Position numbers and translations under genes: made by a program. Under the pieces are notes generated by a model. The model was not told the DNA's origin, ran no database searches, and was given only the letters and a program-made list of their open reading frames with translations. Shown here piece by piece: positions 1 through 64,000 of a DNA stretch of 64,000 nt (positions are counted from its first letter, which is position 1; the number at the start of each line of letters is the position of its first letter). Source of the stretch: a virus; the IMG/VR virus record IMGVR_UViG_3300027747_002377, positions 1 through 64,000 of that record. The stretch is one strand, 5' to 3'.

Positions 1-1472
1 TATATATGTTTGCACCAGCGGAGCTGATAGTACATTAAATTCGGGAATGAGGTATCCGTTTTATCTTTATAATCTGGTATTTTGTAGAAATTATTAATTG
101 CTATATAACCAAGGTCTCCAAAAACGCCTACACTGTCTCGTTGGTTGGTAATGCTACCATCTTTATTTAGGTACTGGCCACCCTTTGTAGATGTAATTGG
201 TGTTACAGGAAACCTACGTTTCATTACTTCATCATAAAAATTGTACCCATCTCTTCTTGTGTAGTCCTGACAAGTGCATTGGTACCTAACTTCAGTTGTC
301 AAAAATCTTCCAACCTCAAAGCCACGCTGTGCTGGCACAATTGTTTCAGTTAAGCTGTTTGCTGTCTGGGCGCCGTAGCTATCTGTTCGGTAAAAAACAA
401 CTTCATTTGTAGTAGCATCAACAGTTTTTACTGTGTAACCAACATAATCGTCATATCTAAATCCCATAATCAAGCGGTTGACAGTCAGGTTACCACTTGT
501 TGAGCCGCTGTCTATTGTTGTTATCGTAAACTGCGTTGTTGAAGTTACGGTAATAATGTATTGACCGGAACTAATAAGACCACTGGAGACCGAAAGGTAT
601 ACGGTATTACCAGTTGAAAGGCCGTGAACAGACGAACAAGTAACAGTTAACAGCGAACCTACCCTGCTATATGTTGATGAAATACCTGGATCTTTTTCAA
701 TGACCCTATCAACCAAACGCTCATCTGTTAAGAAGCTTGTTGCCGTAGGAAGTGACCGTAATCGTACTCTGGTTTCAGTCCAGCGAATGTCGTTAAATGT
801 AGTTGAAAGCCTTACTGTAACGTTCCCCCCAGTGGACAAAGATGCTGCAGCTGTACATACAAAGGAGTTTTGAGTTACCGATATGATTGGTAATGTTGCA
901 TTAACCCCTGCACCAGAGGTGAAGACGAGGTATATGTTCTCCCCTACGAAAAAACCATGATTCTGTTTTGCAACTGTGATAGTGGTCCCAGATTGGGAGT
1001 AAGTTGCATTTATAGCGTCCCCAAGATAACGAACAGCAAGTATTGGTAAACCGAAGTTATAAAAATTTAATGAGTTAGCGTCCCTAATACCGACCAATTG
1101 ATTGCCAAGTTCTTGATTTGTCGTTGGGAAAGTGAAAACCCGTAATGGTATAAAGACTCCAGGAAACTGCTGGAATGAGCAGTACATCCTGTAATCACCG
1201 CGATTTGCACGTTCCTGAGCAAAAGAACCTAAGACACTCTGTGTAATTGTGTATAGTTCGTAACCACGGCGCCACCTAGTCCAAAGGGAGTCGCGGTCAT
1301 AGAAACGAATGCGGCTTTTATATTTTGCGTCTTTTGGCGTAAATTTAAAAGGGTTTTCATCTGAAAGAAAAGCCTGCAAATCTATTTTTCCAGGGTCCTT
1401 AAAACCGTTAGTCAAACCACCGTCAAAATTTTTTGACGATGACCCGTTAAATCCGTTGGATCCAAAGGGCAT
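1..1472 (-). CDS. Partial CDS running off the window start: two beta-rich 'HG(F/L)xxGxxV/I' repeats plus a SWIM-type Zn finger
   Basis: Not in the ORF track. Partial manual translation from ATG 1472 (MPFGSNGFNG...) gives ...YQCTCQDY... and ...RWCKHI in the same frame. The repeats resemble the one in 1481..2254. Confidence 0.7.
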   Translation of the reverse strand, partial: MPFGSNGFNGSSSKNFDGGLTNGFKDPGKIDLQAFLSDENPFKFTPKDAKYKSRIRFYDRDSLWTRWRRGYELYTITQSVLGSFAQERANRGDYRMYCSFQQFPGVFIPLRVFTFPTTNQELGNQLVGIRDANSLNFYNFGLPILAVRYLGDAINATYSQSGTTITVAKQNHGFFVGENIYLVFTSGAGVNATLPIISVTQNSFVCTAAASLSTGGNVTVRLSTTFNDIRWTETRVRLRSLPTATSFLTDERLVDRVIEKDPGISSTYSRVGSLLTVTCSSVHGLSTGNTVYLSVSSGLISSGQYIITVTSTTQFTITTIDSGSTSGNLTVNRLIMGFRYDDYVGYTVKTVDATTNEVVFYRTDSYGAQTANSLTETIVPAQRGFEVGRFLTTEVRYQCTCQDYTRRDGYNFYDEVMKRRFPVTPITSTKGGQYLNKDGSITNQRDSVGVFGDLGYIAINNFYKIPDYKDKTDTSFPNLMYYQLRWCKHI

Positions 1473-1480
1473 TGTTATAT

Positions 1481-2254
1481 TTAGTAGTAACCAGCTTGCA
1501 CGTTGCAGTAGAAGCCGTTGGTCAAAGAAGTAGTTCCGCTAACAGAAACGTACAGAGCTTGACCACGTTGCAGCATTAGCCCGCGCATTTTGGGTGAGAC
1601 AGTGCTATTGGTGCTGGTAAAGTTTGCACCGGCTTGGGGAACTGGATGGTTAATATAAGGCAGAACAAGATTCGTGGTGAGACTGTACTCAACATTTTCA
1701 TAAGTCGCTGGCACACTGGCAACAAATAAAGGATAAAATTGATTTGTATTTGTAATCGTGCCAGAGCTTATAAGGTAGAAACCAAAATCAATTGGTTGAT
1801 AAACACTAACGTTGCCGCTGGTAGTAAGAGATCCTGCGCTTGTTACTGTGAATGTAGTTGGAGTTACAGCTGTAACTACTGCAACTTCATCGACTGCTGT
1901 ACCACTGGTGTAATCTAGGCCAACCTTTTGACCAACGCGGAGGTTATGGTTGGTAAGAGTAACTACTACAGAAGTTGTACCACCTTGGGTATATGTACCG
2001 GCACCAGCTGATTGTGCGTCGATAAAGGTATTGTTATTCTTTGTGTAACGGAACCAAATCTCATCAATATATGCGCCACTGATTGAAGTATCTGTTTGTG
2101 CAGAATCACAGTCAAATACTTTTGTACAGTTACCAACAGCCGTTGGGATCAGGCTTGTAGAAAACAGTTGACCGGACGCTACGGTGACAAGCGTGCTTAG
2201 GTTAGCAGGCCTGTCAATTAGCATAGGCTGCTTGTTTGAGGAGGATGAAGCCAA
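1481..2254 (-). CDS. Putative virion structural protein, Thr/Ser/Gly-rich beta protein
   Basis: Composition, NHNLRVGQKV repeat unit, location in the structural operon. Confidence 0.55.
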   Translation of the reverse strand: MASSSSNKQPMLIDRPANLSTLVTVASGQLFSTSLIPTAVGNCTKVFDCDSAQTDTSISGAYIDEIWFRYTKNNNTFIDAQSAGAGTYTQGGTTSVVVTLTNHNLRVGQKVGLDYTSGTAVDEVAVVTAVTPTTFTVTSAGSLTTSGNVSVYQPIDFGFYLISSGTITNTNQFYPLFVASVPATYENVEYSLTTNLVLPYINHPVPQAGANFTSTNSTVSPKMRGLMLQRGQALYVSVSGTTSLTNGFYCNVQAGYY

Positions 2255-2415
2255 GGCTCTATTTGGTTACTGTTGTTTTAATTGTAGCGTAGTTGTATCG
2301 AACACCGCTGCGCTATTGACTGGGCAGGTTCCTTTCAAGTTTTTTGATCTGCTTCTGATGTTCTTTTTCTTTTAGCCACCGTTCAAAGAATTTAATCTCA
2401 GCTGCACTAAAAAAC

Positions 2416-2640
2416 TCAGGCTGGTTTAGAGCGTTGAGGACCAGCTTCTTTGTCTTTCCCACGACGGGCTCCATTTTTCTCTTCTATTTTAGCGCGTGCT
2501 TTGCCCAGTGCTTCCTTGCGGCGCTCCTTATCGCCTTCTTTTTTCTCTTCAGCTGTAGTCTCTTTGGACTCACTACCGCCTTCTGCTTTCTTTTTGAAGT
2601 GTGCCAGCAGCTGGGGAGGCATGCGGTTTTTATCAGCCAT
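2416..2640 (-). CDS. Small Lys/Glu-rich hypothetical protein
   Basis: MPPQLLAHFKKK motif, tight operon packing. Confidence 0.6.
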   Translation of the reverse strand: MADKNRMPPQLLAHFKKKAEGGSESKETTAEEKKEGDKERRKEALGKARAKIEEKNGARRGKDKEAGPQRSKPA

Positions 2641-2642
2641 TG

Positions 2643-2972
2643 TTACTGAGGAATCTCGGGGGTTCTAAGTTCGGCGCTTCCTACGTCAAGACGTTTGAAA
2701 GCAGAAGGAAGACCAGTGCCTTGCTTTACATCATAGTTTAAAGCATCCAATACGTCACCAGCCATACGTTGACGGCGTTGACCCTGTGGTTTAGCTGAAA
2801 CATACTGCCTTTTAGGCGGTTCATCAAAGGGCATTTGATCTTGCCTGACTCCAAGGGTATAGCCAAGGTCTGCGTGTGGTCTGTTAGCTGGTTGATCCTG
2901 AGGCTGCCTTTGGTGGTCGTCTGGGTGCCGAGGAAGACGTGTTCTTACGTTACGTTGTCCGTGTATACTCAT
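2643..2972 (-). CDS. Hypothetical protein with RMAGD motif
   Basis: ORF with ATGA overlap to the upstream gene. Confidence 0.6.
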   Translation of the reverse strand: MSIHGQRNVRTRLPRHPDDHQRQPQDQPANRPHADLGYTLGVRQDQMPFDEPPKRQYVSAKPQGQRRQRMAGDVLDALNYDVKQGTGLPSAFKRLDVGSAELRTPEIPQ

Positions 2973-3268
2973 CGTGAATAATTCCCGTACAAGTTATTTT
3001 GTGTTGAGTTCCTGGCTAGGTCTACGGGAGGAAGTGGATCTGAGTGTGATCGGGAAACCTCTTTCATGTACGCTGGATTGTTTAACTGAAACTGAGGCTT
3101 CTCAATACCATTGTACGCAACAACGTAGGGACAATGCATTGTTTTATCCGTACGCTTCATGTTAAACGGGTCACTAAAGCCTGCAGTTGTAATGCTTCCA
3201 TCACCGTACAAGTTCCCGTACGTGACGGGAAAGCTTGGATCATAACCAGGGACCTGAGCAAATCTCAT
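2969..3268 (-). CDS. Hypothetical protein
   Basis: ORF in operon. Confidence 0.6.
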   Translation of the reverse strand: MRFAQVPGYDPSFPVTYGNLYGDGSITTAGFSDPFNMKRTDKTMHCPYVVAYNGIEKPQFQLNNPAYMKEVSRSHSDPLPPVDLARNSTQNNLYGNYSR

Positions 3269-3405
3269 AATGTTTAACTTAAGTAATTTTGTTGAGAACT
3301 CAAGATTTTCTGCATTGAAAGTATGTACGGATTTTCTTGCAAAGTTGGTGCAGCCGGGAACTCAGTAGAAGATAAGCCGCGACTTACCATAAATTGTTTT
3401 AAATT
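3266..3405. repeat. 140-bp exact direct repeat, copy 1
   Basis: Identical to 3937..4076 by direct comparison. Confidence 0.95.
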
Positions 3406-3939
3406 TGATAGGGCATCTGTTGGCTCGCCGCCAGGAGTACCTGGAATCAAGACAAAAGTATTACCAGTGCTTTGATTTTGTACTGGTTGACTTTGCTGTG
3501 TTTTCTGTTGTGTCGGAATAGTTGGAGCCTGGCCTGGCATTACATCAGTCAGATTACCTTCTGGTGTTTTGTATCGACCAGTAGCAAGCCATTCTAATTG
3601 TTGATCTGATAATGGCGCTTTGCCTGGTAATGCTAAATGAACATGAGTATCATGACCAGGGTCTCCAGGTCCAAACGTTTCAGCAAAAGTCCCAAGCTTC
3701 TTAGCTCTCCAAGCCAATTCTCCTGTTCGTTGTTTCCAGCTTTTTGGCGTTCCTCCTTCGTAAGCTGGTGCCATATCAGGACGCCAGTCTGTTATATCAA
3801 TTGCTTCTCCACCTGGAGCATAGTGATAAGAGCCCTTGGCATGACCGCCAGAAACGCCGCCAAATGCAGGATTTTCTCCTATTGTCAGCCCACGTTCCCG
3901 AAGAAATCTACCTACGTCAACAATAGATCTGTCGGCCAT
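3274..3939 (-). CDS. Virion-associated Zn-dependent peptidoglycan peptidase (M15/LAS-like) with shared C-terminal tag
   Basis: GHxxGSYHY-x5-AID ... HDTHVH metal-binding motifs. Confidence 0.65.
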   Translation of the reverse strand: MADRSIVDVGRFLRERGLTIGENPAFGGVSGGHAKGSYHYAPGGEAIDITDWRPDMAPAYEGGTPKSWKQRTGELAWRAKKLGTFAETFGPGDPGHDTHVHLALPGKAPLSDQQLEWLATGRYKTPEGNLTDVMPGQAPTIPTQQKTQQSQPVQNQSTGNTFVLIPGTPGGEPTDALSNLKQFMVSRGLSSTEFPAAPTLQENPYILSMQKILSSQQNYLS

Positions 3940-4076
3940 AATGTTTAACTTAAGTAATTTTGTTGAGAACTCAAGATTTTCTGCATTGAAAGTATGTACG
4001 GATTTTCTTGCAAAGTTGGTGCAGCCGGGAACTCAGTAGAAGATAAGCCGCGACTTACCATAAATTGTTTTAAATT
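3937..4076. repeat. 140-bp exact direct repeat, copy 2
   Basis: Identical to 3266..3405. Confidence 0.95.
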
Positions 4077-4649
4077 CGACAGAGCATCCGTTGGTTCCTT
4101 GTCTCCAGTATAAACAATAAAAGTGTTGCCACCCTGGGAAACAGGTTGTTGTGGTTGTTCTGCACTTGGAACTTGAGAAGTAGGTACTCCAACACCTTTT
4201 GATAGCCGCTCAGATAAACTTTTAGCTAAACCAGGGTTAGTTTGAAAGTAAAAATTACCTTTAGGGTCAAACATAACGTCGCCCTTTTGTTTATTGCCAA
4301 GCAAGCTTTGACCACGGAACTGCTCAGCACCTTGCCCGGTTTGGAACGCCTGCACCATCTGTGAAGGATTTTCAAACATTTGTTCAATTTGTTTATACCT
4401 TGAACCATGCACTTTGGTGCCGTAATTAGGATCAGTTACTTGTGCACGCGTATAAGGATCGTTAGCAACAAACTGCTGGGGTGCCTTTACAAGGTCAGCA
4501 ATATTTCCACCGCTTTTAAATTTTCGAGTTAAGATCGTTTGTAAGACACCCAATGGATCTCTTCCAGGACCAGCTTCTCCAGAAGCGGTGAAAAGTGCAG
4601 CGGCTTTTTCCTGTGGCGTTAAACCTAAAATTTGACTTGTGGTAGGCAT
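3945..4649 (-). CDS. SleB/Hydrolase_2-like cell wall hydrolase with shared C-terminal tag
   Basis: xGEAG catalytic-Glu motif, 'VKAPQQF', terminal 'GNFYF'. Start revised to ATG 4649 (MPTTSQ) to avoid overlap with the upstream gene. Confidence 0.55.
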   Translation of the reverse strand: MPTTSQILGLTPQEKAAALFTASGEAGPGRDPLGVLQTILTRKFKSGGNIADLVKAPQQFVANDPYTRAQVTDPNYGTKVHGSRYKQIEQMFENPSQMVQAFQTGQGAEQFRGQSLLGNKQKGDVMFDPKGNFYFQTNPGLAKSLSERLSKGVGVPTSQVPSAEQPQQPVSQGGNTFIVYTGDKEPTDALSNLKQFMVSRGLSSTEFPAAPTLQENPYILSMQKILSSQQNYLS

Positions 4650-4662
4650 ATCGTTAATCTCC

Positions 4663-5142
4663 TCAGCGGAAACTATTTGAAAGCATGAGCCTAGTGCCAA
4701 CGGCAACGTCAGCAGGGCCTGGTAGCGCCTGAATAAATTCGGCGCCTTCTCGATTAAACCTATACCGAGCCTGTTCAGGGTTTCGGTAATTTGGAACATA
4801 AAGATGTAGAGCTAATCGATCCGTCTCGTATATATAAATTGTCGTCCAAGTTTTAAGCGTTTCTTTAAAATCAGAAGTCGCAATCGTACGATCTACGTCA
4901 CCTGCAATGCTTTCAATACGATTACGTGGAACAGTATTGTTGTTAACGCTACCAGTCATGTCAGTGCGTTTCTCTGCTTGGTCGCACCGACCGATCTGTT
5001 CGACAATTTTTGAATACCAGAACGAATCCGGAATGTTGTTGACAGCTTCCTCAAGACGGGCCTGGTCACCGGCAGGGACACTTGTAGTGTTGTATCCCAG
5101 GTGCCAGCGAACTTTTGACTTGAGGAAACTATCGAGTTGCAT
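4663..5142 (-). CDS. Putative head-tail adaptor/neck protein
   Basis: 'KVRWHLGY' N-terminus, helical, downstream of the capsid genes. Confidence 0.4.
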   Translation of the reverse strand: MQLDSFLKSKVRWHLGYNTTSVPAGDQARLEEAVNNIPDSFWYSKIVEQIGRCDQAEKRTDMTGSVNNNTVPRNRIESIAGDVDRTIATSDFKETLKTWTTIYIYETDRLALHLYVPNYRNPEQARYRFNREGAEFIQALPGPADVAVGTRLMLSNSFR

Positions 5143-5582
5143 TACTCAACGCGGATAAGATTTTCTTTAAGAATTTCATCCCAGTCAACTCGTTTGATAG
5201 ATTTGAGTTGTTCTAGTTTGACAAACTTCTCACCAGACATTGAAGATTGGAGGTCCTTAATGTCTCGTGCTGTCTTCAATCCTACACCCGGTAATGCATC
5301 GGCAATCTGCCTTGCACTAGCAGTATTGATATTAATTCTAATATCAACTGGGAATGTTTCCCTGTTAGTTACTTTCGCAGGCTTGACACCTTCTTCTTCA
5401 AGCTGCGCTACAAGGCGTTCTTCTGTACGAATTTTTTCGTTGGTGGCGTCAAGATGAGGAATTAGATCCGATTCTTCTACGTACCAAACCTCATCTTGAG
5501 AATCCACGCACATGAGGATGCCTTCCCCATGTTGAGAAACAACTTCAAGAAGGGAGCCGGTGGGCTTGTATTGATACAGCAT
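5142..5582 (-). CDS. Helix-hairpin-helix DNA-binding protein (ComEA-like C-terminus)
   Basis: ININTAS...LPGVGLKTARDI HhH signature. Confidence 0.75.
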   Translation of the reverse strand: MLYQYKPTGSLLEVVSQHGEGILMCVDSQDEVWYVEESDLIPHLDATNEKIRTEERLVAQLEEEGVKPAKVTNRETFPVDIRININTASARQIADALPGVGLKTARDIKDLQSSMSGEKFVKLEQLKSIKRVDWDEILKENLIRVE

Positions 5583-5641
5583 TCGAGAAATGAAATGACA
5601 GATACCACTACAATACCCACCTTAACCCTTATTGACTAGTA

Positions 5642-6463
5642 TCAGATGTCGTCGCCGCCAACCTGAGAAGCAAAGTCAATGAAGCCCTGGATGTCATTCC
5701 AGGAAACAGCTGCAGCGGGACGCAGGTAGTTTACACGGCACACGAGGTAACCGGCTTGACCAGCATCAGAAGCAGCTTGGCTGATGAACACGCCAGCACC
5801 GTTAACGGAGGTAGCGGTTACGCCAGTGGTGTTGAACACCTTGAACGTGGTGTTAGAGGTGACCTTGTAGAACATGGAGTTCGCGAGGTCAGCCGCCACG
5901 ATACCGCCAGTGGTTACGGAGGTAGGGAACGGAACGATACCAGCAGTACCACCACCCGAAACAGCGCCAGCACCTTGAGCAAACAAGCTGGAGGCAGCAG
6001 TGAGGTAGGAGGTAGCAGCAGCCAGACCGTTGGCCTGGGTGCTAGGGATACCGTAAGGTGAGCCACTGTTGTTAGGACCCAAGAGCAGAAGCTCTGTAGA
6101 GGTGCCACCGATGTCAGCAGTCACAGGATCGGCAGGGAAGCCGATTGTGGTTGTGTCCTGAGCTACAGCGATAGAAGCGCCGTAAATATAGGCAGGACGC
6201 AAAGTGCTTGCGTTAACCGTCAGAGAGGTGCGGTTATCGCGTACACGATCATCAGGGCGACGATCAGGTGAAGGTACGGTGATGTCGAAGCTCTTGTAGC
6301 TAGCCTTATCGGCAGACAAGTTGCTAATCTTTACATAACCGACCATTTCAAAAGCTTCAATGCCGGGCCAGGCATATACACCTTCAGTGTTGAAGGAGGA
6401 GAGGCGATTGATTTGAGCGCCGGGCTGGAGAATGTTACCAGCGTTTGACTTGTAGGTTGCCAT
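5642..6463 (-). CDS. Abundant structural protein (capsid decoration or tail component)
   Basis: Directly after the MCP, strong SD (AGGAGG), Ala/Gly/Ser/Thr-rich. Confidence 0.55.
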   Translation of the reverse strand: MATYKSNAGNILQPGAQINRLSSFNTEGVYAWPGIEAFEMVGYVKISNLSADKASYKSFDITVPSPDRRPDDRVRDNRTSLTVNASTLRPAYIYGASIAVAQDTTTIGFPADPVTADIGGTSTELLLLGPNNSGSPYGIPSTQANGLAAATSYLTAASSLFAQGAGAVSGGGTAGIVPFPTSVTTGGIVAADLANSMFYKVTSNTTFKVFNTTGVTATSVNGAGVFISQAASDAGQAGYLVCRVNYLRPAAAVSWNDIQGFIDFASQVGGDDI

Positions 6464-6482
6464 TTTTAGTTACCTCCTATCC

Positions 6483-7625
6483 TCAAATAATGGTGAAAGC
6501 AGAGGTGATGAAGTCCTTGTTCAGGTTAGCAAAACCGGCGTACAGCTGCCAAATCAGGATGATGAAGCGGCTGAAGTCGTCGTTGTTGTTGATCAGAACC
6601 TGAGCATTAGGACCACCGATGCCTACGCCAACAGCCTGAGGACCAAAGAAAAGGCCAGGAGGAGTTGTATGAGTAATGGCACCAGAACCGTCACCGATAT
6701 CAACGGTGATGGATTTATCAGCAAAGTTGGTTGATTCGAAGAAGCGAACACCTTCAAATACAAAACCGGTAGGCATTACAGGTTCACCAGCCACGAACAT
6801 GGCTTGGCCGTACTGACCACCGCCATAGATGGCTTGGTTAGGAGCGCCAGCACCCATCAGAGGGTTGCCTTGGCCCATGCCTGGGTAACGAGCCACTTCA
6901 CGGAAGCCTTGGTCAGCGCGGAGATCCTTCATGAATGAAGGGTCAGCAACGCAACGGTAGTAACCATCTTGGAACACGGGAACGTTGCGCTTACGCAGCT
7001 GACGAACCACTTCCAGAAGGTCGGTCTTCACGTTGAACTTGTAGCGTTCTGAGGCGTACTCAGTAGCGCTATAGGAGTTCAGGGTAGTGGAGGCAGACTT
7101 AGTCTTGCCATTGGGGTAGTAGTAACCGCCTTGGGTATCGCCAGAGGCGCCACGGGACTCAGACTTGGCCATTTCATCAAGGAACACACGGTCCCTCCAA
7201 CGGCGGTAGTCGTCCAGCAGGGTCAGCGAACCGATGGACTGGTGGAACATGTTAAGGTTCCCGGTGTCCAGCAGCAGACGCTGAGCGGTCATCAGGGTCT
7301 CACGAGCAATCTTGAAGGTACTCGGGAGGTTGGTGTTGTTCGGGTCAGCAGGACCGGTGTACTCACGCAAGGAAACAAGAACCTTGTCCTTTACGATGGC
7401 ACGGCTGCTAGCGGTACCGATGGTTTGATCTTGGGTACGCTCGCGGCTGGTCTTCGTCCCAGGGTTGCCCCAGAAACGATAACGGTCTAACTGTACAGTC
7501 TGACCAGGTTGTTTGGTAAAGTCATGGACCACGACGGGCTCAGCCGCCATTTCCACAATGTAAGCTGGGTGAGGGCGGTAAAGTTCCGCACCCAACAGCT
7601 TAGGAAAATCGTTATCGATAAACAT
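6483..7625 (-). CDS. Major capsid protein (HK97 fold, N4-gp56-like)
   Basis: 380 aa; PGQTVQLDRY, LRKRNVP, GVRFFES, GPQAVG motifs; follows portal and scaffold. Confidence 0.85.
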   Translation of the reverse strand: MFIDNDFPKLLGAELYRPHPAYIVEMAAEPVVVHDFTKQPGQTVQLDRYRFWGNPGTKTSRERTQDQTIGTASSRAIVKDKVLVSLREYTGPADPNNTNLPSTFKIARETLMTAQRLLLDTGNLNMFHQSIGSLTLLDDYRRWRDRVFLDEMAKSESRGASGDTQGGYYYPNGKTKSASTTLNSYSATEYASERYKFNVKTDLLEVVRQLRKRNVPVFQDGYYRCVADPSFMKDLRADQGFREVARYPGMGQGNPLMGAGAPNQAIYGGGQYGQAMFVAGEPVMPTGFVFEGVRFFESTNFADKSITVDIGDGSGAITHTTPPGLFFGPQAVGVGIGGPNAQVLINNNDDFSRFIILIWQLYAGFANLNKDFITSAFTII

Positions 7626-7737
7626 AGTGGTTACTCAGCGTAAAGAGTTAGCTGAAACCTGAGGTAGAACACCTCAAAGTATCTGGAACATTTGCTCCAT
7701 TATAAAAATTATAGCAAAGACTTACTTATCTTGATTA

Positions 7738-8031
7738 TTAACCCATTGGATGAAACTGTGGATCCACACCAGTGTAACCATCAACCATATTTCCGTACCG
7801 ATAAGATGTAGGTGCCATGGCGCCCATCATGTGATAAGGATTAGTCGTGGGAGTCTGCAGAGCAATCTGCTGAGCTTGAATTTCAGGATTAATACCAGCA
7901 CCTTGTGATTGGGCTAAGGCAATCATTTGTGCATTGGCTTGCTGCTGTTCAGCTTGGTTAGCAGAGGCTTTCTTCTGGCTGCTACGAGCTTTGGCCTTTG
8001 TCTTAGCAGTCTTTGCTTTCTTGGCGTCCAT
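7738..8031 (-). CDS. Hypothetical protein with Lys/Ala-rich N-terminus
   Basis: ORF in head operon. Confidence 0.6.
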   Translation of the reverse strand: MDAKKAKTAKTKAKARSSQKKASANQAEQQQANAQMIALAQSQGAGINPEIQAQQIALQTPTTNPYHMMGAMAPTSYRYGNMVDGYTGVDPQFHPMG

Positions 8032-8585
8032 CAGCGGCGACCTTTTTGTTGGGGTTGTGGTGGCATTGCGCCAATAGGAAGCTGTCCGGTTGGCGGCATG
8101 TAACCGGTCATCATTTGTTGTTGATATGCCGTACCTTGATCTTGATTTATTTGTGCGGCCCTTAGATTATGACTTGCCAACACACCATACTGAGGTAGTG
8201 GTGAACCAAATGTATTTAGATTCAAGTAGCCCATTTGAAGATCTTGGGGCATAGGTGAACCTTGTACATGTGGGGAACCAATTTGAATGGCGTCACCAGC
8301 CATACGGCCTTTTTTGTTTTGTTGGTTAGCAACTGCTGCTCCTACTGCCGCGCCTGCACCAAGACCGGCAATACCGGCTGCTGCAACTCCACCCCATGAT
8401 GGTGGGCCTGGAGGAGGAGGAGTAGTTACTGAAGAAAGGAATTGAGAAGCACGATTGCCTACGCTGGTTGCTGCTTGCCCAACTGCTTGACCTACTGGAC
8501 CTTCTTGGACGGCCTGTACGCCTTTTTTTACTGCTGCACCTGCGCCAGTTACAGCAGATTGAACGCCCTGCGGCATGTTAAACAT
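8031..8585 (-). CDS. Gly/Ala/Gln-rich putative internal virion protein
   Basis: Hydrophobic Gly/Ala segment, RMAGD motif. Confidence 0.55.
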   Translation of the reverse strand: MFNMPQGVQSAVTGAGAAVKKGVQAVQEGPVGQAVGQAATSVGNRASQFLSSVTTPPPPGPPSWGGVAAAGIAGLGAGAAVGAAVANQQNKKGRMAGDAIQIGSPHVQGSPMPQDLQMGYLNLNTFGSPLPQYGVLASHNLRAAQINQDQGTAYQQQMMTGYMPPTGQLPIGAMPPQPQQKGRR

Positions 8586-8606
8586 TTCTATATCCCTATA
8601 TGTAAT

Positions 8607-8632
8607 AAAAAAGGGGTAGCACTTACTACCCC
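8607..8632 (-). terminator. Rho-independent terminator after the scaffold gene
   Basis: GGGGTAG-taagtg-CTACCCC-TTTTTT on the minus strand. Confidence 0.75.
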
Positions 8633-8663
8633 ATATTCTAAACTAAATTGATCAAACTATTGA

Positions 8664-9689
8664 TCATTCCATAACCAGGAGCTTCTGACGGAACACATCA
8701 GGGTTTTGTTGTGCTGCGTTCAGATAGCGCCAGGCATTGGCAGGATCACGCTCGGCAAGGGAACCAAAGCTATTCCAGAAATCAGCTGGAACGCCTTGTG
8801 TTTGCTGAGGTTGGGGAGGAAAGGGCATCTCAGGGCGCTGATACTGAGGAGCAGGAGCAGCAGCAGGACGCGCAAACTGTTGACCAACTGATTGACCGTA
8901 AGCTGGAGTTTCATCAGGAATCGGGTAAGGACCGTTTTCACCGAAGAATTCACAGGTGTAGTCAGCAAGTACGTCAGGATCGGTAAGAATTGTCTCATAA
9001 GCACGATGCTCATTAGACAGTTCTTGCAGAAGATTTACTGCTTGAACCAATTGATTATTGGTTACAATAAGAGCATCTTCAATACGGCAAGCATAATCAT
9101 TAAGGATGGCAGGAGCGTCTGCACCAAAATGATCAATTACGTTAAGACTTTCTTGACTTACTCCGCTTGCTTGGGCCTGTTGCTGGAGGCTGGGTGCCGG
9201 TGAGGTTTGGGAATAACCGTTGGAGTACCCCTGGCTGTTGTTGATCCCAGGCGTATAGATCTCCGTCCCCTGGTTGCTGTACTGGGGAACCGCTTGGGAA
9301 CTGTAGTTGGCCGGAGCGTACTGAGTACTCGTTTGAGACTGTTGACCCTGGAACGGGAACTGAACTGGAGAGCTCAGGAGTCCCACTACCCTGTTGAACG
9401 CCTCCTTGTACGGATTCTCCGCCTGCGGGGCTTGTGGGGCCTGTGGGGCTGCCTGGTAGGCTTGGGGGTACGACGCTGTAGGGGCGTATTGGGACGGGCT
9501 GACCCCCATCTGGGCCTGCATTTGCGGGGCTGGGGCCGTTGCCTGCTGGTAAGGCGCCACCCATTGGGAAGTTGTTGAAACTACCGGAGCCTGGGCTGCC
9601 GTTTGTGCTACCGGAGCCGCGTAGCTGATCGGTTGGGTCTGAGATACTTGGGGTGCCGATTGGATCGGCATTGCGGTATCGGCCTGCAT
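8664..9689 (-). CDS. Putative capsid scaffolding protein
   Basis: Gln/Pro/Ala-rich disordered N-terminus plus coiled-coil core, between portal and MCP. Confidence 0.65.
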   Translation of the reverse strand: MQADTAMPIQSAPQVSQTQPISYAAPVAQTAAQAPVVSTTSQWVAPYQQATAPAPQMQAQMGVSPSQYAPTASYPQAYQAAPQAPQAPQAENPYKEAFNRVVGLLSSPVQFPFQGQQSQTSTQYAPANYSSQAVPQYSNQGTEIYTPGINNSQGYSNGYSQTSPAPSLQQQAQASGVSQESLNVIDHFGADAPAILNDYACRIEDALIVTNNQLVQAVNLLQELSNEHRAYETILTDPDVLADYTCEFFGENGPYPIPDETPAYGQSVGQQFARPAAAPAPQYQRPEMPFPPQPQQTQGVPADFWNSFGSLAERDPANAWRYLNAAQQNPDVFRQKLLVME

Positions 9690-11418
9690 AGGTTACCTCT
9701 TTTTGTAGGCTTTCGAGAGTTCGGTAAAGGAACGGTGTGAGATCGAGACGGGGGTCCGCAGCCATCGGTAAATCCGGTTGCTGTGGATGCGGTGTCCTCA
9801 TTTCCCGGTTAACCAGGTCAATGAATGTGGACATCGCCTTCTGTACTTCACCTACCATACGGAATGGGAAACCGGAGAGCATGCCCGCGATTTCGTCGTC
9901 CGTTTTTGAAGGGAACAAATACTTCAGTGCTTCAATGCTATCAACACCTAATTCCTGTAGGTTACGTGTAAAGATAGATTGGTTAAGTTTGTCTTGAGCA
10001 GTGTCTTCATAAACAGGTCCCATCCAGCGCCAGCAGACCGTTCTATCTCCGTCTGGAGCAAGGCCAAGAACGCCAGGAGGTACCTGTTTTGTTTGTACTG
10101 CATTATCAATTGCAGCCTGTAAACTCTTTTCATACTTATCTTTTGCTTTCTCGTATTTGATTTTTAACTTCTCATCTTCTGGATCTTCTGGCGGGGCTGG
10201 ATACTGTAGTCCAGATTGGTACGCCATTGTTTTTCGGAAGATTTGTTCTTCCTGAAAAATCATTAATTCAAAACATCTACAGATACCGTATGTATAAATC
10301 TGTAAACATTTCTTTTTAGCTGTTGCACTTACGCGGCCATACGCTGATTTAATTTCAGTCGCAGTTACGTTTGTAATACTTAGATCATCAATGCCGCCAA
10401 GGGCTAGACGTATTTCAGAACGTAGTTGTTCTGCATACCTGGCCTGATCAGTACTAATTGCATTAGGTGTAATAAACCCTACACGATCTGCTGGCTCCAG
10501 GTTAGCAATAACACGAGGAACCCTCATGCCTGTACCAGGTTTTCCTAGGTAGCCAGGGGCTTGTCGTGTTACGTTGTCTTGGCGATAAGTAGAACTTGAT
10601 AGTGCAAAATCAGATTGGAAACCAGACTGGCTTGCAATGCTTGGTCGTTGTGCAACGTCACCATCTTTCTGTTCAATGATGTCTTGCTTAGGCCGAGAAG
10701 ACAGCAGTGTTGGGTTACCAAAGAAAGAAAGGTTTGCCCGAATGTTTTTAACCATCTCATCGTGTGCGATGATCTGATTACCAAGCCATTCAAACTCACC
10801 ACTACCTTCAGTGCCGAAGGCATCTGGATTATTAAATACTTCAACACATGGAATAAACTCCATGGTGTTTGCAACGGTTTTTTTGTTAAGCGTGGCAAAC
10901 TCCATTGGGGAGTCAAAGTTTAATTCTTGCTCGCTATGAAACTCTTCAATTTCAGTTGCCGTAATCCGTAGACGCATATACCGTTTATCGGTAGATAGGC
11001 CTACTCCAGAAAATCCTTTGTTGGATTTTACTTTATACGGGTAGATAATGATTACTTCATCTAGTTCACCGTCCGGCGTATAGTATGAACGGTATGCGTC
11101 TTTATCAAACCAATACAATCTGTACGTTTTTTTAGTGGGCCGTATATAGAACAGTCCTTTTCCGTACGAAAGAAAGCGATCCCAGATCGAATCCAACCTG
11201 GCATCAAGCTTATTAAATTTTAAAACCTGCTGGACAAAATCAAATCGTTGAGTACCGAAATTATCCTGATGCGGATAGAATTCCACGCCTTGGCGAATTC
11301 CAAACATACGCATCTGCGAAAGATGCGCGTTCACCAGCATGGTGTCCGCAGAGCCTTCTCCGTCTCGGCTGACGACAGACTTGAGGATAGAATCCAGTGC
11401 CGACTTGCTACCGCTCAT
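9142..11418 (-). CDS. Portal protein with Pro/Gly/Ser-rich C-terminal extension overlapping the scaffold gene
   Basis: 758 aa, canonical position after terL, portal-like motifs (FIPCVEVFN, SEFEWL). Confidence 0.7.
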   Translation of the reverse strand: MSGSKSALDSILKSVVSRDGEGSADTMLVNAHLSQMRMFGIRQGVEFYPHQDNFGTQRFDFVQQVLKFNKLDARLDSIWDRFLSYGKGLFYIRPTKKTYRLYWFDKDAYRSYYTPDGELDEVIIIYPYKVKSNKGFSGVGLSTDKRYMRLRITATEIEEFHSEQELNFDSPMEFATLNKKTVANTMEFIPCVEVFNNPDAFGTEGSGEFEWLGNQIIAHDEMVKNIRANLSFFGNPTLLSSRPKQDIIEQKDGDVAQRPSIASQSGFQSDFALSSSTYRQDNVTRQAPGYLGKPGTGMRVPRVIANLEPADRVGFITPNAISTDQARYAEQLRSEIRLALGGIDDLSITNVTATEIKSAYGRVSATAKKKCLQIYTYGICRCFELMIFQEEQIFRKTMAYQSGLQYPAPPEDPEDEKLKIKYEKAKDKYEKSLQAAIDNAVQTKQVPPGVLGLAPDGDRTVCWRWMGPVYEDTAQDKLNQSIFTRNLQELGVDSIEALKYLFPSKTDDEIAGMLSGFPFRMVGEVQKAMSTFIDLVNREMRTPHPQQPDLPMAADPRLDLTPFLYRTLESLQKEVTYAGRYRNADPIGTPSISDPTDQLRGSGSTNGSPGSGSFNNFPMGGALPAGNGPSPANAGPDGGQPVPIRPYSVVPPSLPGSPTGPTSPAGGESVQGGVQQGSGTPELSSSVPVPGSTVSNEYSVRSGQLQFPSGSPVQQPGDGDLYAWDQQQPGVLQRLFPNLTGTQPPATGPSKRSKSRKS

Positions 11419-11442
11419 TTGTGGTTAGTACCTGTTTCTATA

Positions 11443-11625
11443 TTATGCCTCAACTTCGTAACCGGCGTGCAGCCTTTTGAGTGTAATCACATCGTCCTCT
11501 ACCTCGACATCAAACCGTTCCCCAGGGGTAAGGGACATGTCGTGACAGAGTTCGTCGGGAAGTGGAAGCAGGGCAGAGCCGTAAGCGTCCTGTTCAAGCT
11601 CGATGACGTAGTAGCCGGTAGACAT
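11443..11625 (-). CDS. AbrB/MazE-like swapped-hairpin DNA-binding protein
   Basis: LLPLPDELCHDMSLTPGERFDVEV pattern. Confidence 0.65.
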   Translation of the reverse strand: MSTGYYVIELEQDAYGSALLPLPDELCHDMSLTPGERFDVEVEDDVITLKRLHAGYEVEA

Positions 11626-11655
11626 TGCTGAGTGGTTTTATAAGTTTAAGTTGCG

Positions 11656-14118
11656 TCAATACTCTAACTCTAGTTTTCCTCTGGTCATTAAACCATTACA
11701 AAGCCAAACGAGAGCGTCGACACAATCGTCGTGGGAGCTGACACCAAAATTTACAATCTCATCAGTTAGAGCCATAAATTTGCGGTACCTGTTAAAGACT
11801 AGCTTACGTTGCTCAAATAAACCCATAATCCCCCTGAAACGTGCTACTTTGTCCCCGCGAAATCCTTTGACCGCATGCCAGTTAATGTTGTAAAGACCGT
11901 GGTCACCTTGGCATATCCTCCTGAAGTCTGCCTCCAGGGATGCCTGATATGCAACTGCTTCCGACCAAACATCAATGCTGCTTCCGGTTGGGTGGTAATC
12001 ATTACCGTCTTTATGCACTACTCCCCATTCATACAGCATTTCCATTAAAGCTTCGAGTTTTTCTAGGTTTCCCATGATGCGAATTCGCTTGCAATCAATA
12101 ATGTGAATTTTGTCCCCTACTCTTCCGCCCATAACAAACACGGTGTAGTCATTACGTTCTCTTACTCCAGCAGATAAATCAACGCCAATACCAAGTGAAT
12201 CAAAGTGCGTAGAAATTTGACCCTTAACAATTAAGTCAGGTGAGATAGATAGTTCACTGGTCTGTACGATTTGATTTTGATACTGAAAACTAAAACTGAT
12301 TGGAGCTTGACGGCGGCGATCTTGAAGGTATTCAAGTGACCACATTTCAGGCCAATAAGAAACTTCGTCGCCTTGTTCGTCTACAGTAATGGCAGATTGG
12401 ACAATCTGTACCCAATCGTTGCCAGGGGTGAAGGTACTGGCATGAACATCATCATGACGGAACCTAGTACCTAGACAGACTGCACGTCCACCTTCAAACA
12501 TTGTTGGTGTGATAACTGAGTTCCAGTTATCCTCCATTGCCACTCGGATATCCCTGTTCTTAATGTCGTCAGAGCTCTTAATCGGGTCATCTATTATACA
12601 ATTTGCTACACAGAACTTACCTTTACCCGCAAAGAAGTTATGGTTTGTGGATCTTGTTTCAAGGTCATAGACATACTCCTCTCCGCTGCTAATTTCTGAA
12701 ACGGCGGAAATGGTAGCTCCACTATCTTTGCTTTTTCTGCTAATTGATGATAGCTTGTATGGCAGGGCCTGCAGACAGTAATTAAATTCTGTAATACGTT
12801 GTTCTTCGGATTTGCATCGATATGGTGCACAACTAAGTTGGTTCTTACGTGTTGATTTTTTGCAGTCAACATTTGTTCCTTGATATTGCATAGAGAACAG
12901 GTCATATTGTCCCTTTTTAAAATTAATTCTCGCAGCTCCGGTAGTTTTGGCCTGCTCATGCCGTGCCGCCAATTTGAGTTCCACTTCCCCTTCATCATTC
13001 TGGAATGAACTTTGGAGGAACAAATTTTTGTACAGTAGACGCTTTCCGAGTTTCTTGGTTGGAAACTCTGATTGCATTCTGGGCAAATCTTTGGAAACAA
13101 AATTTGTTTGTATTTTCCTGCACACTTCTTTGAACAGAAAAACATTTTTATTTTGCTGTTTCGAGATAGCTGTCTCCAGTTTGTATTTACCTGAAAGCTT
13201 GTTTGACAGGTTGGACAACTTGTTTTTATTTTTATCTTGAAGGCAATCGGAATAACTAAGCAGCCGATCCCCAGCTTTGAGATCTTTGGCGCACACAATT
13301 CCCCGCCCTGGGATATAAAAAGGGTGTTCTGGGGTTGCCCGTATGAGATCTCCAGTGCTTGTTTCCACGTGGATAAACCGGTCGGCAAGGCGTCTAGACA
13401 CTGCGTGTATTCCTGACCACTCAACGGCACTTGTTTCTGGGTTGTATGTGCTGACTCTATAATCTTTTGGTTGTTGATACAGGTCATGGATTGGAATGGA
13501 GCCGTGTTGCGTATTGACAAGTGTATCACCTGTCAGGCATAAATGGCTACGCTTTGAGGTCACAGCACCTTTTAGTCCAGCGCAACAAAGAGTAAATTCT
13601 TCTTCACCAGTAGATTTAATGCCAGCAAACTTCCAATCAATACTCCAGTATTCGTTACTATTAATTCCTTTGGCAATCTTCACCATTGGAAATACTTCTT
13701 TGTATGTTTTACTTTCTTCTAAAATTCTTTTGATGGCTGCACTTTTAGGGCGAGCAACATCAACGGTATAAGAAATGTAAAGAATCTTTAGTGGTTTTTT
13801 ATTTAATGCGTGTACACCGATTGTCCATGCTGTGAACAAACCTAAAATGGTCGACTTGGCTGAACCCCGTGGTCCTAATATGTCTACGTTTGGTCCTGCA
13901 ATACCAATCAAGCACTCAGAATCATTTCCTGTGCATAGGTGCTGATGCCAGAGAAGGTGGTGAGCTGCTGGCGGTTTGTCGCCAACTACAGTACAGAAGT
14001 AAGCAAAGTCTACCCGTGCCCGTTCAATATCAATGTCGGAACTTTTTTTTACTACTTGTTGCTTTGCTGCAGCACGTGCAGTCCTCCGGTAAACGGAGTA
14101 TAGGGAAGTACCAGCCAT
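11656..14118 (-). CDS. terL: Terminase large subunit, intein-containing
   Basis: Walker A-like GPRGSAKST; Walker B (L|CIIDD) interrupted by an intein; GTRF coupling motif; RNase H nuclease motifs GVDLS and HDDCVDA. Confidence 0.93.
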   Translation of the reverse strand: MAGTSLYSVYRRTARAAAKQQVVKKSSDIDIERARVDFAYFCTVVGDKPPAAHHLLWHQHLCTGNDSECLIGIAGPNVDILGPRGSAKSTILGLFTAWTIGVHALNKKPLKILYISYTVDVARPKSAAIKRILEESKTYKEVFPMVKIAKGINSNEYWSIDWKFAGIKSTGEEEFTLCCAGLKGAVTSKRSHLCLTGDTLVNTQHGSIPIHDLYQQPKDYRVSTYNPETSAVEWSGIHAVSRRLADRFIHVETSTGDLIRATPEHPFYIPGRGIVCAKDLKAGDRLLSYSDCLQDKNKNKLSNLSNKLSGKYKLETAISKQQNKNVFLFKEVCRKIQTNFVSKDLPRMQSEFPTKKLGKRLLYKNLFLQSSFQNDEGEVELKLAARHEQAKTTGAARINFKKGQYDLFSMQYQGTNVDCKKSTRKNQLSCAPYRCKSEEQRITEFNYCLQALPYKLSSISRKSKDSGATISAVSEISSGEEYVYDLETRSTNHNFFAGKGKFCVANCIIDDPIKSSDDIKNRDIRVAMEDNWNSVITPTMFEGGRAVCLGTRFRHDDVHASTFTPGNDWVQIVQSAITVDEQGDEVSYWPEMWSLEYLQDRRRQAPISFSFQYQNQIVQTSELSISPDLIVKGQISTHFDSLGIGVDLSAGVRERNDYTVFVMGGRVGDKIHIIDCKRIRIMGNLEKLEALMEMLYEWGVVHKDGNDYHPTGSSIDVWSEAVAYQASLEADFRRICQGDHGLYNINWHAVKGFRGDKVARFRGIMGLFEQRKLVFNRYRKFMALTDEIVNFGVSSHDDCVDALVWLCNGLMTRGKLELEY
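12601..13539 (-). mobile_element. Intein in TerL (313 aa), inserted in the Walker B strand
   Basis: Block A CLTGDT, block B TPEHPF, block F YVYDLET..NHNFFA, ends VAN|C (penultimate Ala rather than His). Confidence 0.9.
12606..13529 (-). CDS. Zn-finger HNH homing endonuclease in an alternative frame inside the TerL intein
   Basis: CPTC, CSKKC, CPEC, CTKIC, then RDNMTCSLC...VHHIDANPKNNVLQNLITVCRPCH. Start uncertain (GTG 13529 or ATG 13487). Confidence 0.8.
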   Translation of the reverse strand: MIHLSIRNTAPFQSMTCINNQKIIESAHTTQKQVPLSGQEYTQCLDALPTGLSTWKQALEISYGQPQNTLFISQGGELCAPKISKLGIGCLVIPIAFKIKIKTSCPTCQTSFQVNTNWRQLSRNSKIKMFFCSKKCAGKYKQILFPKICPECNQSFQPRNSESVYCTKICSSKVHSRMMKGKWNSNWRHGMSRPKLPELRELILKRDNMTCSLCNIKEQMLTAKNQHVRTNLVVHHIDANPKNNVLQNLITVCRPCHTSYHQLAEKAKIVELPFPPFQKLAAERSMSMTLKQDPQTITSLRVKVSSV

Positions 14119-14142
14119 GCCATCAGCTTAGTGTACTAAACC

Positions 14143-14628
14143 TTAGGACTCTTCCGACAGAATCTTTGTCCAGACACCCATGGACGCTTCTTGAAGTGGG
14201 CCTTCAATTGGATCGTCACGGAAGATAGAAAGCATTTCCCTTAGTGCACGGTCTGCACCAGCAAGAATCAAACCTTGTTTATCGGTAAGAACTTTCTCGT
14301 CGTTGATCTGTTTAATTGAGCCACGCAATTCTTTTTGAAGCATGGCAATGCGGGAAGTTCCCATATCTTGTTTTACCATACCAAGATCAATTGCATCACG
14401 AAGTTTTGCAATGTCTTGCTGCATGGAGTCAACCTCTTCCTCTAGTAACGCATTAAAGTTTCTTTTTGGATATTCTTTCTTTGACCACTCGTCGCACTCA
14501 ACAATGCTACCTTTAAACCCGAGAAAACGGGCATAGAGGTACATTTGAATTGGTGTAGAGGTTTTTTTGCAAAATGCAAAAAAGGATTCGCGGTCTTTTT
14601 CAGTTAGGCTTTGAACCCATTTAATCAT
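14143..14628 (-). CDS. Candidate terminase small subunit
   Basis: 161-aa helical protein immediately upstream of terL; position only. Confidence 0.4.
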   Translation of the reverse strand: MIKWVQSLTEKDRESFFAFCKKTSTPIQMYLYARFLGFKGSIVECDEWSKKEYPKRNFNALLEEEVDSMQQDIAKLRDAIDLGMVKQDMGTSRIAMLQKELRGSIKQINDEKVLTDKQGLILAGADRALREMLSIFRDDPIEGPLQEASMGVWTKILSEES

Positions 14629-15257
14629 GATCTGTACTGGTTCTGGGCTTGTTCGTAATCCCTGTTTTCTTTATAGCGCCTGAACATCTCTTGTTGAAGA
14701 TCAGTGGTGCGTTGTTCAGTAGCTGTTTTGCCAATGGTCTCACGTTGTTGTTCGCCGGTGGTTTCAACTGTTTTTCTTTCTTCTGTACCGGAGGTCTGGA
14801 TACCAAGGCGTTGTTGTTCGCCTGATGTAACAGTACTTTTACGTGTTTCTTCACCAGTGGTTTGAATTCCTAACCGTTGTTGTTCGCCTGATGTGACTGT
14901 GCTCTTACGTGTTTCTTCACCAGTGGCGGCAATGCCGAGGCGTTCTTGTTCTCCTTTTGTTTGCGTTAATGCTGTTTCACCGGCAAAACGTGCTGCTGTT
15001 GATTTTCGTTCTTCTTCCCCTTGCGTGGCAAGTGTTAACCGCTGTTCGGCGCCTGCGGCTTGTGTCCGCCTTACGTCTTGGCCAGCAAAGAACTCCGCGT
15101 TGGTGCGATCAAGCTCAGCACCTACCTCCATATTGAGGCGTGTTTGAGCAGCGCTTACTTCCGCTAGATCTATTTGCCCCCTGTAGGACTGAGTAGGGAC
15201 GTCAACCTGTTGTGGATCAGGTGTTGCTTGCGGGAGAAGTACGGTTTCGTCTGCCAT
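14625..15257 (-). CDS. Internal virion-like protein with 11/22-aa tandem repeats
   Basis: GEQQRLGIQTTGEETRKSTVTS-type repeats. Confidence 0.7.
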   Translation of the reverse strand: MADETVLLPQATPDPQQVDVPTQSYRGQIDLAEVSAAQTRLNMEVGAELDRTNAEFFAGQDVRRTQAAGAEQRLTLATQGEEERKSTAARFAGETALTQTKGEQERLGIAATGEETRKSTVTSGEQQRLGIQTTGEETRKSTVTSGEQQRLGIQTSGTEERKTVETTGEQQRETIGKTATEQRTTDLQQEMFRRYKENRDYEQAQNQYRS

Positions 15258-15297
15258 GGTTGTGCCGTTCTATTTCAATAATATAGTAAAAATTATT

Positions 15298-15918
15298 TTA
15301 TATCCGGCGAAGGGAGCCACCTTGACCCATCATGTATGCAGCTGCTTGGGCTTGATTAGCGACAGCGTTTGCGCGTGCTGCTTCCCCTTGGGCGGCTGTA
15401 TAAGCTTGACCCTGCCTGGATGCCGCAATGTCTTGTGCGACGGCATTACGAGCCATCTGACGTGTCGGAGAGTTAATGTCCCATTGGAAGCTACCACGAA
15501 GGTTGCGCCGCTGAGCAGACTCGGCAGCTTGTTCTAATATTGGATACGTACCATACATTTGCTCAAGACTTAATTGAGCCGCCTGTTGGTTTGCTGCTTG
15601 AGCAAGTCGTAATTGACGAGGATCATTGTACTCGTTAAATTGAGATATTGATTTCAATAAGGGATCTAAAGACCCAATTGGATCGTATCCTGTTGGCAGA
15701 AGCGGGGTTTGTGACGGACGTTCTTGCTGAGCCATTGCAACAACTTGATCACGTTTTCCGCTTGAAAGATCTGTACCAACTACCGGAAACGGCAAAGTAC
15801 CGCCGTATATTTTTGACCAGTCAGTCTTTGCACCTGGTTGCCCAAATGTTTGACCTGAGAAGTCTGGATATGCGGATAATGGTTGAAACCAATTGCTTCC
15901 AGTATTGGTGAAGGCCAT
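15298..15918 (-). CDS. Gln/Ala-rich putative internal/ejection protein
   Basis: Composition and location. Confidence 0.5.
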   Translation of the reverse strand: MAFTNTGSNWFQPLSAYPDFSGQTFGQPGAKTDWSKIYGGTLPFPVVGTDLSSGKRDQVVAMAQQERPSQTPLLPTGYDPIGSLDPLLKSISQFNEYNDPRQLRLAQAANQQAAQLSLEQMYGTYPILEQAAESAQRRNLRGSFQWDINSPTRQMARNAVAQDIAASRQGQAYTAAQGEAARANAVANQAQAAAYMMGQGGSLRRI

Positions 15919-15920
15919 TG

Positions 15921-16718
15921 TTATGAATATGTATATTGTGAGGTAAGAGCAGAACCCATTTGAGCTGCTGCATTTAATCCCATGTTTTGTGCGGCAGTTT
16001 GACCACCAAGCATCATTTGGGCGGCGGTATCAATATTACGACGGATCTGAGCAGCTGCCATTTGACGTTGCATTTCAGTTTTTGAACGTGCTTCTGCGCC
16101 TTCAAATTGATATGGCATTATTTTTTTCATGCCCTCTAACTGGACGTCTTGTTGCATACGCTCTGCAAGAAGGGCAGCTTGTATTTGTCCGGTTGGATCC
16201 ACGACATTCCATGGGGACATTCCTTGTGCTTTAGATACGAGGTCACCAGGGACACCACCACCCTGTGAAACAAACTGACCGGAAGGTTGATTTTGTCCAG
16301 CCATAATTGCGCCAGTAGCGCCCACTGCTTGAGGAACTACACCAAGCGCCTGACCACCTATCTTGGAAACGCCGCCACCAAGTCCAGATGCCATTCCACC
16401 AATTAAAGGTGCAGCAACTGCTGCGCCTGCAAGAGGGATGCCAAGTTTCGCAATGTTATTTAATTGCGCTCCTGTTTTTGTCATAGGACCTATCCCACCT
16501 GTTCCACGTAATCCAGGCAACCCGGCTTGTCCAAGGGATTTCTCAGCTGCACCAAGTCCTTTAGCACCTAGCCCACCACCAAGATAGCCAAGTCCTCCAC
16601 CCATCAAGGCTTTGCCAACATCACCTTCACGGAGACCGGGCAGTGCTCCCATTGCAGCAGTGATATAAGGTAGCGCCTGCATTGCCATCCGGCCACCAGT
16701 TAAAAGAGCAGGTAACAT
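15921..16718 (-). CDS. Gly-rich putative ejection (DNA pilot-like) protein
   Basis: Gly-zipper segments, Gln/Met/Ala-rich helical C-terminus. Confidence 0.5.
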   Translation of the reverse strand: MLPALLTGGRMAMQALPYITAAMGALPGLREGDVGKALMGGGLGYLGGGLGAKGLGAAEKSLGQAGLPGLRGTGGIGPMTKTGAQLNNIAKLGIPLAGAAVAAPLIGGMASGLGGGVSKIGGQALGVVPQAVGATGAIMAGQNQPSGQFVSQGGGVPGDLVSKAQGMSPWNVVDPTGQIQAALLAERMQQDVQLEGMKKIMPYQFEGAEARSKTEMQRQMAAAQIRRNIDTAAQMMLGGQTAAQNMGLNAAAQMGSALTSQYTYS

Positions 16719-16759
16719 AATTTAGATCCTCTTGATTGTTATTTTAGGCGGAATAATCT

Positions 16760-17281
16760 TTATCCAAAATTACTGCCAATGCTTCCACCAAGTTTGGCAC
16801 CAATTCCCATGCCAGCTGGACCACCACCAAGTGCAAAACCTAATCCAGCACCTGCAATCTCTCCAATTGTACCTCCCCAGCCACTTTTCTGTTTAGAACC
16901 TCCGCCAGTAGTAAAACTAAACGGTTGTTGTTGTTGTTGTGGGGCATAAAGGGCCACGCCAGGGAGAATCTCACCCGCAAAACCGCTTTCTCCTATTTGC
17001 CTACGTCTACCAGTATCAAATGGATTTTTAGAAGACTCAGCTTGGCTTCTATATTTATCTTTTTCAAGTTGTTTTGATAAAGAACCAGCTACTGTTTTAA
17101 ATAACGATAAGTAATCAGTCTTAGGGTCACTTGTTCCTGAAGTACCCCAATCACTTGGTTTGGCTTCCCAGGAACCACCAGGTAAAGCAGTATCTGATCC
17201 GCTCCAGTCAATATTTCCTGGATCAAAGTTATTACTTTCATTCCAGCTTCCACTGGTTCCTATGTTAAAACCGTAAGCCAT
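16760..17281 (-). CDS. Putative ejection protein with C-terminal glycine zipper
   Basis: GTIGEIAGAGLGFALGGGPAGMGIGAKLGG. Confidence 0.5.
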   Translation of the reverse strand: MAYGFNIGTSGSWNESNNFDPGNIDWSGSDTALPGGSWEAKPSDWGTSGTSDPKTDYLSLFKTVAGSLSKQLEKDKYRSQAESSKNPFDTGRRRQIGESGFAGEILPGVALYAPQQQQQPFSFTTGGGSKQKSGWGGTIGEIAGAGLGFALGGGPAGMGIGAKLGGSIGSNFG

Positions 17282-17283
17282 GA

Positions 17284-18912
17284 TTATTTAATGTGAGGAA
17301 TAAGTTGCTGCCAGCTCTGAGCTTGTGGTACCCCTAAGGCAGTACTTGCTTGCTCAAGTGAGCCGTGTTTATGCTTTAAGTATTCTACAGGATTCTCTTT
17401 TTTGATACGTTGTTCTGCGGCTTTTTGAAAAAGTTTTTTTGTCGCATAGCCTGCAGCAACAGCAGTACCTACACCTAAAGCAGCAATGCCAGCGACCGTC
17501 GCAGTGGAGGGGGTACCAATTAATACTGGTCGAGAAATCTTTCTCATTGCTTCATCTAGTTCTCCAACTTGTTTTGCTGCTTCGCTGGTGTATTGTTTTG
17601 CTCTAGAAAGACGATTTTCTAACGTCTGAACTTCAGGAGAAGGGATATTTGCTTTAAGTTCATTTCTTGCGGAAGAAATAACTTGTTCTTTTCTTTTCTT
17701 TAAAGTTTCTATCCGCGCTGATAGCTTGCCAATATCTGCTTCTGGGTATTCTTTTGATGGCACTGAGCCAGGGGGTAAATACCTAATTCCTTCAAGAGCA
17801 TTCTGGCCAGTGGGTCCAAGCTCAATAGGAGGATTTGGAGATATGGTTTTTTTAATTCTGTACTCAAGTTTAGAAACTTCTGAATCAATTTTGTTATAAA
17901 TTCTGCCACGGTGTAAAGCTTTTTTGCTTGGTTTTTGGTACCTAGACTCAGGCGTTACTCCTAGATCTGCTAACTTATTTTCTACTCTTTCTATGATTCG
18001 TTTTCCAGTCGATTGTTTTTGTCTGGCGCCAGAAAGTTGCTCTCCTATGTCTTCCCGTTGTTTTACGGTAGCTGGTGAAACATCAGGACCCTCCATATAG
18101 CGTGCACGTTTTGCGGCCTCAGGAAGTGCGCTATAAGCTAATGCAGACGCACCCAATCCAGCAGCAGTTCCAATTATTCCGCTTGCGGTAATTGGCATTC
18201 CTTTAATTCTTATTTCCGGATCGTTTAATCCTTTTGCTGTGCCACGAACTAACCCACCTATGGTTGTAAAAGATTGCCCTTCAGGATCAATACCAATCAA
18301 TTTACCGGGTTCCGGTTTATAGTTTTCATAACGTCGATATTGTGTGTATGTAGAAGGAGCCACATCAGGACGTTCTTTTTTAAATTCTTGGTACGGTAAT
18401 ATTTGACTACGTTGTCCTAGCCCGTAGCGCAAGGTTGCTTCAAGTAAAGGAGATTGAGAAGTGCGTCCGGTGGGATCTTCTTCTTTTGAAACAGGTGCAA
18501 CAGCTTTATAGCCAAGTGGCCGCAAGCCTTGTTGTACGGGGCCACGTACATTGCTAAGAGCAAGGAGCGTAAGTGGCGCCAGCTTTCCCAGAGTTGCGCC
18601 TGTAACTGGGTCCATGCCTACGGTCTCTGCAACTCTTTTGCCTAGATCTCCAGCCATGCGAGGAACGTTTGTATATTTCCAAACATTCTTCAAACTGGCA
18701 TCAGTTAAAAGATCACCAACAGCTGTAGCCGCAATTTTTTGTGGGTTAGAAGCAATGTCCTTTAAAGATGAAAGTACGCTACCAGATTTAGAACCGAACC
18801 CATATTTACTTTGATATATAGACGAACGTAGTTCATCGGCCGCTGAATGAACAAACTTCTGAACAGATGCAAGACTGTTTGTTAAGTAATTTGTAACAGT
18901 ATTGACATTCAT
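17284..18912 (-). CDS. Putative internal virion protein with two hydrophobic segments
   Basis: 542-aa ORF, TM-like Gly/Ala stretches flanking a coiled coil. Confidence 0.55.
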   Translation of the reverse strand: MNVNTVTNYLTNSLASVQKFVHSAADELRSSIYQSKYGFGSKSGSVLSSLKDIASNPQKIAATAVGDLLTDASLKNVWKYTNVPRMAGDLGKRVAETVGMDPVTGATLGKLAPLTLLALSNVRGPVQQGLRPLGYKAVAPVSKEEDPTGRTSQSPLLEATLRYGLGQRSQILPYQEFKKERPDVAPSTYTQYRRYENYKPEPGKLIGIDPEGQSFTTIGGLVRGTAKGLNDPEIRIKGMPITASGIIGTAAGLGASALAYSALPEAAKRARYMEGPDVSPATVKQREDIGEQLSGARQKQSTGKRIIERVENKLADLGVTPESRYQKPSKKALHRGRIYNKIDSEVSKLEYRIKKTISPNPPIELGPTGQNALEGIRYLPPGSVPSKEYPEADIGKLSARIETLKKRKEQVISSARNELKANIPSPEVQTLENRLSRAKQYTSEAAKQVGELDEAMRKISRPVLIGTPSTATVAGIAALGVGTAVAAGYATKKLFQKAAEQRIKKENPVEYLKHKHGSLEQASTALGVPQAQSWQQLIPHIK

Positions 18913-19463
18913 TAGCCGTATTGAGGAGAATTTGCGGACACTATTCTATACATTGTATCTAGATCGGCGCTTGGATTGCGGTGTACAATTTCTGTTGGTG
19001 CGCGATAGTTTTTAGCCATGGCTAGAGCAATTTCGTTATTGTAACGTTGTTGCTCAAGGTCTGCATGATATTGTTGCATCTGCATTAAATCATTACCAGA
19101 AGCATAGGGCTGCTGATGTGATTCTGGTGTGATTATATTTGAAACTGCGTGAGACAACGGAGTTGCTGCAATCTGACCAGTTAGATTAGCCACTGAAGCA
19201 GGTACCCCAAGTGCTTCCATCCCACTGGAAATAGGTGCAGCAATACCTGAATGTACTGCCGCATTAATTAAAGATTGAGGTATTGTCCGTTGTGGTTGTT
19301 GATTTACAAGACGTGGCAATACTTGCTGAGTAGCGGCGCCAACAGCAGTATCAAGTGCTACTTGTGTACCAAGTGCTGAAAGCGTAGCTGGATTACTGAA
19401 ATGTGCCTTCATGGCTTGTCCAGCCATTCGTGCGCCAGATAGGATTGAGGATAGAGGGTTCAT
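18912..19463 (-). CDS. Putative internal virion protein
   Basis: Ala/Gln-rich, RMAGQ motif. Confidence 0.5.
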   Translation of the reverse strand: MNPLSSILSGARMAGQAMKAHFSNPATLSALGTQVALDTAVGAATQQVLPRLVNQQPQRTIPQSLINAAVHSGIAAPISSGMEALGVPASVANLTGQIAATPLSHAVSNIITPESHQQPYASGNDLMQMQQYHADLEQQRYNNEIALAMAKNYRAPTEIVHRNPSADLDTMYRIVSANSPQYG

Positions 19464-19924
19464 GAGGTGGCTACTCCATTGCTGCCTGGAATTTTTCCTG
19501 CTATTACTTTACTAGGCATATCCATTGGTTGCTTACTTTGAAATGCAGAAATTGTTGATAAATCTACTTTGTCTTCTTCTGGTATGAGCCCACGATTGAC
19601 GCCAGAGGCGTATTTATTTGCCCAATCTGTTGCAAGTTCTACGTTGCGAGGATCTTTAAATTTTGGTTTCCCATCAGCATTGTCAAATTTTTCTTGTGAT
19701 GCCATGGCTGTATCCGCACTAAAAATAGCACGATTAATAAAATTTCTTCCTACTGTAGATTCACGTGCTTCAACGTAAGGATTATTTTTTGTATAACGTG
19801 ATAAAAACTTTTGTGGGTCATTTAACACATCAGGATATGGACCAGTGGTACCTGAATAAACAGGCTGACCGTCGCGCACAGCTTGGTCTCTTACCCCAAA
19901 ATTATGACTATAATACTGAGTCAT
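19460..19924 (-). CDS. Hypothetical protein
   Basis: ORF in operon. Confidence 0.6.
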   Translation of the reverse strand: MTQYYSHNFGVRDQAVRDGQPVYSGTTGPYPDVLNDPQKFLSRYTKNNPYVEARESTVGRNFINRAIFSADTAMASQEKFDNADGKPKFKDPRNVELATDWANKYASGVNRGLIPEEDKVDLSTISAFQSKQPMDMPSKVIAGKIPGSNGVATS

Positions 19925-19929
19925 TTTTT

Positions 19930-20133
19930 TTATTTATTTTCTCTGTGCTTGCGTAGTTTACTTAGGGTCTTTGCCAGGTTAGCTTGTTTAACGGTGGTCT
20001 TATCATATTTTTCAGGATTTGCAGTCACCTGTGCGGCAAGTTCTTTTGTAGACATGCCGCGTTCTTCTGCTTTTTTAGTAAAGGCGCCGGGATGTTTGAT
20101 TGCGCCTTGTATCCAGTTCTTGTCTTCAGCCAC
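19930..20133 (-). CDS. Small basic phage protein (KNWIQGAIKHPGA type)
   Basis: Motif recognisable as a common phage hypothetical. Confidence 0.6.
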   Translation of the reverse strand: MAEDKNWIQGAIKHPGAFTKKAEERGMSTKELAAQVTANPEKYDKTTVKQANLAKTLSKLRKHRENK

Positions 20134-20135
20134 GG

Positions 20136-20585
20136 TTACTTAGCAAGTAAAGATTTAACGTAAGAAATACCAACTTTTTTATTTACAAGACCATTTACGA
20201 CTTCAGTGATTTGCTTGGCAGCAAGCACTTGAGGTACTTCATATGCGGACTTGGAATATTGACGAACTTTGTCTGCTGCTTTTTGTGGCAACCAACGTTC
20301 GGCAATTAAGATTGAAATATCTTTTACTTCTTTTGGTGTAAGCGTACCGTCGCTGACGGCTTCTACTGTAAGTTGAATAGCTTGGTCAATATCCGAACCG
20401 TTCCATTTTGATAGGTTCCTATCCAGGATTGGATCGACAATATCGTAAGCTTTCTTGATTACTGGACCGTACTTAAGGATATTAGATGCAACCTTAAGGC
20501 GATTGAATTTAGTAACTGCAACCGTAATTCCAGCTCCCACCAGGAGGAAAAAAGCTGGTATAAGAATTGGTTCGAGTCCTGTCAC
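20136..20585 (-). CDS. Membrane-anchored protein (holin-like candidate)
   Basis: Single N-terminal TM helix. Confidence 0.45.
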   Translation of the reverse strand: MTGLEPILIPAFFLLVGAGITVAVTKFNRLKVASNILKYGPVIKKAYDIVDPILDRNLSKWNGSDIDQAIQLTVEAVSDGTLTPKEVKDISILIAERWLPQKAADKVRQYSKSAYEVPQVLAAKQITEVVNGLVNKKVGISYVKSLLAK

Positions 20586-20627
20586 GGCAATTCCTCAGTT
20601 TTGTTCATTCTAGCCTTAGTATGCCGT

Positions 20628-22973
20628 TTAATACGGATTGAGTTTGGTACCGATGCCAATGTTTTTCATAATTCCTGAAACCGTTTCATCGGATGGTCCG
20701 GGTATGCCTACTGGGACTTGACTTGTTTCTGAGCGCATTACACCACGAGAACGTGCTCGGCCTGCAAGGTGGCCAAAATTCTCAAGTCCTACTTGTCCTG
20801 TAGAGGTATTACGTGCAACTCCCATTAAAGTATTAAGTGCTCCATAAGCAAGTTGCGGATCATTTGCAACTGCCATGTGTATACCAGACTGGCGTAAGGC
20901 GTTATCAAATTGTTGGGCCAGCATTGGATAAGCAGATTTGCTTATACCTTTTGTATTAAAAAGTTTATTTGCGGCGTCAATAAATTCAGGATTTCTGTTT
21001 TCTATTACGCGACCATATTTAGTAACTGTGTGCGGATCAGGTAACTCTATTCCATTTGCTGCTGCATGTTGTTGTGCAACGTTTGCAAAAATAGCGTGAG
21101 CTTGATCCCCGATGCGTCGTCGGAAATCATTGGTGGTCATTGGGACTAAACCACCTTCTGTTTTTAAATGCAGAACTTGACTTGAGCTTTGTGGGCCAAG
21201 AAGTGAATTAAATGCTTTTACTCTATCTGAACTTGTTGCGTTTTCATATGTTCTTGCTGATATTTCTGGATCAGATCCTGTTGTTTGACCAGTAAAGCCT
21301 GCATACTCAATTCTTCCTTCAGCAAGGGCTTCTTTGTCAAGTGCGCTTACGTTACGCATTGTCCGACCGCCAGAGGCTGAAATAACTGCGGAAGGATTTG
21401 CAACTTCCGGAGTTACACCGTGTACATACTCAGAACTAAGGGTTTCACGTGATGCGCCTTGACGACCTTGTTTGGTTAGGCCAGCCACGTTTTCTTCTAC
21501 ATAACGATCAAGAAGATCTTTAGGAGTAGCGCCCCTTACTTCACCAGTACCAACTTCCATTGTGCGTCCGGTAAATTTAGTTTGCCCCGGATCAAATGTT
21601 TCTCCGCCAAGTGCAACATTACCTGTTTTCTCATAAGCTTTTTGCATTATATGGGAAAGCTCACCACTACTAACTGCGGCGTGCGCTTGATCAAGTGAAA
21701 TACGTTCTCCAGTTTTTGCAAAAACTTCTGCAACAAGGTTTGCAGCTTTCAAATCTTCTGGAGAAACATTACGTTCAGGCCTTGCACCACGGGTATACCA
21801 TGGGTCTCTGATTTCTCCTTTAATTGTTTGTACTGGAGGAAGTTCAAACCTACCTTCCCTTGCTTTCCGAGTATGTTCTCCTGTCCATGGATCGGCTTGT
21901 TGCGTTAAACCAGAAATAAATGAATCAACTTTATCTATTGTTGAAGGAACAGTAGCTGAAGTTTGTTGTGAGACGTTAAAAAGTTCCGGCTGCACTACAT
22001 TTGCACTTTGACCAGTTAAGGTTTCTCCGCTTGATGGTTCAACTCCAGCTAGGGAACGCATCCGCGCCAAAGCATCAACTTTAGGCATTTCTGAAAGTTC
22101 TAATTGAACTGGGTCTGCTGGGTCAACGCCACGACGAATTTCTTCAAACGTTAAACCTGCTTTACGTTTATTTGCTACATCAAGAAGACGTGCAGTAGCT
22201 TCTGACCGTTGTTGTTGTGCAACAATGTCGCCGGTCTGTTCTGGAGCAAATGTCTGGCTTGAAGTGATTACTTCGCTTTCAGTTACAGGTTTTGTACTTA
22301 AAACCTCACGAACAGGCGATCCAACCGGAGATCCTTTTGCAATTTGTACTTCTTGGGTTGAAACTGGCACATCTGCTTGGTTGTAACGTTGTGCAGTTGT
22401 TGGAGGGGTTACATCGCCAGAATTACGGATTGTGTCTGGATCAACGCCACGGTCTATCCCTAATCCCCCTAAGAAGCTTGAAACACGGTTACCAATATTT
22501 TGTGCGCTTTGTTTAATGGTTGCGCCAGCATTTTGTACAGCTTGACGACCTTCTGGAGTAACAGCAAGTGCAACGCCACCTGCAACAAGTCCGGCGCCAA
22601 GTGCTGCACGACCTAAATTACGAACTAAATTATGTTGTTGTGCTTCATCTTCAATGCGATCTGATTCTTGATTAATATAGTGTTCGCCAGTAAGTGTTGC
22701 GTCGTGTGTACCTACAACTTTTGAAACGTTGTTATCTGGCGTAACAGGTGAATGCAAAGCGCTATCTGCATCAAAGCGCTGCATAGAAACCGGCTGATCG
22801 TATACAATATTTGCGCCAGGGTTACTTAGAACCCTATTTGCCCCTGATTTACCAAAATTACGTACAAATTCATGTACATGAGGCGCCATCGCCATCTTTT
22901 CTTCTGGTGTTTGAGGGTATTTATTGCCTGTAGAGGACGCCCAGAGAGCAAAATCCTGCGGTGATACGGGCAT
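20628..22973 (-). CDS. Large putative internal virion protein
   Basis: 781 aa, one hydrophobic helix, first gene of the late operon. Confidence 0.55.
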   Translation of the reverse strand: MPVSPQDFALWASSTGNKYPQTPEEKMAMAPHVHEFVRNFGKSGANRVLSNPGANIVYDQPVSMQRFDADSALHSPVTPDNNVSKVVGTHDATLTGEHYINQESDRIEDEAQQHNLVRNLGRAALGAGLVAGGVALAVTPEGRQAVQNAGATIKQSAQNIGNRVSSFLGGLGIDRGVDPDTIRNSGDVTPPTTAQRYNQADVPVSTQEVQIAKGSPVGSPVREVLSTKPVTESEVITSSQTFAPEQTGDIVAQQQRSEATARLLDVANKRKAGLTFEEIRRGVDPADPVQLELSEMPKVDALARMRSLAGVEPSSGETLTGQSANVVQPELFNVSQQTSATVPSTIDKVDSFISGLTQQADPWTGEHTRKAREGRFELPPVQTIKGEIRDPWYTRGARPERNVSPEDLKAANLVAEVFAKTGERISLDQAHAAVSSGELSHIMQKAYEKTGNVALGGETFDPGQTKFTGRTMEVGTGEVRGATPKDLLDRYVEENVAGLTKQGRQGASRETLSSEYVHGVTPEVANPSAVISASGGRTMRNVSALDKEALAEGRIEYAGFTGQTTGSDPEISARTYENATSSDRVKAFNSLLGPQSSSQVLHLKTEGGLVPMTTNDFRRRIGDQAHAIFANVAQQHAAANGIELPDPHTVTKYGRVIENRNPEFIDAANKLFNTKGISKSAYPMLAQQFDNALRQSGIHMAVANDPQLAYGALNTLMGVARNTSTGQVGLENFGHLAGRARSRGVMRSETSQVPVGIPGPSDETVSGIMKNIGIGTKLNPY

Positions 22974-23652
22974 CTTATTTAAATTCTTTGATATATCTGA
23001 TTTTAAGCTCTATAAACATGCTGTGACCCCTATCGGCGCCTTAAAATAGGCCATTTTGGGGTAAAAATTACGGCAGGCATCAAGCAACTATAGCGCCAGA
23101 GGGTGGGCTGAAACAAAAAAAGAAAGGGTAGATGCACGGGTGCATTGGACGGTGCGTTAAGAGTAGGTTATACGTTATGTATGTGTGTAGGTTGAGGCTT
23201 CCTCTGCGCTTGGGAGCGTATGTTAAGACATTTGCTTCGATTGATAGTATATAGTGCTTCGATTAAAAATTTTATTCGATGGGTGAAGCAGGATTTGTGT
23301 TTCACCTGCTGCGTTTAAACCAGGTTTACCCTGTTATACTTCCCAAACCTTAATTTATATGCCCTTCTCCCTTATTCTCCCTCCAAATCCCTTCCAGCGC
23401 AACGCATCTCAGCGTTTCCGTCAGGTGGAAAGTGGCCAGCCAGGAAAATTCGGCAGGAGCTGTGGATATCTTTTCTTGCTTTAATTTTAACTACGTTTTT
23501 ATTTAGTATAACCTTTTGCTGCGTAAGATTTGTATTTATTCGGGAATTAAATTTTGTATTTAATACTACTTCGTTGTAGACGACTTCCTCCAGGCTTCGA
23601 TGCTTGGATGCAGTCCTCTTGACTGCAATCAATTCTACCAAAGCTAACTCCA
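22974..23652. promoter_or_regulatory. Divergent non-coding control region (late leftward, early rightward)
   Basis: Strand switch, no credible ORF, repeated TTTGTATTTA. Confidence 0.55.
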
Positions 23653-23877
23653 ATGAACAACACATCTCCTTTCCAAGATGCTTTCTTTGCTGCAGAAGAG
23701 GCTGCAGAAGAAGCTGCAATGAATGAGTTTATGGCTAAGAATGACGCCAACGCAACTCTTGCAAAGGTTGCATTCAAAGTTGCATTCACAGCTGCAGTAG
23801 CAGGTGTTGGATACCTTGCAACACGCCCCAGAGTAAAACGAGCAGTTGCTGAACTGTTCAAAGCTGAATCCGTTTAA
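23653..23877 (+). CDS. Early small protein with TM-like segment
   Basis: First ORF of the plus-strand array. Confidence 0.6.
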   Translation: MNNTSPFQDAFFAAEEAAEEAAMNEFMAKNDANATLAKVAFKVAFTAAVAGVGYLATRPRVKRAVAELFKAESV

Positions 23878-23999
23878 GCGGTCAGGGAGGTGCAATGCCT
23901 CCCGCAGCTCTTACCAACACTACGTTTTAATGTTTTGTTGGTTCTCTGAAGTAAGTTTTGTATTTAAACTTGCTTCGTTTTATCCTTTGCACCACCGGT

Positions 24000-24260
24000 A
24001 TGACCTCTACCACCGCTGTGTACAACATGATCCAGGATCTACGTATCCTGGCTCGCAGAGATTCCAGTGAGTATCACCCTATGGTTGATCGTGACCTGGA
24101 ACAATTCCGCCTCTCCTTCCTTGATGCCTTCGAGGCATTCATGGACCTAGGCAAAGGTGATCTCCAGCCATTCATTGTGGTTGGAAATAAGATCATCTCC
24201 AGTAACAAAGAGTTACTGAAATGGCTTAAGCATGAGCTTGAGCTAGAAGCTGACTGGTAA
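24000..24260 (+). CDS. Early hypothetical protein
   Basis: ATG 17 nt after a TCCTTTGCA box. Confidence 0.6.
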   Translation: MTSTTAVYNMIQDLRILARRDSSEYHPMVDRDLEQFRLSFLDAFEAFMDLGKGDLQPFIVVGNKIISSNKELLKWLKHELELEADW

Positions 24261-24335
24261 CCAGACCAGCGGGGAGGTTTGAGCCCTCCCTCAGTTATTG
24301 CCCAGTAATGGGCACCAACCAAACAGGAGTACCCA

Positions 24336-24530
24336 ATGCTTTCATGGTCACCAGAAGGTTGTCCTACTCACCGGGTTACCTGGTATGGAGGACAGTCAAC
24401 TCAAATACACTTTGAAATACTACAGAAAGACGAATGGCGCCAAGTGGATATCAAGACCTTAAATGAACTACCTACCGGCGTTAAAGAATTTCAAGAACTG
24501 CTTATTGACTGCTATCAAGATTTTGTCTGA
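24336..24530 (+). CDS. Early hypothetical protein
   Basis: AGGAG SD and ORF. Confidence 0.6.
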   Translation: MLSWSPEGCPTHRVTWYGGQSTQIHFEILQKDEWRQVDIKTLNELPTGVKEFQELLIDCYQDFV

Positions 24531-24605
24531 TAACACTTAAAGATTTATTAACTTACCCAATCGCAGCCTGGGTCAGGATGCTGCTTATTCCTTTGCTTTC
24601 ACAAC

Positions 24606-25013
24606 ATGTCTTCAGCTAACAACGGAATGATCGTCGGTACCATCGTGTCCGACATCATTCAACGTCAACCTAATGATCAACTCGCAGTAACACAATTCCG
24701 TGTTGCTCCAGTCGACGCCAGGAAAGAAGATTCTCCTATTCCATTAACTGCTTACAACGGTATTGGTACCAACATCGTTGATAAGTACAATCAAGGTGAT
24801 CTTGTAAGCGCTTCTTACAGATTGCGCTACCAAACCTGGCAAGACCCAGAAGGCAAGTATCTCAGCCGAATGGAAGTTGTAGTGACATCCATTACTACAA
24901 TCCGTCTCGGTAAGATCAGTACTGCCAAACGAGCAGAAGCTGCAGCTGGAACTGACAATCCAACTGAACCTCAGCTCAACATCCTAGAAGAAGCTAAACT
25001 CGCTTCTTTGTAA
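24606..25013 (+). CDS. ssb: Single-stranded DNA-binding protein (OB fold)
   Basis: SSB pattern: G.LVSASYRLRYQTWQD.EG. Confidence 0.7.
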   Translation: MSSANNGMIVGTIVSDIIQRQPNDQLAVTQFRVAPVDARKEDSPIPLTAYNGIGTNIVDKYNQGDLVSASYRLRYQTWQDPEGKYLSRMEVVVTSITTIRLGKISTAKRAEAAAGTDNPTEPQLNILEEAKLASL

Positions 25014-25204
25014 TAAATTTTCACTCTATAGGGTAGTTTTAGCATTTGTTGAAACTACTCCTTGGAATGAATTCTCCTACTGATGGTCACAAGAAGGAGA
25101 TCCTTTGATCCCTTTTCTGTGGTCCTCACCTGAGGCCCGCTGTGTGAAACTTAAGGTTTTCTTTATGTTTCCACACAACAAATCACTTCCTTTCCACTAA
25201 CAAC

Positions 25205-25444
25205 ATGTCCAAACCTTTCATTGCTTTCGTCGGACTCACACTGACCGGAACAGTAGCTTGGCTCAAACTCAACGAAGAACAGCAGGAACGCATCAAAGAA
25301 GTGATCAAGATTAACCGGCGCAAGCTTGCTAACCTGATTGCTCCAAGTGAAGATCTTGGTGACCTAACAAACGCAGTAGATCCTGCTGTCCTGGAAGAAA
25401 TTGCTGCATTCTGTAATGCAACTCCAGGCACAGAAGAAGCCTGA
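25205..25444 (+). CDS. Early hypothetical protein
   Basis: ORF with leader box. Confidence 0.55.
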   Translation: MSKPFIAFVGLTLTGTVAWLKLNEEQQERIKEVIKINRRKLANLIAPSEDLGDLTNAVDPAVLEEIAAFCNATPGTEEA

Positions 25445-25522
25445 CACCGCAACAATTTAATCATTTTTATGGAGTGAGTTTGTATTTAAGCTCGCTCCGT
25501 TTTATTCCTTTGCAATCAAACC

Positions 25523-25759
25523 ATGCAACGTCAAGACTACTCCTTTCTCTATCAGAAGAACAGCGACGGTTACCTCGTTACAATCCGTGGTGACTTTGCT
25601 GAAATGACCCGTGTGAACGTTGTTGAGAAACGTTCTCAATACATCAAACTGGAAGCTCCTGTCGATGTAATCCGCCAGTCAGTCAATCAACTGATCGGTC
25701 GAGGCTACCGACAAGTCAAAGCTCTTGAGCTAAGCTGGAGAGCACTCGCTTCCGATTGA
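25523..25759 (+). CDS. Early hypothetical protein
   Basis: ORF with leader box. Confidence 0.6.
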   Translation: MQRQDYSFLYQKNSDGYLVTIRGDFAEMTRVNVVEKRSQYIKLEAPVDVIRQSVNQLIGRGYRQVKALELSWRALASD

Positions 25760-25850
25760 CAATCACAAGAAGGGGCGTGAGTCTCATGAGTCTTACGCCT
25801 TTTCCTGTGGTTCTCACCATGAACCACAACCCATTTACAATCCTTTGCAA

Positions 25851-26063
25851 ATGAACCCTGTTATTGCCGCCATTGCGTCCGGTACTCTTCTCGGTTTCGG
25901 AACAACAATGGTTCTTCAAGATCTAATCAACGTTCACGTCTCCAAAAGCTGCAACACAACGCTAAACCAAATAGTTACCGTTCGTGGTGTAACTGGTGAC
26001 GCAAAATACTGCATCTCTACAAAACTTCTTCACGGTCCCAGTAACCTCAACCTAAATCAATGA
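25851..26063 (+). CDS. Early small membrane protein
   Basis: N-terminal TM helix, two Cys. Confidence 0.55.
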   Translation: MNPVIAAIASGTLLGFGTTMVLQDLINVHVSKSCNTTLNQIVTVRGVTGDAKYCISTKLLHGPSNLNLNQ

Positions 26064-26326
26064 TCGGTTTCTCAATTGAATTCAAACGCTGGTACTTTGT
26101 ACTACGTGGACCACTGGGTAGAGTTTATTTAACTGCCGGTTTTGCTTCAAGGCCGCCAGTTGTAATTCCTAGTGGCTTTACTACGTGGAAAGATTTTTTT
26201 GATAAGGAAGGACATGATTTGTGTTCACCTGACGAACAGCCTGAAGATACCTTAACTCAGTAACAACTATCCTGGCATTCAGCGCCAACCTGATGTAAGC
26301 CCAGGACATTCCTTTGCAACCTAACA

Positions 26327-26605
26327 ATGCTTAACTCTGGACAACAACTCGTGGCCAAGGTCATGGGTTACAACCCCCTCTCAGAAGAGGAAGGTGCAGA
26401 ACCTACAGACCTCTTCGCTTGCAACCTTCCTAACGACATCAGAGAAGGTTGGCCAGTTGTCAAATGGAAAGGCAACTGGTACAACGTTCCAACCATGGAG
26501 GAAGTAGAAGAGTGGACATTCGACTCAGTATGTTTCACCCCAGATGAAGATGAAGTCGAACCAGACGATCCGAAATCCTGGCTTTCAATCCTTGGAATGA
26601 TCTAA
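26327..26605 (+). CDS. Early acidic hypothetical protein
   Basis: VEPDDPKSWLSILGMI C-terminus, leader box. Confidence 0.6.
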   Translation: MLNSGQQLVAKVMGYNPLSEEEGAEPTDLFACNLPNDIREGWPVVKWKGNWYNVPTMEEVEEWTFDSVCFTPDEDEVEPDDPKSWLSILGMI

Positions 26606-27440
26606 CAACATGAACTTCATTGACGAACAACGCAATGCTGACATGCTTGATGCCCTGTCAGACATTGCAAACGAACAAGAAGCTGCAATGCGTGAGTCTG
26701 ATCAGTCTGACTGGGATGGTGTATGCGAAATCTCAGCAGACAAACGCAACGCCTGTGACAACTACAACGAAAGGTACGTCTTACCTGATTACAGGGTCTG
26801 ACCTTTCTAAATAGCTTAACCAAACCTTAATATCCGCAATCAACACAAATGAACTATGACTTCTACATTCCTGGTAACGTGTACGACTTAACAAATCGCT
26901 TACCTGCAGACAGGAATGGAGACCGTTTCGGTATGGTCTTATTCTTCCATCCAAAAGTTGGTTGGACCTGTGAGCCCTGGTCCGATGCAGCATACTTTCA
27001 AAGTGAAGGCTACACTTCATGGACTCACACTCCAACCATGCCAAAAGTTCTGATTCATTCTCCAATGCAATCAGATATAGCAAACCAAAACTTGATTGAA
27101 GGCTGACCTCTACTCCATTTCTAACGCCATGGACATCAAAGACATCACAATTGAAGATGACATCATTACAATCACAGCACTAATAGAAGATAAAGTCCTT
27201 CTGCGTCTTTCTGATAGTGTCAACCCAGCAGAATACGGTCCTGCAATCTGTACTGCTGTAATCGACATTACAGATGTACCAGATTGGATCAATCTATCTC
27301 TGCTATCACAAATCGAACGAATGCACGTCCTTAAAAGTCTTTTTAACTTTGACAAACTGGATTGGGAAGTAGTTGAGAATAATATTGACGATTTTAATGA
27401 CGTTTATTAATCACCACAACCTCACAAATTTTAATTAGAT

Positions 27441-27773
27441 ATGACTAATCAACACCCGATCACCCCACCGCCTGAACTTGTTGAGCAGTGGGTCCGTATG
27501 CTTGAGTACCTCCCAGACAAACAAGTTTTTAGTGAAGTTGCCCAATGGGGCGCCGACCAGGAGCTGGAGGCGTGTTGTGAGTGGCTTGAAGCTAATGGTT
27601 ATCCTGGCACTGCTTTTGAACTCAATGATCTCCGCCGCCCCCAGCCGCCGAGCTTGAAAGAGCAGGCTTTGACTGCGCTACACGCTGTTGCGACAGGAGC
27701 AAATGACACCCGTGAACAATACCAAGACCTTGACACCATCCGCCGCGCACTGGAGGCCCTGCCCAATGACTGA
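27441..27773 (+). CDS. Cyanophage-type hypothetical protein (QWGADQELEACC family)
   Basis: ITPPPELV...QWGADQELEACCEWL...PPSLKEQAL motif. Confidence 0.7.
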   Translation: MTNQHPITPPPELVEQWVRMLEYLPDKQVFSEVAQWGADQELEACCEWLEANGYPGTAFELNDLRRPQPPSLKEQALTALHAVATGANDTREQYQDLDTIRRALEALPND

Positions 27774-28136
27774 ACAATCTACAAAACTGCAAGATCAACA
27801 CCCAATTGAACTGTTGATTCTTGCTTTCTTCTTTGTTGCCGCCGCTATCATCGACCTTTGGCAAGCTCTACACCTGGTTTACTCCAGGGAATTAGCTTTA
27901 CAAAGAAGGGAAGCTAGGACAAATGTACTAGTCCCGGTAGTAGAACAGGTCGCTCCAGTAGAAGAAATTACTGCTGCCCCACCATCCGCTAAAGTAAAGA
28001 CGACCTCAAGGGCCGCCAAAGGCTTTAACACCTCTGTAAAACCTTAAGAGAATCTAAAGATCAACTGGTTTGATTTGGGGTTAAGCCTGCTGCGTTTAAC
28101 CCCATTCTTTTTGTCCTTTTGCGTTTAACTCTCACC

Positions 28137-29840
28137 ATGCAATTCTCCCTCCCTTCCAACCTCAAAGAACAACTTATTGCTTACGATCCAAAGTTAAAAG
28201 CTTTGGCTAAGGCTACCGCTACTACTACAAGCAAACCCAAGAAACAACGCACTCATCTTGGCTTGCCTGATGATATTATCCCTGCACACATTGTCACACC
28301 TAATGATTTACTTGCAGCAGTAACTGCTATTAACCAAGAAGAAGTTCCATATCGCTATCATACCTTTAGTCGTGTTACATATGATAAAGATATGGTAGCC
28401 ACAACAAAACTTAAAGCTGTTGTGTACCACTACGAATCCTTGTGGATTGCAGCATGGTTACCTAATTCAGGTGAAGATTATATCTATGGGTTTACTTATG
28501 CATTCAAGAATACAGAAACTGTACGTAAACAGGTATACATTAGGAGCATAGATATAAAAGATACTACTATTAAAAAGTATGGACGCATAGAGTTCAATGT
28601 CTATACAAAGTTTGTAACAGCAGAAGATGTATCTAATGGATGTCAATCACACTATTGGGAGCATGGTAACTTCAAAGGATACAATGCAAAAGGCAAAGAG
28701 ATAAGGCCACATGTAATACAACCATTTCGAGAAGCTATTGTAAATTCAATACCTAACTACACCGATGGTAATGTATGGGACAGAATAGATACAGCTAAAA
28801 ATAATTACTATGAACTATTGGAATTACGTTATGCAACAATACCAAAGAATCAAAACATTGTGCCTAGCTTTGAATTGTATATGGAAATACTAGGGGCACG
28901 GTATACCGAAGATTCAAGTAAATCATTTGCTGTTATGCAGGAAAAACTTAGCAAGCCATGGTTTAAACGTTACATCAATGAGCAGTGTCAATTAATTATT
29001 AATACGTTCAACGATCCAGCTACTAAAACTAAGAAAGAAATTAGCTCGATACATAAAAGACTTATGCATACTCTAGGTTGGATTCTAGATATTCTTGATA
29101 TATATCCTGATTGTCCTATGGATTATTTGCAGACTGGTATACAAACTAATATGTTTTTATCTGTCGGCCGTATCTATGCAATGCATTATTACGGAAATGA
29201 TTCGTCGTTAAAGGAATGGCTAACAGCTAATCTGCCAATAGCATCATTGTTTAATATGCTAAACAAGTTTATAGAAGATGAAAAGCCAAGTAATACGTAT
29301 AAAGACAGACAATTAGACTGTTATATGATTACATTCTATTCATTTAGAGATACAATGGACATGATTGTTAATGTATTAACTGCAGGCAAAGAACTTACTC
29401 CACCTAGGCGTTGGCGTTATACTGAGTTTCATGATCACGTGCAAGCAGAAGCCTGGAAGATAAATAACCTAAACCAAAAACTACCACAGGATTTATTTCC
29501 TGCTCCTGTCAAAGTAAAACTTGATGATGAGACTTGGACATTTATTCAACCCATAGATACCCATCAGCTTGCGCAATGGGGACAAGCAGTACGTAACTGT
29601 GTGGGTGCATCATCAGCATATGCTAATGCTGTGAAAGCTAAGAAACAATTCATTGTTTTATGTATGATTGACAACAAGCCTGTATTCACAATACAACTTA
29701 AGGTATCTAACGGGACCATGCATGTAGAGCAGATTGCAGGACCAAGTAACAAATCATTAACATCTATAGAACGTGAGAAATATCAAGGTATATTCCAAGA
29801 AGCTTTACGGATCCGTGAGTCTGAATTGTGTTCTGCATAA
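28137..29840 (+). CDS. PcfJ-like domain protein
   Basis: C-terminal HD...QLAQWGQAVRNCVG...FTIQL...QIAGPSN. Confidence 0.7.
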   Translation: MQFSLPSNLKEQLIAYDPKLKALAKATATTTSKPKKQRTHLGLPDDIIPAHIVTPNDLLAAVTAINQEEVPYRYHTFSRVTYDKDMVATTKLKAVVYHYESLWIAAWLPNSGEDYIYGFTYAFKNTETVRKQVYIRSIDIKDTTIKKYGRIEFNVYTKFVTAEDVSNGCQSHYWEHGNFKGYNAKGKEIRPHVIQPFREAIVNSIPNYTDGNVWDRIDTAKNNYYELLELRYATIPKNQNIVPSFELYMEILGARYTEDSSKSFAVMQEKLSKPWFKRYINEQCQLIINTFNDPATKTKKEISSIHKRLMHTLGWILDILDIYPDCPMDYLQTGIQTNMFLSVGRIYAMHYYGNDSSLKEWLTANLPIASLFNMLNKFIEDEKPSNTYKDRQLDCYMITFYSFRDTMDMIVNVLTAGKELTPPRRWRYTEFHDHVQAEAWKINNLNQKLPQDLFPAPVKVKLDDETWTFIQPIDTHQLAQWGQAVRNCVGASSAYANAVKAKKQFIVLCMIDNKPVFTIQLKVSNGTMHVEQIAGPSNKSLTSIEREKYQGIFQEALRIRESELCSA

Positions 29841-29922
29841 CTACGTTTTAAACAACTAACGTAAAGCCGGTCCTAGGTCAAGACCTTAAACTGACCTTTC
29901 CTTTGTACCTTCTACACACACC

Positions 29923-30120
29923 ATGAACCCAATAGAAATTCACAACACAACAGAAGCCATGATCCGCTTTGGTGGTGGCTTCGTCAAAACATTTGCTACT
30001 ACCGTCAGAGTAGCTGACACCAACAACAGAACCCGTCTCTTCCAGGCTTTCCCAGAACTCCTGGAGAAGTACGGTCCCAAAAGCAACTTCTACTCCTCCG
30101 TCACCTCCACAGAACAATGA
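29923..30120 (+). CDS. Small phage protein (GGGFV..A...AD..N family)
   Basis: Motif. Confidence 0.6.
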   Translation: MNPIEIHNTTEAMIRFGGGFVKTFATTVRVADTNNRTRLFQAFPELLEKYGPKSNFYSSVTSTEQ

Positions 30121-30440
30121 GGCAAACTGAAATTCACTTCGAAGAATCCAAGTGGAAGTTGCGTGACGGCAGCACCCACGTCTACAAAATGCCTTCAAGC
30201 AGAAGGCTTGAACTAATCATCAAAGCTTTAAAAGATATTGTCGCCACAGAGAACAAAGTTGACTACATGTACAGAGAGCTACCTTTCTGGGCTGACGAAA
30301 AAATTGAAGAGGCTATTGAAACCCTAGAGTTCATCACTGAGTACGACCCCACAGACGAAATCTGTGATGGGGAACCACCAATCACTGCAGCTGAAATGGC
30401 ATCTGCTTCCTGGAAACAACACCTCGAATTTCATTCCTGA
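30117..30440 (+). CDS. Hypothetical protein
   Basis: ORF, ATGA overlap. Confidence 0.6.
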   Translation: MRQTEIHFEESKWKLRDGSTHVYKMPSSRRLELIIKALKDIVATENKVDYMYRELPFWADEKIEEAIETLEFITEYDPTDEICDGEPPITAAEMASASWKQHLEFHS

Positions 30441-31925
30441 TCCACTTATGACAACTGTGGACGAGCAAAGAAAGCTGCAGTACACTGCTCATGACCTGAG
30501 CATCCACGCTCAATCACCCTCATCCTCTGCACCTACCATGGAAAAACGAATCCTCTCACTCACTCCAAAAGAAGCTGAAGTTGTTATCAAATATTTAGTG
30601 ATTGCCATTGATGAAATGTTGGGCGATCTAAACATGGGAGAAACTTCAAACACTTCTTCCCTTCTCATCAATGATGAAGTTGACCTACTAAACGAAATAG
30701 TAAATCAAATCAAAGGTAATTGAGAACCATTTGCAATAAGCTAATGCAATCCGACAGCAAGCAAAGGTTTCTTACAATTGCCGTCTGCCTAGATGGTGAA
30801 TGGAAAGAAACCGTTTACCGTACAGATGACCCCAGCTGGAGGGAAGCCTTTCAAATCTTAAAAGAATCTAAGAACAAACTTAAACTTGTTTACCACTGAA
30901 TCAACTCAAATGAACCTTCCCATTCCACCAATCAATCCATTTCCTCCAGTCAATCCTATAAACAACTTCACAAACCTAGACATCAACACACCCCAGGGAC
31001 ACTGGGGTGGACATGTACTCAAGGTCGGCATCATGACCTTAACCCACTTAATTGGACCACAAAACAAGCAAATCAATGTCCGCTCCATGGACATCGGAAT
31101 TACAAAGCAGATAGATCTTTATTGAATGAAAAACACGCCACAGTTCTTTCTGTACCGGAACAACTCCAAGGAATTTATTCAAAACATCATGAACAACATC
31201 GAATTTCCTTCCAATAACGACGCCAAGGATCTAAGCCAGCGGGACAGCTACAGCCTCCAGCAGCTGCAAGCCATGCAAGTAGTGGCACGCATGAAAGAAG
31301 CTGCAGACAAGGTAGGTGCTGGATTTGTTGGAGGTTTTGTCACACCAACTGGAGAACGCTTCCTTATGTCCAACATGGATAGCGACAGCAGCCAGCTCAA
31401 AGCAATCAATGCCAAACTAAACGAACTGCAGAACAGGGATTAAAGCTGATACAATTTTAGTAATTGCTATCGCTTCATGGATTACCTCAGTAAGATCAAC
31501 ACGATCATCAGTACCATTGAGGAACTACAAGAGAACCCTGAGTTCTTGAGTAAACTCACAAGTGAATCGGAGATCTCCCTTGATGAGGCCCTGGAGCTGT
31601 TCTGTTCAATCGAAGACATGGTAACTCCAACACCAGAAAAAGAAATAGATGATCCAATCAGGTGGCGTTTTGAACAAGACAAAGAAAACGAAATTGATTC
31701 TGCAAATTAAAGCACCTTTAATCGGAAATTAACCGATCATCCTTTTTACACGAGACAAAGTAATGCTTACTGGACTTGCTTCTTTATGCGGATTTGTTGG
31801 GACCACCTACTTGTGTGGTCCCATTGGGATAAATCCATTTATCTACAATCCTGCTTATTTCCAACAACAAATTTATCAACCAACTTTTCCCTGTTACAAC
31901 TATGTAAAGAAACCATTAAATCTAA

Positions 31926-32669
31926 CTACGGAAGAGCGTTAACGCTCATACTGTTAACATAATCTTGCAGTAGATCATTGGCTTTTTGTTTTGCATATTC
32001 TTCTTTTGCTGCTTCATTTTGGCTTTGCGTAACAGCATTGTTGTAAGCAGGCATAAGCTGCTCATTGTATACGCGTTGTTGAATTAAACTTTGAGGAGTC
32101 TGAGAACGTGTTGTATTTGTATCTACGCCTAAATTAAAACCGTACTCTTGAGTCCCAGGTTTGCCTATTCCTAATTGAGAATCAACTTGGTGTCGTCTAA
32201 ATTTTTCAAGAGCATCCGGATTGTTTTGAAAAAATTCACGCATAGCTGGATCACTCACCGATGCTAACGCTTCTTCTGAACTTACTTTTGGAGTATGAGA
32301 CTTACCAAAACTAAGCATTACGCCGTAATCATTACTTCCTGGTACACCGCCAGGGTGATAAAAACCTTCTAACGCAGCACGGTAGCCGCTCTGATGGTCA
32401 CCAACTGGAATTTTTATGCTCCCACTAACTGCATTAGAACCTGGTGTGTAATTTGCTTGTATGTCAGTACCGTACTGATTAACGTACCCTCCTTTTATTT
32501 TTAAATTTTGATCAGTTCTATATGCAGGCATCGGCCTTAAAGGCCTATCAATTGGCTGTGCACCAGGGTAACCTATTTGCGTGCTCGGCCCAGCCCCAAA
32601 GGGGCTTACTCCTCCCATCTGGGCACCTGCTTGGGACGTAATGGGAGTAAAGAAAGATGAATCTGGCAT
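31926..32669 (-). CDS. Pro/Gly/Gln-rich virion-like protein, antisense within the early region
   Basis: 247-aa ORF with its own TAGAAT -10-like box upstream. Confidence 0.6.
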   Translation of the reverse strand: MPDSSFFTPITSQAGAQMGGVSPFGAGPSTQIGYPGAQPIDRPLRPMPAYRTDQNLKIKGGYVNQYGTDIQANYTPGSNAVSGSIKIPVGDHQSGYRAALEGFYHPGGVPGSNDYGVMLSFGKSHTPKVSSEEALASVSDPAMREFFQNNPDALEKFRRHQVDSQLGIGKPGTQEYGFNLGVDTNTTRSQTPQSLIQQRVYNEQLMPAYNNAVTQSQNEAAKEEYAKQKANDLLQDYVNSMSVNALP

Positions 32670-34598
32670 TTTAAATATTTTTACTTATTCTATCAAACTC
32701 CAACTTCAACTGGTTTACTTCTGATGTACAGAACCAAAGCTCAGCACTTCTACAAGTCTCAAGATCCTGACTACATCCACAGCAATCATGAAGGAGTGCG
32801 CAAGTTCTGGAAGATCTATCGAAAGATCAAGATGGTCATCAAAACACTGTATGATATCAGTTCAGTTCTTGTTATCATTATGAGCTTTGATAAGGTCTAT
32901 AAGTATAAAAGTTGGAAGGTAATTAAAACCTGGCAAGTTGCTCAACTCATAGAAAGATTCCCGCGAATGCTCAATAATTTTAAACATAACTTCATGCCTG
33001 CCTTCCATTGAATCTTTTAATGTAACACAAGCTACAATTTAACCTGCTCTTAACACCATAGCAGATGCAGGCAGGTATCCTGGATGAGCTAACTTCTCAG
33101 TGGTACCAATGGTTTCTACTCGCGCAACCTCGTGCAAAAGCATAGATTCATGCCTCGCATAATGAGATACCGGAGAGTAAATAAATCATGGAATCCACCA
33201 GCGAACCAGACCCTGCCAGCAAATCAAATCCATTCACTTCTCACCTTGTCTGGGCCATCATGACAAAGACAGCCACAGGCAAGAGTGAGGTTATCAGAAT
33301 CGTCCGCAACCACGAGGAAGCCGACCAAGCCGTTCAAGATAACCCATCCATGTTCTACAAGTCAGGCCCCATTCTGCTAGCCTAATTCAGCATCAAAGTT
33401 CCCTATTTCATGAAGATGCCAGTTCTTGGTTACACCGTGTTGATGCACCACCAGGGAGTGGGGACATTTGCTCCTCACTTCCCTTCCATAGATGAAGCGG
33501 AGGAGTTCAGCAACGCCATGAGGATCCTCACTGATGGCACTGCAATAAGTGAACCCATCCCAGTCGTAGCCAGTAAGAATTACATCGTCAACTTCGACGA
33601 AGCATCAGCAGTAACTTAAGAACCTAACTAAACATGATTACCAGGGTTGTGCTATCGTTTAGGTAGCACAACTTTTTTATACATGGCAATAGTAGTCAGT
33701 GTTTCAGTCCCCGACGCCCTACACCAACGGTGGAAAGAATCAGAGCTAGATCTGAGTCCCTCCTCCCTATTTCAAACAGCGTTAGAAACTGAACTCAACA
33801 AAACAAATCAACACCTTGTCTACTGGAGCAACCGTGCTCTACAAGCAGAGAAAAAGCTTAAGACAATCTTAAATCTAATCAATGCATCAGACAAGGAAGT
33901 TAAGAAGTTCTTAATCTTTGATGATATGAAGTGACCTTCACAAAGCAATCTCTTGACCTGGCTTGAATAAAGTATAAAATTGTACTGCACCAACAACACC
34001 AACCATGATTAAAGAAATTGACCTTGACTTCGACACAGTAGACCTTGAGTTCGATCCTCCCCACAAGGAGGAAAGCACGGAACCACCAGCTGAAGTGATC
34101 ATAACGCCAGAAGTAAAACATTCACACTTACTTACATTCAATGAAGAACAATTAGATGCAATGAATGATACGCTCCCTTTATTTAAAGAACTGGGAGTAA
34201 TTTCTGAAGATGTAGATCTTGATCAATTTATAGATGAATGCTTTGTTCGTGGCCTCAATGAACTCTTTTTTGAAAGTATGTCCAAACTAAACGCATCTAG
34301 TGAATCTTAAGACAATATAAAAATTAATAAAAAGTGAAGATTTTATTCGCACTTCCTTCCCTTATGTCACGCCCACCGCCAGGTAGAATATATAGTATAT
34401 AAGTAACTATATAAAGTATATATAAACCATAGACAAAGTATAAATAAAAGGGGCCGGGCACTGTACCGGCATTTTTATTGGCAAAAAAAGAGCCAGTCCC
34501 CCTCGGAACCAGCTCCTGAATCCTTTGCACACTTGTCATCCTACTCCAAAACCTCTATAGTGTGCAAGTCCATCGGACCTAACCTTTGCAACCCTCCT

Positions 34599-35045
34599 AT
34601 GAACTCCTTCTCTTTTCAGAACATTCAGTCTCTTGAGATCACTGCAGCCGATCAGCCGTCCCTGAACGTAGCAGACGATCAGTTGGTCCTCACAGCTACC
34701 CGTAACGGTAGCCGCATCATGATCACCGCTCCTCTTAGCCACATCATCCCTACTCCAGTACAGACAACTGTCAAGTCAAACTTAAAGGCTTCACGGAAGG
34801 TTAGCTCATTAAAAGGTAAAATCCTTGATCCTTCTGATGAGCGCGTAGGAGAAAAGAATGGTAATGCAAAACTTAATGTTGGCCAGGTAAAAGTAATCAA
34901 AACAAAGCTTAAATGTGACAAATTTATGGGTGATTACAAATCAAGGACCGCAGCACACAGGGTACTTGCCGGTTGGTACGAAGTAGATACGAGCTGCATT
35001 TATCAGATCGATAACAACCTTACCTGGAAGCACGTAACGATCTGA
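34599..35045 (+). CDS. Protein with C-terminal HTH of the type found on HNH endonucleases
   Basis: GEKNGNAKLN...LAGWYEV...I..NLTWKHV. Confidence 0.5.
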   Translation: MNSFSFQNIQSLEITAADQPSLNVADDQLVLTATRNGSRIMITAPLSHIIPTPVQTTVKSNLKASRKVSSLKGKILDPSDERVGEKNGNAKLNVGQVKVIKTKLKCDKFMGDYKSRTAAHRVLAGWYEVDTSCIYQIDNNLTWKHVTI

Positions 35046-35653
35046 TGGTTAAATTTTTTAACGTCACGGTTGCTTTTGGTGATGGATGCCCCATCCGCAC
35101 CGTAGTAATGGCTCAAACTGCTTTTGAAGCACACGAGAAAGCACTCAAGCGTTACCCTGGATCCATCAGAGCCTTGGTTAAAGGGGTAACAACAGAACCA
35201 GATCCTACGAACTCACTTTGTTTTGCACCATGATCAACACAACCGTTCACGAAGGTTTGACTGTTCATTACGATGATGGAAATGAAAATAAAGAAGTATC
35301 TTTAACATTTGAATGGGACGAAGAAACCCATCCACAATACAATTATCTTAATGAAATGACATCGGAACAGTTGATTGCCATGCTTGTAAAACGCGTAGAA
35401 ACTGTATTAGATGAAACCAATAATGATTAAAAGTACGTTAACTTTCTGAGGTAAATTATGACAGGAATGACCCCAAGGTTTAAACCTATCTTTAGGACTG
35501 TTTAGAACGAGGTATCAGTCGTGGGTACGCACGTGCCCACAAACACGTAGAAAAACCTTCAGATTCAGACATTTTTGAGAACATTCACGACACTGTAATG
35601 AGTGAACTGTATGAGTACTTTGATTTTTTAGATTCTGACGATTAAGTTTTCAA

Positions 35654-36007
35654 ATGAACTGTTCTAAGTGCAAATCTCGCGCCACAGTTAGGGACACAAA
35701 ATGCAATCTAGAGGGAGCTAAAACACGGAGGTACCACTGCAACACTTGCAGCAACCGATTCACCACAGCAGAAGTACCAATCGACTGGTTGGATGAACTA
35801 AGGGAGCTTCGGTACATACGTACTCAAATGCAGAAACTTTTAGGAAGTTCAACAGTTTCTGCAACAGTTGAAGAACCTGTCAATAAAAAAATAAAAACTT
35901 GCCAAGAATGTAGCCACTGGTGGAAAGGTGTATGTAACCTTGAAATACCAGAGGCTGGTGATTATTTTGCTACCGAGTGCTCTGCTTACGAGGATCCTAA
36001 TGACTAA
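35654..36007 (+). CDS. NrdR-like Zn-ribbon protein
   Basis: CSKC...VRDT...RRYHCNTCSNRFTTAE. Confidence 0.6.
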   Translation: MNCSKCKSRATVRDTKCNLEGAKTRRYHCNTCSNRFTTAEVPIDWLDELRELRYIRTQMQKLLGSSTVSATVEEPVNKKIKTCQECSHWWKGVCNLEIPEAGDYFATECSAYEDPND

Positions 36008-36237
36008 ACCAGTTACAACTATCTTGACTATTGCTGTGCACTCACCTAATAGCAATCCTGTTTATGGTGCTGGTTCTTTACATGTGTCACTAGATGATGA
36101 AGCAGGTGGTGCTTATATCACCATCAAAGAACTAAGTGACGGTTCAGAACACGGTGTAGTGCGTATAGATCCTGACGAGGTTCCAATAGTATTTGAAACT
36201 GCTATGAAACTACTTGCTCAAGAAACATTGAACAAAA

Positions 36238-36738
36238 ATGACACTGACAATTAATTGTCCCCACTGTGATCACAACCACTGCACTACACTAAGAACAGGA
36301 CTTCACGCTAGTGGAGTACTTATGCGTTCACGTAAGTGCTCCCACTGTAAGCAACACTTTCCTACTTATCAGTTACCAGGAGAATCCCATCAAACAGTAG
36401 GTTATTTGCCTGATCAGTATAAAGTCTCACGAAAAAATTCTCCCCTTACATATGAAGTTGCTAATATAATTCGAACTCGTGTTGCCAATGGTGAGAACCA
36501 AATAGAACTAGCTAATGAGTTAGGCCTACATCGTTCAACTGTTGGTAAAATAGTACGTAATGTTGTATGGACTGAAGAAAAAGTTAAACGAAAAGAAGAG
36601 GCAAAAACATATAAATTATCCCGTTGCCATGTATCAGAATGCGTTCATTGGGAACGTAAATGCACCATGGGTTTTACTGAGCTTGATGGCTACGACTGTG
36701 CATGTTATGCAAAAAAAAGAAGAGCAATGAATATTTAG
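36238..36738 (+). CDS. Zn-ribbon plus HTH protein
   Basis: CPHC, RSRKCSHC, ELANELGLHRSTVGKIV. Confidence 0.6.
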   Translation: MTLTINCPHCDHNHCTTLRTGLHASGVLMRSRKCSHCKQHFPTYQLPGESHQTVGYLPDQYKVSRKNSPLTYEVANIIRTRVANGENQIELANELGLHRSTVGKIVRNVVWTEEKVKRKEEAKTYKLSRCHVSECVHWERKCTMGFTELDGYDCACYAKKRRAMNI

Positions 36739-36783
36739 CCTTTATTTAGCTATCGTATTGTTTAACCCCACAGCAATTTTGAA

Positions 36784-37425
36784 ATGAGTTCCGTTCACTT
36801 GGTTTGGTCTACCCCAGGGGCAGAGCAGCTGATCGTGCAGATGGCACGGGTAAGCTCACCTGAAAACGCAGACAACATGGAAACAGCCCCAAGGCTATTG
36901 AAGTACCTAATCAATCACAAGCACTGGTCACCATTTGAGATGGCTAATATGTGTGTCATGATTAATACTGAACGAGATATTGCCGCTCAAATTATTAGGC
37001 ATAAATCAATTTCATTTCAAGAGTACTCTACACGTTATTCAGAAGCACAAGAAATTAGTTTGCCTACGTTTCGACGCCAGGATCATAAGAATAGGCAGAA
37101 CAGCTTTAATGATTTAGAGCCAGAACTTGTCAGTAGTTTTGTTCGTAGGTCTTCTTATTTGCTTAAGGATCTGCGTGATCTTTACAACGAAATGATTGAA
37201 GCAGACGTTGCAAAAGAAACTGCTAGAAGGATCTTGCCTTTGTGTACAAAAACAACAATGTATGCAAATGCAAGCCTAAGGTCTTGGATTCACTACCTAC
37301 AGGTCAGGACAGACCTAAGCACCCAGCAAGAACATCGAGGTATTGCAGACATGATCAAGTTGATCTTTGAAGGGCAGTTCCCAATCATTGCAGAAGCTGC
37401 CTTTGGCCCTACTTCTGCTGTATGA
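36784..37425 (+). CDS. thyX: FAD-dependent thymidylate synthase
   Basis: HWSPFE, QIIRHKSISFQEYSTRY (ThyX motif), ETARRILP, TQQEHR. Confidence 0.95.
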   Translation: MSSVHLVWSTPGAEQLIVQMARVSSPENADNMETAPRLLKYLINHKHWSPFEMANMCVMINTERDIAAQIIRHKSISFQEYSTRYSEAQEISLPTFRRQDHKNRQNSFNDLEPELVSSFVRRSSYLLKDLRDLYNEMIEADVAKETARRILPLCTKTTMYANASLRSWIHYLQVRTDLSTQQEHRGIADMIKLIFEGQFPIIAEAAFGPTSAV

Positions 37426-37428
37426 TTC

Positions 37429-37671
37429 TATGGGTTTCAGCTGACCCTTCCTGGCCAGGAACACCCCGAACTCTTGCTGCAGCCGCAAGAGTTTATTAAC
37501 TTCTTTGGGACTGGAAGACCCAAAGTCGTAGCAGGCACAGGGCGCCCGCCGCACGGGCTGAGGAGCTATTGCGCTCTAACCCTGTATCTGTAACTTTCAA
37601 AAGCTTTGTAGGGAGGGACCGCACCTTGATCAGAGGCACGGCCCGTCTGTTACCAGCCAGGGGAAACCGTA
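37429..37671 (+). ncRNA. Candidate multi-branched structured RNA (strand uncertain)
   Basis: GC-rich non-coding island with five or more hairpins and a closing long-range helix. Confidence 0.45.
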
Positions 37672-38485
37672 AAAATCCTGACTCCCTTTTTTATGATAGG
37701 GCTGACACGGTTCTGCTTCGCCCCAGCTGCTATAATACATGAACAACACACACGCTGGGGCGTTTCCGTGTAGGATCTTGGCCCCTTTTATTATGGCCAA
37801 CCACCATGTCAACACTCTGCAAACCTCGAAAAATTAATTCTGTTAGCTGTGATTCTGGTAGTATCTACATTGTGGACCCGTGTCATCTTGAAACTTCTTC
37901 AGGTGTCACCGGTCGCAATCCTCTTTATTTCGGTGCTAGTTTCAATACCGAAATAGGAGACGGTGAATTCAACATTTATGAACAACGCGACAACAAGGGT
38001 CACCTTCGTCGCATAGTAATCGAAATTGATTAAATGAATTCCAAGTTGTACAGTTTGATTATTTTTTGCATTTGGTTCGTCTGTAGTTTAATATTTATTT
38101 TTAATCCTGCATTGAGCGGTATTTACTTGGCAATCATCAATATTGCCTTTATGATAGCTGCGATCCTTTCCTTCTCAGATCAGTCATGAACTACTTAGAT
38201 CCAAGGGAACAGCCGAACCAATGGCTTGGTGAGGTGCTTAAGAACCTTTTGAAAACTGCTATTGAAGTCAAGAACGCAGAATCCATTGAGCTTCTTGAGT
38301 TTGCCCACAAGCAACTTGCTCTATGGATTGACCCAGGGATCTTGAGTTCGGTCTTTAGCGATTGGATTGAAGAGTATGTTGATGAGATGGAAGCACAACA
38401 AAAACCAGTAAGTACGGAGGAGCTGACCGAGACTTGCACTTAAGTGTAAGGGTGGTAAGGTGGCGGCAGATACGCTGGTTCATCG

Positions 38486-38770
38486 ATGGAAGAGCTAATT
38501 GCCATGATTCAAGGCGACCCTGTCTTATGGGAAGTCATTGAACAACTAAAACACCAAGACGAAGACCTGGACGACTTCATCCTTAACATAGCTCAAATGC
38601 TTAGTGTTGAGTTTGAGGAAATGCACCGCACTGATCTCAGTGATAAGCTGTCCGCTTTGTTTGGTGGTCTGCCGCCACAAGCCTTTAAGATGGCTCCTCT
38701 GTTTCTGCACATTGCCTTGGATCTATTTCTGATGCGTGCAGTGCCTGATCACGCCAGTATCAAGGATTAA
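38486..38770 (+). CDS. Hypothetical protein
   Basis: ORF upstream of the polymerase. Confidence 0.6.
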   Translation: MEELIAMIQGDPVLWEVIEQLKHQDEDLDDFILNIAQMLSVEFEEMHRTDLSDKLSALFGGLPPQAFKMAPLFLHIALDLFLMRAVPDHASIKD

Positions 38771-39007
38771 GGTCATGCAAAGAGGTTTTGTTTTCTGTAA
38801 TAAAGACTTCACTAAAGTTCTTTGCATTGACTCCAAGGTTCATGGTTTTGTAATGATTTCTGTTGACGATACGAAAGCTTTGAATAAAGCTATGTGCCTT
38901 CATGATTTGACAGAAGCTAAGAACATTCAAAGCCGCCTTGATGTCAATGGAATGAATAATGATCTAGAAATTACTAACATTGCCCGCTTGTACAAAAAGT
39001 TCTACTA

Positions 39008-41650
39008 ATGACAAGATTTGTACTTGACCTTGAGTCCAACGGTCTGCTGCCGACCATGGACAAAATTCATTGTATTGTCCTTTATGATCTAGACAAACAA
39101 GAGTATATTAGCTGCGCTGATCAACCTGGATATAAACCATTAAGTTATGCTATTGAGTGTATCCAACAGGCTACACTCTTGGTGGGTCATAACGTAATTA
39201 AGTTTGATATTCCTGCTCTCAAAAAGATTTACCCTGATCTCATACTGAGTCCGGATTGCACTTATTTTGATACGCTTATCACCAGTAGGTTGTTCTGGCC
39301 GGAGCTTGAGCCAGTTGATCACGCTAAGTACAGTCACATAGAACGTAAGTACTTTGGTAGGCATTCATTGGCTGCCTGGGGTGAACGTCTTGGCGTAAGT
39401 AAAATTGACTTTAAGGCTGAGTTAAAAGAACAAGAGGAAGAAGTTAAGAACGTATGGGAATCTTGGTCCGCCACCATGCAAACTTACTGCATGGCAGGCC
39501 ACCACAAGTTTTTGCGTGACGATTTAAGTTGGGTCCCGTGCAAAGATATACACGAAGGTGACACAATTTTAGGGTTTGACGAGTTTCCAGAAAAACAAAC
39601 TGGTCGGTGTTTTAAGCCTACAAAAATATTAAAAAAAACAACAGATCAAGCTGAACTGTTTCGCGTTACTTTGAAATCAGGAAAAACTTTTGATGTCACA
39701 GCTGAACATAAGTGGTTGGTAAGAAACTACAAATCACGTTCATCTTTGCAAAACCCTTTTGAAACCAGAACTCAACTAGTTTGGGCGGAAACTAAAGATT
39801 TAATGGCATCAAAATGTTTTGCAATTAAATATATGAATACTTGGGAAGATGTAAAAACATGGGAGGCAGGTTATCTTGCAGGAATTTTTGACGGCGAAGG
39901 CAATGTTAGAAGGCATCAGAAGTGGGACCGCCTTGATTATTCTTTTGCGCAAAAACCTGGTGTGGTGCACGATTTAGCGTGCAAAATTATTAATAATTTG
40001 GGTTTCAGATATACTACAAGAAAAGTAATGAATACTGGTGATTGCGATTGTATTAGAGTTGTAGGCACTTGTTATGAAAAGCTTAGATTGTTGGGCATGA
40101 TTAAGCCTGTTCGATTAATTAAAAATGCGCAACCTTTTGAGCGCCTTGGAAGGTGTGAAGTCAAGGGTGAAGGGGATTTTGATGAAATTGTTTCGGTTAT
40201 TTCTATCGGAATGGACGTAATTTATAAGATAAGTACTGATACTAAAACATTTGTTTTAGATGGCTATGCTCACCACAACTGTGAAGGTGACATTAAAGTT
40301 TCTATACGTCTGTATGACTACATGCTCAGCCAACAAGCTGACCCACGATCAGTAGAGCTAGAGCATCAATTTGCTTTAGTAATGGCAAAACAAGAACAAT
40401 TTGGATTTCCTTTTAATGAGAAAGCGGCCTTCGCATTGGTTAACACACTCAAAGCCAAGAGGACTGAGATCAACGACCGCCTCCAGGAAGTGTTCCCATC
40501 TATCGTCGAGGAACGGTGGTCAACTAAGACGGGTAAACGGCTTAAGAACAAGGTGCAGATCTTTAATCCAGGTTCTAGGCAGCAAACTTCTGAGCGGCTT
40601 AAGGCGCTTTACCCAGAAATTACTTTCGACACCACGGAGAAAGGGAATCCTCAGGTAGATGATGATGTGCTGGAAAAGCTTGGCACAAAGTATCCTGAAG
40701 CTAAACTACTAGCTGAGTACCAAACGCTAAACAAACGACTTGGACAAATCGCAGAAGGAAAAGAAGCCTGGCTTAAGCACGTTCAGGTTTATGGCGATGG
40801 TCGAATTCATGGTGAAGTCATCACCAATGCTTGCATCAGTGGTAGGTGCAGCCACAAGCGTCCAAACATGGCGCAGGTACCCAGTGTTGGCCACGCTTAT
40901 GGTTCTGAATGTCGGGCTCTTTTTTATGCTCCTGATGGGTGGAAATTAGTTGGCGCCGACGCATCAGGACTTGAGTTACGTGCACTCGGAGCATGGCTTG
41001 CCTACTTCGACGAAGGAGATTATGCAAGGCTTGTTAGTGACCCTGCTGTCGATATTCATAGTTACAACGCTCGTATGTTCGGTATTTATAGTGGTGATAA
41101 CCCTATAACAAAAGCCGAAAGGGACCTATCAAAGAAGCTAATCTTTGCTCTTGCTTATGGTGCTGGCGCAAAAAAAGTTGGTAGTATCGTACTGCCTTTT
41201 GGAAGTGAAGATGAACAATATAAACAAGGTAAAAAAACAATGGAAACGTTCTACGATAACCTTCCTGCTATTAAGCAACTAAAAGATCTCATTGAGAAGC
41301 GCGTTAATGAGAAAGGATACTTAACTGGGATCGACGGCAGAAGGCTACAGATCAGATCAAAGCATGCTGCCCTGAACCAATTGCTCCAGAGTACCGGGGC
41401 AATAGCAGTTAAGAAAGCTACATGTATTTTGTATGAGGACTTAAAAACTATTGGATTAGAGTTCGGCAAACACTGGGGTTATGTTGCACACGTCCATGAT
41501 GAATTTCAAGCACTCGTTCTCCCAGCTTATGTAGAAACTTATATGAAGGTGGCAATTGATTCCTTTAAGAAAGCTGGTGAGTACTTTAACCTAAAGTGTC
41601 CACTGACAGGTGAGGCCAGGGTAGGACAGAACTGGATGGAAAGCCACTAA
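39008..41650 (+). CDS. polA: Family A (T7-like) DNA polymerase with 3'-5' exonuclease, intein-containing
   Basis: ExoI DLESNG, ExoII GHNVIKFD, motif A DASGLELR, motif B KKLIFALAYG, motif C HVHDE. Confidence 0.95.
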   Translation: MTRFVLDLESNGLLPTMDKIHCIVLYDLDKQEYISCADQPGYKPLSYAIECIQQATLLVGHNVIKFDIPALKKIYPDLILSPDCTYFDTLITSRLFWPELEPVDHAKYSHIERKYFGRHSLAAWGERLGVSKIDFKAELKEQEEEVKNVWESWSATMQTYCMAGHHKFLRDDLSWVPCKDIHEGDTILGFDEFPEKQTGRCFKPTKILKKTTDQAELFRVTLKSGKTFDVTAEHKWLVRNYKSRSSLQNPFETRTQLVWAETKDLMASKCFAIKYMNTWEDVKTWEAGYLAGIFDGEGNVRRHQKWDRLDYSFAQKPGVVHDLACKIINNLGFRYTTRKVMNTGDCDCIRVVGTCYEKLRLLGMIKPVRLIKNAQPFERLGRCEVKGEGDFDEIVSVISIGMDVIYKISTDTKTFVLDGYAHHNCEGDIKVSIRLYDYMLSQQADPRSVELEHQFALVMAKQEQFGFPFNEKAAFALVNTLKAKRTEINDRLQEVFPSIVEERWSTKTGKRLKNKVQIFNPGSRQQTSERLKALYPEITFDTTEKGNPQVDDDVLEKLGTKYPEAKLLAEYQTLNKRLGQIAEGKEAWLKHVQVYGDGRIHGEVITNACISGRCSHKRPNMAQVPSVGHAYGSECRALFYAPDGWKLVGADASGLELRALGAWLAYFDEGDYARLVSDPAVDIHSYNARMFGIYSGDNPITKAERDLSKKLIFALAYGAGAKKVGSIVLPFGSEDEQYKQGKKTMETFYDNLPAIKQLKDLIEKRVNEKGYLTGIDGRRLQIRSKHAALNQLLQSTGAIAVKKATCILYEDLKTIGLEFGKHWGYVAHVHDEFQALVLPAYVETYMKVAIDSFKKAGEYFNLKCPLTGEARVGQNWMESH
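39488..40279 (+). mobile_element. Intein (264 aa) with LAGLIDADG endonuclease, in the ExoIII motif of the polymerase
   Basis: Y|CMAGHH...TAEHKW...YLAGIFDGEG...AHHN|CEGD. Confidence 0.92.
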
Positions 41651-42066
41651 CCAGTAATTGGTCCGCCATATAACCAGGCGTCACAGGTTCTGGCGCCAGC
41701 GCACTTGAATTTAAACAGCTGGCAATAACCAAGGTCAGCTAAATCTTCAACAGCATGAGGGTCTGCTGCAGCATGTTCATTGATCCCTTCAATAATGCAC
41801 TCCATTAGCTTAGGAGACTGGTCAAAAGCTGCACAGTTACAGCACTTAGCAGTCTGTGCTGTGCTCACATCTGTATGCCACATGTCAGCTTTGTTCTCCC
41901 AGAAACCTTGATCTGGATAATCTGGATTCAATGGACCATAACCAAAATTATCAATGGTCCAGTTACGGTTCTTAATATTTTCCTTGATGTCATGGGTAGG
42001 CGTAGGACAGACATCGGAAACCTGGCTTACTTTTTTGTTAAGTAAAACTTCTGTTTTGAAATTCAT
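41647..42066 (-). CDS. Cys-rich conserved phage protein
   Basis: YGPLNP, CCNCAAF, GYCQLFKFKCAGARTCDAW. Confidence 0.65.
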   Translation of the reverse strand: MNFKTEVLLNKKVSQVSDVCPTPTHDIKENIKNRNWTIDNFGYGPLNPDYPDQGFWENKADMWHTDVSTAQTAKCCNCAAFDQSPKLMECIIEGINEHAAADPHAVEDLADLGYCQLFKFKCAGARTCDAWLYGGPITG

Positions 42067-42269
42067 TTGTTTTTTGCCTTGTGTTTCTTGGCTAATTGTA
42101 CTGCCTTAGTTGCTCTTTCGGTATTAGGTACAAATTGTTTTCCTTCTCTACTGCCTAAACGTTTTTTGCGGTCAGTCTCCTCCCTTTCTTCCTTGGATAA
42201 CGAAGCCCACGCTTTCTCTGGGAGATACCTTTTTGTATAGCCAGATTGAATTGCTTTGTCAGCAGTCAT
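42063..42269 (-). CDS. Basic protein resembling the C-terminal half of DUF5872
   Basis: RYLPEKAWASLS..E...T.RKKR motif. Confidence 0.6.
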   Translation of the reverse strand: MTADKAIQSGYTKRYLPEKAWASLSKEEREETDRKKRLGSREGKQFVPNTERATKAVQLAKKHKAKNK

Positions 42270-42538
42270 CGTTTTGATTCTTTGTGGGCTTTGGCTTTAG
42301 CTTTGGCTTTAGATCTTTTTTCATATTGATCTTTTGTTTGCCACTTTTCTTCTCCCCATTTTTCTAAGGATTTTTGTTTCTCATTCTTACCACCTTTATA
42401 ACCGCCTCCTTCTTTTTCATATTCCTGTGCAACAAGCTGAGCTTTACGCGCTGACCATTGACCTGGCTTCCCACCTTTAGACCCAGCCATGATGCGTTTT
42501 TTAATTTGCTCACGCAGTTCAGGCTTAGTGTAAGACAC
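42266..42538 (-). CDS. Basic protein resembling the N-terminal half of DUF5872
   Basis: YTKPELRE...GGKPGQWSARKAQLVAQEY...GGGY. Confidence 0.65.
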   Translation of the reverse strand: MSYTKPELREQIKKRIMAGSKGGKPGQWSARKAQLVAQEYEKEGGGYKGGKNEKQKSLEKWGEEKWQTKDQYEKRSKAKAKAKAHKESKR

Positions 42539-42604
42539 TGTTTAATATTTCTTTTCTCTTGTAATCCTACCAAGTCCTAGTATACTCCTGTCAAATCAAC
42601 TGAT

Positions 42605-43063
42605 ATGCAAATGATGGAAGCACGTGATTATGTTTGGCACCAGCGGTTTATGAAGCTGGCTGACCAAGTGGCAAAGTGGAGTAAGGATCCATCAACGAAA
42701 GTTGGTTGTGTCCTCATAAAGGATCGTCGAATTATTTCAACTGGTTTCAATGGGTTCCCAAGGGGCATCAATGATGATATAAATAGGTTGATGGACCGTG
42801 AGAAAAAGTATGAGCTTACGATCCACGCAGAAACAAATGCGATCATTACAGCTGCAATTCATGGTGTTAGTACCGATGGTTGTAGTGCTTATGTCACTAT
42901 GCATCCATGCAGCAGGTGTTCTGCGGCACTTATCAATGCTGGAATCAAAGATGTTTATGTGAAGGGTTGTAAGGACATTCCTGAGCGCTGGTTAGAGAAT
43001 TTTATTTTGGCTTCTAAGCTTCTTGAAGAAGCTGGTATACCCCTGGTTGCAGTCGATCTTTAG
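42605..43063 (+). CDS. dCMP deaminase
   Basis: SKDPSTKVG, TGFNGFPRG, HAETNA, PCSRC. Confidence 0.92.
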   Translation: MQMMEARDYVWHQRFMKLADQVAKWSKDPSTKVGCVLIKDRRIISTGFNGFPRGINDDINRLMDREKKYELTIHAETNAIITAAIHGVSTDGCSAYVTMHPCSRCSAALINAGIKDVYVKGCKDIPERWLENFILASKLLEEAGIPLVAVDL

Positions 43064-43107
43064 ACTGCTACACTGTCCACATCCATTTGCACACCTGACT
43101 TAAAGAC

Positions 43108-43842
43108 ATGAATTCTTTTGTTGGAATCGGTACCTACACCGGAGAGAGTTACCACGACAGTGGGCTCCGGTTCATGGGAATCAGCCTGCCAAAGGTAGGT
43201 AAGAGTGGTTCAGATGTACCACTTCTTATGGTACCCAATAAAGCAGCAGGCGAAACTTTTGACGTGTTCCAACCAGGGGTACGACTCCTGCTGGGAGGAA
43301 GGCTCTACCCAAACCGTCAAGATTACAAAATGTATCTGGTGCCAAACCAGCCACTGCAATTAGTTAATGACAAATCATTACAACTGAACCGCGTAAACCT
43401 TGCTGGTGGTGTCGGGTTCATCCCAGAGCAGGCAAAGGAGGATCTGTTTACGTTTACAACCATGGTGTCTGCTCCGGCGCAGATGATCCTTGGTCACAAC
43501 TGGGAAGACAGCCTCAGCTTCCGCATGGAGTCCTGGGGTGACGATGCTAAAAGGCTGACCTCCTTGCTCCACGTGGGCCGCCAGTTGAGCGTGGAGGGAG
43601 TGTTGCGCTATAACCTATGGCAGGCCCAGGACGGCTCTCAGCGTGGCACCTACCAGATAAGAGTGCGGGCTGGAATGTACTCCGTCTTTGGCAAGAATAA
43701 GAACAGGGAGGAGCAGGCGAAGGTTAAGAATGAGTTAAGTGAGGAGAATTTGTGTTCACCTGCTTCCGTTTCAAAGCCACCTGCTCAACCGGCTCGAAAA
43801 GCCTATGCCCCTACCGTTGACGAAGACTCTGTTCCGTTCTAA
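43108..43842 (+). CDS. Tandem OB-fold SSB-like protein
   Basis: Two SSB-like halves, acidic tail ending DEDSVPF. Confidence 0.65.
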   Translation: MNSFVGIGTYTGESYHDSGLRFMGISLPKVGKSGSDVPLLMVPNKAAGETFDVFQPGVRLLLGGRLYPNRQDYKMYLVPNQPLQLVNDKSLQLNRVNLAGGVGFIPEQAKEDLFTFTTMVSAPAQMILGHNWEDSLSFRMESWGDDAKRLTSLLHVGRQLSVEGVLRYNLWQAQDGSQRGTYQIRVRAGMYSVFGKNKNREEQAKVKNELSEENLCSPASVSKPPAQPARKAYAPTVDEDSVPF

Positions 43843-43983
43843 GGTCTGATCCAGTGGTGTGAGTCCTGCCTGTCTCGTACAGGCTTTCTTCCCCAGGCCA
43901 GTGCCAGGCAGACGTAAGTCTTGTCCTGTGTAGGTGTAACTCCTGCTCTGGGTGCCGTTCCTCTTGCCATTCCTCTGAACGTA

Positions 43984-44913
43984 ATGTCTGTTCTTGATCG
44001 CTACAAAAACACTGAGAAGTACCAAGGAGTGCTTCGTGATTTCTGCAACTGTCAGATCCTCAATGACAAGTCCAAGCCAGGGCTTTTCCTGAAGGACACA
44101 GTGCTTGCACGTATCGGCTGGTCCGGTACTGCCGACATGTTCCCCGATGCCGAGGAATATGAGCACACCTACAACAATGGTGACTCCAATAAGGGTGTCT
44201 TCTTTAAGACCCCGCGCATGATCATCCTGCATTGCGGGTTCCGTAAGGACGTAACCTTCATTGAGAACTCAGATAAAGGAGGGATCGAAGGCCTCTACCC
44301 ACGGGATTCCATTCTGTATGACGATTGGCAAGAGCAGAACCCAGACAAGCCAAGCCCTTACAAGCGCCGTCGTCTGGTCCTGACGTTCCTTGTAAACGAA
44401 AAGGGTAGCCCGGTTCACAAGAAGCCGATGCTCCTTTCAATCCATGGGGGTGCATCTAACCTGTTCACCGATGCTTACGGCACCTTCATCGAGCAGCTTG
44501 AATCAGCTTTTGCTGAGTACGCAGGCTCTAAAGGTGGCTCAGGGTTTGACCCCAAGCAAGCCGCTGCTGCGATCTTTACTCCTACCTTTGGAGCACAGCA
44601 GTACGGCGAAAAACAAAAGAGCTGGATTGCTTTCCCTAAGTCTTGGGTAGTCCCTACCGCCAAGACCATTGAGCAGTTCTTCCCTGCTGCCGACGACGAC
44701 ATCGACTTCATTGAAGATGTCTGGGAGACCTGTCCTCCTGAGGTGTACGCAAAATCCTTCTTCCAGCAATGTGAGAAGGAGATTGGTCATCACGCAATCA
44801 AGCCAGGACTTGATTTCACACTGCCAGCCATCGGTGAATCTACTGACAGGGGTGGTATGAAGTCCCTGTTCGGCGCCAGGGATGCTGATACCGGTGAAAT
44901 TGAGTTGACCTGA
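43984..44913 (+). CDS. DUF5895-like protein (possible ssDNA-binding/recombination factor)
   Basis: CQILND..PGLF...L.RIGW motif; between SSB-like and Gp157-like genes. Confidence 0.45.
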   Translation: MSVLDRYKNTEKYQGVLRDFCNCQILNDKSKPGLFLKDTVLARIGWSGTADMFPDAEEYEHTYNNGDSNKGVFFKTPRMIILHCGFRKDVTFIENSDKGGIEGLYPRDSILYDDWQEQNPDKPSPYKRRRLVLTFLVNEKGSPVHKKPMLLSIHGGASNLFTDAYGTFIEQLESAFAEYAGSKGGSGFDPKQAAAAIFTPTFGAQQYGEKQKSWIAFPKSWVVPTAKTIEQFFPAADDDIDFIEDVWETCPPEVYAKSFFQQCEKEIGHHAIKPGLDFTLPAIGESTDRGGMKSLFGARDADTGEIELT

Positions 44914-44932
44914 TCAACCCTCAGTAAGTAAC

Positions 44933-44957
44933 AGCCGTCCGAAAGGGCGGCTTTTTT
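44933..44957 (+). terminator. Rho-independent terminator
   Basis: AGCCGTCC-GAAA-GGGCGGCT-TTTTT. Confidence 0.85.
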
Positions 44958-44962
44958 ATTGA

Positions 44963-45208
44963 CTACTCAGCGTATTTTTTGAATAGTGCTTCTGTTTCTA
45001 GTTTCACTAACTTCATGCACAGCCCACGAATTACTCCCTGGCGTTGAGTAGCCAACTCAACAAGCTTACTTGCAATCTCACGTAACTCCTGCTTGCTATC
45101 AGTCTTCTCAATTGTTTGCTTTAGTTTGGCAGCAAAAAAACTATCCTCTATTGTTTCACGAAAATCTGCAAAATCAGATTGATCCTCGACCAGCTCAAAC
45201 TTTGACAT
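44963..45208 (-). CDS. NblA-like phycobilisome degradation adaptor (tentative)
   Basis: T-I-E-D-S-F...ELRE.A..L...RQ..IR.L two-helix pattern. Confidence 0.4.
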   Translation of the reverse strand: MSKFELVEDQSDFADFRETIEDSFFAAKLKQTIEKTDSKQELREIASKLVELATQRQGVIRGLCMKLVKLETEALFKKYAE

Positions 45209-45510
45209 AGGTGTCGAGCATTTTGTTTACTGTAAGGCAGTACGCGCAGAAGTCAAGTTTAAACAAAATTTAACTTGACCTGCGCCCCTGAAACCCTAGA
45301 CTACCACTGTCTTTTCTCGTCACCATGGCATCACCAAAGAAGGCAGGATCCGGTTCTAGCTTCGTTGTCCACAATGCAAAACGCACATCCATTGGTCAGG
45401 GTCTACGCAAGCGTGGTTCCTGGAACGTCCAACGCAAAAAGCCAAGCCGAGGGCAAGGCAAAGGTTGATTAACAACCTAGTCCAAATACTTTGCACACCA
45501 CCTGAACGTA

Positions 45511-46395
45511 ATGCTTGTACTTGAAAGTCAACTAACCAAAGCACAAAATTTAATCTATGGACGCAAAAGGATTGTTGATTCTTTCTATCAGCTAGATCCT
45601 GACAAGTTCCATGGCCTCACGCCAACTGATATCAACTCGATTTCACTCCAGGGTGATGAGGTTGTGTGTGAGGTCGATGGTTCCCAACTCTCGTTAGGGC
45701 GCCGACATGTGCTTAAAAATTTTCTAGAGCACAGAACACGCACTCCTTCATTCTTTGATTACAAGGTTTGGAACCAGTACAAAATTAAAGATTCTGATGA
45801 TGGTATTCCTGTTGCTGCTCTTGATTACTCTGGTGATCAGACACACGCTGCTCTTGCTCCTCATATCGGTAGGCCGCCTAAAATCTTGACAGACAAAAAT
45901 GGCGAACAAAAGATTTACTTCATAAAGACAAAAGAACAACAATGCAGTTGTCCTTCCTGGGCTCAATTAAATGAACATAGGGAAGAGTTATCAGCAGAGT
46001 TTAATCAGTTCACAGGTACTGAATTTGTACCAGTTTGTAAACACATGCAATGGCATAATTCTAATCTGCAGTTAGAGTATTTACGTTTTACTGTACAAGA
46101 ACAGTCCAGGAAACGTGGATACAACTTACATATGTGTGTTTATCACTTTGATTATCGACTTGGGCGCTTATTGTATCGAGTTACTAATGATGGATTGAAG
46201 GACAAAATGGAGTGGCTTCCTAAAGATCACTGGAAAGAACAAGCTGTTTATGATGCAGCGCACACTCCAACTGGTAACTGTTGGAAAGTTTTTACCAAGG
46301 CACTGTCTCATGACCCTGCTTATCAGTTAATTCAATACAGTCAATCTGTTGCCCACATCATGGGTCAAATCAACGCACGCAACTCTACTCACTGA
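45511..46395 (+). CDS. SWIM Zn-finger protein
   Basis: CSC...CKH. Confidence 0.65.
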   Translation: MLVLESQLTKAQNLIYGRKRIVDSFYQLDPDKFHGLTPTDINSISLQGDEVVCEVDGSQLSLGRRHVLKNFLEHRTRTPSFFDYKVWNQYKIKDSDDGIPVAALDYSGDQTHAALAPHIGRPPKILTDKNGEQKIYFIKTKEQQCSCPSWAQLNEHREELSAEFNQFTGTEFVPVCKHMQWHNSNLQLEYLRFTVQEQSRKRGYNLHMCVYHFDYRLGRLLYRVTNDGLKDKMEWLPKDHWKEQAVYDAAHTPTGNCWKVFTKALSHDPAYQLIQYSQSVAHIMGQINARNSTH

Positions 46396-46399
46396 TACC

Positions 46400-46999
46400 A
46401 TGGCTGACAAACAAAGCTACCTGCAACTTTCTGAATCCATTCAACACGTCACTTTCTTGAAGGATCTTCCTGATGTAAGTGAAGATGAGAAGTCTGAACT
46501 ACAAACACACATCAAAGATCTTGCCTCCAGGCAGGAAAATAAGTTTGATAACATCATTGGAATGATAAAGAAGTGTGATGCCTACATAGAGGCATTGGAG
46601 AATGAGATGGAAGAAATTAAAAACAACCGTGATGCGTGGAAACGCAACAAAGAAAACCTTATTAAGATCATTAAGTTTGCTTATCAACAGAACCTAATAA
46701 GTAATACGCCTACTGGTAACAAGTATCAAGCAACTATTAGGCCCGTTAAACCTAGGTTGGTTGATAACTTTGACCAGTGGACAGATCCGGACAGAGCTGA
46801 GTACGGCCTAAGGAAGATCACAACCCTGGTACGGATCAAGGATGAGACAGTCCTGGAGTCCAAGCAGGAGGAGCTGCCTGATAAGGACCGTCTGCGGAAA
46901 GACATCCTTGCCAACCAAGAGAAGGCCCCTGCCGTAGCTCAACTTGTCCCAGGGTACAGCCTGGTCTATGAACGGAGGAAGAGGTTAACCTCCTCATAA
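46400..46999 (+). CDS. Siphovirus Gp157-like protein
   Basis: Coiled coil KFDNI..MIK...E...IK; PDKDRLRK C-terminus. Confidence 0.55.
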   Translation: MADKQSYLQLSESIQHVTFLKDLPDVSEDEKSELQTHIKDLASRQENKFDNIIGMIKKCDAYIEALENEMEEIKNNRDAWKRNKENLIKIIKFAYQQNLISNTPTGNKYQATIRPVKPRLVDNFDQWTDPDRAEYGLRKITTLVRIKDETVLESKQEELPDKDRLRKDILANQEKAPAVAQLVPGYSLVYERRKRLTSS

Positions 47000-47017
47000 C
47001 AACATGTTGAAATGTTA

Positions 47018-47050
47018 AAGCCCCTGGCACTCCTGCCCAGGGGCCTTTAT
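47018..47050 (+). terminator. Probable terminator hairpin
   Basis: GCCCCTGG...CCAGGGGC followed by CTTTATT. Confidence 0.55.
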
Positions 47051-47449
47051 TATGCCTTCAGTTCAACCCTTCCTTTGAGCCATGAACGATCCGCTTCAGT
47101 ACACACCAGAAGAATTTACTGATAGGTTCCGAACCACGAGTCGGAATACCCTCAATTTAATGTCAGTGTTCATAGAAGAACTTGTTGTTGCTGAAACACG
47201 TTTTAAAGATTGTGCTAGTTTCTACCCTGAATACTCCTTTAAAAATCTGTATGAAGTAACAAGTGACATGATGTACCATACCCAACGTTTGTTCAATAAA
47301 GAAGAAGAAGGAGGAGAAGAAACTAAGATTGAAGGATTTTCATGCAACAATATGGGAGAGTTTCGTGTAATGATGAAAGGTCTTCTTTATGAAGTCGTTA
47401 TGGAATGTTTTGATATCGCAATAGAAGCAGTTAATGCTGAGGAGAAAAA

Positions 47450-47659
47450 ATGACTAAGCACGGTTGGAAGTACTTTGACACAGTTGATGAAGAAGGTGTC
47501 ATTACCTTTCCTGAAGAAGTCCTGAAACGTCTTGGCTGGTATGAAGGTATTGAGTTAGATTGTATTCCACAAAAAGACGGATCAATTCTTATCAGAGCCG
47601 TAGGTAACACTAATGAAAAAGAAGTACAGGGACCGACTGAGGAGACGGTTGTTGCTTAA
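47450..47659 (+). CDS. AbrB-like DNA-binding protein
   Basis: ITFPEEVLKRLGWYEG.EL...DGSILIR. Confidence 0.7.
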   Translation: MTKHGWKYFDTVDEEGVITFPEEVLKRLGWYEGIELDCIPQKDGSILIRAVGNTNEKEVQGPTEETVVA

Positions 47660-47801
47660 CATCATCTCCTTTATTGGGCAAAAGAAAAGTGATGACTACA
47701 TTCGTGGGTATGAAGAATGCCTTCGTAATGTAGAAAGTTACTTAGGGGAGGTAGAACTTTATATAAATAATTCTGCTGAATAAAGTTTAACTTGTAAGCA
47801 C

Positions 47802-47841
47802 AAGTCCGTCTCCTCTATCATTTAAAGGGGACGGATTTTTT
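47802..47841 (+). terminator. Probable terminator
   Basis: GTCCGTCTCCT...AGGGGACGGA-TTTTTT. Confidence 0.6.
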
Positions 47842-48111
47842 ACTTCTCTGTTGCTACCATGAAAAACAAAGCTAAAGCCTCATCAACACAGCCGGAATGG
47901 GTATGTAATGAGTGTGGAGAAAAGTATGGAACCTGGTACCAAGGCGGTGAGTACAGTGGACCTAAACATCTGATGTCCACTATGCATGAGGACATGTGCG
48001 ATGTCTGCCACAAAATTAGCGTATGTACTGAAGCCAGGGACTATGGTTACTTGATCAAAGCCTGGCTTACAGCAGATAGAGAAAAGCTTTAACACAGTGT
48101 CTGCTTATCAG

Positions 48112-49449
48112 TTACCTACTTATTTCTTCCCAATCTACAGAAGCAAAAACACTCCCGCCATTGTCACTTGCGACGACAAGTGTTGACTCAAAAGCAGTTG
48201 AAGTAAATGTATTCCTTTCCAATTGAAACTTAAATAAAGCTTCTTTTAATATATCTACAGAAGTGGTGCTCTGATTTGATGCAGAAAAATAACCACTTGC
48301 CAACGTTCTACCGTTTGCAAAACTTGTTCCTGTAATGTTGTATTCAACAGCTGAGTCAGATCCTGCACTAACCCAAGTGCCTGCAGTTGTTGTACCTGAG
48401 GCAATAACTTTCCAGTTATAGTTAACCCCATTACCTGTGCCCAGTAAAGATAGGGCGGTCAAAATTACAATTGCATCTAAAAAATTTGGTGATGCTTTAA
48501 GACGAATTGAAATAATTGGATAGTACGTACCAGCAGTTGAAGTTGTTCTTGCCGCTGTAATAGGTATTGATACTGATTGCTGTAATCCGCGTAGCTCGTA
48601 GCCACCTTCTGATATTACAGTGGAACAAATCTGTTTTAGTATGCTGCTGCCTGATGTTGTTCCAGTGTTCTCAATCTCGTAACGCAACGGCAGCGATGCA
48701 GTTGTAATATAGGTTGACGTTATTAAATTTGCGTGATGGAATTGATGGCAAAGTATGAATTTACCGTCAATAACAAAGCCCATTCTTACCGTACCTAAAC
48801 CAAGCCACTCGATATCCATCCATAAAATCTGTGCCTTAGTAATATCTAAGGTCATTTTTGATGGTCCTGTGCCATCCATCTTGTCGTAATTCCAAGATGA
48901 TTGATTTACTTTTGTATCTACAGTAGATCCAGACACATAACTACGTTCAACAAATGACAGAACTGTTCCACCTGTTCCATCTAGCTCCAGAAACATTCCA
49001 TTTTGATCCCCGTAGTAACCTAACCGCTGCCTAAGGTTTGCTTTTGCTGAAGACATTACAAATGTAGTCATCACCAGTAAAGACTTACCAGGTAAATAGG
49101 GTAATACTTTTGTTGTTTCTCGGTAAACTTTGGAACCAGAAGTAGTTGTAACGCTTAGCTCTACTAGACCTTGATTTGCACTAAATGCTGCTGCACCACC
49201 GGTTGCCGTTAACGTGTTCCAAAGTCCGTTGTCTTTATAACGATGGCTAGAATCGAACAACGTTAGCGGATTAGACACCCTGAGGCGACCAAAAGCATCC
49301 AGTGCTGCTGACTTGGTTCCGGTGCCAGGGTCTGTAGTTACACTGATTGGCTGGCCAGTAAGGGCAACGTTTGTAGGGGCATCGTTATATGGGGACATCT
49401 TGATGACTTCATAACGATTGAAGTCCGTTGAATCGATAATGGTTGCCAC
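48112..49449 (-). CDS. Putative virion structural protein (DAFGRLRVS family, beta-sandwich)
   Basis: DAFGRLRVSNPLTLFDS, DIEWLGLGTVRMGF, LPLRYEI motifs. Confidence 0.65.
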   Translation of the reverse strand: MATIIDSTDFNRYEVIKMSPYNDAPTNVALTGQPISVTTDPGTGTKSAALDAFGRLRVSNPLTLFDSSHRYKDNGLWNTLTATGGAAAFSANQGLVELSVTTTSGSKVYRETTKVLPYLPGKSLLVMTTFVMSSAKANLRQRLGYYGDQNGMFLELDGTGGTVLSFVERSYVSGSTVDTKVNQSSWNYDKMDGTGPSKMTLDITKAQILWMDIEWLGLGTVRMGFVIDGKFILCHQFHHANLITSTYITTASLPLRYEIENTGTTSGSSILKQICSTVISEGGYELRGLQQSVSIPITAARTTSTAGTYYPIISIRLKASPNFLDAIVILTALSLLGTGNGVNYNWKVIASGTTTAGTWVSAGSDSAVEYNITGTSFANGRTLASGYFSASNQSTTSVDILKEALFKFQLERNTFTSTAFESTLVVASDNGGSVFASVDWEEISR

Positions 49450-49796
49450 GTTTGTGCTGCTTGAGTTGTTCTAAGTGTAGAGCATTATGCTGATGGAGTA
49501 GTTGCTGCCTCACCATGAGGGACATCAAAAAGCTTAAGTACCGTGGTCAAGCCTCAGAAATCCTGGATTCTATTGAGTTCGAGGGTTACGAGATCAAATC
49601 TCTGCGCCACGGGAACACCAATCACGTCCTGTACTGCTATCCCAGGGCTGAGGATGGTGAACCCTGCTGGGGTATGGACCTTGAAACTGCTAAGAAATGC
49701 GTTCTTAAAAATAAAAAGCGCAAGGTTGTTGTTACAAACGAATGTGAATAAACTCCTATAGAATCAAAATGTAACGTTAACTTTGGAATAGGACCA

Positions 49797-50060
49797 GTGG
49801 CAAGACCTAGCATGAACCATGAAGCACTTATGGACGATCTGGCTTACCAGATCCATGAGTTCTTAATGGAAGAAGCAACTGAGTATAAGGGTGATCACCT
49901 GGTCCTTATTCCTGTAACAGCAATCGTGAAGAAATTTGGGCGTAACCATAGAACAATTGCTCGCCGGTTATCTGCACTTAAGGATCATGGGTTGCTGTTG
50001 CCTATTATAAAAAAAGATTACACTACTCTTTACTACGTAAAAGAGGAAGAGGAAAACTAA
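49797..50060 (+). CDS. Winged HTH DNA-binding protein
   Basis: IVKKFGRNHRTIARRLSALKDHGLL. Confidence 0.65.
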   Translation: MARPSMNHEALMDDLAYQIHEFLMEEATEYKGDHLVLIPVTAIVKKFGRNHRTIARRLSALKDHGLLLPIIKKDYTTLYYVKEEEEN

Positions 50061-50368
50061 TGGTTGAAGAACCCGGCAAAAACAATGGTAATCCTGCAGC
50101 AGATATTGCATATTTGCTTGCATCTTTTTCTGATAACGGAAGATCTTTACGTTCTTTTATAAATCATCCCCAGGAACTTGGGGTCTGCATTCTGACTGCA
50201 GGGCTACTGGCTAACTCGAAGCTCATGATCAGCCCTGAGGATGCAGTAAGAAGTAGCTTTGACATTTATACCAAGATCCAGGGGCACGTTGCCCGTTATC
50301 AGAATATGCAGTTTGCGAATAATATTGAGGGTTGTTTTGAGCGTCATCCAGAGGTGGACGGGGACTAA
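50060..50368 (+). CDS. Hypothetical protein
   Basis: ORF. Confidence 0.6.
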   Translation: MVEEPGKNNGNPAADIAYLLASFSDNGRSLRSFINHPQELGVCILTAGLLANSKLMISPEDAVRSSFDIYTKIQGHVARYQNMQFANNIEGCFERHPEVDGD

Positions 50369-50371
50369 CCC

Positions 50372-50743
50372 TTAAGCCTCATTGGGCACCGGGATCGCCC
50401 TGCTAAAAATTTTGGTGACGCTTCCCCCTGCTTCCAGTTCCTGTTTTAGTACCTCACAAGCCGCATCGGGATTTGTGTGTTGACCGCAGGTAAAGACATC
50501 AATTGCTGCGTAATTTAGTTCGGGCCAGGTATGGACGGATATGTGGGACTCTGATAGCAGTGCTAGCGCCGTGACCCCTTGCGGTTCAAATTTGTGACTT
50601 ATCAATTGCAAAAGCGTTGCGCCGGAACGGGTTACAGCTTTTTGAATAGCTTCTTTGATGAAGTCTTCGTTGTTTAAATGGTCAGGGTTGCTGTCGTACA
50701 CCTCAAGGATACAGTGACGACCAAGCGTTGCTACCTCATGCAC
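50372..50743 (-). CDS. speD: S-adenosylmethionine decarboxylase proenzyme
   Basis: HKFEPQGVT...LSESHISVHTWPE...DVFTCG. Confidence 0.93.
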   Translation of the reverse strand: MHEVATLGRHCILEVYDSNPDHLNNEDFIKEAIQKAVTRSGATLLQLISHKFEPQGVTALALLSESHISVHTWPELNYAAIDVFTCGQHTNPDAACEVLKQELEAGGSVTKIFSRAIPVPNEA

Positions 50744-50837
50744 TTCTACAGGACACGCATTTTTTTGCCATTCTAAGGTCCAGAATCCTCGCCAAGATAC
50801 AAAAATCGGTTACTGTACCGGTAGGTGAATTCTTTTC

Positions 50838-51761
50838 ATGCCTACCGCGTGCCTGGATATTGACGTGGAGGTGCTTGAAAGCATCTACCTAGAGCGCAAA
50901 ATTCACCCCTTGTACTCTCGAACTGCGCCTCATACTCAGTTCTTGCAGTACCGCAGCGAAGGAGATACCCGACTCACCATCAACGGGAGTCGGCACTACA
51001 AGACTCCATACGGTGCACTTCCGTCTGTAACTACCATCCTCTCTGCAACGGGTGGTAATAAGGCTGCCCTAGAAAGATGGGCAAAGAAAAATCCTGGTGG
51101 TCGTGAAGCTGCTGCCGCCAGGGGGACTCGGGTTCACAGCTTGATGGAGGAGTACCTCCTTGGTGTAGAGAAGAATCCGGTCATTGATGATCCAGAAATT
51201 GAGGCGTTCTGGAATGGATTGCCGGAGAAATTGGACAAGCTTGGACGTGTGTTATGGGCTGAGAACCCAGTCGGTGACAACTTTTCTTGGACCATTGGTG
51301 GTGATGGGGTGAGTCGTGTTTGGCATCCAGGAATCAATGAGAGTGAGAACTGGGGATGGGCAGGCGCACCAGATATTGTTGCTGAGTACAAGGGCAAAAT
51401 TATTCTTGGTGACCTAAAGACTTCAAATGGTCCTTACTACAGTCGTTGGCCGGGGTCTGAGACGTTGAAGAGTGAGTACGCCATGAGGCGCTCTGGATTT
51501 ATGAAGTATCAGAAGTGCCAGATGCAGCTAGGTGCCTACGCGCTGGGCCTGGAGCACACCATTGGAGTGGTGCCTGAGGTCTTCATGACGTTCGTTGCTA
51601 CCAGGGATCGGACGCAGGTTTTTGCTGTGCAGGGAAGCACGATTGAGAAGTACAAGAACAAGTGGCTGGAGGCTGTGACAAAATATTACAGTGAGATTCT
51701 TCCGGCTCAAAACGAGATCGACATGGAAGCTGTAGATGGCGACAAGGCTGAAGGGGCTTAA
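50838..51761 (+). CDS. PD-(D/E)XK exonuclease
   Basis: PSVTTIL, RGTRVH, AGAPD...DLKTS, QLGAY. Confidence 0.85.
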   Translation: MPTACLDIDVEVLESIYLERKIHPLYSRTAPHTQFLQYRSEGDTRLTINGSRHYKTPYGALPSVTTILSATGGNKAALERWAKKNPGGREAAAARGTRVHSLMEEYLLGVEKNPVIDDPEIEAFWNGLPEKLDKLGRVLWAENPVGDNFSWTIGGDGVSRVWHPGINESENWGWAGAPDIVAEYKGKIILGDLKTSNGPYYSRWPGSETLKSEYAMRRSGFMKYQKCQMQLGAYALGLEHTIGVVPEVFMTFVATRDRTQVFAVQGSTIEKYKNKWLEAVTKYYSEILPAQNEIDMEAVDGDKAEGA

Positions 51762-51820
51762 TGCCAGATTCATGCGCTGTAATTTGAAATTTATAGGAAA
51801 CGCCGCTAAACTGAGCCAAT

Positions 51821-54409
51821 ATGTCCCTTGCTGCTATGGATTCCAGGCCCCCTAGGAAGGCACTCCAACCTGGGGAGATCAACCTGGATCTTATCCCAGA
51901 GGACTGGGCTTTAACTCCTCTTAATGGGAAGCGGGCTTATGTCAGTGGTTGGACTTCTAATCCATATACTATTAATCAGATTAAGGAAGAGTTAAGCGCT
52001 GGTCGTGCTACCGGCATTGGTCTACTGAGTGGCCAGCACTGCAATGAGTATGGGCTCATCTGGGTAGACATTGACGGAGAAGAGGCGATACCAGCTATTG
52101 AGGCCATGGGTGGTGGTCCTCTTGATTCAATCTTTCCGCCAACACTGACCATCACCAGTGGGAAGCCGGGTAAGTCACGGATGCTGTTCCGTGTGCCGAA
52201 CCACAAGGTAGAGATGTTGCCAGATAAGGCTACCTTGAAGCTCGATAAGGGGCCATGGGAGATCCTTTGGAGGAGCAGGCAAGGCGCCTTGATGGGTGCT
52301 CACCCCGATACAAATGGCTACCATACCTCCCCTCATGGTGGGTTTGAGTACGCAAAAAATTTGCCCGAGATGCCCGACTGGCTCTACAAAGCAATCAGTG
52401 ATGCGTACCCCTCCAGTAAGTACCGCCGCAAAACAACTGGAGCGGGACACTATTTGGCGAAGAATATCACCCTTAATTATGAGGAGGATAGTACATATCA
52501 ACTAGAGGTAATTATTGGTGAGGCGCAGCAGTACCTTGAGGCCATGTCCCCAGAACGGGCAGACGACTACGAAGAATGGGTTGCCGTTGGCATGTCCCTC
52601 CACCAAATTGATGACAGCTTATTGATTGATTGGATTGAGTGGTCAATGCAATCTGAATCTTTTGAGGAAGGTTGTTGTGAAGGTAAATGGGAATCATTTG
52701 AACGTCTGCCAGGTGGACCAAACCCTGAGGGAGCCCGTGGTCTTAAGACGTTACGAGCTAAGGCAAAGGAAGACGGGTTCATTGATATGCACGGCTTTAC
52801 CGCCCCAAGCATTGAAGAAGTTGCAAAGAGGATTGCAGCTGAAAGCAATGAAGCTTTTGCTGATTATGTGGCTTCTGGTGGTCAAGATTTCGATGGTGAG
52901 GAAGATGAGTACGTATCCGACGTTGGTGATTTCTTGAATTCTCTTGGGGCCAAGGGGAAGAACGGTAAAAAGTCCACCCGAAACCCTCCGCCGTCTGAGA
53001 TTGCGGATTTTGTTATGCCGCTTTGCAGGAAGAACGGTTGGCTGTATGATCCACGGTTCGACGTTTTTATGCGCTATGACGAGAAACGCGGGATCTGGTC
53101 ACGCCAAGGGTATAGCAAGGACTTTAAGCACGAAGTTCAGTTCACACTCTGTAACTTGCCACTGCCTAATGGTTATAGCAATAACCTCATTAATGATGTT
53201 TGCGGACTCCTCGAAGGCCACCTCGCTCATACCGACTGGAACGATGACGCGTCTATGCTGGCCTTCCGTAACGGTGTTCTTGAACTCGATTCGGGTAACT
53301 TCCTAGAGCACAGCCGCAACAACTACATTACGTGGGGCCTTGATTTTGATTACAACCCACAGGTTCTCCCTGGTCCTATTGTTGACTGGCTTTCACGTAC
53401 ACAATATGGTGATAATGACCGAGTTCAGGTGCTGAGAGCCTGGTTGAGGGCCTGTTTGGTTGGTCGGGGTAATGAGTTGCAACGGTTCCTTGAGGTCATT
53501 GGACCCGGTGGTCGCGGTAAATCTACCTATGCCAACCTATGTTGCGCCATGGTGGGGGCCGGGAACTACGCTAGTACCTCGCTCAACCAGCTGGAGCAGA
53601 GTAGGTTTGAGCTGTCCTCTATTAAGGACAAGCGCCTTACCTTAATCAATGATTCAGAGCGGTACGGTGGCTCAGCGCAGACCTTCAAAGCATTGACTGG
53701 TGGGGATTCCCTGCGTTATGAAGAAAAACTGAAGGCAATCGGTGAACCGTTTGTGTATACAGGGATGGTCATGGTTGCTGCCAATGAACCGATTCAGACC
53801 ACTGATAACACCAGTGGACTAGCCCGCCGTCGCCTCACCATTGAGTTCAACCGCAAGCTCTACGATAAGAGTAGCGAAGCTAAAGACATGATTAAGATCG
53901 ATAAAGGCAGCATTAGTGGCGTATGGAAAGATTATCTTCCCGGTCTTGTTAATTGGGTTCTCGAAATGAGTGAAAAAGATATGCGTCGTTATCTGCTTGA
54001 TACTGTTGAAATGGTTCCTGCCCTGCGTCGTGTCCGCAACAACATCCTTCTCAGCAGTAATAACTTAATTGAGTGGCTGCAGTCGGAAGTTGTTCTTGAT
54101 AAAGATAGCGTGACTGCCGTAGGTAAGAAAGTTCCTGCCGCAAAAGATAGTAATACCCGTTACTACAATACGCACTCACACCTGTATCCAAGTTACTGTG
54201 AACATTGTGACTCCACAGGGTCTAAGCCCGTTGGTCAGAAGCGTTTTGTTAACTTGCTACAAGATTGCTGCAAGAATCAGCTTAACTTAGACGATGTTTA
54301 TTCTTTCAACAAGGCAGGACGTACATTCTTTAAGGGCATTGCAATCCGTGCTTCTGAACAATCCTTTAGGGATCTGCCCACTATTCTTCCCGAAGGTAAA
54401 GATCAGTAA
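51821..54409 (+). CDS. Primase-helicase: bifunctional prim-pol + PriCT-2 + D5_N + SF3 helicase
   Basis: WVDIDG; DYEEWVAVGMSLH; FRNGVLEL; Walker A GPGGRGKST. Confidence 0.92.
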   Translation: MSLAAMDSRPPRKALQPGEINLDLIPEDWALTPLNGKRAYVSGWTSNPYTINQIKEELSAGRATGIGLLSGQHCNEYGLIWVDIDGEEAIPAIEAMGGGPLDSIFPPTLTITSGKPGKSRMLFRVPNHKVEMLPDKATLKLDKGPWEILWRSRQGALMGAHPDTNGYHTSPHGGFEYAKNLPEMPDWLYKAISDAYPSSKYRRKTTGAGHYLAKNITLNYEEDSTYQLEVIIGEAQQYLEAMSPERADDYEEWVAVGMSLHQIDDSLLIDWIEWSMQSESFEEGCCEGKWESFERLPGGPNPEGARGLKTLRAKAKEDGFIDMHGFTAPSIEEVAKRIAAESNEAFADYVASGGQDFDGEEDEYVSDVGDFLNSLGAKGKNGKKSTRNPPPSEIADFVMPLCRKNGWLYDPRFDVFMRYDEKRGIWSRQGYSKDFKHEVQFTLCNLPLPNGYSNNLINDVCGLLEGHLAHTDWNDDASMLAFRNGVLELDSGNFLEHSRNNYITWGLDFDYNPQVLPGPIVDWLSRTQYGDNDRVQVLRAWLRACLVGRGNELQRFLEVIGPGGRGKSTYANLCCAMVGAGNYASTSLNQLEQSRFELSSIKDKRLTLINDSERYGGSAQTFKALTGGDSLRYEEKLKAIGEPFVYTGMVMVAANEPIQTTDNTSGLARRRLTIEFNRKLYDKSSEAKDMIKIDKGSISGVWKDYLPGLVNWVLEMSEKDMRRYLLDTVEMVPALRRVRNNILLSSNNLIEWLQSEVVLDKDSVTAVGKKVPAAKDSNTRYYNTHSHLYPSYCEHCDSTGSKPVGQKRFVNLLQDCCKNQLNLDDVYSFNKAGRTFFKGIAIRASEQSFRDLPTILPEGKDQ

Positions 54410-54707
54410 TTAAAAACTACTTAGGGCCTGGATCTTTTCCTTTCATTACTACTTCACAGGCCCTTCTGTAGTAATCACAGTTAGTTTTCCCTGCTGTCTC
54501 CAGGGCAGCCTTTACTTTCTTCCAGTTATCAATTGTGTGTTGCTCCATTAGGTTCTATGGGGTCAATGGGCATCTCATGTTTAGACTGACACCAGGTTCT
54601 GTCGTGTGGTATCGTTTCCGTACCGTACTCCCAGTCATCGTAGGTGTCAAGATTCCTGAGGAGTGTGGCTAAACTTTCGATTAGTTGACGTTCGTCAGGT
54701 GTTAAGT

Positions 54708-55031
54708 TCATACCCCTTTTATTTTGCTGTATTGTCTTACCTGATCTTCTGTCCAGCTGTCAGGACGTCCTAACTGTCTTTTGGCATAATTTATTCTTCT
54801 AGTTAAGCCTGGTAAGTATATATCTGGGTCGATGGAAGGCTTCTCATTTATTTCAAAGCTTGGTGTACTTGAAATAAGTTGCTGCCCTACAAGTGGTCCG
54901 CCGCTCTCTTGTGCATACTGATCTTGAAGTCGTAATGAAGGAATATCGCTGCCCGCTTGGCTATAATCCTCCATTCCTTTTACGTATTGTTGAAGGAACC
55001 CTACTGCAGGAAAATCGTTATCTCCCATCAC
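54708..55031 (-). CDS. Virion-like hypothetical protein
   Basis: ORF in a minus-strand mini-operon with ATGA overlaps. Confidence 0.55.
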   Translation of the reverse strand: MMGDNDFPAVGFLQQYVKGMEDYSQAGSDIPSLRLQDQYAQESGGPLVGQQLISSTPSFEINEKPSIDPDIYLPGLTRRINYAKRQLGRPDSWTEDQVRQYSKIKGV

Positions 55032-55264
55032 CGCCCCATGCTATGTAGGAATTGGGTTACTCGATCTCCCACCGGCATTTGTGAAGCCGCATTCTGTGGG
55101 TTGGTCTTCATGGCAGCCTTCTGGTTTGCCATTTGGTACGGTGCACTCACCGCCTGACCTTGGTTAGACCACCCACCAGGGAGCATGCCTTGACGTTGAA
55201 CGCCATCTACATGCCCCATCTGGCTGTAATCAAATCCCGAAGGGTTGTACTGTTGGTGCATCAT
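55028..55264 (-). CDS. Gln/Met-rich virion-like hypothetical protein
   Basis: ORF ending VGDRVTQFLHSMGR. Confidence 0.55.
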   Translation of the reverse strand: MMHQQYNPSGFDYSQMGHVDGVQRQGMLPGGWSNQGQAVSAPYQMANQKAAMKTNPQNAASQMPVGDRVTQFLHSMGR

Positions 55265-56142
55265 CGTCCTTGTCCAACTCCAGTGAGCATGTTGAGGAAG
55301 GCTTGAACTTTTTCGTTGGTGCTGCCGGTACGATCTTCTCCCATCTCAGGCTGAGCCACTTGAGCTGGTTGTTGCTGTTCTGGGTTCCACGCATTGGTGG
55401 CACCAAGTACCGGTTGTTGCATTGACCAAGGCATTGAGACAACGCCTTCTGGTTGGCCAGGTTGACGGATGCCTTGCTTCTGTATTACATCATAACCGGC
55501 TTGACCAGGGCGAACCTTAGCGGCTAGATCAGGGTGTGCCTGTGCCCATATCTGCATACCCAGTGCTTCTTTAGAGGGGCCTGCAACTGTGTTTGCGTAT
55601 TGAGCCAGCTCAGATTTGTATTGATCGCTCTGTGACCAGTCAGGAGTTACTCCGTCCCTTGTTCCCATGATAATGGGAGTAGGACCTGTTAGAGGTGCAG
55701 GCTGTTGGTTGGGAGCAGGAGTAAAAGCGCGGCCTGTGTAACCACCCATATTACCGCCGCCTAGGCTGCCACCACCCGCACTACCTTCTCTGCCGGTACC
55801 GATTTGAGATGCCCTAGCTTTTGCTGCAAGAACTAGTTCATCGTGGGTATAGCCTCTGGGAAGACTAGAAACACCACCACCTGTGTACGGAAGGCGTCCA
55901 CCAAAAATACTTTTACCTATATAATTTAATTCGTTTAATGCACCTCGACCAAGATCATTTGATTTTGTTGAAGGAATAGCCCGTAAGGATTGATCAAGTA
56001 AAGATCCGGTTTGTCCTTGCTTGAATAGCTCAGAACCTAAATATGTAGCTAATCCGTTACCCAACCCTTTACCCAACGTACTTTTAAGTCTCCTGTAATG
56101 AGAGGTATCCCAATCAAATTGATCCATCTCTGCTTGATTCAT
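55261..56142 (-). CDS. Gly/Gln-rich virion-like protein
   Basis: 293-aa ORF. Confidence 0.6.
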   Translation of the reverse strand: MNQAEMDQFDWDTSHYRRLKSTLGKGLGNGLATYLGSELFKQGQTGSLLDQSLRAIPSTKSNDLGRGALNELNYIGKSIFGGRLPYTGGGVSSLPRGYTHDELVLAAKARASQIGTGREGSAGGGSLGGGNMGGYTGRAFTPAPNQQPAPLTGPTPIIMGTRDGVTPDWSQSDQYKSELAQYANTVAGPSKEALGMQIWAQAHPDLAAKVRPGQAGYDVIQKQGIRQPGQPEGVVSMPWSMQQPVLGATNAWNPEQQQPAQVAQPEMGEDRTGSTNEKVQAFLNMLTGVGQGR

Positions 56143-56415
56143 CTCTGCACTTAGCTTTCTTACAATAATACTATCTCAAAACTTTTTTGATGGAAGAAAT
56201 TGTAGTTCAAAAATACGATAGCGGTGTCAAGATAATTCAAGCCCAGGATTCTAGGGGGCTAGATGTTTACCTTGTGTGCGGGGCCAAGGTGAATAGTTGT
56301 CGTTATTGCGATTCTTTTCATATAGCCCTTGCATATGCCAAAGAATTTGATGATGAAACACAGAAAGATTTGGAGGGGCAGCCCTGAAATTGGTAGTACA
56401 ACAGTTCTATAGGTG

Positions 56416-56703
56416 AGTTGATAGGGGTCGGAGACTGTTAGACAGTTCCTTGCGCTGCAACGGGTTTCAGGGAAGGGTTTTGACCCTTTTGAAAAGGTGA
56501 TGCCGCTGAAAACTCCTAATGAAGAAAAAAGGGTTACTGCCTAGCAGGCAGTAGTAGGGGTGTGAGGGTGTCTGCTAGTCAGTAACCCTTTTTTTCTCTA
56601 TAAGAATTAATAGAGGCCGCAGTTTTTTGCGTTCTTCCAAGACGATCCTTGACATCCCTTGCAGCGCAGGCTACTGTCTAACAGTATTTGTCCCCTATCA
56701 ACT
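56416..56703. repeat. Nested long inverted repeat (~290 bp)
   Basis: Outer arms 56416-56473 and 56646-56703; inner arms 56524-56550 and 56569-56596. Confidence 0.85.
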
Positions 56704-57845
56704 TGCTCAACGCCAAAAAAACGGGTCAGTTCTTCGCTGACAGGGGTCTTGGTACCGAAGATTTGATCTGGCTACTGAAATGCACGAAACTCCTACGTGA
56801 TCGCCTCCCTGGTGACCGTTGCTGGTGCCTGGACAAGATCAACCATCCGTTCTTCCATGGGTTTACACTCCAGGGGAGAGGGGCGCTCAAGGGGGCTCAG
56901 GGGGACGCTGATAAAGCCTCAGGCAAAAGACCCATGTATAGAGGCAGGGACGCCCGCTCCTTGATCCTGGCGATCACAGGACGTTATGGAGAGCCTGGGA
57001 AGGTGGTTGTGCGTACCGCTGCCTGCGAATCTTTTTATTGCATCAATCCCACCCACTATTACTGGGGCACCAAGGGGGACGTTCAGTTGGAACGCCTAAG
57101 GCGCGGAGGAACTGACCTACCTAACGAGACGATCAAGCAGATCAGGGAAGCAAGGCAATCAAATGCTCAGATCTATACCTACCAAAAACTGGCGGAAGAA
57201 TTTGACCTTTCTTATAGCGTTATACGTGGGGTATGTACCAAGGGTAATTACCAGACGACAGAGGCGGCTGCACAGGAAACTGTTATAGTGCCAGAGAAAC
57301 TAGGTTTAAATATGGAAACCCTTGCAATTACTGAAGACGACACCATGGATTACTCAAGTATTGAGTGTATCTGGGGGCACAAGGGACGGTTTGGAATGAT
57401 GGGTGAGTGCCTTGATTGCATGGATGAGATAGCCAAGGGGAAATGTGAAATAAATCTTAAATCTTTTGCCTTTGATAAGTACTGGACCGTACGCAGCTTC
57501 TGGGACAAAGTCAACATTCCTAAAGATCAGGACACAAAACAGTGTTGGTCATGGGGTGGGGGCAGGAAACCCAGCAATGAAACGGTTGCTTATATGCCAA
57601 GTCCATTCCACTCAGCCAAAGCTCAGACTGCTCCACGGGTGGCGTTCTGGGTAGCCCGAGGTTACACTGGCAAATACCGGATTCAACACGCCAACAAAGA
57701 CTGTGAATCTGGTTGCTGCAATCCGACTCATCTAACCATTAAAGGGTTACAGTTAGTAGAGCAACCAGATAAATTAACTGTCTACGATCTGTCCTATGGA
57801 AACATCTTTGAGCAAGTCAGGAAAGCCAGCGCAGAAACGAAGTGA
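56688..57845 (+). CDS. Protein with two His-Me (HNH_3-like) Zn-binding modules flanking an HTH
   Basis: CWC...CINPTHYYWGT; YQKLAEEFDLSYSVIR; CWSW...CCNPTHL. Confidence 0.65.
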   Translation: MSPINLLNAKKTGQFFADRGLGTEDLIWLLKCTKLLRDRLPGDRCWCLDKINHPFFHGFTLQGRGALKGAQGDADKASGKRPMYRGRDARSLILAITGRYGEPGKVVVRTAACESFYCINPTHYYWGTKGDVQLERLRRGGTDLPNETIKQIREARQSNAQIYTYQKLAEEFDLSYSVIRGVCTKGNYQTTEAAAQETVIVPEKLGLNMETLAITEDDTMDYSSIECIWGHKGRFGMMGECLDCMDEIAKGKCEINLKSFAFDKYWTVRSFWDKVNIPKDQDTKQCWSWGGGRKPSNETVAYMPSPFHSAKAQTAPRVAFWVARGYTGKYRIQHANKDCESGCCNPTHLTIKGLQLVEQPDKLTVYDLSYGNIFEQVRKASAETK

Positions 57846-58108
57846 AATACTGCGAACTTGTTATCATAGGGAAGACTTTAAGTGGATAGGTCTTGTAACA
57901 ATTGGACCAGATAATTTCTGGACGACACCTAGCCCCAACAAAGAAGAAGTTGCAAGTGACCTGCGTTCACTTGAGAAGCAACTTAATTATGAATTGATTG
58001 AAACTGTTGAAATGGAAGGAGTATATCCTAAACGCGCTACAATAATAGAAGAAAAGTATCAAGCTAGTGGCAGGACCAACGGCTTGTACATAGGATTAAA
58101 CCTGAAAA

Positions 58109-58804
58109 ATGGCGAGATACTTAACGACACTACCAAGTAATCTTGGTTACGTAAATCTTGGCACTGTCCAAGCTTACCCAACTGGTGGCACTGGGCCCAC
58201 GGCTTATGGGCCTACCAGTTATTTCGGTAGTGATCCGCTTCCTCCACGGCCAGGGGACAACATCAATAACCCAGTTGACCTTGGGGACATTAGTACATTT
58301 GATTCACTTTTCAAAACACTTACGCTAACCAATACGCACGGCGGTTTAACTCGAATACAGACAACGTTCTATAAAGTACGCCTTCTAAAGCCGCGTTCAA
58401 TTCAATTTACACAGAACTACAGCCAAACTTCTTACGAATCAAAAACAAACAGAAACACTATAGTTTCAATTTACTCTGTTGAGGATGGGAACCACAGAAG
58501 AGAATTACCAATTAACGACAATGGATACGTTTATACAACCTCAGCAATCCCTTATTCTGATTCGGACACCGACATAATTGAAAGCCGTACGGCAGACTAC
58601 CCAAACACAATTCTTCCAGAGGGGAATTATTTATTCTTAATCACAAACGACATCCGTTTTATTGAAACTACTTATTCAATCTCAATAATAATCTCATTAA
58701 CTGACTGGCGTTATACGGATGAGCCAGTGGAGAAAGCTATTGACTTCGGTTCCATAACAGCCCCAGTGGATACCTCTTTTGATTTCGGTGGTATAGCGGC
58801 ATAA
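58109..58804 (+). CDS. Putative structural beta-sandwich (PPC-like) protein
   Basis: GDNINNPVDLG, LPEGNYLFLI. Confidence 0.45.
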   Translation: MARYLTTLPSNLGYVNLGTVQAYPTGGTGPTAYGPTSYFGSDPLPPRPGDNINNPVDLGDISTFDSLFKTLTLTNTHGGLTRIQTTFYKVRLLKPRSIQFTQNYSQTSYESKTNRNTIVSIYSVEDGNHRRELPINDNGYVYTTSAIPYSDSDTDIIESRTADYPNTILPEGNYLFLITNDIRFIETTYSISIIISLTDWRYTDEPVEKAIDFGSITAPVDTSFDFGGIAA

Positions 58805-58837
58805 GTGCTACACTATTAGCAGCAAACCGTCTGCACC

Positions 58838-59041
58838 GTGAAAGTCATTACTGTTGAGCAGTTTGAGCACGATTTTGACGCCATAATGGATGACGTGTGT
58901 AGTAATTTAGAGCACTATAAAATACTTACGGAAGACTCTGCGGTTATGCTTATACCAGTAGCAGCTTATGACTTTTTAAAAGACACGTACAAAGAATGGG
59001 TAAACGAATCAAAAACCGCCCCTGTTGAGGGCTTTGATTGA
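58838..59041 (+). CDS. Phd/YefM-like antitoxin-fold protein
   Basis: ITVEQFEHDFDAIMDDV...AVMLIP. Confidence 0.55.
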   Translation: MKVITVEQFEHDFDAIMDDVCSNLEHYKILTEDSAVMLIPVAAYDFLKDTYKEWVNESKTAPVEGFD

Positions 59042-59050
59042 TTTTATTTT

Positions 59051-60040
59051 TTAAGCAGTGGCGACGGCTGCTTTATCGGCGGCTTGTTTTTTAGCCAGGG
59101 TATCAAGATAGTCTTGAGAAGCGGTTGAAGGAAGTTTAAATTCGTCTTTTGGAGCTGCAGAGCCAGGCGTAGCACTGGTAGCGGCAGTAGAGCTTCCATC
59201 GGGTGCATAAAAATCACCAGCAGCTTCTCGCGTAAATTCTTTATTAGCGGCTAAAGCTTCTTGTTCTTTAGTATCTGCCGAATAAACATGCTGCCCAGAA
59301 ATAACGTTCATGTATCTTTGAACGTGTTTAGATCCTTCGGCACCTGGTGTTTTAAGTGCACGACCTAGTACGCCTTCACGTACGTAACCTCCTTTTTGTG
59401 CAGACTCAATTTCACCGGGATCAGAAGTAAGAAGATAATCATTAAAATCGCCCCTTCGCAATCTAACTATATCAACTGCGTCAGGAGATTTATCTTCTTG
59501 TCCGAAAAGTTTAAAGGCTTCACCTTCTTTGGTCCATCCAGTTCGTTGAGCAGCTGCTGCTTCATCAGCGTTTTCTATATATACGTGAGCACCAGTAAGT
59601 GGGTTAAGTAGCCTATTTATTTGTTTAGAAGAAGAAGAAGCTGCCGGTGTAGATGCAGTAGCAGCGGTAGCAGCAGCAACATCTCTTTTTTTATTTACAG
59701 CCTCAACATAATCTTTTTGTGCTTCACTTGTAATACCTGTCCAAGTTGAACGTGCTGTTTTCCAAGGATCGACACCACCGGTATTAGCTGAGGTATATTT
59801 ATCAGCAATTGGAAGGGATGACAGGTAATTAGCAGCTTCTCCGGCCTGCCTACCACGTTCACGAGCAGCTTGTTCTTCTGGCGTACCGTATATTTGGTAT
59901 CTACGATTTCGAAACTCTTCTGTTTCTGATTTAATTTTAGCTTTTAACTCAGCGCTACGTTGAAAGTCTGCTTCAGGAATTACAGAAGTGTAAAGCTTGG
60001 GGGCAGCTGGTGCTGGCAAAAAGCCGTATGTCGTGGCCAT
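59051..60040 (-). CDS. Protein with three DUF5648-like repeats (possible surface binding)
   Basis: RLLNPLTGAHVY..E...GW.KEG; RLRRG..DYLLT..E...GY.REG; RYMN..SGQHVYS. Confidence 0.6.
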   Translation of the reverse strand: MATTYGFLPAPAAPKLYTSVIPEADFQRSAELKAKIKSETEEFRNRRYQIYGTPEEQAARERGRQAGEAANYLSSLPIADKYTSANTGGVDPWKTARSTWTGITSEAQKDYVEAVNKKRDVAAATAATASTPAASSSSKQINRLLNPLTGAHVYIENADEAAAAQRTGWTKEGEAFKLFGQEDKSPDAVDIVRLRRGDFNDYLLTSDPGEIESAQKGGYVREGVLGRALKTPGAEGSKHVQRYMNVISGQHVYSADTKEQEALAANKEFTREAAGDFYAPDGSSTAATSATPGSAAPKDEFKLPSTASQDYLDTLAKKQAADKAAVATA

Positions 60041-60455
60041 AACCTTTTATTTTTTTACGTGAAACTCTATACTGATCTTACTACCAATAAATTGAGCCAG
60101 GTGCTGGATCCCTACAACCCCCAAGGGGCCGAGAACGATGATCAAAAAAAGCTCGGCGTAGGTAATGGGCCTTTTCATGAGGAGGAAGTTTTGCAGTACA
60201 TGGTCCAGTTTAACGAACTATTGGCCAGTATGTCTACAAAGGTTATGTACTCGTTAATGACTTGGCAGCAAAAGCAGGTAGCGAAGTCCTGGTGGGAGGC
60301 CTGTAATTACGGCGGTAAGCCTAAGCCAGGTGATTTAAAACACATGGAAGACAGACGCAAATATTATGAGTGGGTTTTACGGTTGGACCATATAAGACAG
60401 TGGGAATTTGCGCTAAAAAACGTTAAGATACCGGCAGAACCGTAAAATTTCTTTC

Positions 60456-61043
60456 ATGTTGTCGGACATCTGGCTTGAAGAGGAGATACCTGTAAGTCCG
60501 AACAAGGCTGCCGCTCCTATTGACCCTAATAAATACGTTAGTTATAGGTTCAACGGGCTTGATATACCTGAGGTAACCATAGAAAACCATGAAGAAAAGC
60601 TGGTACCGTCCCTGGCAAGACAGGTAGAAATGTTTTTACCGCCCTCAGGAAGCTTTGAGGAGGCTGATTTAAGGCGTTACCTAGAGCTTGTGCGTAGCTA
60701 TGAGACCTCTACAAACGACCTTGTACTTGGGCTTTCATTGGCAGATCAAATACGCATATGTTTTAGCGACATGGTGCCAGCAAAGATCTGTTCTAAGTTT
60801 CCTGACATCGATCTAGCCACAAAACGCAGGTATCGGTGCGTTGCTGAGTACCTTATACGCCAGGAGGAACTGATCAAGATGAGGGATACATCAGGAAAAC
60901 TGATAAAAGAAGTAGGCAACCTTGGGAAAATGGTAGTAATCTATCGTCCACTGCCAAAAATAAGGGAAACCTTAAGGCGTTCAGGTCTAGCTAACTTCAT
61001 TAAGCCTTCGCCAAGGGAGCAGGCAGAGCAAGCCGTACAATAA
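60456..61043 (+). CDS. Hypothetical protein
   Basis: 195-aa ORF. Confidence 0.6.
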   Translation: MLSDIWLEEEIPVSPNKAAAPIDPNKYVSYRFNGLDIPEVTIENHEEKLVPSLARQVEMFLPPSGSFEEADLRRYLELVRSYETSTNDLVLGLSLADQIRICFSDMVPAKICSKFPDIDLATKRRYRCVAEYLIRQEELIKMRDTSGKLIKEVGNLGKMVVIYRPLPKIRETLRRSGLANFIKPSPREQAEQAVQ

Positions 61044-61114
61044 TTTTCAAGGTATCCGAATCAATTTTTTCTTTTTTCTTGCTATCATCTTAAACAACCA
61101 CACTTAAACAGCAT

Positions 61115-61522
61115 ATGACTAACTACAAAGCAAAGAAACTATCAAAGCTACTGGGAACAGCTTCGACCCAGACGGAACGCTTGATGGCAGAGCTTGCCGT
61201 TGAAAGGGTTTGCGATGATATGTGTGATTTTTACGATAGGTTCTACTTCTTTGAGGGGCCAGGTGCAATGGTGTACGTGCCGATGGCCAAGGAAGAAAAA
61301 GATACTATGTTCTACATGACTGTTGCTGCGCTTATTGCAGCCAAAGCAGACTTTGAAAGTAAAGATATGGATGGACTTGCCGAAGTAATGCGTAAGGCGA
61401 TTGTTAAGGCGGAAGCCCTTGATCAAGAGAAGGAAGCTTTATTCATTATTCAGGATCCAGAGCACATGTCCCTGCTCCACTACAACCGTCAGAAGGGTGC
61501 GTCTGGGTTTGCTATGGCATGA
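61115..61522 (+). CDS. Hypothetical protein
   Basis: ORF overlapping the next gene by ATGA. Confidence 0.6.
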   Translation: MTNYKAKKLSKLLGTASTQTERLMAELAVERVCDDMCDFYDRFYFFEGPGAMVYVPMAKEEKDTMFYMTVAALIAAKADFESKDMDGLAEVMRKAIVKAEALDQEKEALFIIQDPEHMSLLHYNRQKGASGFAMA

Positions 61523-62139
61523 GTTACTACAAAAACCTACCTCGATACCTATTCCTCACCAGGATCTTAAGGATAGAGGAGGACTGGTTAACTCCTGTTG
61601 AGTATTTACCATATATTTATGCATTGCTTGGTGACATTGACCTTGATCCATGCACAACAGAGCATGCAAACAAAGAGTACCTACGCGCAAAGAAAATATA
61701 CACATTGAAAGAAGACGGGCTAAATACCCATGAACCTTGGCTTGGTAAGACTTATTTATTCCCTCCAACATATGGACGTTGTTCTTTCAGTAAAGAGCGT
61801 GGAACCTGGAGGTGGGGATTAAAGGGCGGCCATAGGGGTAAATCCCCTTCTGTTGTATGGTTTAATCGTTTAGAAAAAGAGTGGAAGCTTCGGAATGTAT
61901 CTGAGGCTTTACTTTTTTCTACGAGCCACGAAATATTAAGAAGCTGCCCTACGCTTTGGGATTACCCAGTTTGTATACCAAAAGATCGAGCCAGGTTGAT
62001 ACACGGAAGACTTATGTGTACACTTGGGGCACCGTTCACGTGGGGTTTCTTTGTTTATTTACCTGGGACAGACCTTGGGTTTAATCAAGTAGACAGGTTT
62101 AAAGAAATTTTTTCCCACATAGGAAAAGTTATCTGTTAA
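61519..62139 (+). CDS. Phage DNA N6-adenine methyltransferase (Dam-like)
   Basis: WLTP, IDLDPC, DGL..W.G..YLFPPTYG. Confidence 0.75.
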   Translation: MSYYKNLPRYLFLTRILRIEEDWLTPVEYLPYIYALLGDIDLDPCTTEHANKEYLRAKKIYTLKEDGLNTHEPWLGKTYLFPPTYGRCSFSKERGTWRWGLKGGHRGKSPSVVWFNRLEKEWKLRNVSEALLFSTSHEILRSCPTLWDYPVCIPKDRARLIHGRLMCTLGAPFTWGFFVYLPGTDLGFNQVDRFKEIFSHIGKVIC

Positions 62140-62383
62140 ACAGAGGGGCACGGAAGGCATTCTTAAAGCCGTAGGTACTGTCTCCAGGGCCAGATATAAC
62201 AAAACGATTATCTTCTCTGCGCTCAGGGGTTATATTTTGCTCATTTGCGTCCTTACTTTTTTCTATATACTCTTTTAAAAAACGCTTACCAGAAATATTA
62301 TCCGAGACATTTGAACCATTGGGCCCATCTGTTTCCTGGTACCTGTTATCAACGTCGTAGTCCTGACTTGTTTGTAATTTCAT
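62129..62383 (-). CDS. Hypothetical protein
   Basis: ORF. Confidence 0.5.
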   Translation of the reverse strand: MKLQTSQDYDVDNRYQETDGPNGSNVSDNISGKRFLKEYIEKSKDANEQNITPERREDNRFVISGPGDSTYGFKNAFRAPLFNR

Positions 62384-62413
62384 GCTAATATTTGGGCAGC
62401 TACCTGCACTGAC

Positions 62414-62770
62414 ATGATTACTTTCCAGTCTACCCCAGCTGAAGACACCATTTTTTTTGGCGCAAGCAAGTCAAACAATTACTTTTCTGACAACAATTTT
62501 TGGTTTGATCAGGACAGCTCATTTACTTGTGCGCCTGCTAGTACGTCAAGTGATCGGATCAATTCGCCTACACACTACAATAAAGACGAGGACATTGAGT
62601 GCATAGAAGCAATTAAGGCTGCACTAGGTACAGAGAAATTCCGTGGTTTTTGCCAAGGCAATGCAATCAAGTATCTGTGGCGTGCTGACCATAAGAACGA
62701 TACGGTTGAGGACCTAAAAAAATGCCGTTGGTATCTTGATCGTTTGATTGCATCGCACGAAAATATTTAA
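62414..62770 (+). CDS. DUF3310 protein (T7 gp1.7-like nucleotide kinase family)
   Basis: INSPTHY...IECIEAI...GFCQGNAIKYLWR...EDLKK.RWYL. Confidence 0.85.
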   Translation: MITFQSTPAEDTIFFGASKSNNYFSDNNFWFDQDSSFTCAPASTSSDRINSPTHYNKDEDIECIEAIKAALGTEKFRGFCQGNAIKYLWRADHKNDTVEDLKKCRWYLDRLIASHENI

Positions 62771-63513
62771 ATGGTTTTACTGGAACCGAGGCCACCTTGT
62801 TCTTGGTTCCAGTATCGCCAAAATCTACGTAAGGTTTCCTGGGAAGGATCAAACTCAAGGAGTTTACGCTCTAAGTATTCAATTGCCTTAACTTGATTTG
62901 GTGTACCAAGATAACTTTCTCCAATATTAAGCAAACATTGATTAAGTTGGCACTTGTGCTCAAAGAATAAAGGTACTTTCTTGTCTGCCGCCAGGAAAAG
63001 ATTAAGTTCTACGCGTCTACGGTTCATTAACTTTTCACCTGCGTTTAGATAACAAGGATTAATCAGGGGACTCCACTCCTTAATAATGGCCTTCTTACTG
63101 GCAAATGTATTTATTAACTCCAGCAAATAAGAATTTTTAAATGCGGCAAGTCCGACACTATGCGCATAACTTAGTACAGCTGCTTTCTTTTTATCGTTTA
63201 AATTAACAAATACATATTCTTGAACTTGTTTTGAAAACCCTTTGAGGTCTTCTACTAATTGTTTATTTACTTCTTCTGTGGTTGCCTTAGTAAAAAAATT
63301 AACCGCACGTTTATTTATGCGACAACTTTCGTATCCAATCTTATAGCAGTCATCTCCTTCATTCTTGTACGAACCAAAACGCCCAAAACCTAAGTAGATT
63401 CTGGGCGTTGCGTAACGTTGAATTACATTTATTCCGTCTTGATTTAAGAACGGCGGAAAAACTTCCTCAGGGGACGACGACGCTGCCGTTGTAGCTGACT
63501 TCCGAGTAACCAT
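62767..63513 (-). CDS. GH24 lysozyme-like protein, catalytic residues apparently degenerate
   Basis: IGY, LN....AAVLSYAHSVG..AF..S.LL..IN, L.NRRRVE..LF. Confidence 0.65.
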   Translation of the reverse strand: MVTRKSATTAASSSPEEVFPPFLNQDGINVIQRYATPRIYLGFGRFGSYKNEGDDCYKIGYESCRINKRAVNFFTKATTEEVNKQLVEDLKGFSKQVQEYVFVNLNDKKKAAVLSYAHSVGLAAFKNSYLLELINTFASKKAIIKEWSPLINPCYLNAGEKLMNRRRVELNLFLAADKKVPLFFEHKCQLNQCLLNIGESYLGTPNQVKAIEYLERKLLEFDPSQETLRRFWRYWNQEQGGLGSSKTI

Positions 63514-63856
63514 CTAGCTCCAGGAGAACAATGTAATCCTTGCTTGCATTGGTTACGTTAACAGCAACTACACCTTTGCCGCGACCATCTTTCACGATGT
63601 TAGCATAAACTTTGTAGCCAGATGGAGCACTAGACCCAGTATAAGCGTCTTCTTGGAAGATTTCCATCGTGTTAACACCGACGCTACGGTCAATGGTTAC
63701 GATCAGATTTCCTGTGCTAGCTGGGTTTACACGGAAGCCACGAATGTTTAGGCCAGGGGTTGAAGAGGCTGTGGTTGTTCCTTGGTAAACAACTTCACTG
63801 CCAGCATTGACAAAAAAAGTATCAAGCGTTCCTTTGATAGTACGAGTAACAGCCAT
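63467..63856 (-). CDS. Beta-rich putative structural protein
   Basis: 129-aa ORF. Confidence 0.5.
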   Translation of the reverse strand: MAVTRTIKGTLDTFFVNAGSEVVYQGTTTASSTPGLNIRGFRVNPASTGNLIVTIDRSVGVNTMEIFQEDAYTGSSAPSGYKVYANIVKDGRGKGVVAVNVTNASKDYIVLLELDGYSEVSYNGSVVVP

Positions 63857-63861
63857 GGCAA

Positions 63862-64000
63862 TTAAGAGAGTTGGCTCCCAGTAAGGTAGTTAAATTTAAT
63901 TTCGGCATCGATGCCGTGTTCTTTCATAATACTGAAGAACATTTGTTTATCCATCATTTTTTGATGGAGCATGTCCATAAATGCCTCTTCCAGTTCATCC
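63862..64000 (-). CDS. Partial NblA-like protein (C-terminal helix; N-terminus outside the window)
   Basis: Manual translation DELEEAFMDMLHQKMMDKQMFFSIMKEHGIDAEIKFNYLTGSQLS*. Confidence 0.5.
   Translation of the reverse strand, partial: DELEEAFMDMLHQKMMDKQMFFSIMKEHGIDAEIKFNYLTGSQLS

Follow-up and report, generated by a model that had tools for sequence, protein, structure and literature searches.

The terL gene of a freshwater phage, encoding the large subunit of the terminase (TerL), carries an intein whose DNA is used in two reading frames of one strand: the frame of TerL encodes the splicing domain and the +1 frame encodes an HNH protein. The gene lies in the window, i.e. the whole stretch of 64,000 nucleotides that was analysed (positions 1 to 64,000 of the IMG/VR record IMGVR_UViG_3300027747_002377). 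We consider it likely, with a probability of about 0.82, that this is a mobile TerL intein with its splicing and nuclease functions divided between the two frames. Its architecture recurs in related loci, selection acts on both frames, and the element is distributed in a patchy way, with horizontal transfer. An earlier note on this DNA had proposed a separate HNH gene overprinted in the second frame of a mini-type intein, with splicing removing the meaningless linker, and this proposal is supported by selection, by the relatives and by independent assemblies.

The TerL precursor is encoded on the minus strand by one ORF of 820 amino acids (11656..14118, here called frame 0) that continues without interruption through the intein. 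Its identity as a terminase large subunit is indicated by the match to PHROG 38 (E=8e-68), by the Pfam domain Terminase_6C found in this frame, and by 50% amino acid identity with TerL of Synechococcus phage S-EIVl. The N-extein (13540..14118, minus strand) corresponds to TerL residues 1-193 and ends with ...TSKRSHL. It is followed by a class-1-type intein of 939 nt or 313 residues (12601..13539, minus strand), which spans TerL C194 (at 13539) to N506 (at 12601), that is C1 to N313 of the intein, with the pattern CLTGDTLV...TPEHPF...VYDLE...HNFFA...VAN/C, the slash marking the junction. The C-extein (11656..12600, minus strand, stop codon included) opens with the +1 nucleophile, the Cys residue of CIIDDPIK, so that the intein sits directly ahead of the Walker B motif C-I-I-D-D. 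Intein length is identical (939 nt) in five close relatives.

Three segments can be distinguished in the frame-0 product, all on the minus strand. The N-terminal half of the splicing (Hint) domain, conserved in the alignment, comprises intein residues 1-100 (13240..13539), with blocks A (CLTGDTLV) and B (TPEHPF); the stop-free linker comprises residues ~101-274 (12718..13239); and the C-terminal splicing half, in which block F (VYDLE..HNFFA) is followed by block G (VAN), comprises residues 275-313 (12601..12717). The Pfam Intein_splicing model matches the TerL frame with E=1e-11 and the middle of about 170 residues gives no Pfam match, which agrees with the initial description of an intein with blocks A, B, F and G and a domainless in-frame insert. 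In the AF2 model of the frame-0 intein, pLDDT values are 93-97 for residues 1-100 and 92-95 for residues 275-313, but only 36-46 for residues 111-270, and the linker is accordingly predicted to be unstructured. The best Foldseek matches of the model are the Ssp and Npu DnaB, RecA and DnaE inteins (E down to 6e-7), so that the AF2 model, Foldseek and Pfam all assign a Hint fold to the N- and C-terminal segments.

The residues expected of a splicing intein are largely in place. C1 (of CLTGDTLV), T69-x-x-H72 (TPEH) and N313 show no variation in a 31-sequence alignment, and CIIDD supplies the +1 Cys. At the penultimate position, where nearly all other members of this intein family have His, the window has Ala (VAN) and S-EIVl has Leu (VLN). 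A penultimate His is common, but not universal, in active inteins. Protein splicing is probable, because terL is an essential gene and its frame has been kept open. Ribosomes would translate terL through the 313-residue insert, the first ~100 and the last ~40 intein residues would fold as the Hint domain, and the linker of ~170 residues would need only to be free of stop codons. Excision would then join ...KRSHL to CIIDD..., restoring the Walker B region of TerL.

The second ORF is on the same strand (12606..13529, minus strand; 307 amino acids from a GTG at 13529 to the TAG stop at 12608-12606) and is in the +1 frame relative to TerL, since 14118-13529 = 589 = 3x196+1. Stop to stop, this frame extends over 13532-12609 and covers almost the entire intein. 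Its product contains the CxxC/CxxxC knuckles and the HNH domain that had initially been described for it, with the motifs CPTC...CSKKC, CPEC...CTKIC and CSLC...HH...N...CRPCH. It matches the PHROG 1271 HNH endonuclease over residues 97-263 (E=1.3e-23), has 153 homologues at E<1e-10, and is 31% identical to the annotated HNH protein of Brucella phage Tb (E=1e-17), while the Pfam HNH and HNH_3 models score 16-18 bits, below their gathering thresholds.

Two zinc ribbons (13020..13217, minus strand) are formed by C105xxC108...C132xxxC136 and C149xxC152...C166xxxC170, and all eight Cys residues are invariant in 38 sequences, with pLDDT of 85-97. The HNH catalytic core follows (12747..12899, minus strand; C211xxC214...H235 H236...N248...C253xxC256 H257...H261), in which C211, C214, H235, H236, N248, C253 and H257 do not vary among the same 38 sequences and C256 hardly does. 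The core is modelled with pLDDT of about 90. As to the beta-beta-alpha-metal fold expected of such an enzyme, the best Foldseek matches of the model in the PDB are HNH nucleases (ScoMcrA, Cap5, EcoKMcrA and PacI); their probabilities reach 1.0, whereas the E values are only 0.01-0.1. Overall, AF2 confidence is high in the middle of the +1 product (85-97) and below 50 for its first 94 residues, i.e. it is complementary to that of the frame-0 product, which is well modelled at its ends. A C-terminal helical tail (12609..12722, minus strand; LPFPPFQKLAAERSMSMTLK...TSL...; helices with pLDDT 66-76) shares its bases with the last beta strands and blocks F and G of the intein and is therefore a true two-frame overlap. 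Across the family, this tail (SMTSKW..TSLQ..YSSTTA) is the +1 reading of VYDLEV..HNF..VHN/C.

That both frames are in use is best seen from the pattern of stop codons and substitutions. In the HNH-coding stretch of 30 non-redundant related loci (6318 codons), stops number 0 in frame 0, 0 in the +1 frame and 269 in the +2 frame, and in free-standing HNH homologues the frame equivalent to frame 0 contains 10.4 stops per 100 codons, so that the openness of two frames is well beyond chance. Within the window's clade dN/dS is 0.04-0.13 for the HNH frame and 1.06-2.3 for the frame-0 linker. The linker is kept stop-free without constraint at the protein level. The periodicity of substitutions follows frame 0 over the N-terminal splicing half, switches to the +1 frame some 90 nt ahead of the first CxxC and returns to frame 0 about 60-90 nt before the intein end, a frame-0 signal being found also at the C-terminal half. 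The distribution anticipated in the earlier note, with the HNH frame constrained centrally and the intein frame at either end, is therefore borne out by both dN/dS and periodicity.

Frame-0 synonymous sites are also unusually conserved at intein nt 45-225 (0.07-0.31, compared with about 0.5 in the exteins), and within the same stretch +1 third positions are the most variable, which hints at constraint in both frames there. On this basis it may tentatively be suggested that in the window's clade the nuclease gene is truly co-extensive with the intein, starting in the +1 frame at a GTG (offset 10) or an ATG (offset 52), with ~60 Hint-N codons and ~35 block F/G codons under purifying selection in two frames; we regard this as possible but doubtful. 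As a corollary, the family may have a single ancient origin in a free-standing HNH gene that invaded a mini-intein of a GC-rich phage, the high GC content making off-frame stops rare; homing may subsequently have carried the element into phages of at least four bacterial phyla, with the +1 offset retained throughout.

The same two-frame layout is found in S-EIVl, a cultured Synechococcus phage, in about 45 IMG/VR viral contigs and eight bacterial prophages, and in Brucella phages, Gordonia phage Clown and Ralstonia phage RS-CA1. The Walker B insertion site is identical in all related loci, and neither the window nor any of the embedded related loci has a break in frame 0. Among 150 phmmer matches, whose genomic context was deduced from block F/G tails read in the +1 frame and from separately retrieved loci, at least 29 carry such a tail by a strict regular expression that undercounts them, and by eye most of the top ~100 do. 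Conversely, 75 of the 80 closest terL alleles are without the intein and read KRSHL directly followed by CIIDD, and some of them have C-exteins that are 99-100% identical. Where inteins are compared between carriers, the intein is more conserved than its host gene (96.2% identity compared with 84-85% for the exteins in one pair; 89% compared with 77-78% in a second). This excess conservation, together with the patchy presence, points to recent homing and horizontal spread. Some loci (L003, L030, L051 and L052) have a broken HNH or a mini-intein beside an intact terL.

From these data, the +1 product, with its two zinc ribbons, HNH core and helical tail, would be a homing endonuclease of the free-standing type. 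This enzyme would be expected to cut the intein-less terL of co-infecting relatives near the KRSHL/CIIDD codons, and repair of the cut allele would copy the intein in. The nuclease would be produced as a separate protein, most likely by ribosomes that initiate at a start codon inside the terL mRNA. Three candidate starts are present in the +1 ORF on the minus strand: an ATG at intein offset 52 (13485..13487), the sole ATG upstream of the zinc ribbons; a GTG at offset 10 (13527-13529); and a TTG at offset 241 (13296-13298), which follows ggcggggaa. The ATG at offset 52 and the GTG at offset 10 are conserved in five clade members. In the window, a simple search found no convincing Shine-Dalgarno (SD) sequence ahead of any of these candidates, and a scan of 12500-14300 for sigma-70 promoters and terminators gave no more matches than shuffled sequence, leaving an internal promoter unsupported. 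Among other members of the family, Brucella phage Tb has a GTG that follows aaaggagaag and lies just 7 codons into the open +1 frame, and L046 and L035 have similarly tight stop-SD-ATG arrangements. In the N-splice region of the family, the +1 phase contains 33 combinations of an SD-like motif with a start codon and the other phases contain 10 and 9, counts that come from phylogenetically related loci and may in part be due to GD codons whose phase is fixed and which are conserved. Internal initiation is thus the favoured route to the HNH protein.

The alternative of programmed ribosomal frameshifting from the terL frame, by a single +1 shift leading to a TerL-N/intein-N/HNH fusion or by a +1 followed by a -1 shift that would yield a canonical in-frame HNH intein in some ribosomes, is considered unlikely. 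It would account for the A-rich runs (GAT AAA AAT AAA AAC) that lie exactly at the frame switch in the window, and would fit with the weakness of the SD signals there and with a +1 frame that is open from the first codons of the intein in the window's clade. However, conservation of the A-runs fails already in the sister lineage, which has GVQIKT or NIQIKT where the window has the +1 peptide KIKIKT, and GC-rich loci have no such runs, so that the A-runs do not form a conserved slippery site at the switch. Moreover, an obligatory double shift would lift selection against frame-0 stops, of which the HNH-coding stretch is entirely free, and almost no space is left for a shift site in Brucella phage Tb, L046 and L035, where a +1 stop comes only a few codons ahead of a start that follows an SD sequence. 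The enrichment of SD and start combinations in the +1 phase also speaks for internal initiation. The short A-runs near both frame switches are relevant to another, extremely improbable reading, namely that two compensating indel errors created the frame offset, or that the +1 ORF is a dead remnant open by chance. One diverged relative, on a 19-kb contig from an RNA-library run (X15; possibly DNA carry-over), does contain a local -1/+1 indel pair at 13306/13311, but this falls within the N-splice region and affects no HNH border. Contigs from three other runs (X3, X11 and X13) show 0 gaps over the intein, and the indels at the HNH borders that the earlier note had named as a way to be wrong are absent from these independent assemblies. 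The HNH frame, whose interruption in close relatives had been raised as the other such way, is intact in nearly all of them. The same offset is present in cultured phages sequenced by other laboratories and is common to more than 50 loci, the low dN/dS of the HNH frame is not that of a dead remnant, and no long in-frame fusion of TerL and HNH turned up among the homologues of the HNH protein or in two further searches, the latter two being weak evidence. As far as sequence data allow, this reading is already refuted.

The HNH protein might also serve phage packaging, as do the terminase-associated HNH proteins of HK97-like phages, instead of or besides homing. The position of the gene within terL is suggestive in this respect, and a functional association with the terminase was speculated upon in a brucellaphage paper (PMC4422536). 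Nevertheless, such a role is judged very unlikely: the great majority of the closest terL relatives do without intein and HNH, even with nearly identical C-exteins, the greater conservation of the element than of its flanks indicates horizontal spread, and terL stays intact beside the broken HNH genes and mini-inteins mentioned above. A mobile intein with an overprinted homing endonuclease remains the preferred reading.

The element of the window is a further member of an architecture that has already been described, and the same family is already annotated in Brucella phages. The novelty claimed initially was overrated, the architecture having been described in general in 2025-26. In the Brucella phages (Tb, Pr, Bk, R/C, Wb and others; Perisivirus) terL is again the host, an overlapping CDS is annotated as a 'putative HNH endonuclease', the insertion site (...VHN/CVIIDDP) and the +1 offset are as in the window, the TerL frame is open throughout, and the zinc-ribbon/HNH proteins are homologous; the overlapping HNH was called "out of frame" in a 2015 paper. 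The Brucella phage ORF is shorter (228 amino acids): it follows a clear SD sequence, begins shortly ahead of the zinc ribbons and ends before block G, whereas members of the window's clade keep the +1 frame open along essentially the entire intein and show no evident SD sequence. The brucellaphage papers contain no analysis of selection, distribution or mobility. The prediction that standard annotation would miss the gene holds only in part, as the Brucella phage records list both overlapping CDSs.

The non-canonical inteins of actinobacteriophages (Gosselin, Arsenault & Gogarten, bioRxiv 10.1101/2025.01.02.630785), many of them in terL, have, like that of the window, a homing endonuclease off the frame of the splicing domain, an unstructured in-frame middle and evidence of continued transfer. 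The same-strand case in that work is a small endonuclease VII-like enzyme in 'frame 3', and the HNH inteins are in-frame, as opposed to the zinc-ribbon HNH in the +1 frame found here; Gordonia phage Clown, whose 385-residue TerL intein is listed there, belongs to the window's intein family. A cyanobacterial dnaX intein (Phillips, DeSimone & Gogarten, bioRxiv 10.64898/2026.09.14.751524) also combines an overlapping same-strand homing endonuclease ORF, a disordered in-frame linker, frame-dependent omega and coexisting intein-plus and intein-minus alleles, and has putative SD motifs, but it resides in a cellular gene and its endonuclease is of the LAGLIDADG class in a '+2 ORF'. The ShiLan-type insertion in mycobacteriophage DNA methylases (Arsenault et al., Genes 2025, PMC11855218) likewise hides an HNH gene off-frame in an insert that is stop-free in the host frame, with a proposed GTG start near its beginning and a stop at its very end; it lacks splicing domains, however, and stays in the host protein as a loop, while the window insert is a bona fide intein. 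In fractured genes, in which split inteins flank a free-standing homing endonuclease gene (Dassa et al., NAR 2009, PMC2677866), the host gene is split in two separately translated, trans-spliced ORFs, whereas frame 0 of the window is continuous, without stops. The placement of the ORF, selection by frame and homology to the brucellaphage element instead place it with inteins that have a same-strand, out-of-frame homing endonuclease. Apparently, the brucellaphage annotations (2012-2015) and the 'non-canonical intein' papers of 2025-26 describe related things without cross-reference. Separately, a family A DNA polymerase gene of the window (39008-41650) contains an in-frame intein-like insert with a LAGLIDADG motif and weak Pfam support, in keeping with the earlier mention of a LAGLIDADG polymerase intein.

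Most pipelines annotate either terL alone or the HNH ORF alone, and records that split terL or label the HNH gene 'intron-encoded' are misleading. The family, with more than 50 loci and dozens of protein clusters at 50% identity, constitutes a data set that could be used for studying internal initiation within ORFs, selection on two simultaneous frames, and the length of unstructured intein linker that is tolerated (170 to over 300 residues). Beside the usual introns and in-frame inteins, overprinting on the stop-free linker of an intein thus represents a third way of hiding a homing endonuclease in an essential gene.

The terL ORF (11656-14118, minus strand; 820 aa) encodes a terminase large subunit (PHROG 38, E=8e-68, with a Terminase_6C domain) that is 50% identical to TerL of Synechococcus phage S-EIVl. 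Its residues 194-506 (12601-13539, minus strand) form an intein, as judged from the landmarks C1 (CLTGDTLV), block B (TPEH) and blocks F/G (VYDLE..HNFFA..VAN) followed by Cys, and the Walker B motif CIIDD lies directly after it. The earlier note had described an HNH endonuclease overprinted on this intein, and the coordinates, zinc ribbons and HNH core of the overlapping ORF were found as it had reported them. This 307-aa ORF (12606-13529, minus strand, as terL) is read in a phase one base downstream of that of terL (the +1 frame, terL being frame 0). Its product has two CxxC...CxxxC zinc ribbons followed by a CxxC...HH...N...CxxCH core, and these residues are all strictly or almost strictly conserved across 38 homologues; residues 97-263 match HNH endonuclease families (PHROG 1271, E=1.3e-23), with Pfam HNH matches below threshold. 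In the AlphaFold model of the frame-0 intein (31-sequence alignment) pLDDT values are 93-97 for residues 1-100, 36-46 for residues 111-270 and 92-95 for residues 275-313, and the closest folds are those of mini-inteins, among them Ssp and Npu DnaB (E about 1e-6). The predicted confidence profile of the +1 product is its mirror image (below 50 in the first 94 residues, 85-97 for residues 100-270, 66-76 in the helical tail), and HNH nucleases rank first, with weak scores, among its fold matches.

Stop codons were counted by frame in 30 non-redundant loci. Over the HNH-coding stretch (6318 codons) none was found in frame 0 or +1, and 269 in +2. In the N-splice region (the frame-0 N-terminal Hint half) the values per 100 codons are 0, 2.3 and 6.9 for frames 0, +1 and +2, and in the last 36 intein codons 0, 0.86 and 8.9. 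The off-frames of the flanking exteins contain about 4 stops per 100 codons, and the frame-0-equivalent frame of free-standing HNH homologues (n=19) contains 10.4. Substitution periodicity in 145 locus pairs, which are not phylogenetically independent, peaks at frame-0 third positions in the exteins and N-splice region and at +1 third positions in the HNH centre (0.48 versus 0.28-0.33); the peak moves to the +1 phase some 90 nt ahead of the first CxxC and back to frame 0 some 60-90 nt short of the intein end. For the HNH region of the six gap-free 939-nt inteins in the window's clade, the Nei-Gojobori method gives a dN/dS of 0.04-0.13 when read in +1 and of 1.06-2.3 when read in frame 0, as the earlier note had predicted. 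In this clade, intein nt 45-225 (window 13314-13494, minus strand) show a frame-0 third-position divergence of only 0.07-0.31, the exteins being at about 0.5 and the following bin at 0.72, and +1 third positions are most variable there; the Hint N-domain may be constrained in both frames, or the stretch may have a mosaic history.

An assembly artefact as the origin of the two-frame layout in this freshwater metagenome sequence is ruled out by contigs of three other sequencing runs (X3, X11 and X13), which cover the stretch without a gap, and by the cultured phage S-EIVl, which has the same layout (terL, 846 aa; +1 ORF, 319 aa) despite about 35% nucleotide difference. Compensating indels at the HNH borders, which would have undone the overprinting, are absent from the independent contigs. 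The sediment metatranscriptome library X15 yielded a diverged contig (19 kb; about 91% identity to the window) in which one nucleotide is missing and, 5 nt away, one is added (window 13306/13311, a -1/+1 pair). Both changes lie within the N-splice region, away from the HNH borders, and the local frame excursion touches 1-2 codons in both frames.

A phmmer search of 1.84 billion representatives with the +1 product gave 153 matches below 1e-10, most of 200-470 aa. They share the C-terminal motif SMTSKW..TSLQ..YSSTTA, which is the intein motifs VYDLEV..HNF..VHN|C read in the +1 frame; several contain LPTTLS (block B in +1), and others begin with MVTLLF (GDTLV in +1). No in-frame TerL-HNH fusion of the window's HNH clade was found among these matches or in two further searches, which are weak evidence. 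When DNA of related loci was fetched with a profile of the HNH homologues, the same layout appeared in about 45 of the 50 IMG/VR contigs that matched strongly, with a 280-490-aa HNH ORF in +1 enclosed by a frame-0 ORF of 850-1300 aa, the third frame being broken, and with an identical terL insertion site (...TG.G.D|C...VHN|C(I/L)IDDP). The arrangement recurs in eight prophages of Actinomycetota and Bacillota genomes, Gordonia phage Clown, Ralstonia phage RS-CA1 and 41 Brucella phage records. Some frame-0 ORFs (L010/L169, 1315 aa; L014, 1198 aa; L039/L040, 1221 aa; L045, 1116 aa) exceed the others by 250-450 aa and may contain a second intein or extra domain. Four HNH homologues (P0059, P0038, P0009 and P0146) have tails such as DMPDEWHEAVSALAEKYAAAA that resemble, at the protein level, the block-F/G-overprinted tail SMTSKWKETVTSLQEKYSSTTA, but are diverged; these proteins may be free-standing descendants retaining a tail born by overprinting.

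As to how the nuclease would be translated, the absence of stops from frame 0 excludes an obligatory double frameshift. A single +1 ribosomal shift is disfavoured: the A-runs at the window's frame switch are not kept in the sister lineage; Brucella phage Tb has only 7 open +1 codons ahead of a GTG that follows aaaggagaag, with similar stop-SD-ATG arrangements in loci L046 and L035; and SD-like motifs with a start codon in the N-splice region are threefold enriched in the +1 phase (33 versus 10 and 9 in the other two phases). No good SD was found before the window's candidate starts (GTG 13529, ATG 13487 and TTG 13298, minus strand). Internal initiation of +1 translation may take place near the intein start in the window's clade, since frame-0 synonymous change is low at nt 45-225 and the GTG and ATG (intein offsets 10 and 52) are kept in five members.

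Among the 80 closest terL relatives (C-exteins 86-100% identical), 75 lack the intein and have an uninterrupted KRSHL-CIIDD, and five, in three different extein backgrounds, contain it. Intein identity exceeds extein identity both between the window and locus L089 (96.2% versus only 84-85%) and between L099 and L111 (89% versus 77-78%), which indicates recent horizontal transfer and, through it, a nuclease that is presumably active, or recently so. Interrupted HNH frames with terL frame 0 still open (L003, 3501-4349; L030, 3501-4214) and mini-inteins of 157 and 197 aa with the HNH largely deleted (L051 and L052) look like late, decayed stages of the homing cycle. The in-frame LAGLIDADG polymerase intein of the earlier note corresponds to an insert of about 264 aa (39488-40279, plus strand) in the DNA polymerase A ORF (39008-41650), with the landmarks CMAGHH..., TAEHKW and ...AHHN|C and one LAGLIDADG motif (YLAGIFDGEGN); Pfam scores are weak (Intein_splicing, E=4e-4; LAGLIDADG_3, E=0.13), and from its sequence it looks like a canonical in-frame intein.

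The out-of-frame HNH in the TerL intein is real and strongly supported. Brucella phages already have a homologous element in their annotation: record NC_019446 labels TerL 'intein present' and names an overlapping CDS 'putative HNH endonuclease', which shares the +1 frame and the insertion site of the window's ORF and is 31% identical to the product of that ORF (E=1e-17). The general architecture was published in 2025-26, for actinophage inteins whose 'frame 3' encodes an endonuclease VII-like HEN (bioRxiv 10.1101/2025.01.02.630785) and for the dnaX intein of cyanobacteria, whose LAGLIDADG HE occupies a '+2 ORF' (bioRxiv 10.64898/2026.09.14.751524); mycobacteriophage methylases have an HNH insertion without an intein (PMC11855218). 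The present analysis contributes statistics across the family, dN/dS values from gap-free inteins, the polymorphism for intein presence, with inteins more alike than their exteins, and the connection of the brucellaphage annotations to the recent 'non-canonical intein' literature.

Follow-up and report, generated by a model that had tools for sequence, protein, structure and literature searches.

A pyrimidine-rich box at a preferred distance from early-gene start codons of an uncultured freshwater phage, and its possible role in mRNA leaders

The early genes of an uncultured freshwater phage carry a conserved nine-nucleotide pyrimidine-rich box, the first base of which most often lies 17-18 nt upstream of the start codon. 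We tentatively read this box, with a probability of about 0.4, as an RNA-level leader element for Shine-Dalgarno (SD)-independent ribosome loading or for its control. The window comprised 64,000 nucleotides of the phage genome, which is 82,372 bp long in total. In the whole genome, five exact copies of the box (TCCTTTGCA) were present on the + strand and none on the - strand, with approximately 0.35 copies per strand expected from base composition. The raw count of copies with no more than one mismatch did not exceed chance in the window (29 versus 23 +/- 5 in shuffles); the signal is the position of the box rather than the copy number of such matches. Positional motif statistics, recommended by the preliminary description, bore out the pattern: genome-wide, an ATG stood exactly at +17 from the box start for 6 of the 20 + strand matches, one mismatch allowed (binomial P = 3.4e-7; 1e-5 when corrected for 32 offsets), and the mode in relatives was 17-18 nt. 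The hexamer TCCTTT was the most enriched one at -40..-1 of + strand genes (12 of 65, 12.9-fold). All seven box-to-ATG pairs of that description were recovered with their 17-nt spacing, and the spacers between box and ATG were A/C-rich, as claimed (79% A+C, G at 3 of 56 positions). These copies and the associated hairpins were as follows.

23947..23977, + strand: class A hairpin with covarying stem and conserved loop TTTGTATTTAA, ending 5 nt 5' of the box, best hairpin -10.8 kcal/mol
23983..23991, + strand: box TCCTTTGCA, 17 nt to ATG 24000 (86-aa early protein)
24563..24584, + strand: class B hairpin (GCAGCC...GGATGCTGC), ending 4 nt 5' of the box
24589..24597, + strand: box variant TCCTTTGCT, 17 nt to ATG 24606 (135-aa SSB-like protein)
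25141..25177, + strand: hairpin ending 10 nt 5' of box 25188, -12.9 kcal/mol
25188..25196, + strand: box variant TCCTTTCCA, 17 nt to ATG 25205
25469..25500, + strand: second copy of the class A hairpin, ending 5 nt 5' of the box, -18.9 kcal/mol
25506..25514, + strand: box TCCTTTGCA, 17 nt to ATG 25523
26270..26306, + strand: long-loop hairpin (TCCTGG...CCAGGA), ending 3 nt 5' of the box, -9.9 kcal/mol
26310..26318, + strand: box TCCTTTGCA, 17 nt to ATG 26327
30727..30735, + strand: weak box-like CCATTTGCA with two mismatches and without a hairpin, 17 nt to ATG 30744
34582..34590, + strand: box variant ACCTTTGCA, 17 nt to ATG 34599, at about +15 of the predicted transcript

The copy at 30727 is the weakest of the seven and may be a chance match. 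Within the + strand block, the copies cluster at its first six or seven genes, and many + strand genes that have intergenic gaps are devoid of the box.

Metagenomic relatives carried the box 17-18 nt before orthologous start codons, with variation in the 8-nt spacer and in the bases preceding the box; relatives with 66-99% SSB identity had it before the orthologous starts of three to five genes. The same 17-18 nt mode was thus seen across paralogous copies and across orthologues, while the spacer sequence drifted. The box remained at 17 nt in orthologues of gene 24000 (14 nt in L025), in all but one (L034) of the 9 distinct relative sequences listed for the SSB-like gene and, as TCTTTTGCA, in L026 at gene 26327. 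Orthologues of gene 25523 had it at 17 or 18 nt, and relatives at gene 25205 showed TCCTCTTCA at 17 nt and TCCTTTTCC at 18 nt. The fixed spacing to the start codon originally claimed therefore holds as a mode but not as a rule, given the distances of 14 nt in L025 (a 99% relative), 18 nt in L026, 20 nt in relatives of gene 34599 and 24-26 nt in L034. In the latter, the most distant relative, the box is next to the hairpin and not next to the ATG. In relative G001, hairpins of class A and class B stand in this order ahead of the first gene, with the box following the class B one; this arrangement indicates that the box tracks the ATG and not the upstream element. Box variants were mostly pyrimidine-for-pyrimidine: the tract stayed pyrimidine-rich in CCCTTTGCA, TCTTTTGCA, TCCTCTGCA, TCCTCTTCA, TCCTTTCCA and TCCTTTTCC, and C8 and the TTTGC core were strongly kept.

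Box copies at other distances were also present, all of those in the preliminary description being real, although the one placed at 43082 starts at 43083.

25841..25849, + strand: box copy, 10 nt to ATG 25851
29899..29907, + strand: box variant TCCTTTGTA, 24 nt to ATG 29923, immediately 3' of a -10-like TAAACT element
34488..34517, no strand assigned: hairpin flanked by an A-run and, at its other end, by the box; terminator-like when read on the - strand
34521..34529, + strand: conserved box copy with no start codon 3' of it, ending 3 nt before the -35 of promoter 34533
43083..43091, + strand: box variant CCATTTGCA, 25 nt to ATG 43108, 8 nt 3' of an extended -10-like TGCTACACT
45487..45495, + strand: box variant TACTTTGCA (TTTGCACAC subtype), 24 nt to ATG 45511
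47071: box variant TCCTTTGAG, 11 nt to ATG

The 10-nt copy at 25841 was missing from L026, a 93% relative in which the 17-nt copy at 26310 was retained. The 25841 copy is probably not functional as such, and the comparison suggests that spacing matters, which we count in favour of an RNA-leader role. At the 34488..34517 site, relatives also have a hairpin, but of a different sequence.

On the + strand a hairpin is usually found 3-12 nt upstream of the box, with stems of 5-14 bp and two classes showing compensatory changes. The class A consensus fold contained two compensatory pairs as well as U.G/C-G changes. In the class B alignment (11 sequences) the stem was invariant except for one pair, G-C in the SSB-gene copies versus A-U in the gene-1 copies. 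Due to the G.U pairs and compensatory changes, the hairpins make sense only as + strand RNA. They were also more stable than the structures at the same position of other genes (-10.7 versus -4.7 kcal/mol, P 0.003), and the unpaired probability over -20..+12 was 0.69 in box leaders versus 0.51.

The leader of gene 34599 places one box copy relative to a conserved promoter.

34533..34561, + strand: sigma-70-type promoter TTGTCA-17-TATAGT, 10/12 consensus matches
34568..34578, + strand: small leader hairpin GTCC-ATC-GGAC, 3 nt 5' of the box, with pairing read from the sequence

Relatives kept both promoter hexamers (TTGTAA/TATAGT) with a variable spacer. The start predicted from this promoter is about 15 nt upstream of box 34582, which places at least this copy within a transcribed 5' leader. 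The order of hairpin, box-like CTTTGC, C-rich spacer and ATG is maintained in the relatives, where a hairpin of another sequence (GGGG...CCCC) occupies the same place and (T/A)ACTTTGCT is located 20 nt from the ATG.

These observations bear on the alternative that the preliminary description had named beforehand as refuting it, a promoter for near-leaderless mRNAs. The box would then be, at the DNA level, the -10, discriminator or start region of compact early promoters with mRNA leaders of at most 10 nt, and the hairpin would terminate the upstream unit in a terminator-promoter cassette resembling the PeSLs (promoter-early stem-loops) known in T4-type phages (PMC4122927, PMC2839356). The class A cassette does contain TTGTAT, 17 nt and TATCCT at 23958-23986, with the -35-like TTGTAT in the strictly conserved hairpin loop; nevertheless, this amounts to 7/12 only, and none of the promoters found by a consensus scan falls on a box. 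In class B and the remaining cassettes a -35 is missing, and their TA-N3-T is inconsistent (TATTCC, TACTCC, TATCCC). Boxes 29899 and 43083 sit where the -10-like TAAACT and TGCTACACT would put the start, and 6-8% of Prochlorococcus primary starts fall within 10 nt of the start codon (PMC5607370). However, canonical-looking promoters of this phage (TTGTCA-17-TATAGT, TTGACC-16-TAAAAT, TGnTAnnnT) are unlike the box contexts, the 34582 copy sits 3' of one of them, and L025 tolerates a 3-nt deletion between box and ATG. The G.U pairs and covariation mean that the whole hairpin acts in RNA, so that read-through transcripts contain the box, and 78 proteins yielded no domain of a phage sigma factor or RNA polymerase. 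Every small early gene comes with a cassette of its own. As with PeSLs (PMC4122927), these short conserved intergenic elements with a stem-loop recur throughout a variable early region and lie at the junctions where genes have been inserted, deleted or exchanged between close relatives. In PeSLs, however, a full sigma-70 promoter (-35, 17 nt, -10) and an SD separate the stem-loop from the start codon, whereas here the hairpin ends only some 22 nt from the ATG, with neither a canonical promoter nor an SD in between, the shared element is the pyrimidine box and the phage is not T4-like. The promoter reading is thus disfavoured, and we regard it as unlikely.

It is likewise doubtful that hairpin and box form an elongation signal, either a boxB-boxA site of the nut or rrn type onto which host Nus factors load, alone or together with a phage antiterminator, or a weak intrinsic terminator or attenuator, through which the cassette would control read-through along the hairpin-rich early operon. 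Cyanobacterial rrn spacers are alike in having a boxB hairpin followed within 0-3 nt by boxA (GAACCTTGAAAA; PMC8461337), and rrn and lambda antitermination sites share with the phage cassette a hairpin and, a few nucleotides on, a conserved single-stranded word that contains CCTT, close to where a transcription unit begins. The 34582 variant with its flanks (AACCTTTGCAAC) matches boxA by eye at 9/12 without gaps, but the main box does so at only about 6/12 (6-9/12 over the phage copies), and host boxA is very strongly conserved. The attachment of the L034 box to the hairpin rather than the ATG, the 34521 copy with a hairpin and no ATG, and the terminator-like scores of both class A hairpins with their T-rich tails would fit such a signal, and a host factor with rare targets would account for the missing genome-wide enrichment. 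On the other hand, the tails are poor U-tracts (3-7 T among the first 9 nt past the stem), a terminator gives no reason for the conserved GCA, and the known pattern is one nut site per operon, not many copies per operon, one per gene, at a preferred start-codon distance. The 17-18 nt mode and the loss of the 10-nt copy would also be left unexplained.

The box had been described as standing in place of an SD. The box genes do lack an SD, but so do nearly all phage genes, and the absence is uninformative: SD-like matches of at least 5 nt were found for 6 of 65 + strand and 3 of 63 - strand genes, so that nothing special attaches to the box genes. The box resembles an SD in its place on the mRNA, ending 8 nt before the AUG, and in a spacing tolerance of a few nucleotides. 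The reported likeness to the 16S 3' tail is real as a resemblance, as TCCTTT is common to the box and the cyanobacterial 16S end (...CACCTCCTTT). Unlike an SD, the box equals the tail (UCCUUU) rather than its complement, and is hence unable to pair with it. No conserved strong (Watson-Crick) complement of the box was found in the nine cyanobacterial 16S sequences scanned. A proposed phage RNA complementary to the box did not materialize in conserved form, since an 11-nt complement at 23757-23769 was not kept in G001. A cyanobacterial host is suggested by a single indication, distant similarity to S-EIVl, the nearest cultured relative, in which the box is absent. Across 151 Cyanobiaceae genomes the box pattern occurred 26 times, no more than 3 times in any one of them, and it showed no enrichment there or in 5 further cyanobacteria (156 cyanobacterial genomes in all). 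Given this and its absence from S-EIVl, the box is not a host-wide signal.

The start-tied position, the loss of the 25841 copy, the location of 34582 in a leader and the RNA-type hairpins together point to an RNA-level role near initiation, or to a regulator site. The earlier proposal of a non-canonical initiation element or regulator site is favoured to this extent, with the 34521 copy, which lacks a start codon, speaking against it. In Synechococcus, Mutsuda and Sugiura (2006) reportedly described SD-independent, S1-dependent initiation with a loose tract at about -46 to -15 and no fixed sequence or spacing. The phage leaders are similar in having a pyrimidine-rich single-stranded stretch 5' of an SD-less start, internal cistrons included, and in their probable picocyanobacterial hosts, but the phage box is a conserved 9-nt word at -17..-9, a pattern absent from host genomes. 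A passage of PMC5607370 citing the same 2006 work describes picocyanobacteria as thought to initiate SD-independently via S1 on pyrimidine-rich leaders.

In the RNA-leader reading, the box would form the unpaired core of a conserved cassette in early mRNA leaders, in which a stem-loop is followed after 3-12 nt by the pyrimidine tract UCCUUUGCA and then by a spacer of about 8 nt, poor in G and rich in A and C, that leads to the AUG. In a host that would almost never rely on SD pairing, the 30S subunit could land on the exposed tract immediately 5' of the start codon, probably via ribosomal protein S1, and so initiate internally on polycistronic early transcripts that are rich in hairpins. The hairpin would keep the tract exposed and may in addition make the RNA more stable or attenuate it. 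As the exact sequence is restricted to this phage clade, a phage-encoded factor may read the same site and tune early translation. The position, conservation, strand, hairpin linkage and open structure of the box are observed, and binding of S1 or the ribosome, an effect on expression and such a factor are inferred. The genome-wide scarcity of SDs fits this reading. S1 binding is not sequence-specific, and the strongly kept C8 and TTTGC core counts against this reading, as do the missing enrichment in cyanobacterial genomes, the absence from S-EIVl, the varied spacing, the hairpin-linked box of L034, the start-less 34521 copy and the box-free + strand genes.

The clade-restricted, sequence-specific core would suit an operator bound by a translational repressor or RNA-binding protein of the phage itself, by analogy with T4 RegA or gp32 autoregulation; the site would serve to turn off or modulate the first early genes and take no positive part in ribosome loading. 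A protein sitting at the SD position would keep the 30S subunit off the mRNA, the clustering of copies at the head of the + strand block agrees with this reading, and the SSB-like gene carries the box itself. We nevertheless hold this to be distinctly improbable, as no RNA-binding or RegA-like domain was found among the 78 proteins (most early proteins have no recognisable domain) and the pyrimidine-for-pyrimidine drift suggests that composition outweighs exact sequence. T7 early RNase III sites and T4 RegA/gp32 operators are structured intercistronic elements or near-AUG leader sites that process or control early mRNAs, and the phage cassettes are like them in being structured intercistronic or near-AUG elements on early phage mRNAs. 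No likeness in sequence or structure to either kind of site was seen, the RNase III sites being long imperfect duplexes and the phage hairpins only 5-14 bp; RegA sites overlap the AUG, whereas the phage box ends 8 nt before it.

Hairpin-box cassettes border gene gains and losses between relatives, and an extra gene in L026 is flanked by two cassette copies that are 87-95% alike (tblastx, translated). Such duplication and shuffling could have left the box as a functionless remnant shared by descent among intergenic cassettes, an explanation we consider very improbable. The box is the sole element common to hairpin classes A, B and others; it is kept while adjacent bases change, and the spacer retains its length while its sequence is randomised.

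The phage record in IMG/VR (82,372 bp, estimated to be 96% complete), whose first 64 kb form the window, ends in 126 nt (genome 82247-82372) that repeat window positions 43-168. The assembly thus closes on itself, and the nominally linear record corresponds to a closed or terminally redundant genome. The genes were arranged as follows; among the replication genes were those for a DNA polymerase of family A, a primase and SSB-like proteins, and thyX.

1-22973 and approximately 62-82 kb, minus strand: large structural genes
From 23653, plus strand: block of small genes, followed by the replication genes
24606-25013: SSB-like early gene, 135 aa, weak match to PHROG 44
43108-43842: second SSB-like gene, 244 aa, Pfam SSB domain

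Pfam yielded no match to an 81-aa protein encoded at 44963-45208 (minus strand) at an E-value threshold of 0.01. The closest cultured relative was the polar freshwater Synechococcus phage S-EIVl, which has a similar genome size and layout, a primase 36% identical over 98% of its length and a polymerase approximately 41% identical. All DNA runs containing the stretch were derived from freshwater or lake metagenomes; two runs first guessed to be RNA were probably DNA contigs of ~93% relatives. Taken with this origin, the similarity to S-EIVl, which is the sole basis of the host assignment itself, makes a picocyanobacterial host likely. The genes preceded by the box are presumed to be early by position only.

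The preliminary description had placed a 9-nt pyrimidine-rich box (TCCTTTGCA) exactly 17 nt before early-gene ATG codons, in place of a Shine-Dalgarno (SD) sequence. The box coordinates (23983, 24589, 25188, 25506, 26310, 30727 and 34582) and those of the following ATGs proved correct on re-examination, with the copy at 30727 being weak (two mismatches and no hairpin). The exact word occurred five times in the 82,372-bp genome, always on the plus strand, against ~0.35 copies expected per strand. The number of copies with at most one mismatch was not by itself above chance. The genome-wide positional statistics that the preliminary description had proposed did reveal an excess, as an ATG followed at exactly +17 in 6 of 20 such plus-strand copies (binomial P 3.4e-7, or 1e-5 once corrected for 32 offsets). 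The hexamer most enriched in the 40 nt before plus-strand genes was TCCTTT (12/65 genes, 12.9-fold). The N-termini of the box genes were conserved in relatives, and the starts are real. The box is a real, conserved and non-random feature, and its lack of any function is highly improbable.

Five contigs from IMG/VR and eleven from metagenomes carried related early regions, with SSB identities of 66-99%. The box was retained before the orthologues of genes 24000, 24606 (SSB-like), 25205 and 25523, and before 26327 in two close relatives (L025, 99%; L026, 93%). Spacing in the orthologues was 17 or 18 nt, while the sequence of the 8-nt spacer differed, as did the 4-5 nt located 5' of the box. Box variants in the relatives (CCCTTTGCA, TCTTTTGCA, TCCTCTGCA, TCCTCTTCA, TCCTTTCCA and TCCTTTTCC) kept the pyrimidine tract. 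The 10-nt-spaced copy at 25841 was missing in L026, and the 17-nt copy at 26310 survived there as TCTTTTGCA. Spacing was not strictly fixed: a 3-nt deletion in the 99% relative gave 14 nt, relatives of gene 34599 had 20 nt, and in the most distant contig (L034) the distances were 24 and 26 nt and a hairpin directly adjoined the box or its TTTGCAC core.

The leaders of the box genes lacked an SD, as had been proposed, but nothing was replaced, since the genome hardly uses this signal: an SD-like match of at least 5 nt preceded 6/65 plus-strand and 3/63 minus-strand genes. Leaders were A/C-rich and G-poor throughout the genome, and likewise in S-EIVl. By definition, an SD is complementary to the 16S 3' tail (CCUCC core) and lies 5-10 nt ahead of the start codon. 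The position of the box (8 nt) fits this definition; its sequence shares TCCTTT with the tail itself, making pairing impossible. The reported resemblance to the 16S 3' tail was thus confirmed (UCCUUU is common to the box and to cyanobacterial tails), and nothing found here supports a role for it. A scan of nine cyanobacterial 16S sequences for pairing outside the anti-SD returned G.U-rich partial matches in known helices only, none of them conserved, and no strong (Watson-Crick) conserved complement of the box. Some of the SD-less leaders carry the box as an additional word, and it is not an SD substitute in an otherwise SD-using genome.

Hairpins, two classes of which were designated A and B, ended 3-12 nt before the boxes. 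The class A hairpins (23947-23977 and 25469-25500) shared a conserved loop, TTTGTATTTAA, and a stem with two compensatory pairs and U.G-to-C-G changes. The stem of the class B hairpin (24563-24584) was invariant but for one G-C to A-U switch between two paralogous families, and other boxes followed unrelated hairpins. For the six main box genes, the best hairpin to end no more than 12 nt from the box averaged -10.7 kcal/mol, compared with -4.7 kcal/mol at the same place in 122 other genes (Mann-Whitney P 0.003). The G.U pairs indicate that the structure was selected in plus-strand RNA and, consequently, that transcripts run through hairpin and box. In contig G001 the first gene is preceded by a class A hairpin, a class B hairpin, the box and the ATG in a row, where the window has only the class A hairpin, box and ATG; the box thus stays with the ATG. 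In a purely descriptive comparison of six box genes, box leaders were more open than others, the unpaired probability from -20 to +12 being 0.69 versus 0.51 in other plus-strand genes; that of the box itself was 0.63. Judged as intrinsic terminators (a G+C-rich hairpin directly followed by a U-tract), both class A hairpins scored terminator-like and the class B and other hairpins did not; T accounted for 3-7 of the 9 nt that follow the stem.

The following promoter-like elements were identified in the window.

34533: sigma-70-type promoter, TTGTCA-17-TATAGT; both hexamers kept in relatives, spacer drifting
33953: canonical-looking promoter, TTGACC-16-TAAAAT
Several positions, with a conserved one at 23332: extended -10 elements, TGnTAnnnT

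These canonical-looking promoters differed from the box contexts. Box 34582 lies ~15 nt after the predicted start of the 34533 promoter, at about +15, and the 34599 leader of relatives keeps a hairpin (a different one), a CTTTGC word and a C-rich spacer. This context is the clearest sign of a function in the RNA leader. That the box could instead be part of a compact promoter is unlikely. No sigma-70-type promoter, with -35 and -10 hexamers 16-18 nt apart and a -10 in which the second base is A and the sixth T, was detected at any box by consensus scan; class A contexts read TTGTAT/TATCCT (7/12), and class B contexts lacked a -35 and gave an inconsistent -10 reading. Pfam revealed no sigma factor or RNA polymerase domain among 78 window proteins, and no S1, KH, cold-shock or RegA-like domain. 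In a promoter for leaderless mRNA, the -10 ends 6-8 nt before the A of the ATG and this spacing cannot shift. The box is not -10-like and ends 8 nt before the ATG in the window and 5, 9, 11 or 15-17 nt before it in relatives. The TTGTAT word was dropped as a plain -35, being the loop of the covarying class A hairpin. A sigma-54 -12 element (TTGCA) was rejected: no GG stood at the -24 position, and sigma-54 is not known from cyanobacteria. Reading TGCTTCG as a T4 MotA box was rejected by eye, as no -10 lay at the required distance. An operator bound by a repressor is a distinctly unlikely explanation of the box.

At 23332, the extended -10-like sequence TGTTATACT is followed by a pyrimidine-rich stretch of ~140 nt (23330-23480). 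Both were conserved in G001, and the small ORF at 23359-23484 was not. The 23330-23480 region is a candidate for the main promoter of the early genes, with a long leader, or for a small RNA.

The rRNA spacers of cyanobacteria hold a boxB hairpin and, 0-3 nt downstream of it, boxA, GAACCTTGAAAA (PMC8461337), and the phage hairpin and box share the layout of boxB and boxA, the NusB-NusE site. A boxB-like hairpin does stand shortly before the box (3-12 nt) in a transcription-unit leader, with 34582 at ~+15 of a predicted transcript. However, the main box matches the boxA consensus at 6/12 positions and the 34582 variant at 9/12, whereas the host sequence is near-invariant. Moreover, antitermination sites do not occur as one copy per gene at a preferred distance from the ATG, unlike the phage box. 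A nut-like or attenuator signal is a doubtful, minority reading. It is also quite unlikely that the hairpin and UCCUUUGCA form a recognition unit specific to this phage clade and read by a dedicated partner. In one version, the unit would be a nut-like boxB-boxA mimic loading host Nus factors at every early gene; in the other, it would mimic the 16S 3' tail, and a phage-encoded (or tail-binding ribosomal) protein would recruit ribosomes to, or exclude them from, SD-less early mRNAs. The second version, if true, would amount to a sequence-specific, non-SD code for ribosome recruitment.

The box resembles an S1-type pyrimidine-rich translational enhancer in being a single-stranded pyrimidine tract before an SD-less start. 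Picocyanobacteria are thought to initiate via S1 on pyrimidine-rich leaders, according to a passage in PMC5607370 that cites Mutsuda and Sugiura (2006). Our preferred reading, to which we assign a probability of roughly 0.4, is that the cassette is an RNA leader through which ribosomes would load on early mRNAs independently of an SD, and that it may also be the target of a regulator specific to the phage. The cassette would comprise, in order, a hairpin, an exposed pyrimidine word, an unstructured spacer and the AUG. A purely translational role is opposed by the conserved copy at 34521, which follows a hairpin and stands shortly before the -35 of the 34533 promoter but is not followed by an ATG, and by L034, where the box has stayed beside the hairpin and not beside the ATG. 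How start codons are found without SD pairing is still poorly understood, including in picocyanobacteria and their viruses. The box of this phage lineage is a compact leader word, conserved and constrained in position, and its natural spacing and sequence variants in relatives could be used directly to test SD-independent initiation or the control of such initiation. If a specific phage factor reads the box, it would constitute a new early-expression switch.

The box was ruled out as a host-wide signal. The arrangement TCCTTTGCA-N8-ATG occurred three times in the 82-kb phage versus ~0.01 expected, 26 times in 151 Cyanobiaceae genomes (~45 expected at random, at most three per genome) and four times in five other cyanobacteria. 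A phage RNA complementary to the box, as had been suggested, was not substantiated: the one good complement, at 23757-23769 (TTGCAAAGGTT, inside gene 23653), was rejected as chance because it is not conserved in G001. No Rfam match was obtained in 22900-35500 at E up to 1, and a literature search for the motif gave primers and unrelated sequences only. The box was absent from S-EIVl, which carries another recurring upstream motif. That motif, GTCCYAAGCATGACATTAAACTGC, recurs upstream of at least five early genes of S-EIVl, at a distance of ~30-55 nt, and is probably a promoter of the S-EIVl lineage. It is matched in the window by GTCCTAGGTCAAGACCTTAAACTG (one copy, 29870-29893), directly before box 29899.

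The cassettes resemble the PeSL elements of T4-type phages in having a stem-loop per small early gene, a plastic region and flanking indels. In PeSL cassettes a complete early promoter and an SD separate the stem-loop from the start codon (PMC4122927), whereas the present cassette shows no promoter match and no SD and measures only ~22 nt from stem to ATG. Comparisons by tblastx revealed reordered early genes in G001 and L034 and cassette-bounded insertions in L025 and L026. L025 carries a ~1-kb replacement that ends on the right at the first base of the class B cassette, and in L026 an extra gene lies between two copies of the intergenic cassette at 23867-23989 (87-95% alike in translated comparison). 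Hairpin-box cassettes mark the breakpoints of early-gene shuffling, which extends the idea of a mobile regulatory cassette beyond T4-type phages. Across 23600-28000, early genes were reordered, inserted or replaced relative to L025, L026, L034 and L009, with breakpoints at intergenic cassettes.

Several further motifs were recorded. GCTTCG(A/T)T occurred four times, with one GCTCCGTT variant, within 2.3 kb (23234-25501, plus strand), out of seven such plus-strand sites genome-wide; it often stands a few nucleotides downstream of -10-like words rich in TAT, and the 3' arm of the class A hairpins consists of it. The word CCTGCTGCGTTTAA was present twice (23297-23312 and 28088-28101), each time as the 3' part of an intergenic hairpin. 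G+C-rich hairpins with GGAGG/CCTCC-like stems and TGCAA(T/A)(G/C) loops stood right after early-gene stop codons at 23884-23905 and 24273-24294, and the same was seen in L034 and S-EIVl. Among the late minus-strand genes (1481-22973 and genome 62-82 kb), TCCTC(A), a pyrimidine word related to the box, preceded the ATG by 12-25 nt in 6/63 cases (~2 expected), and ATAGAA was likewise enriched upstream of these genes.
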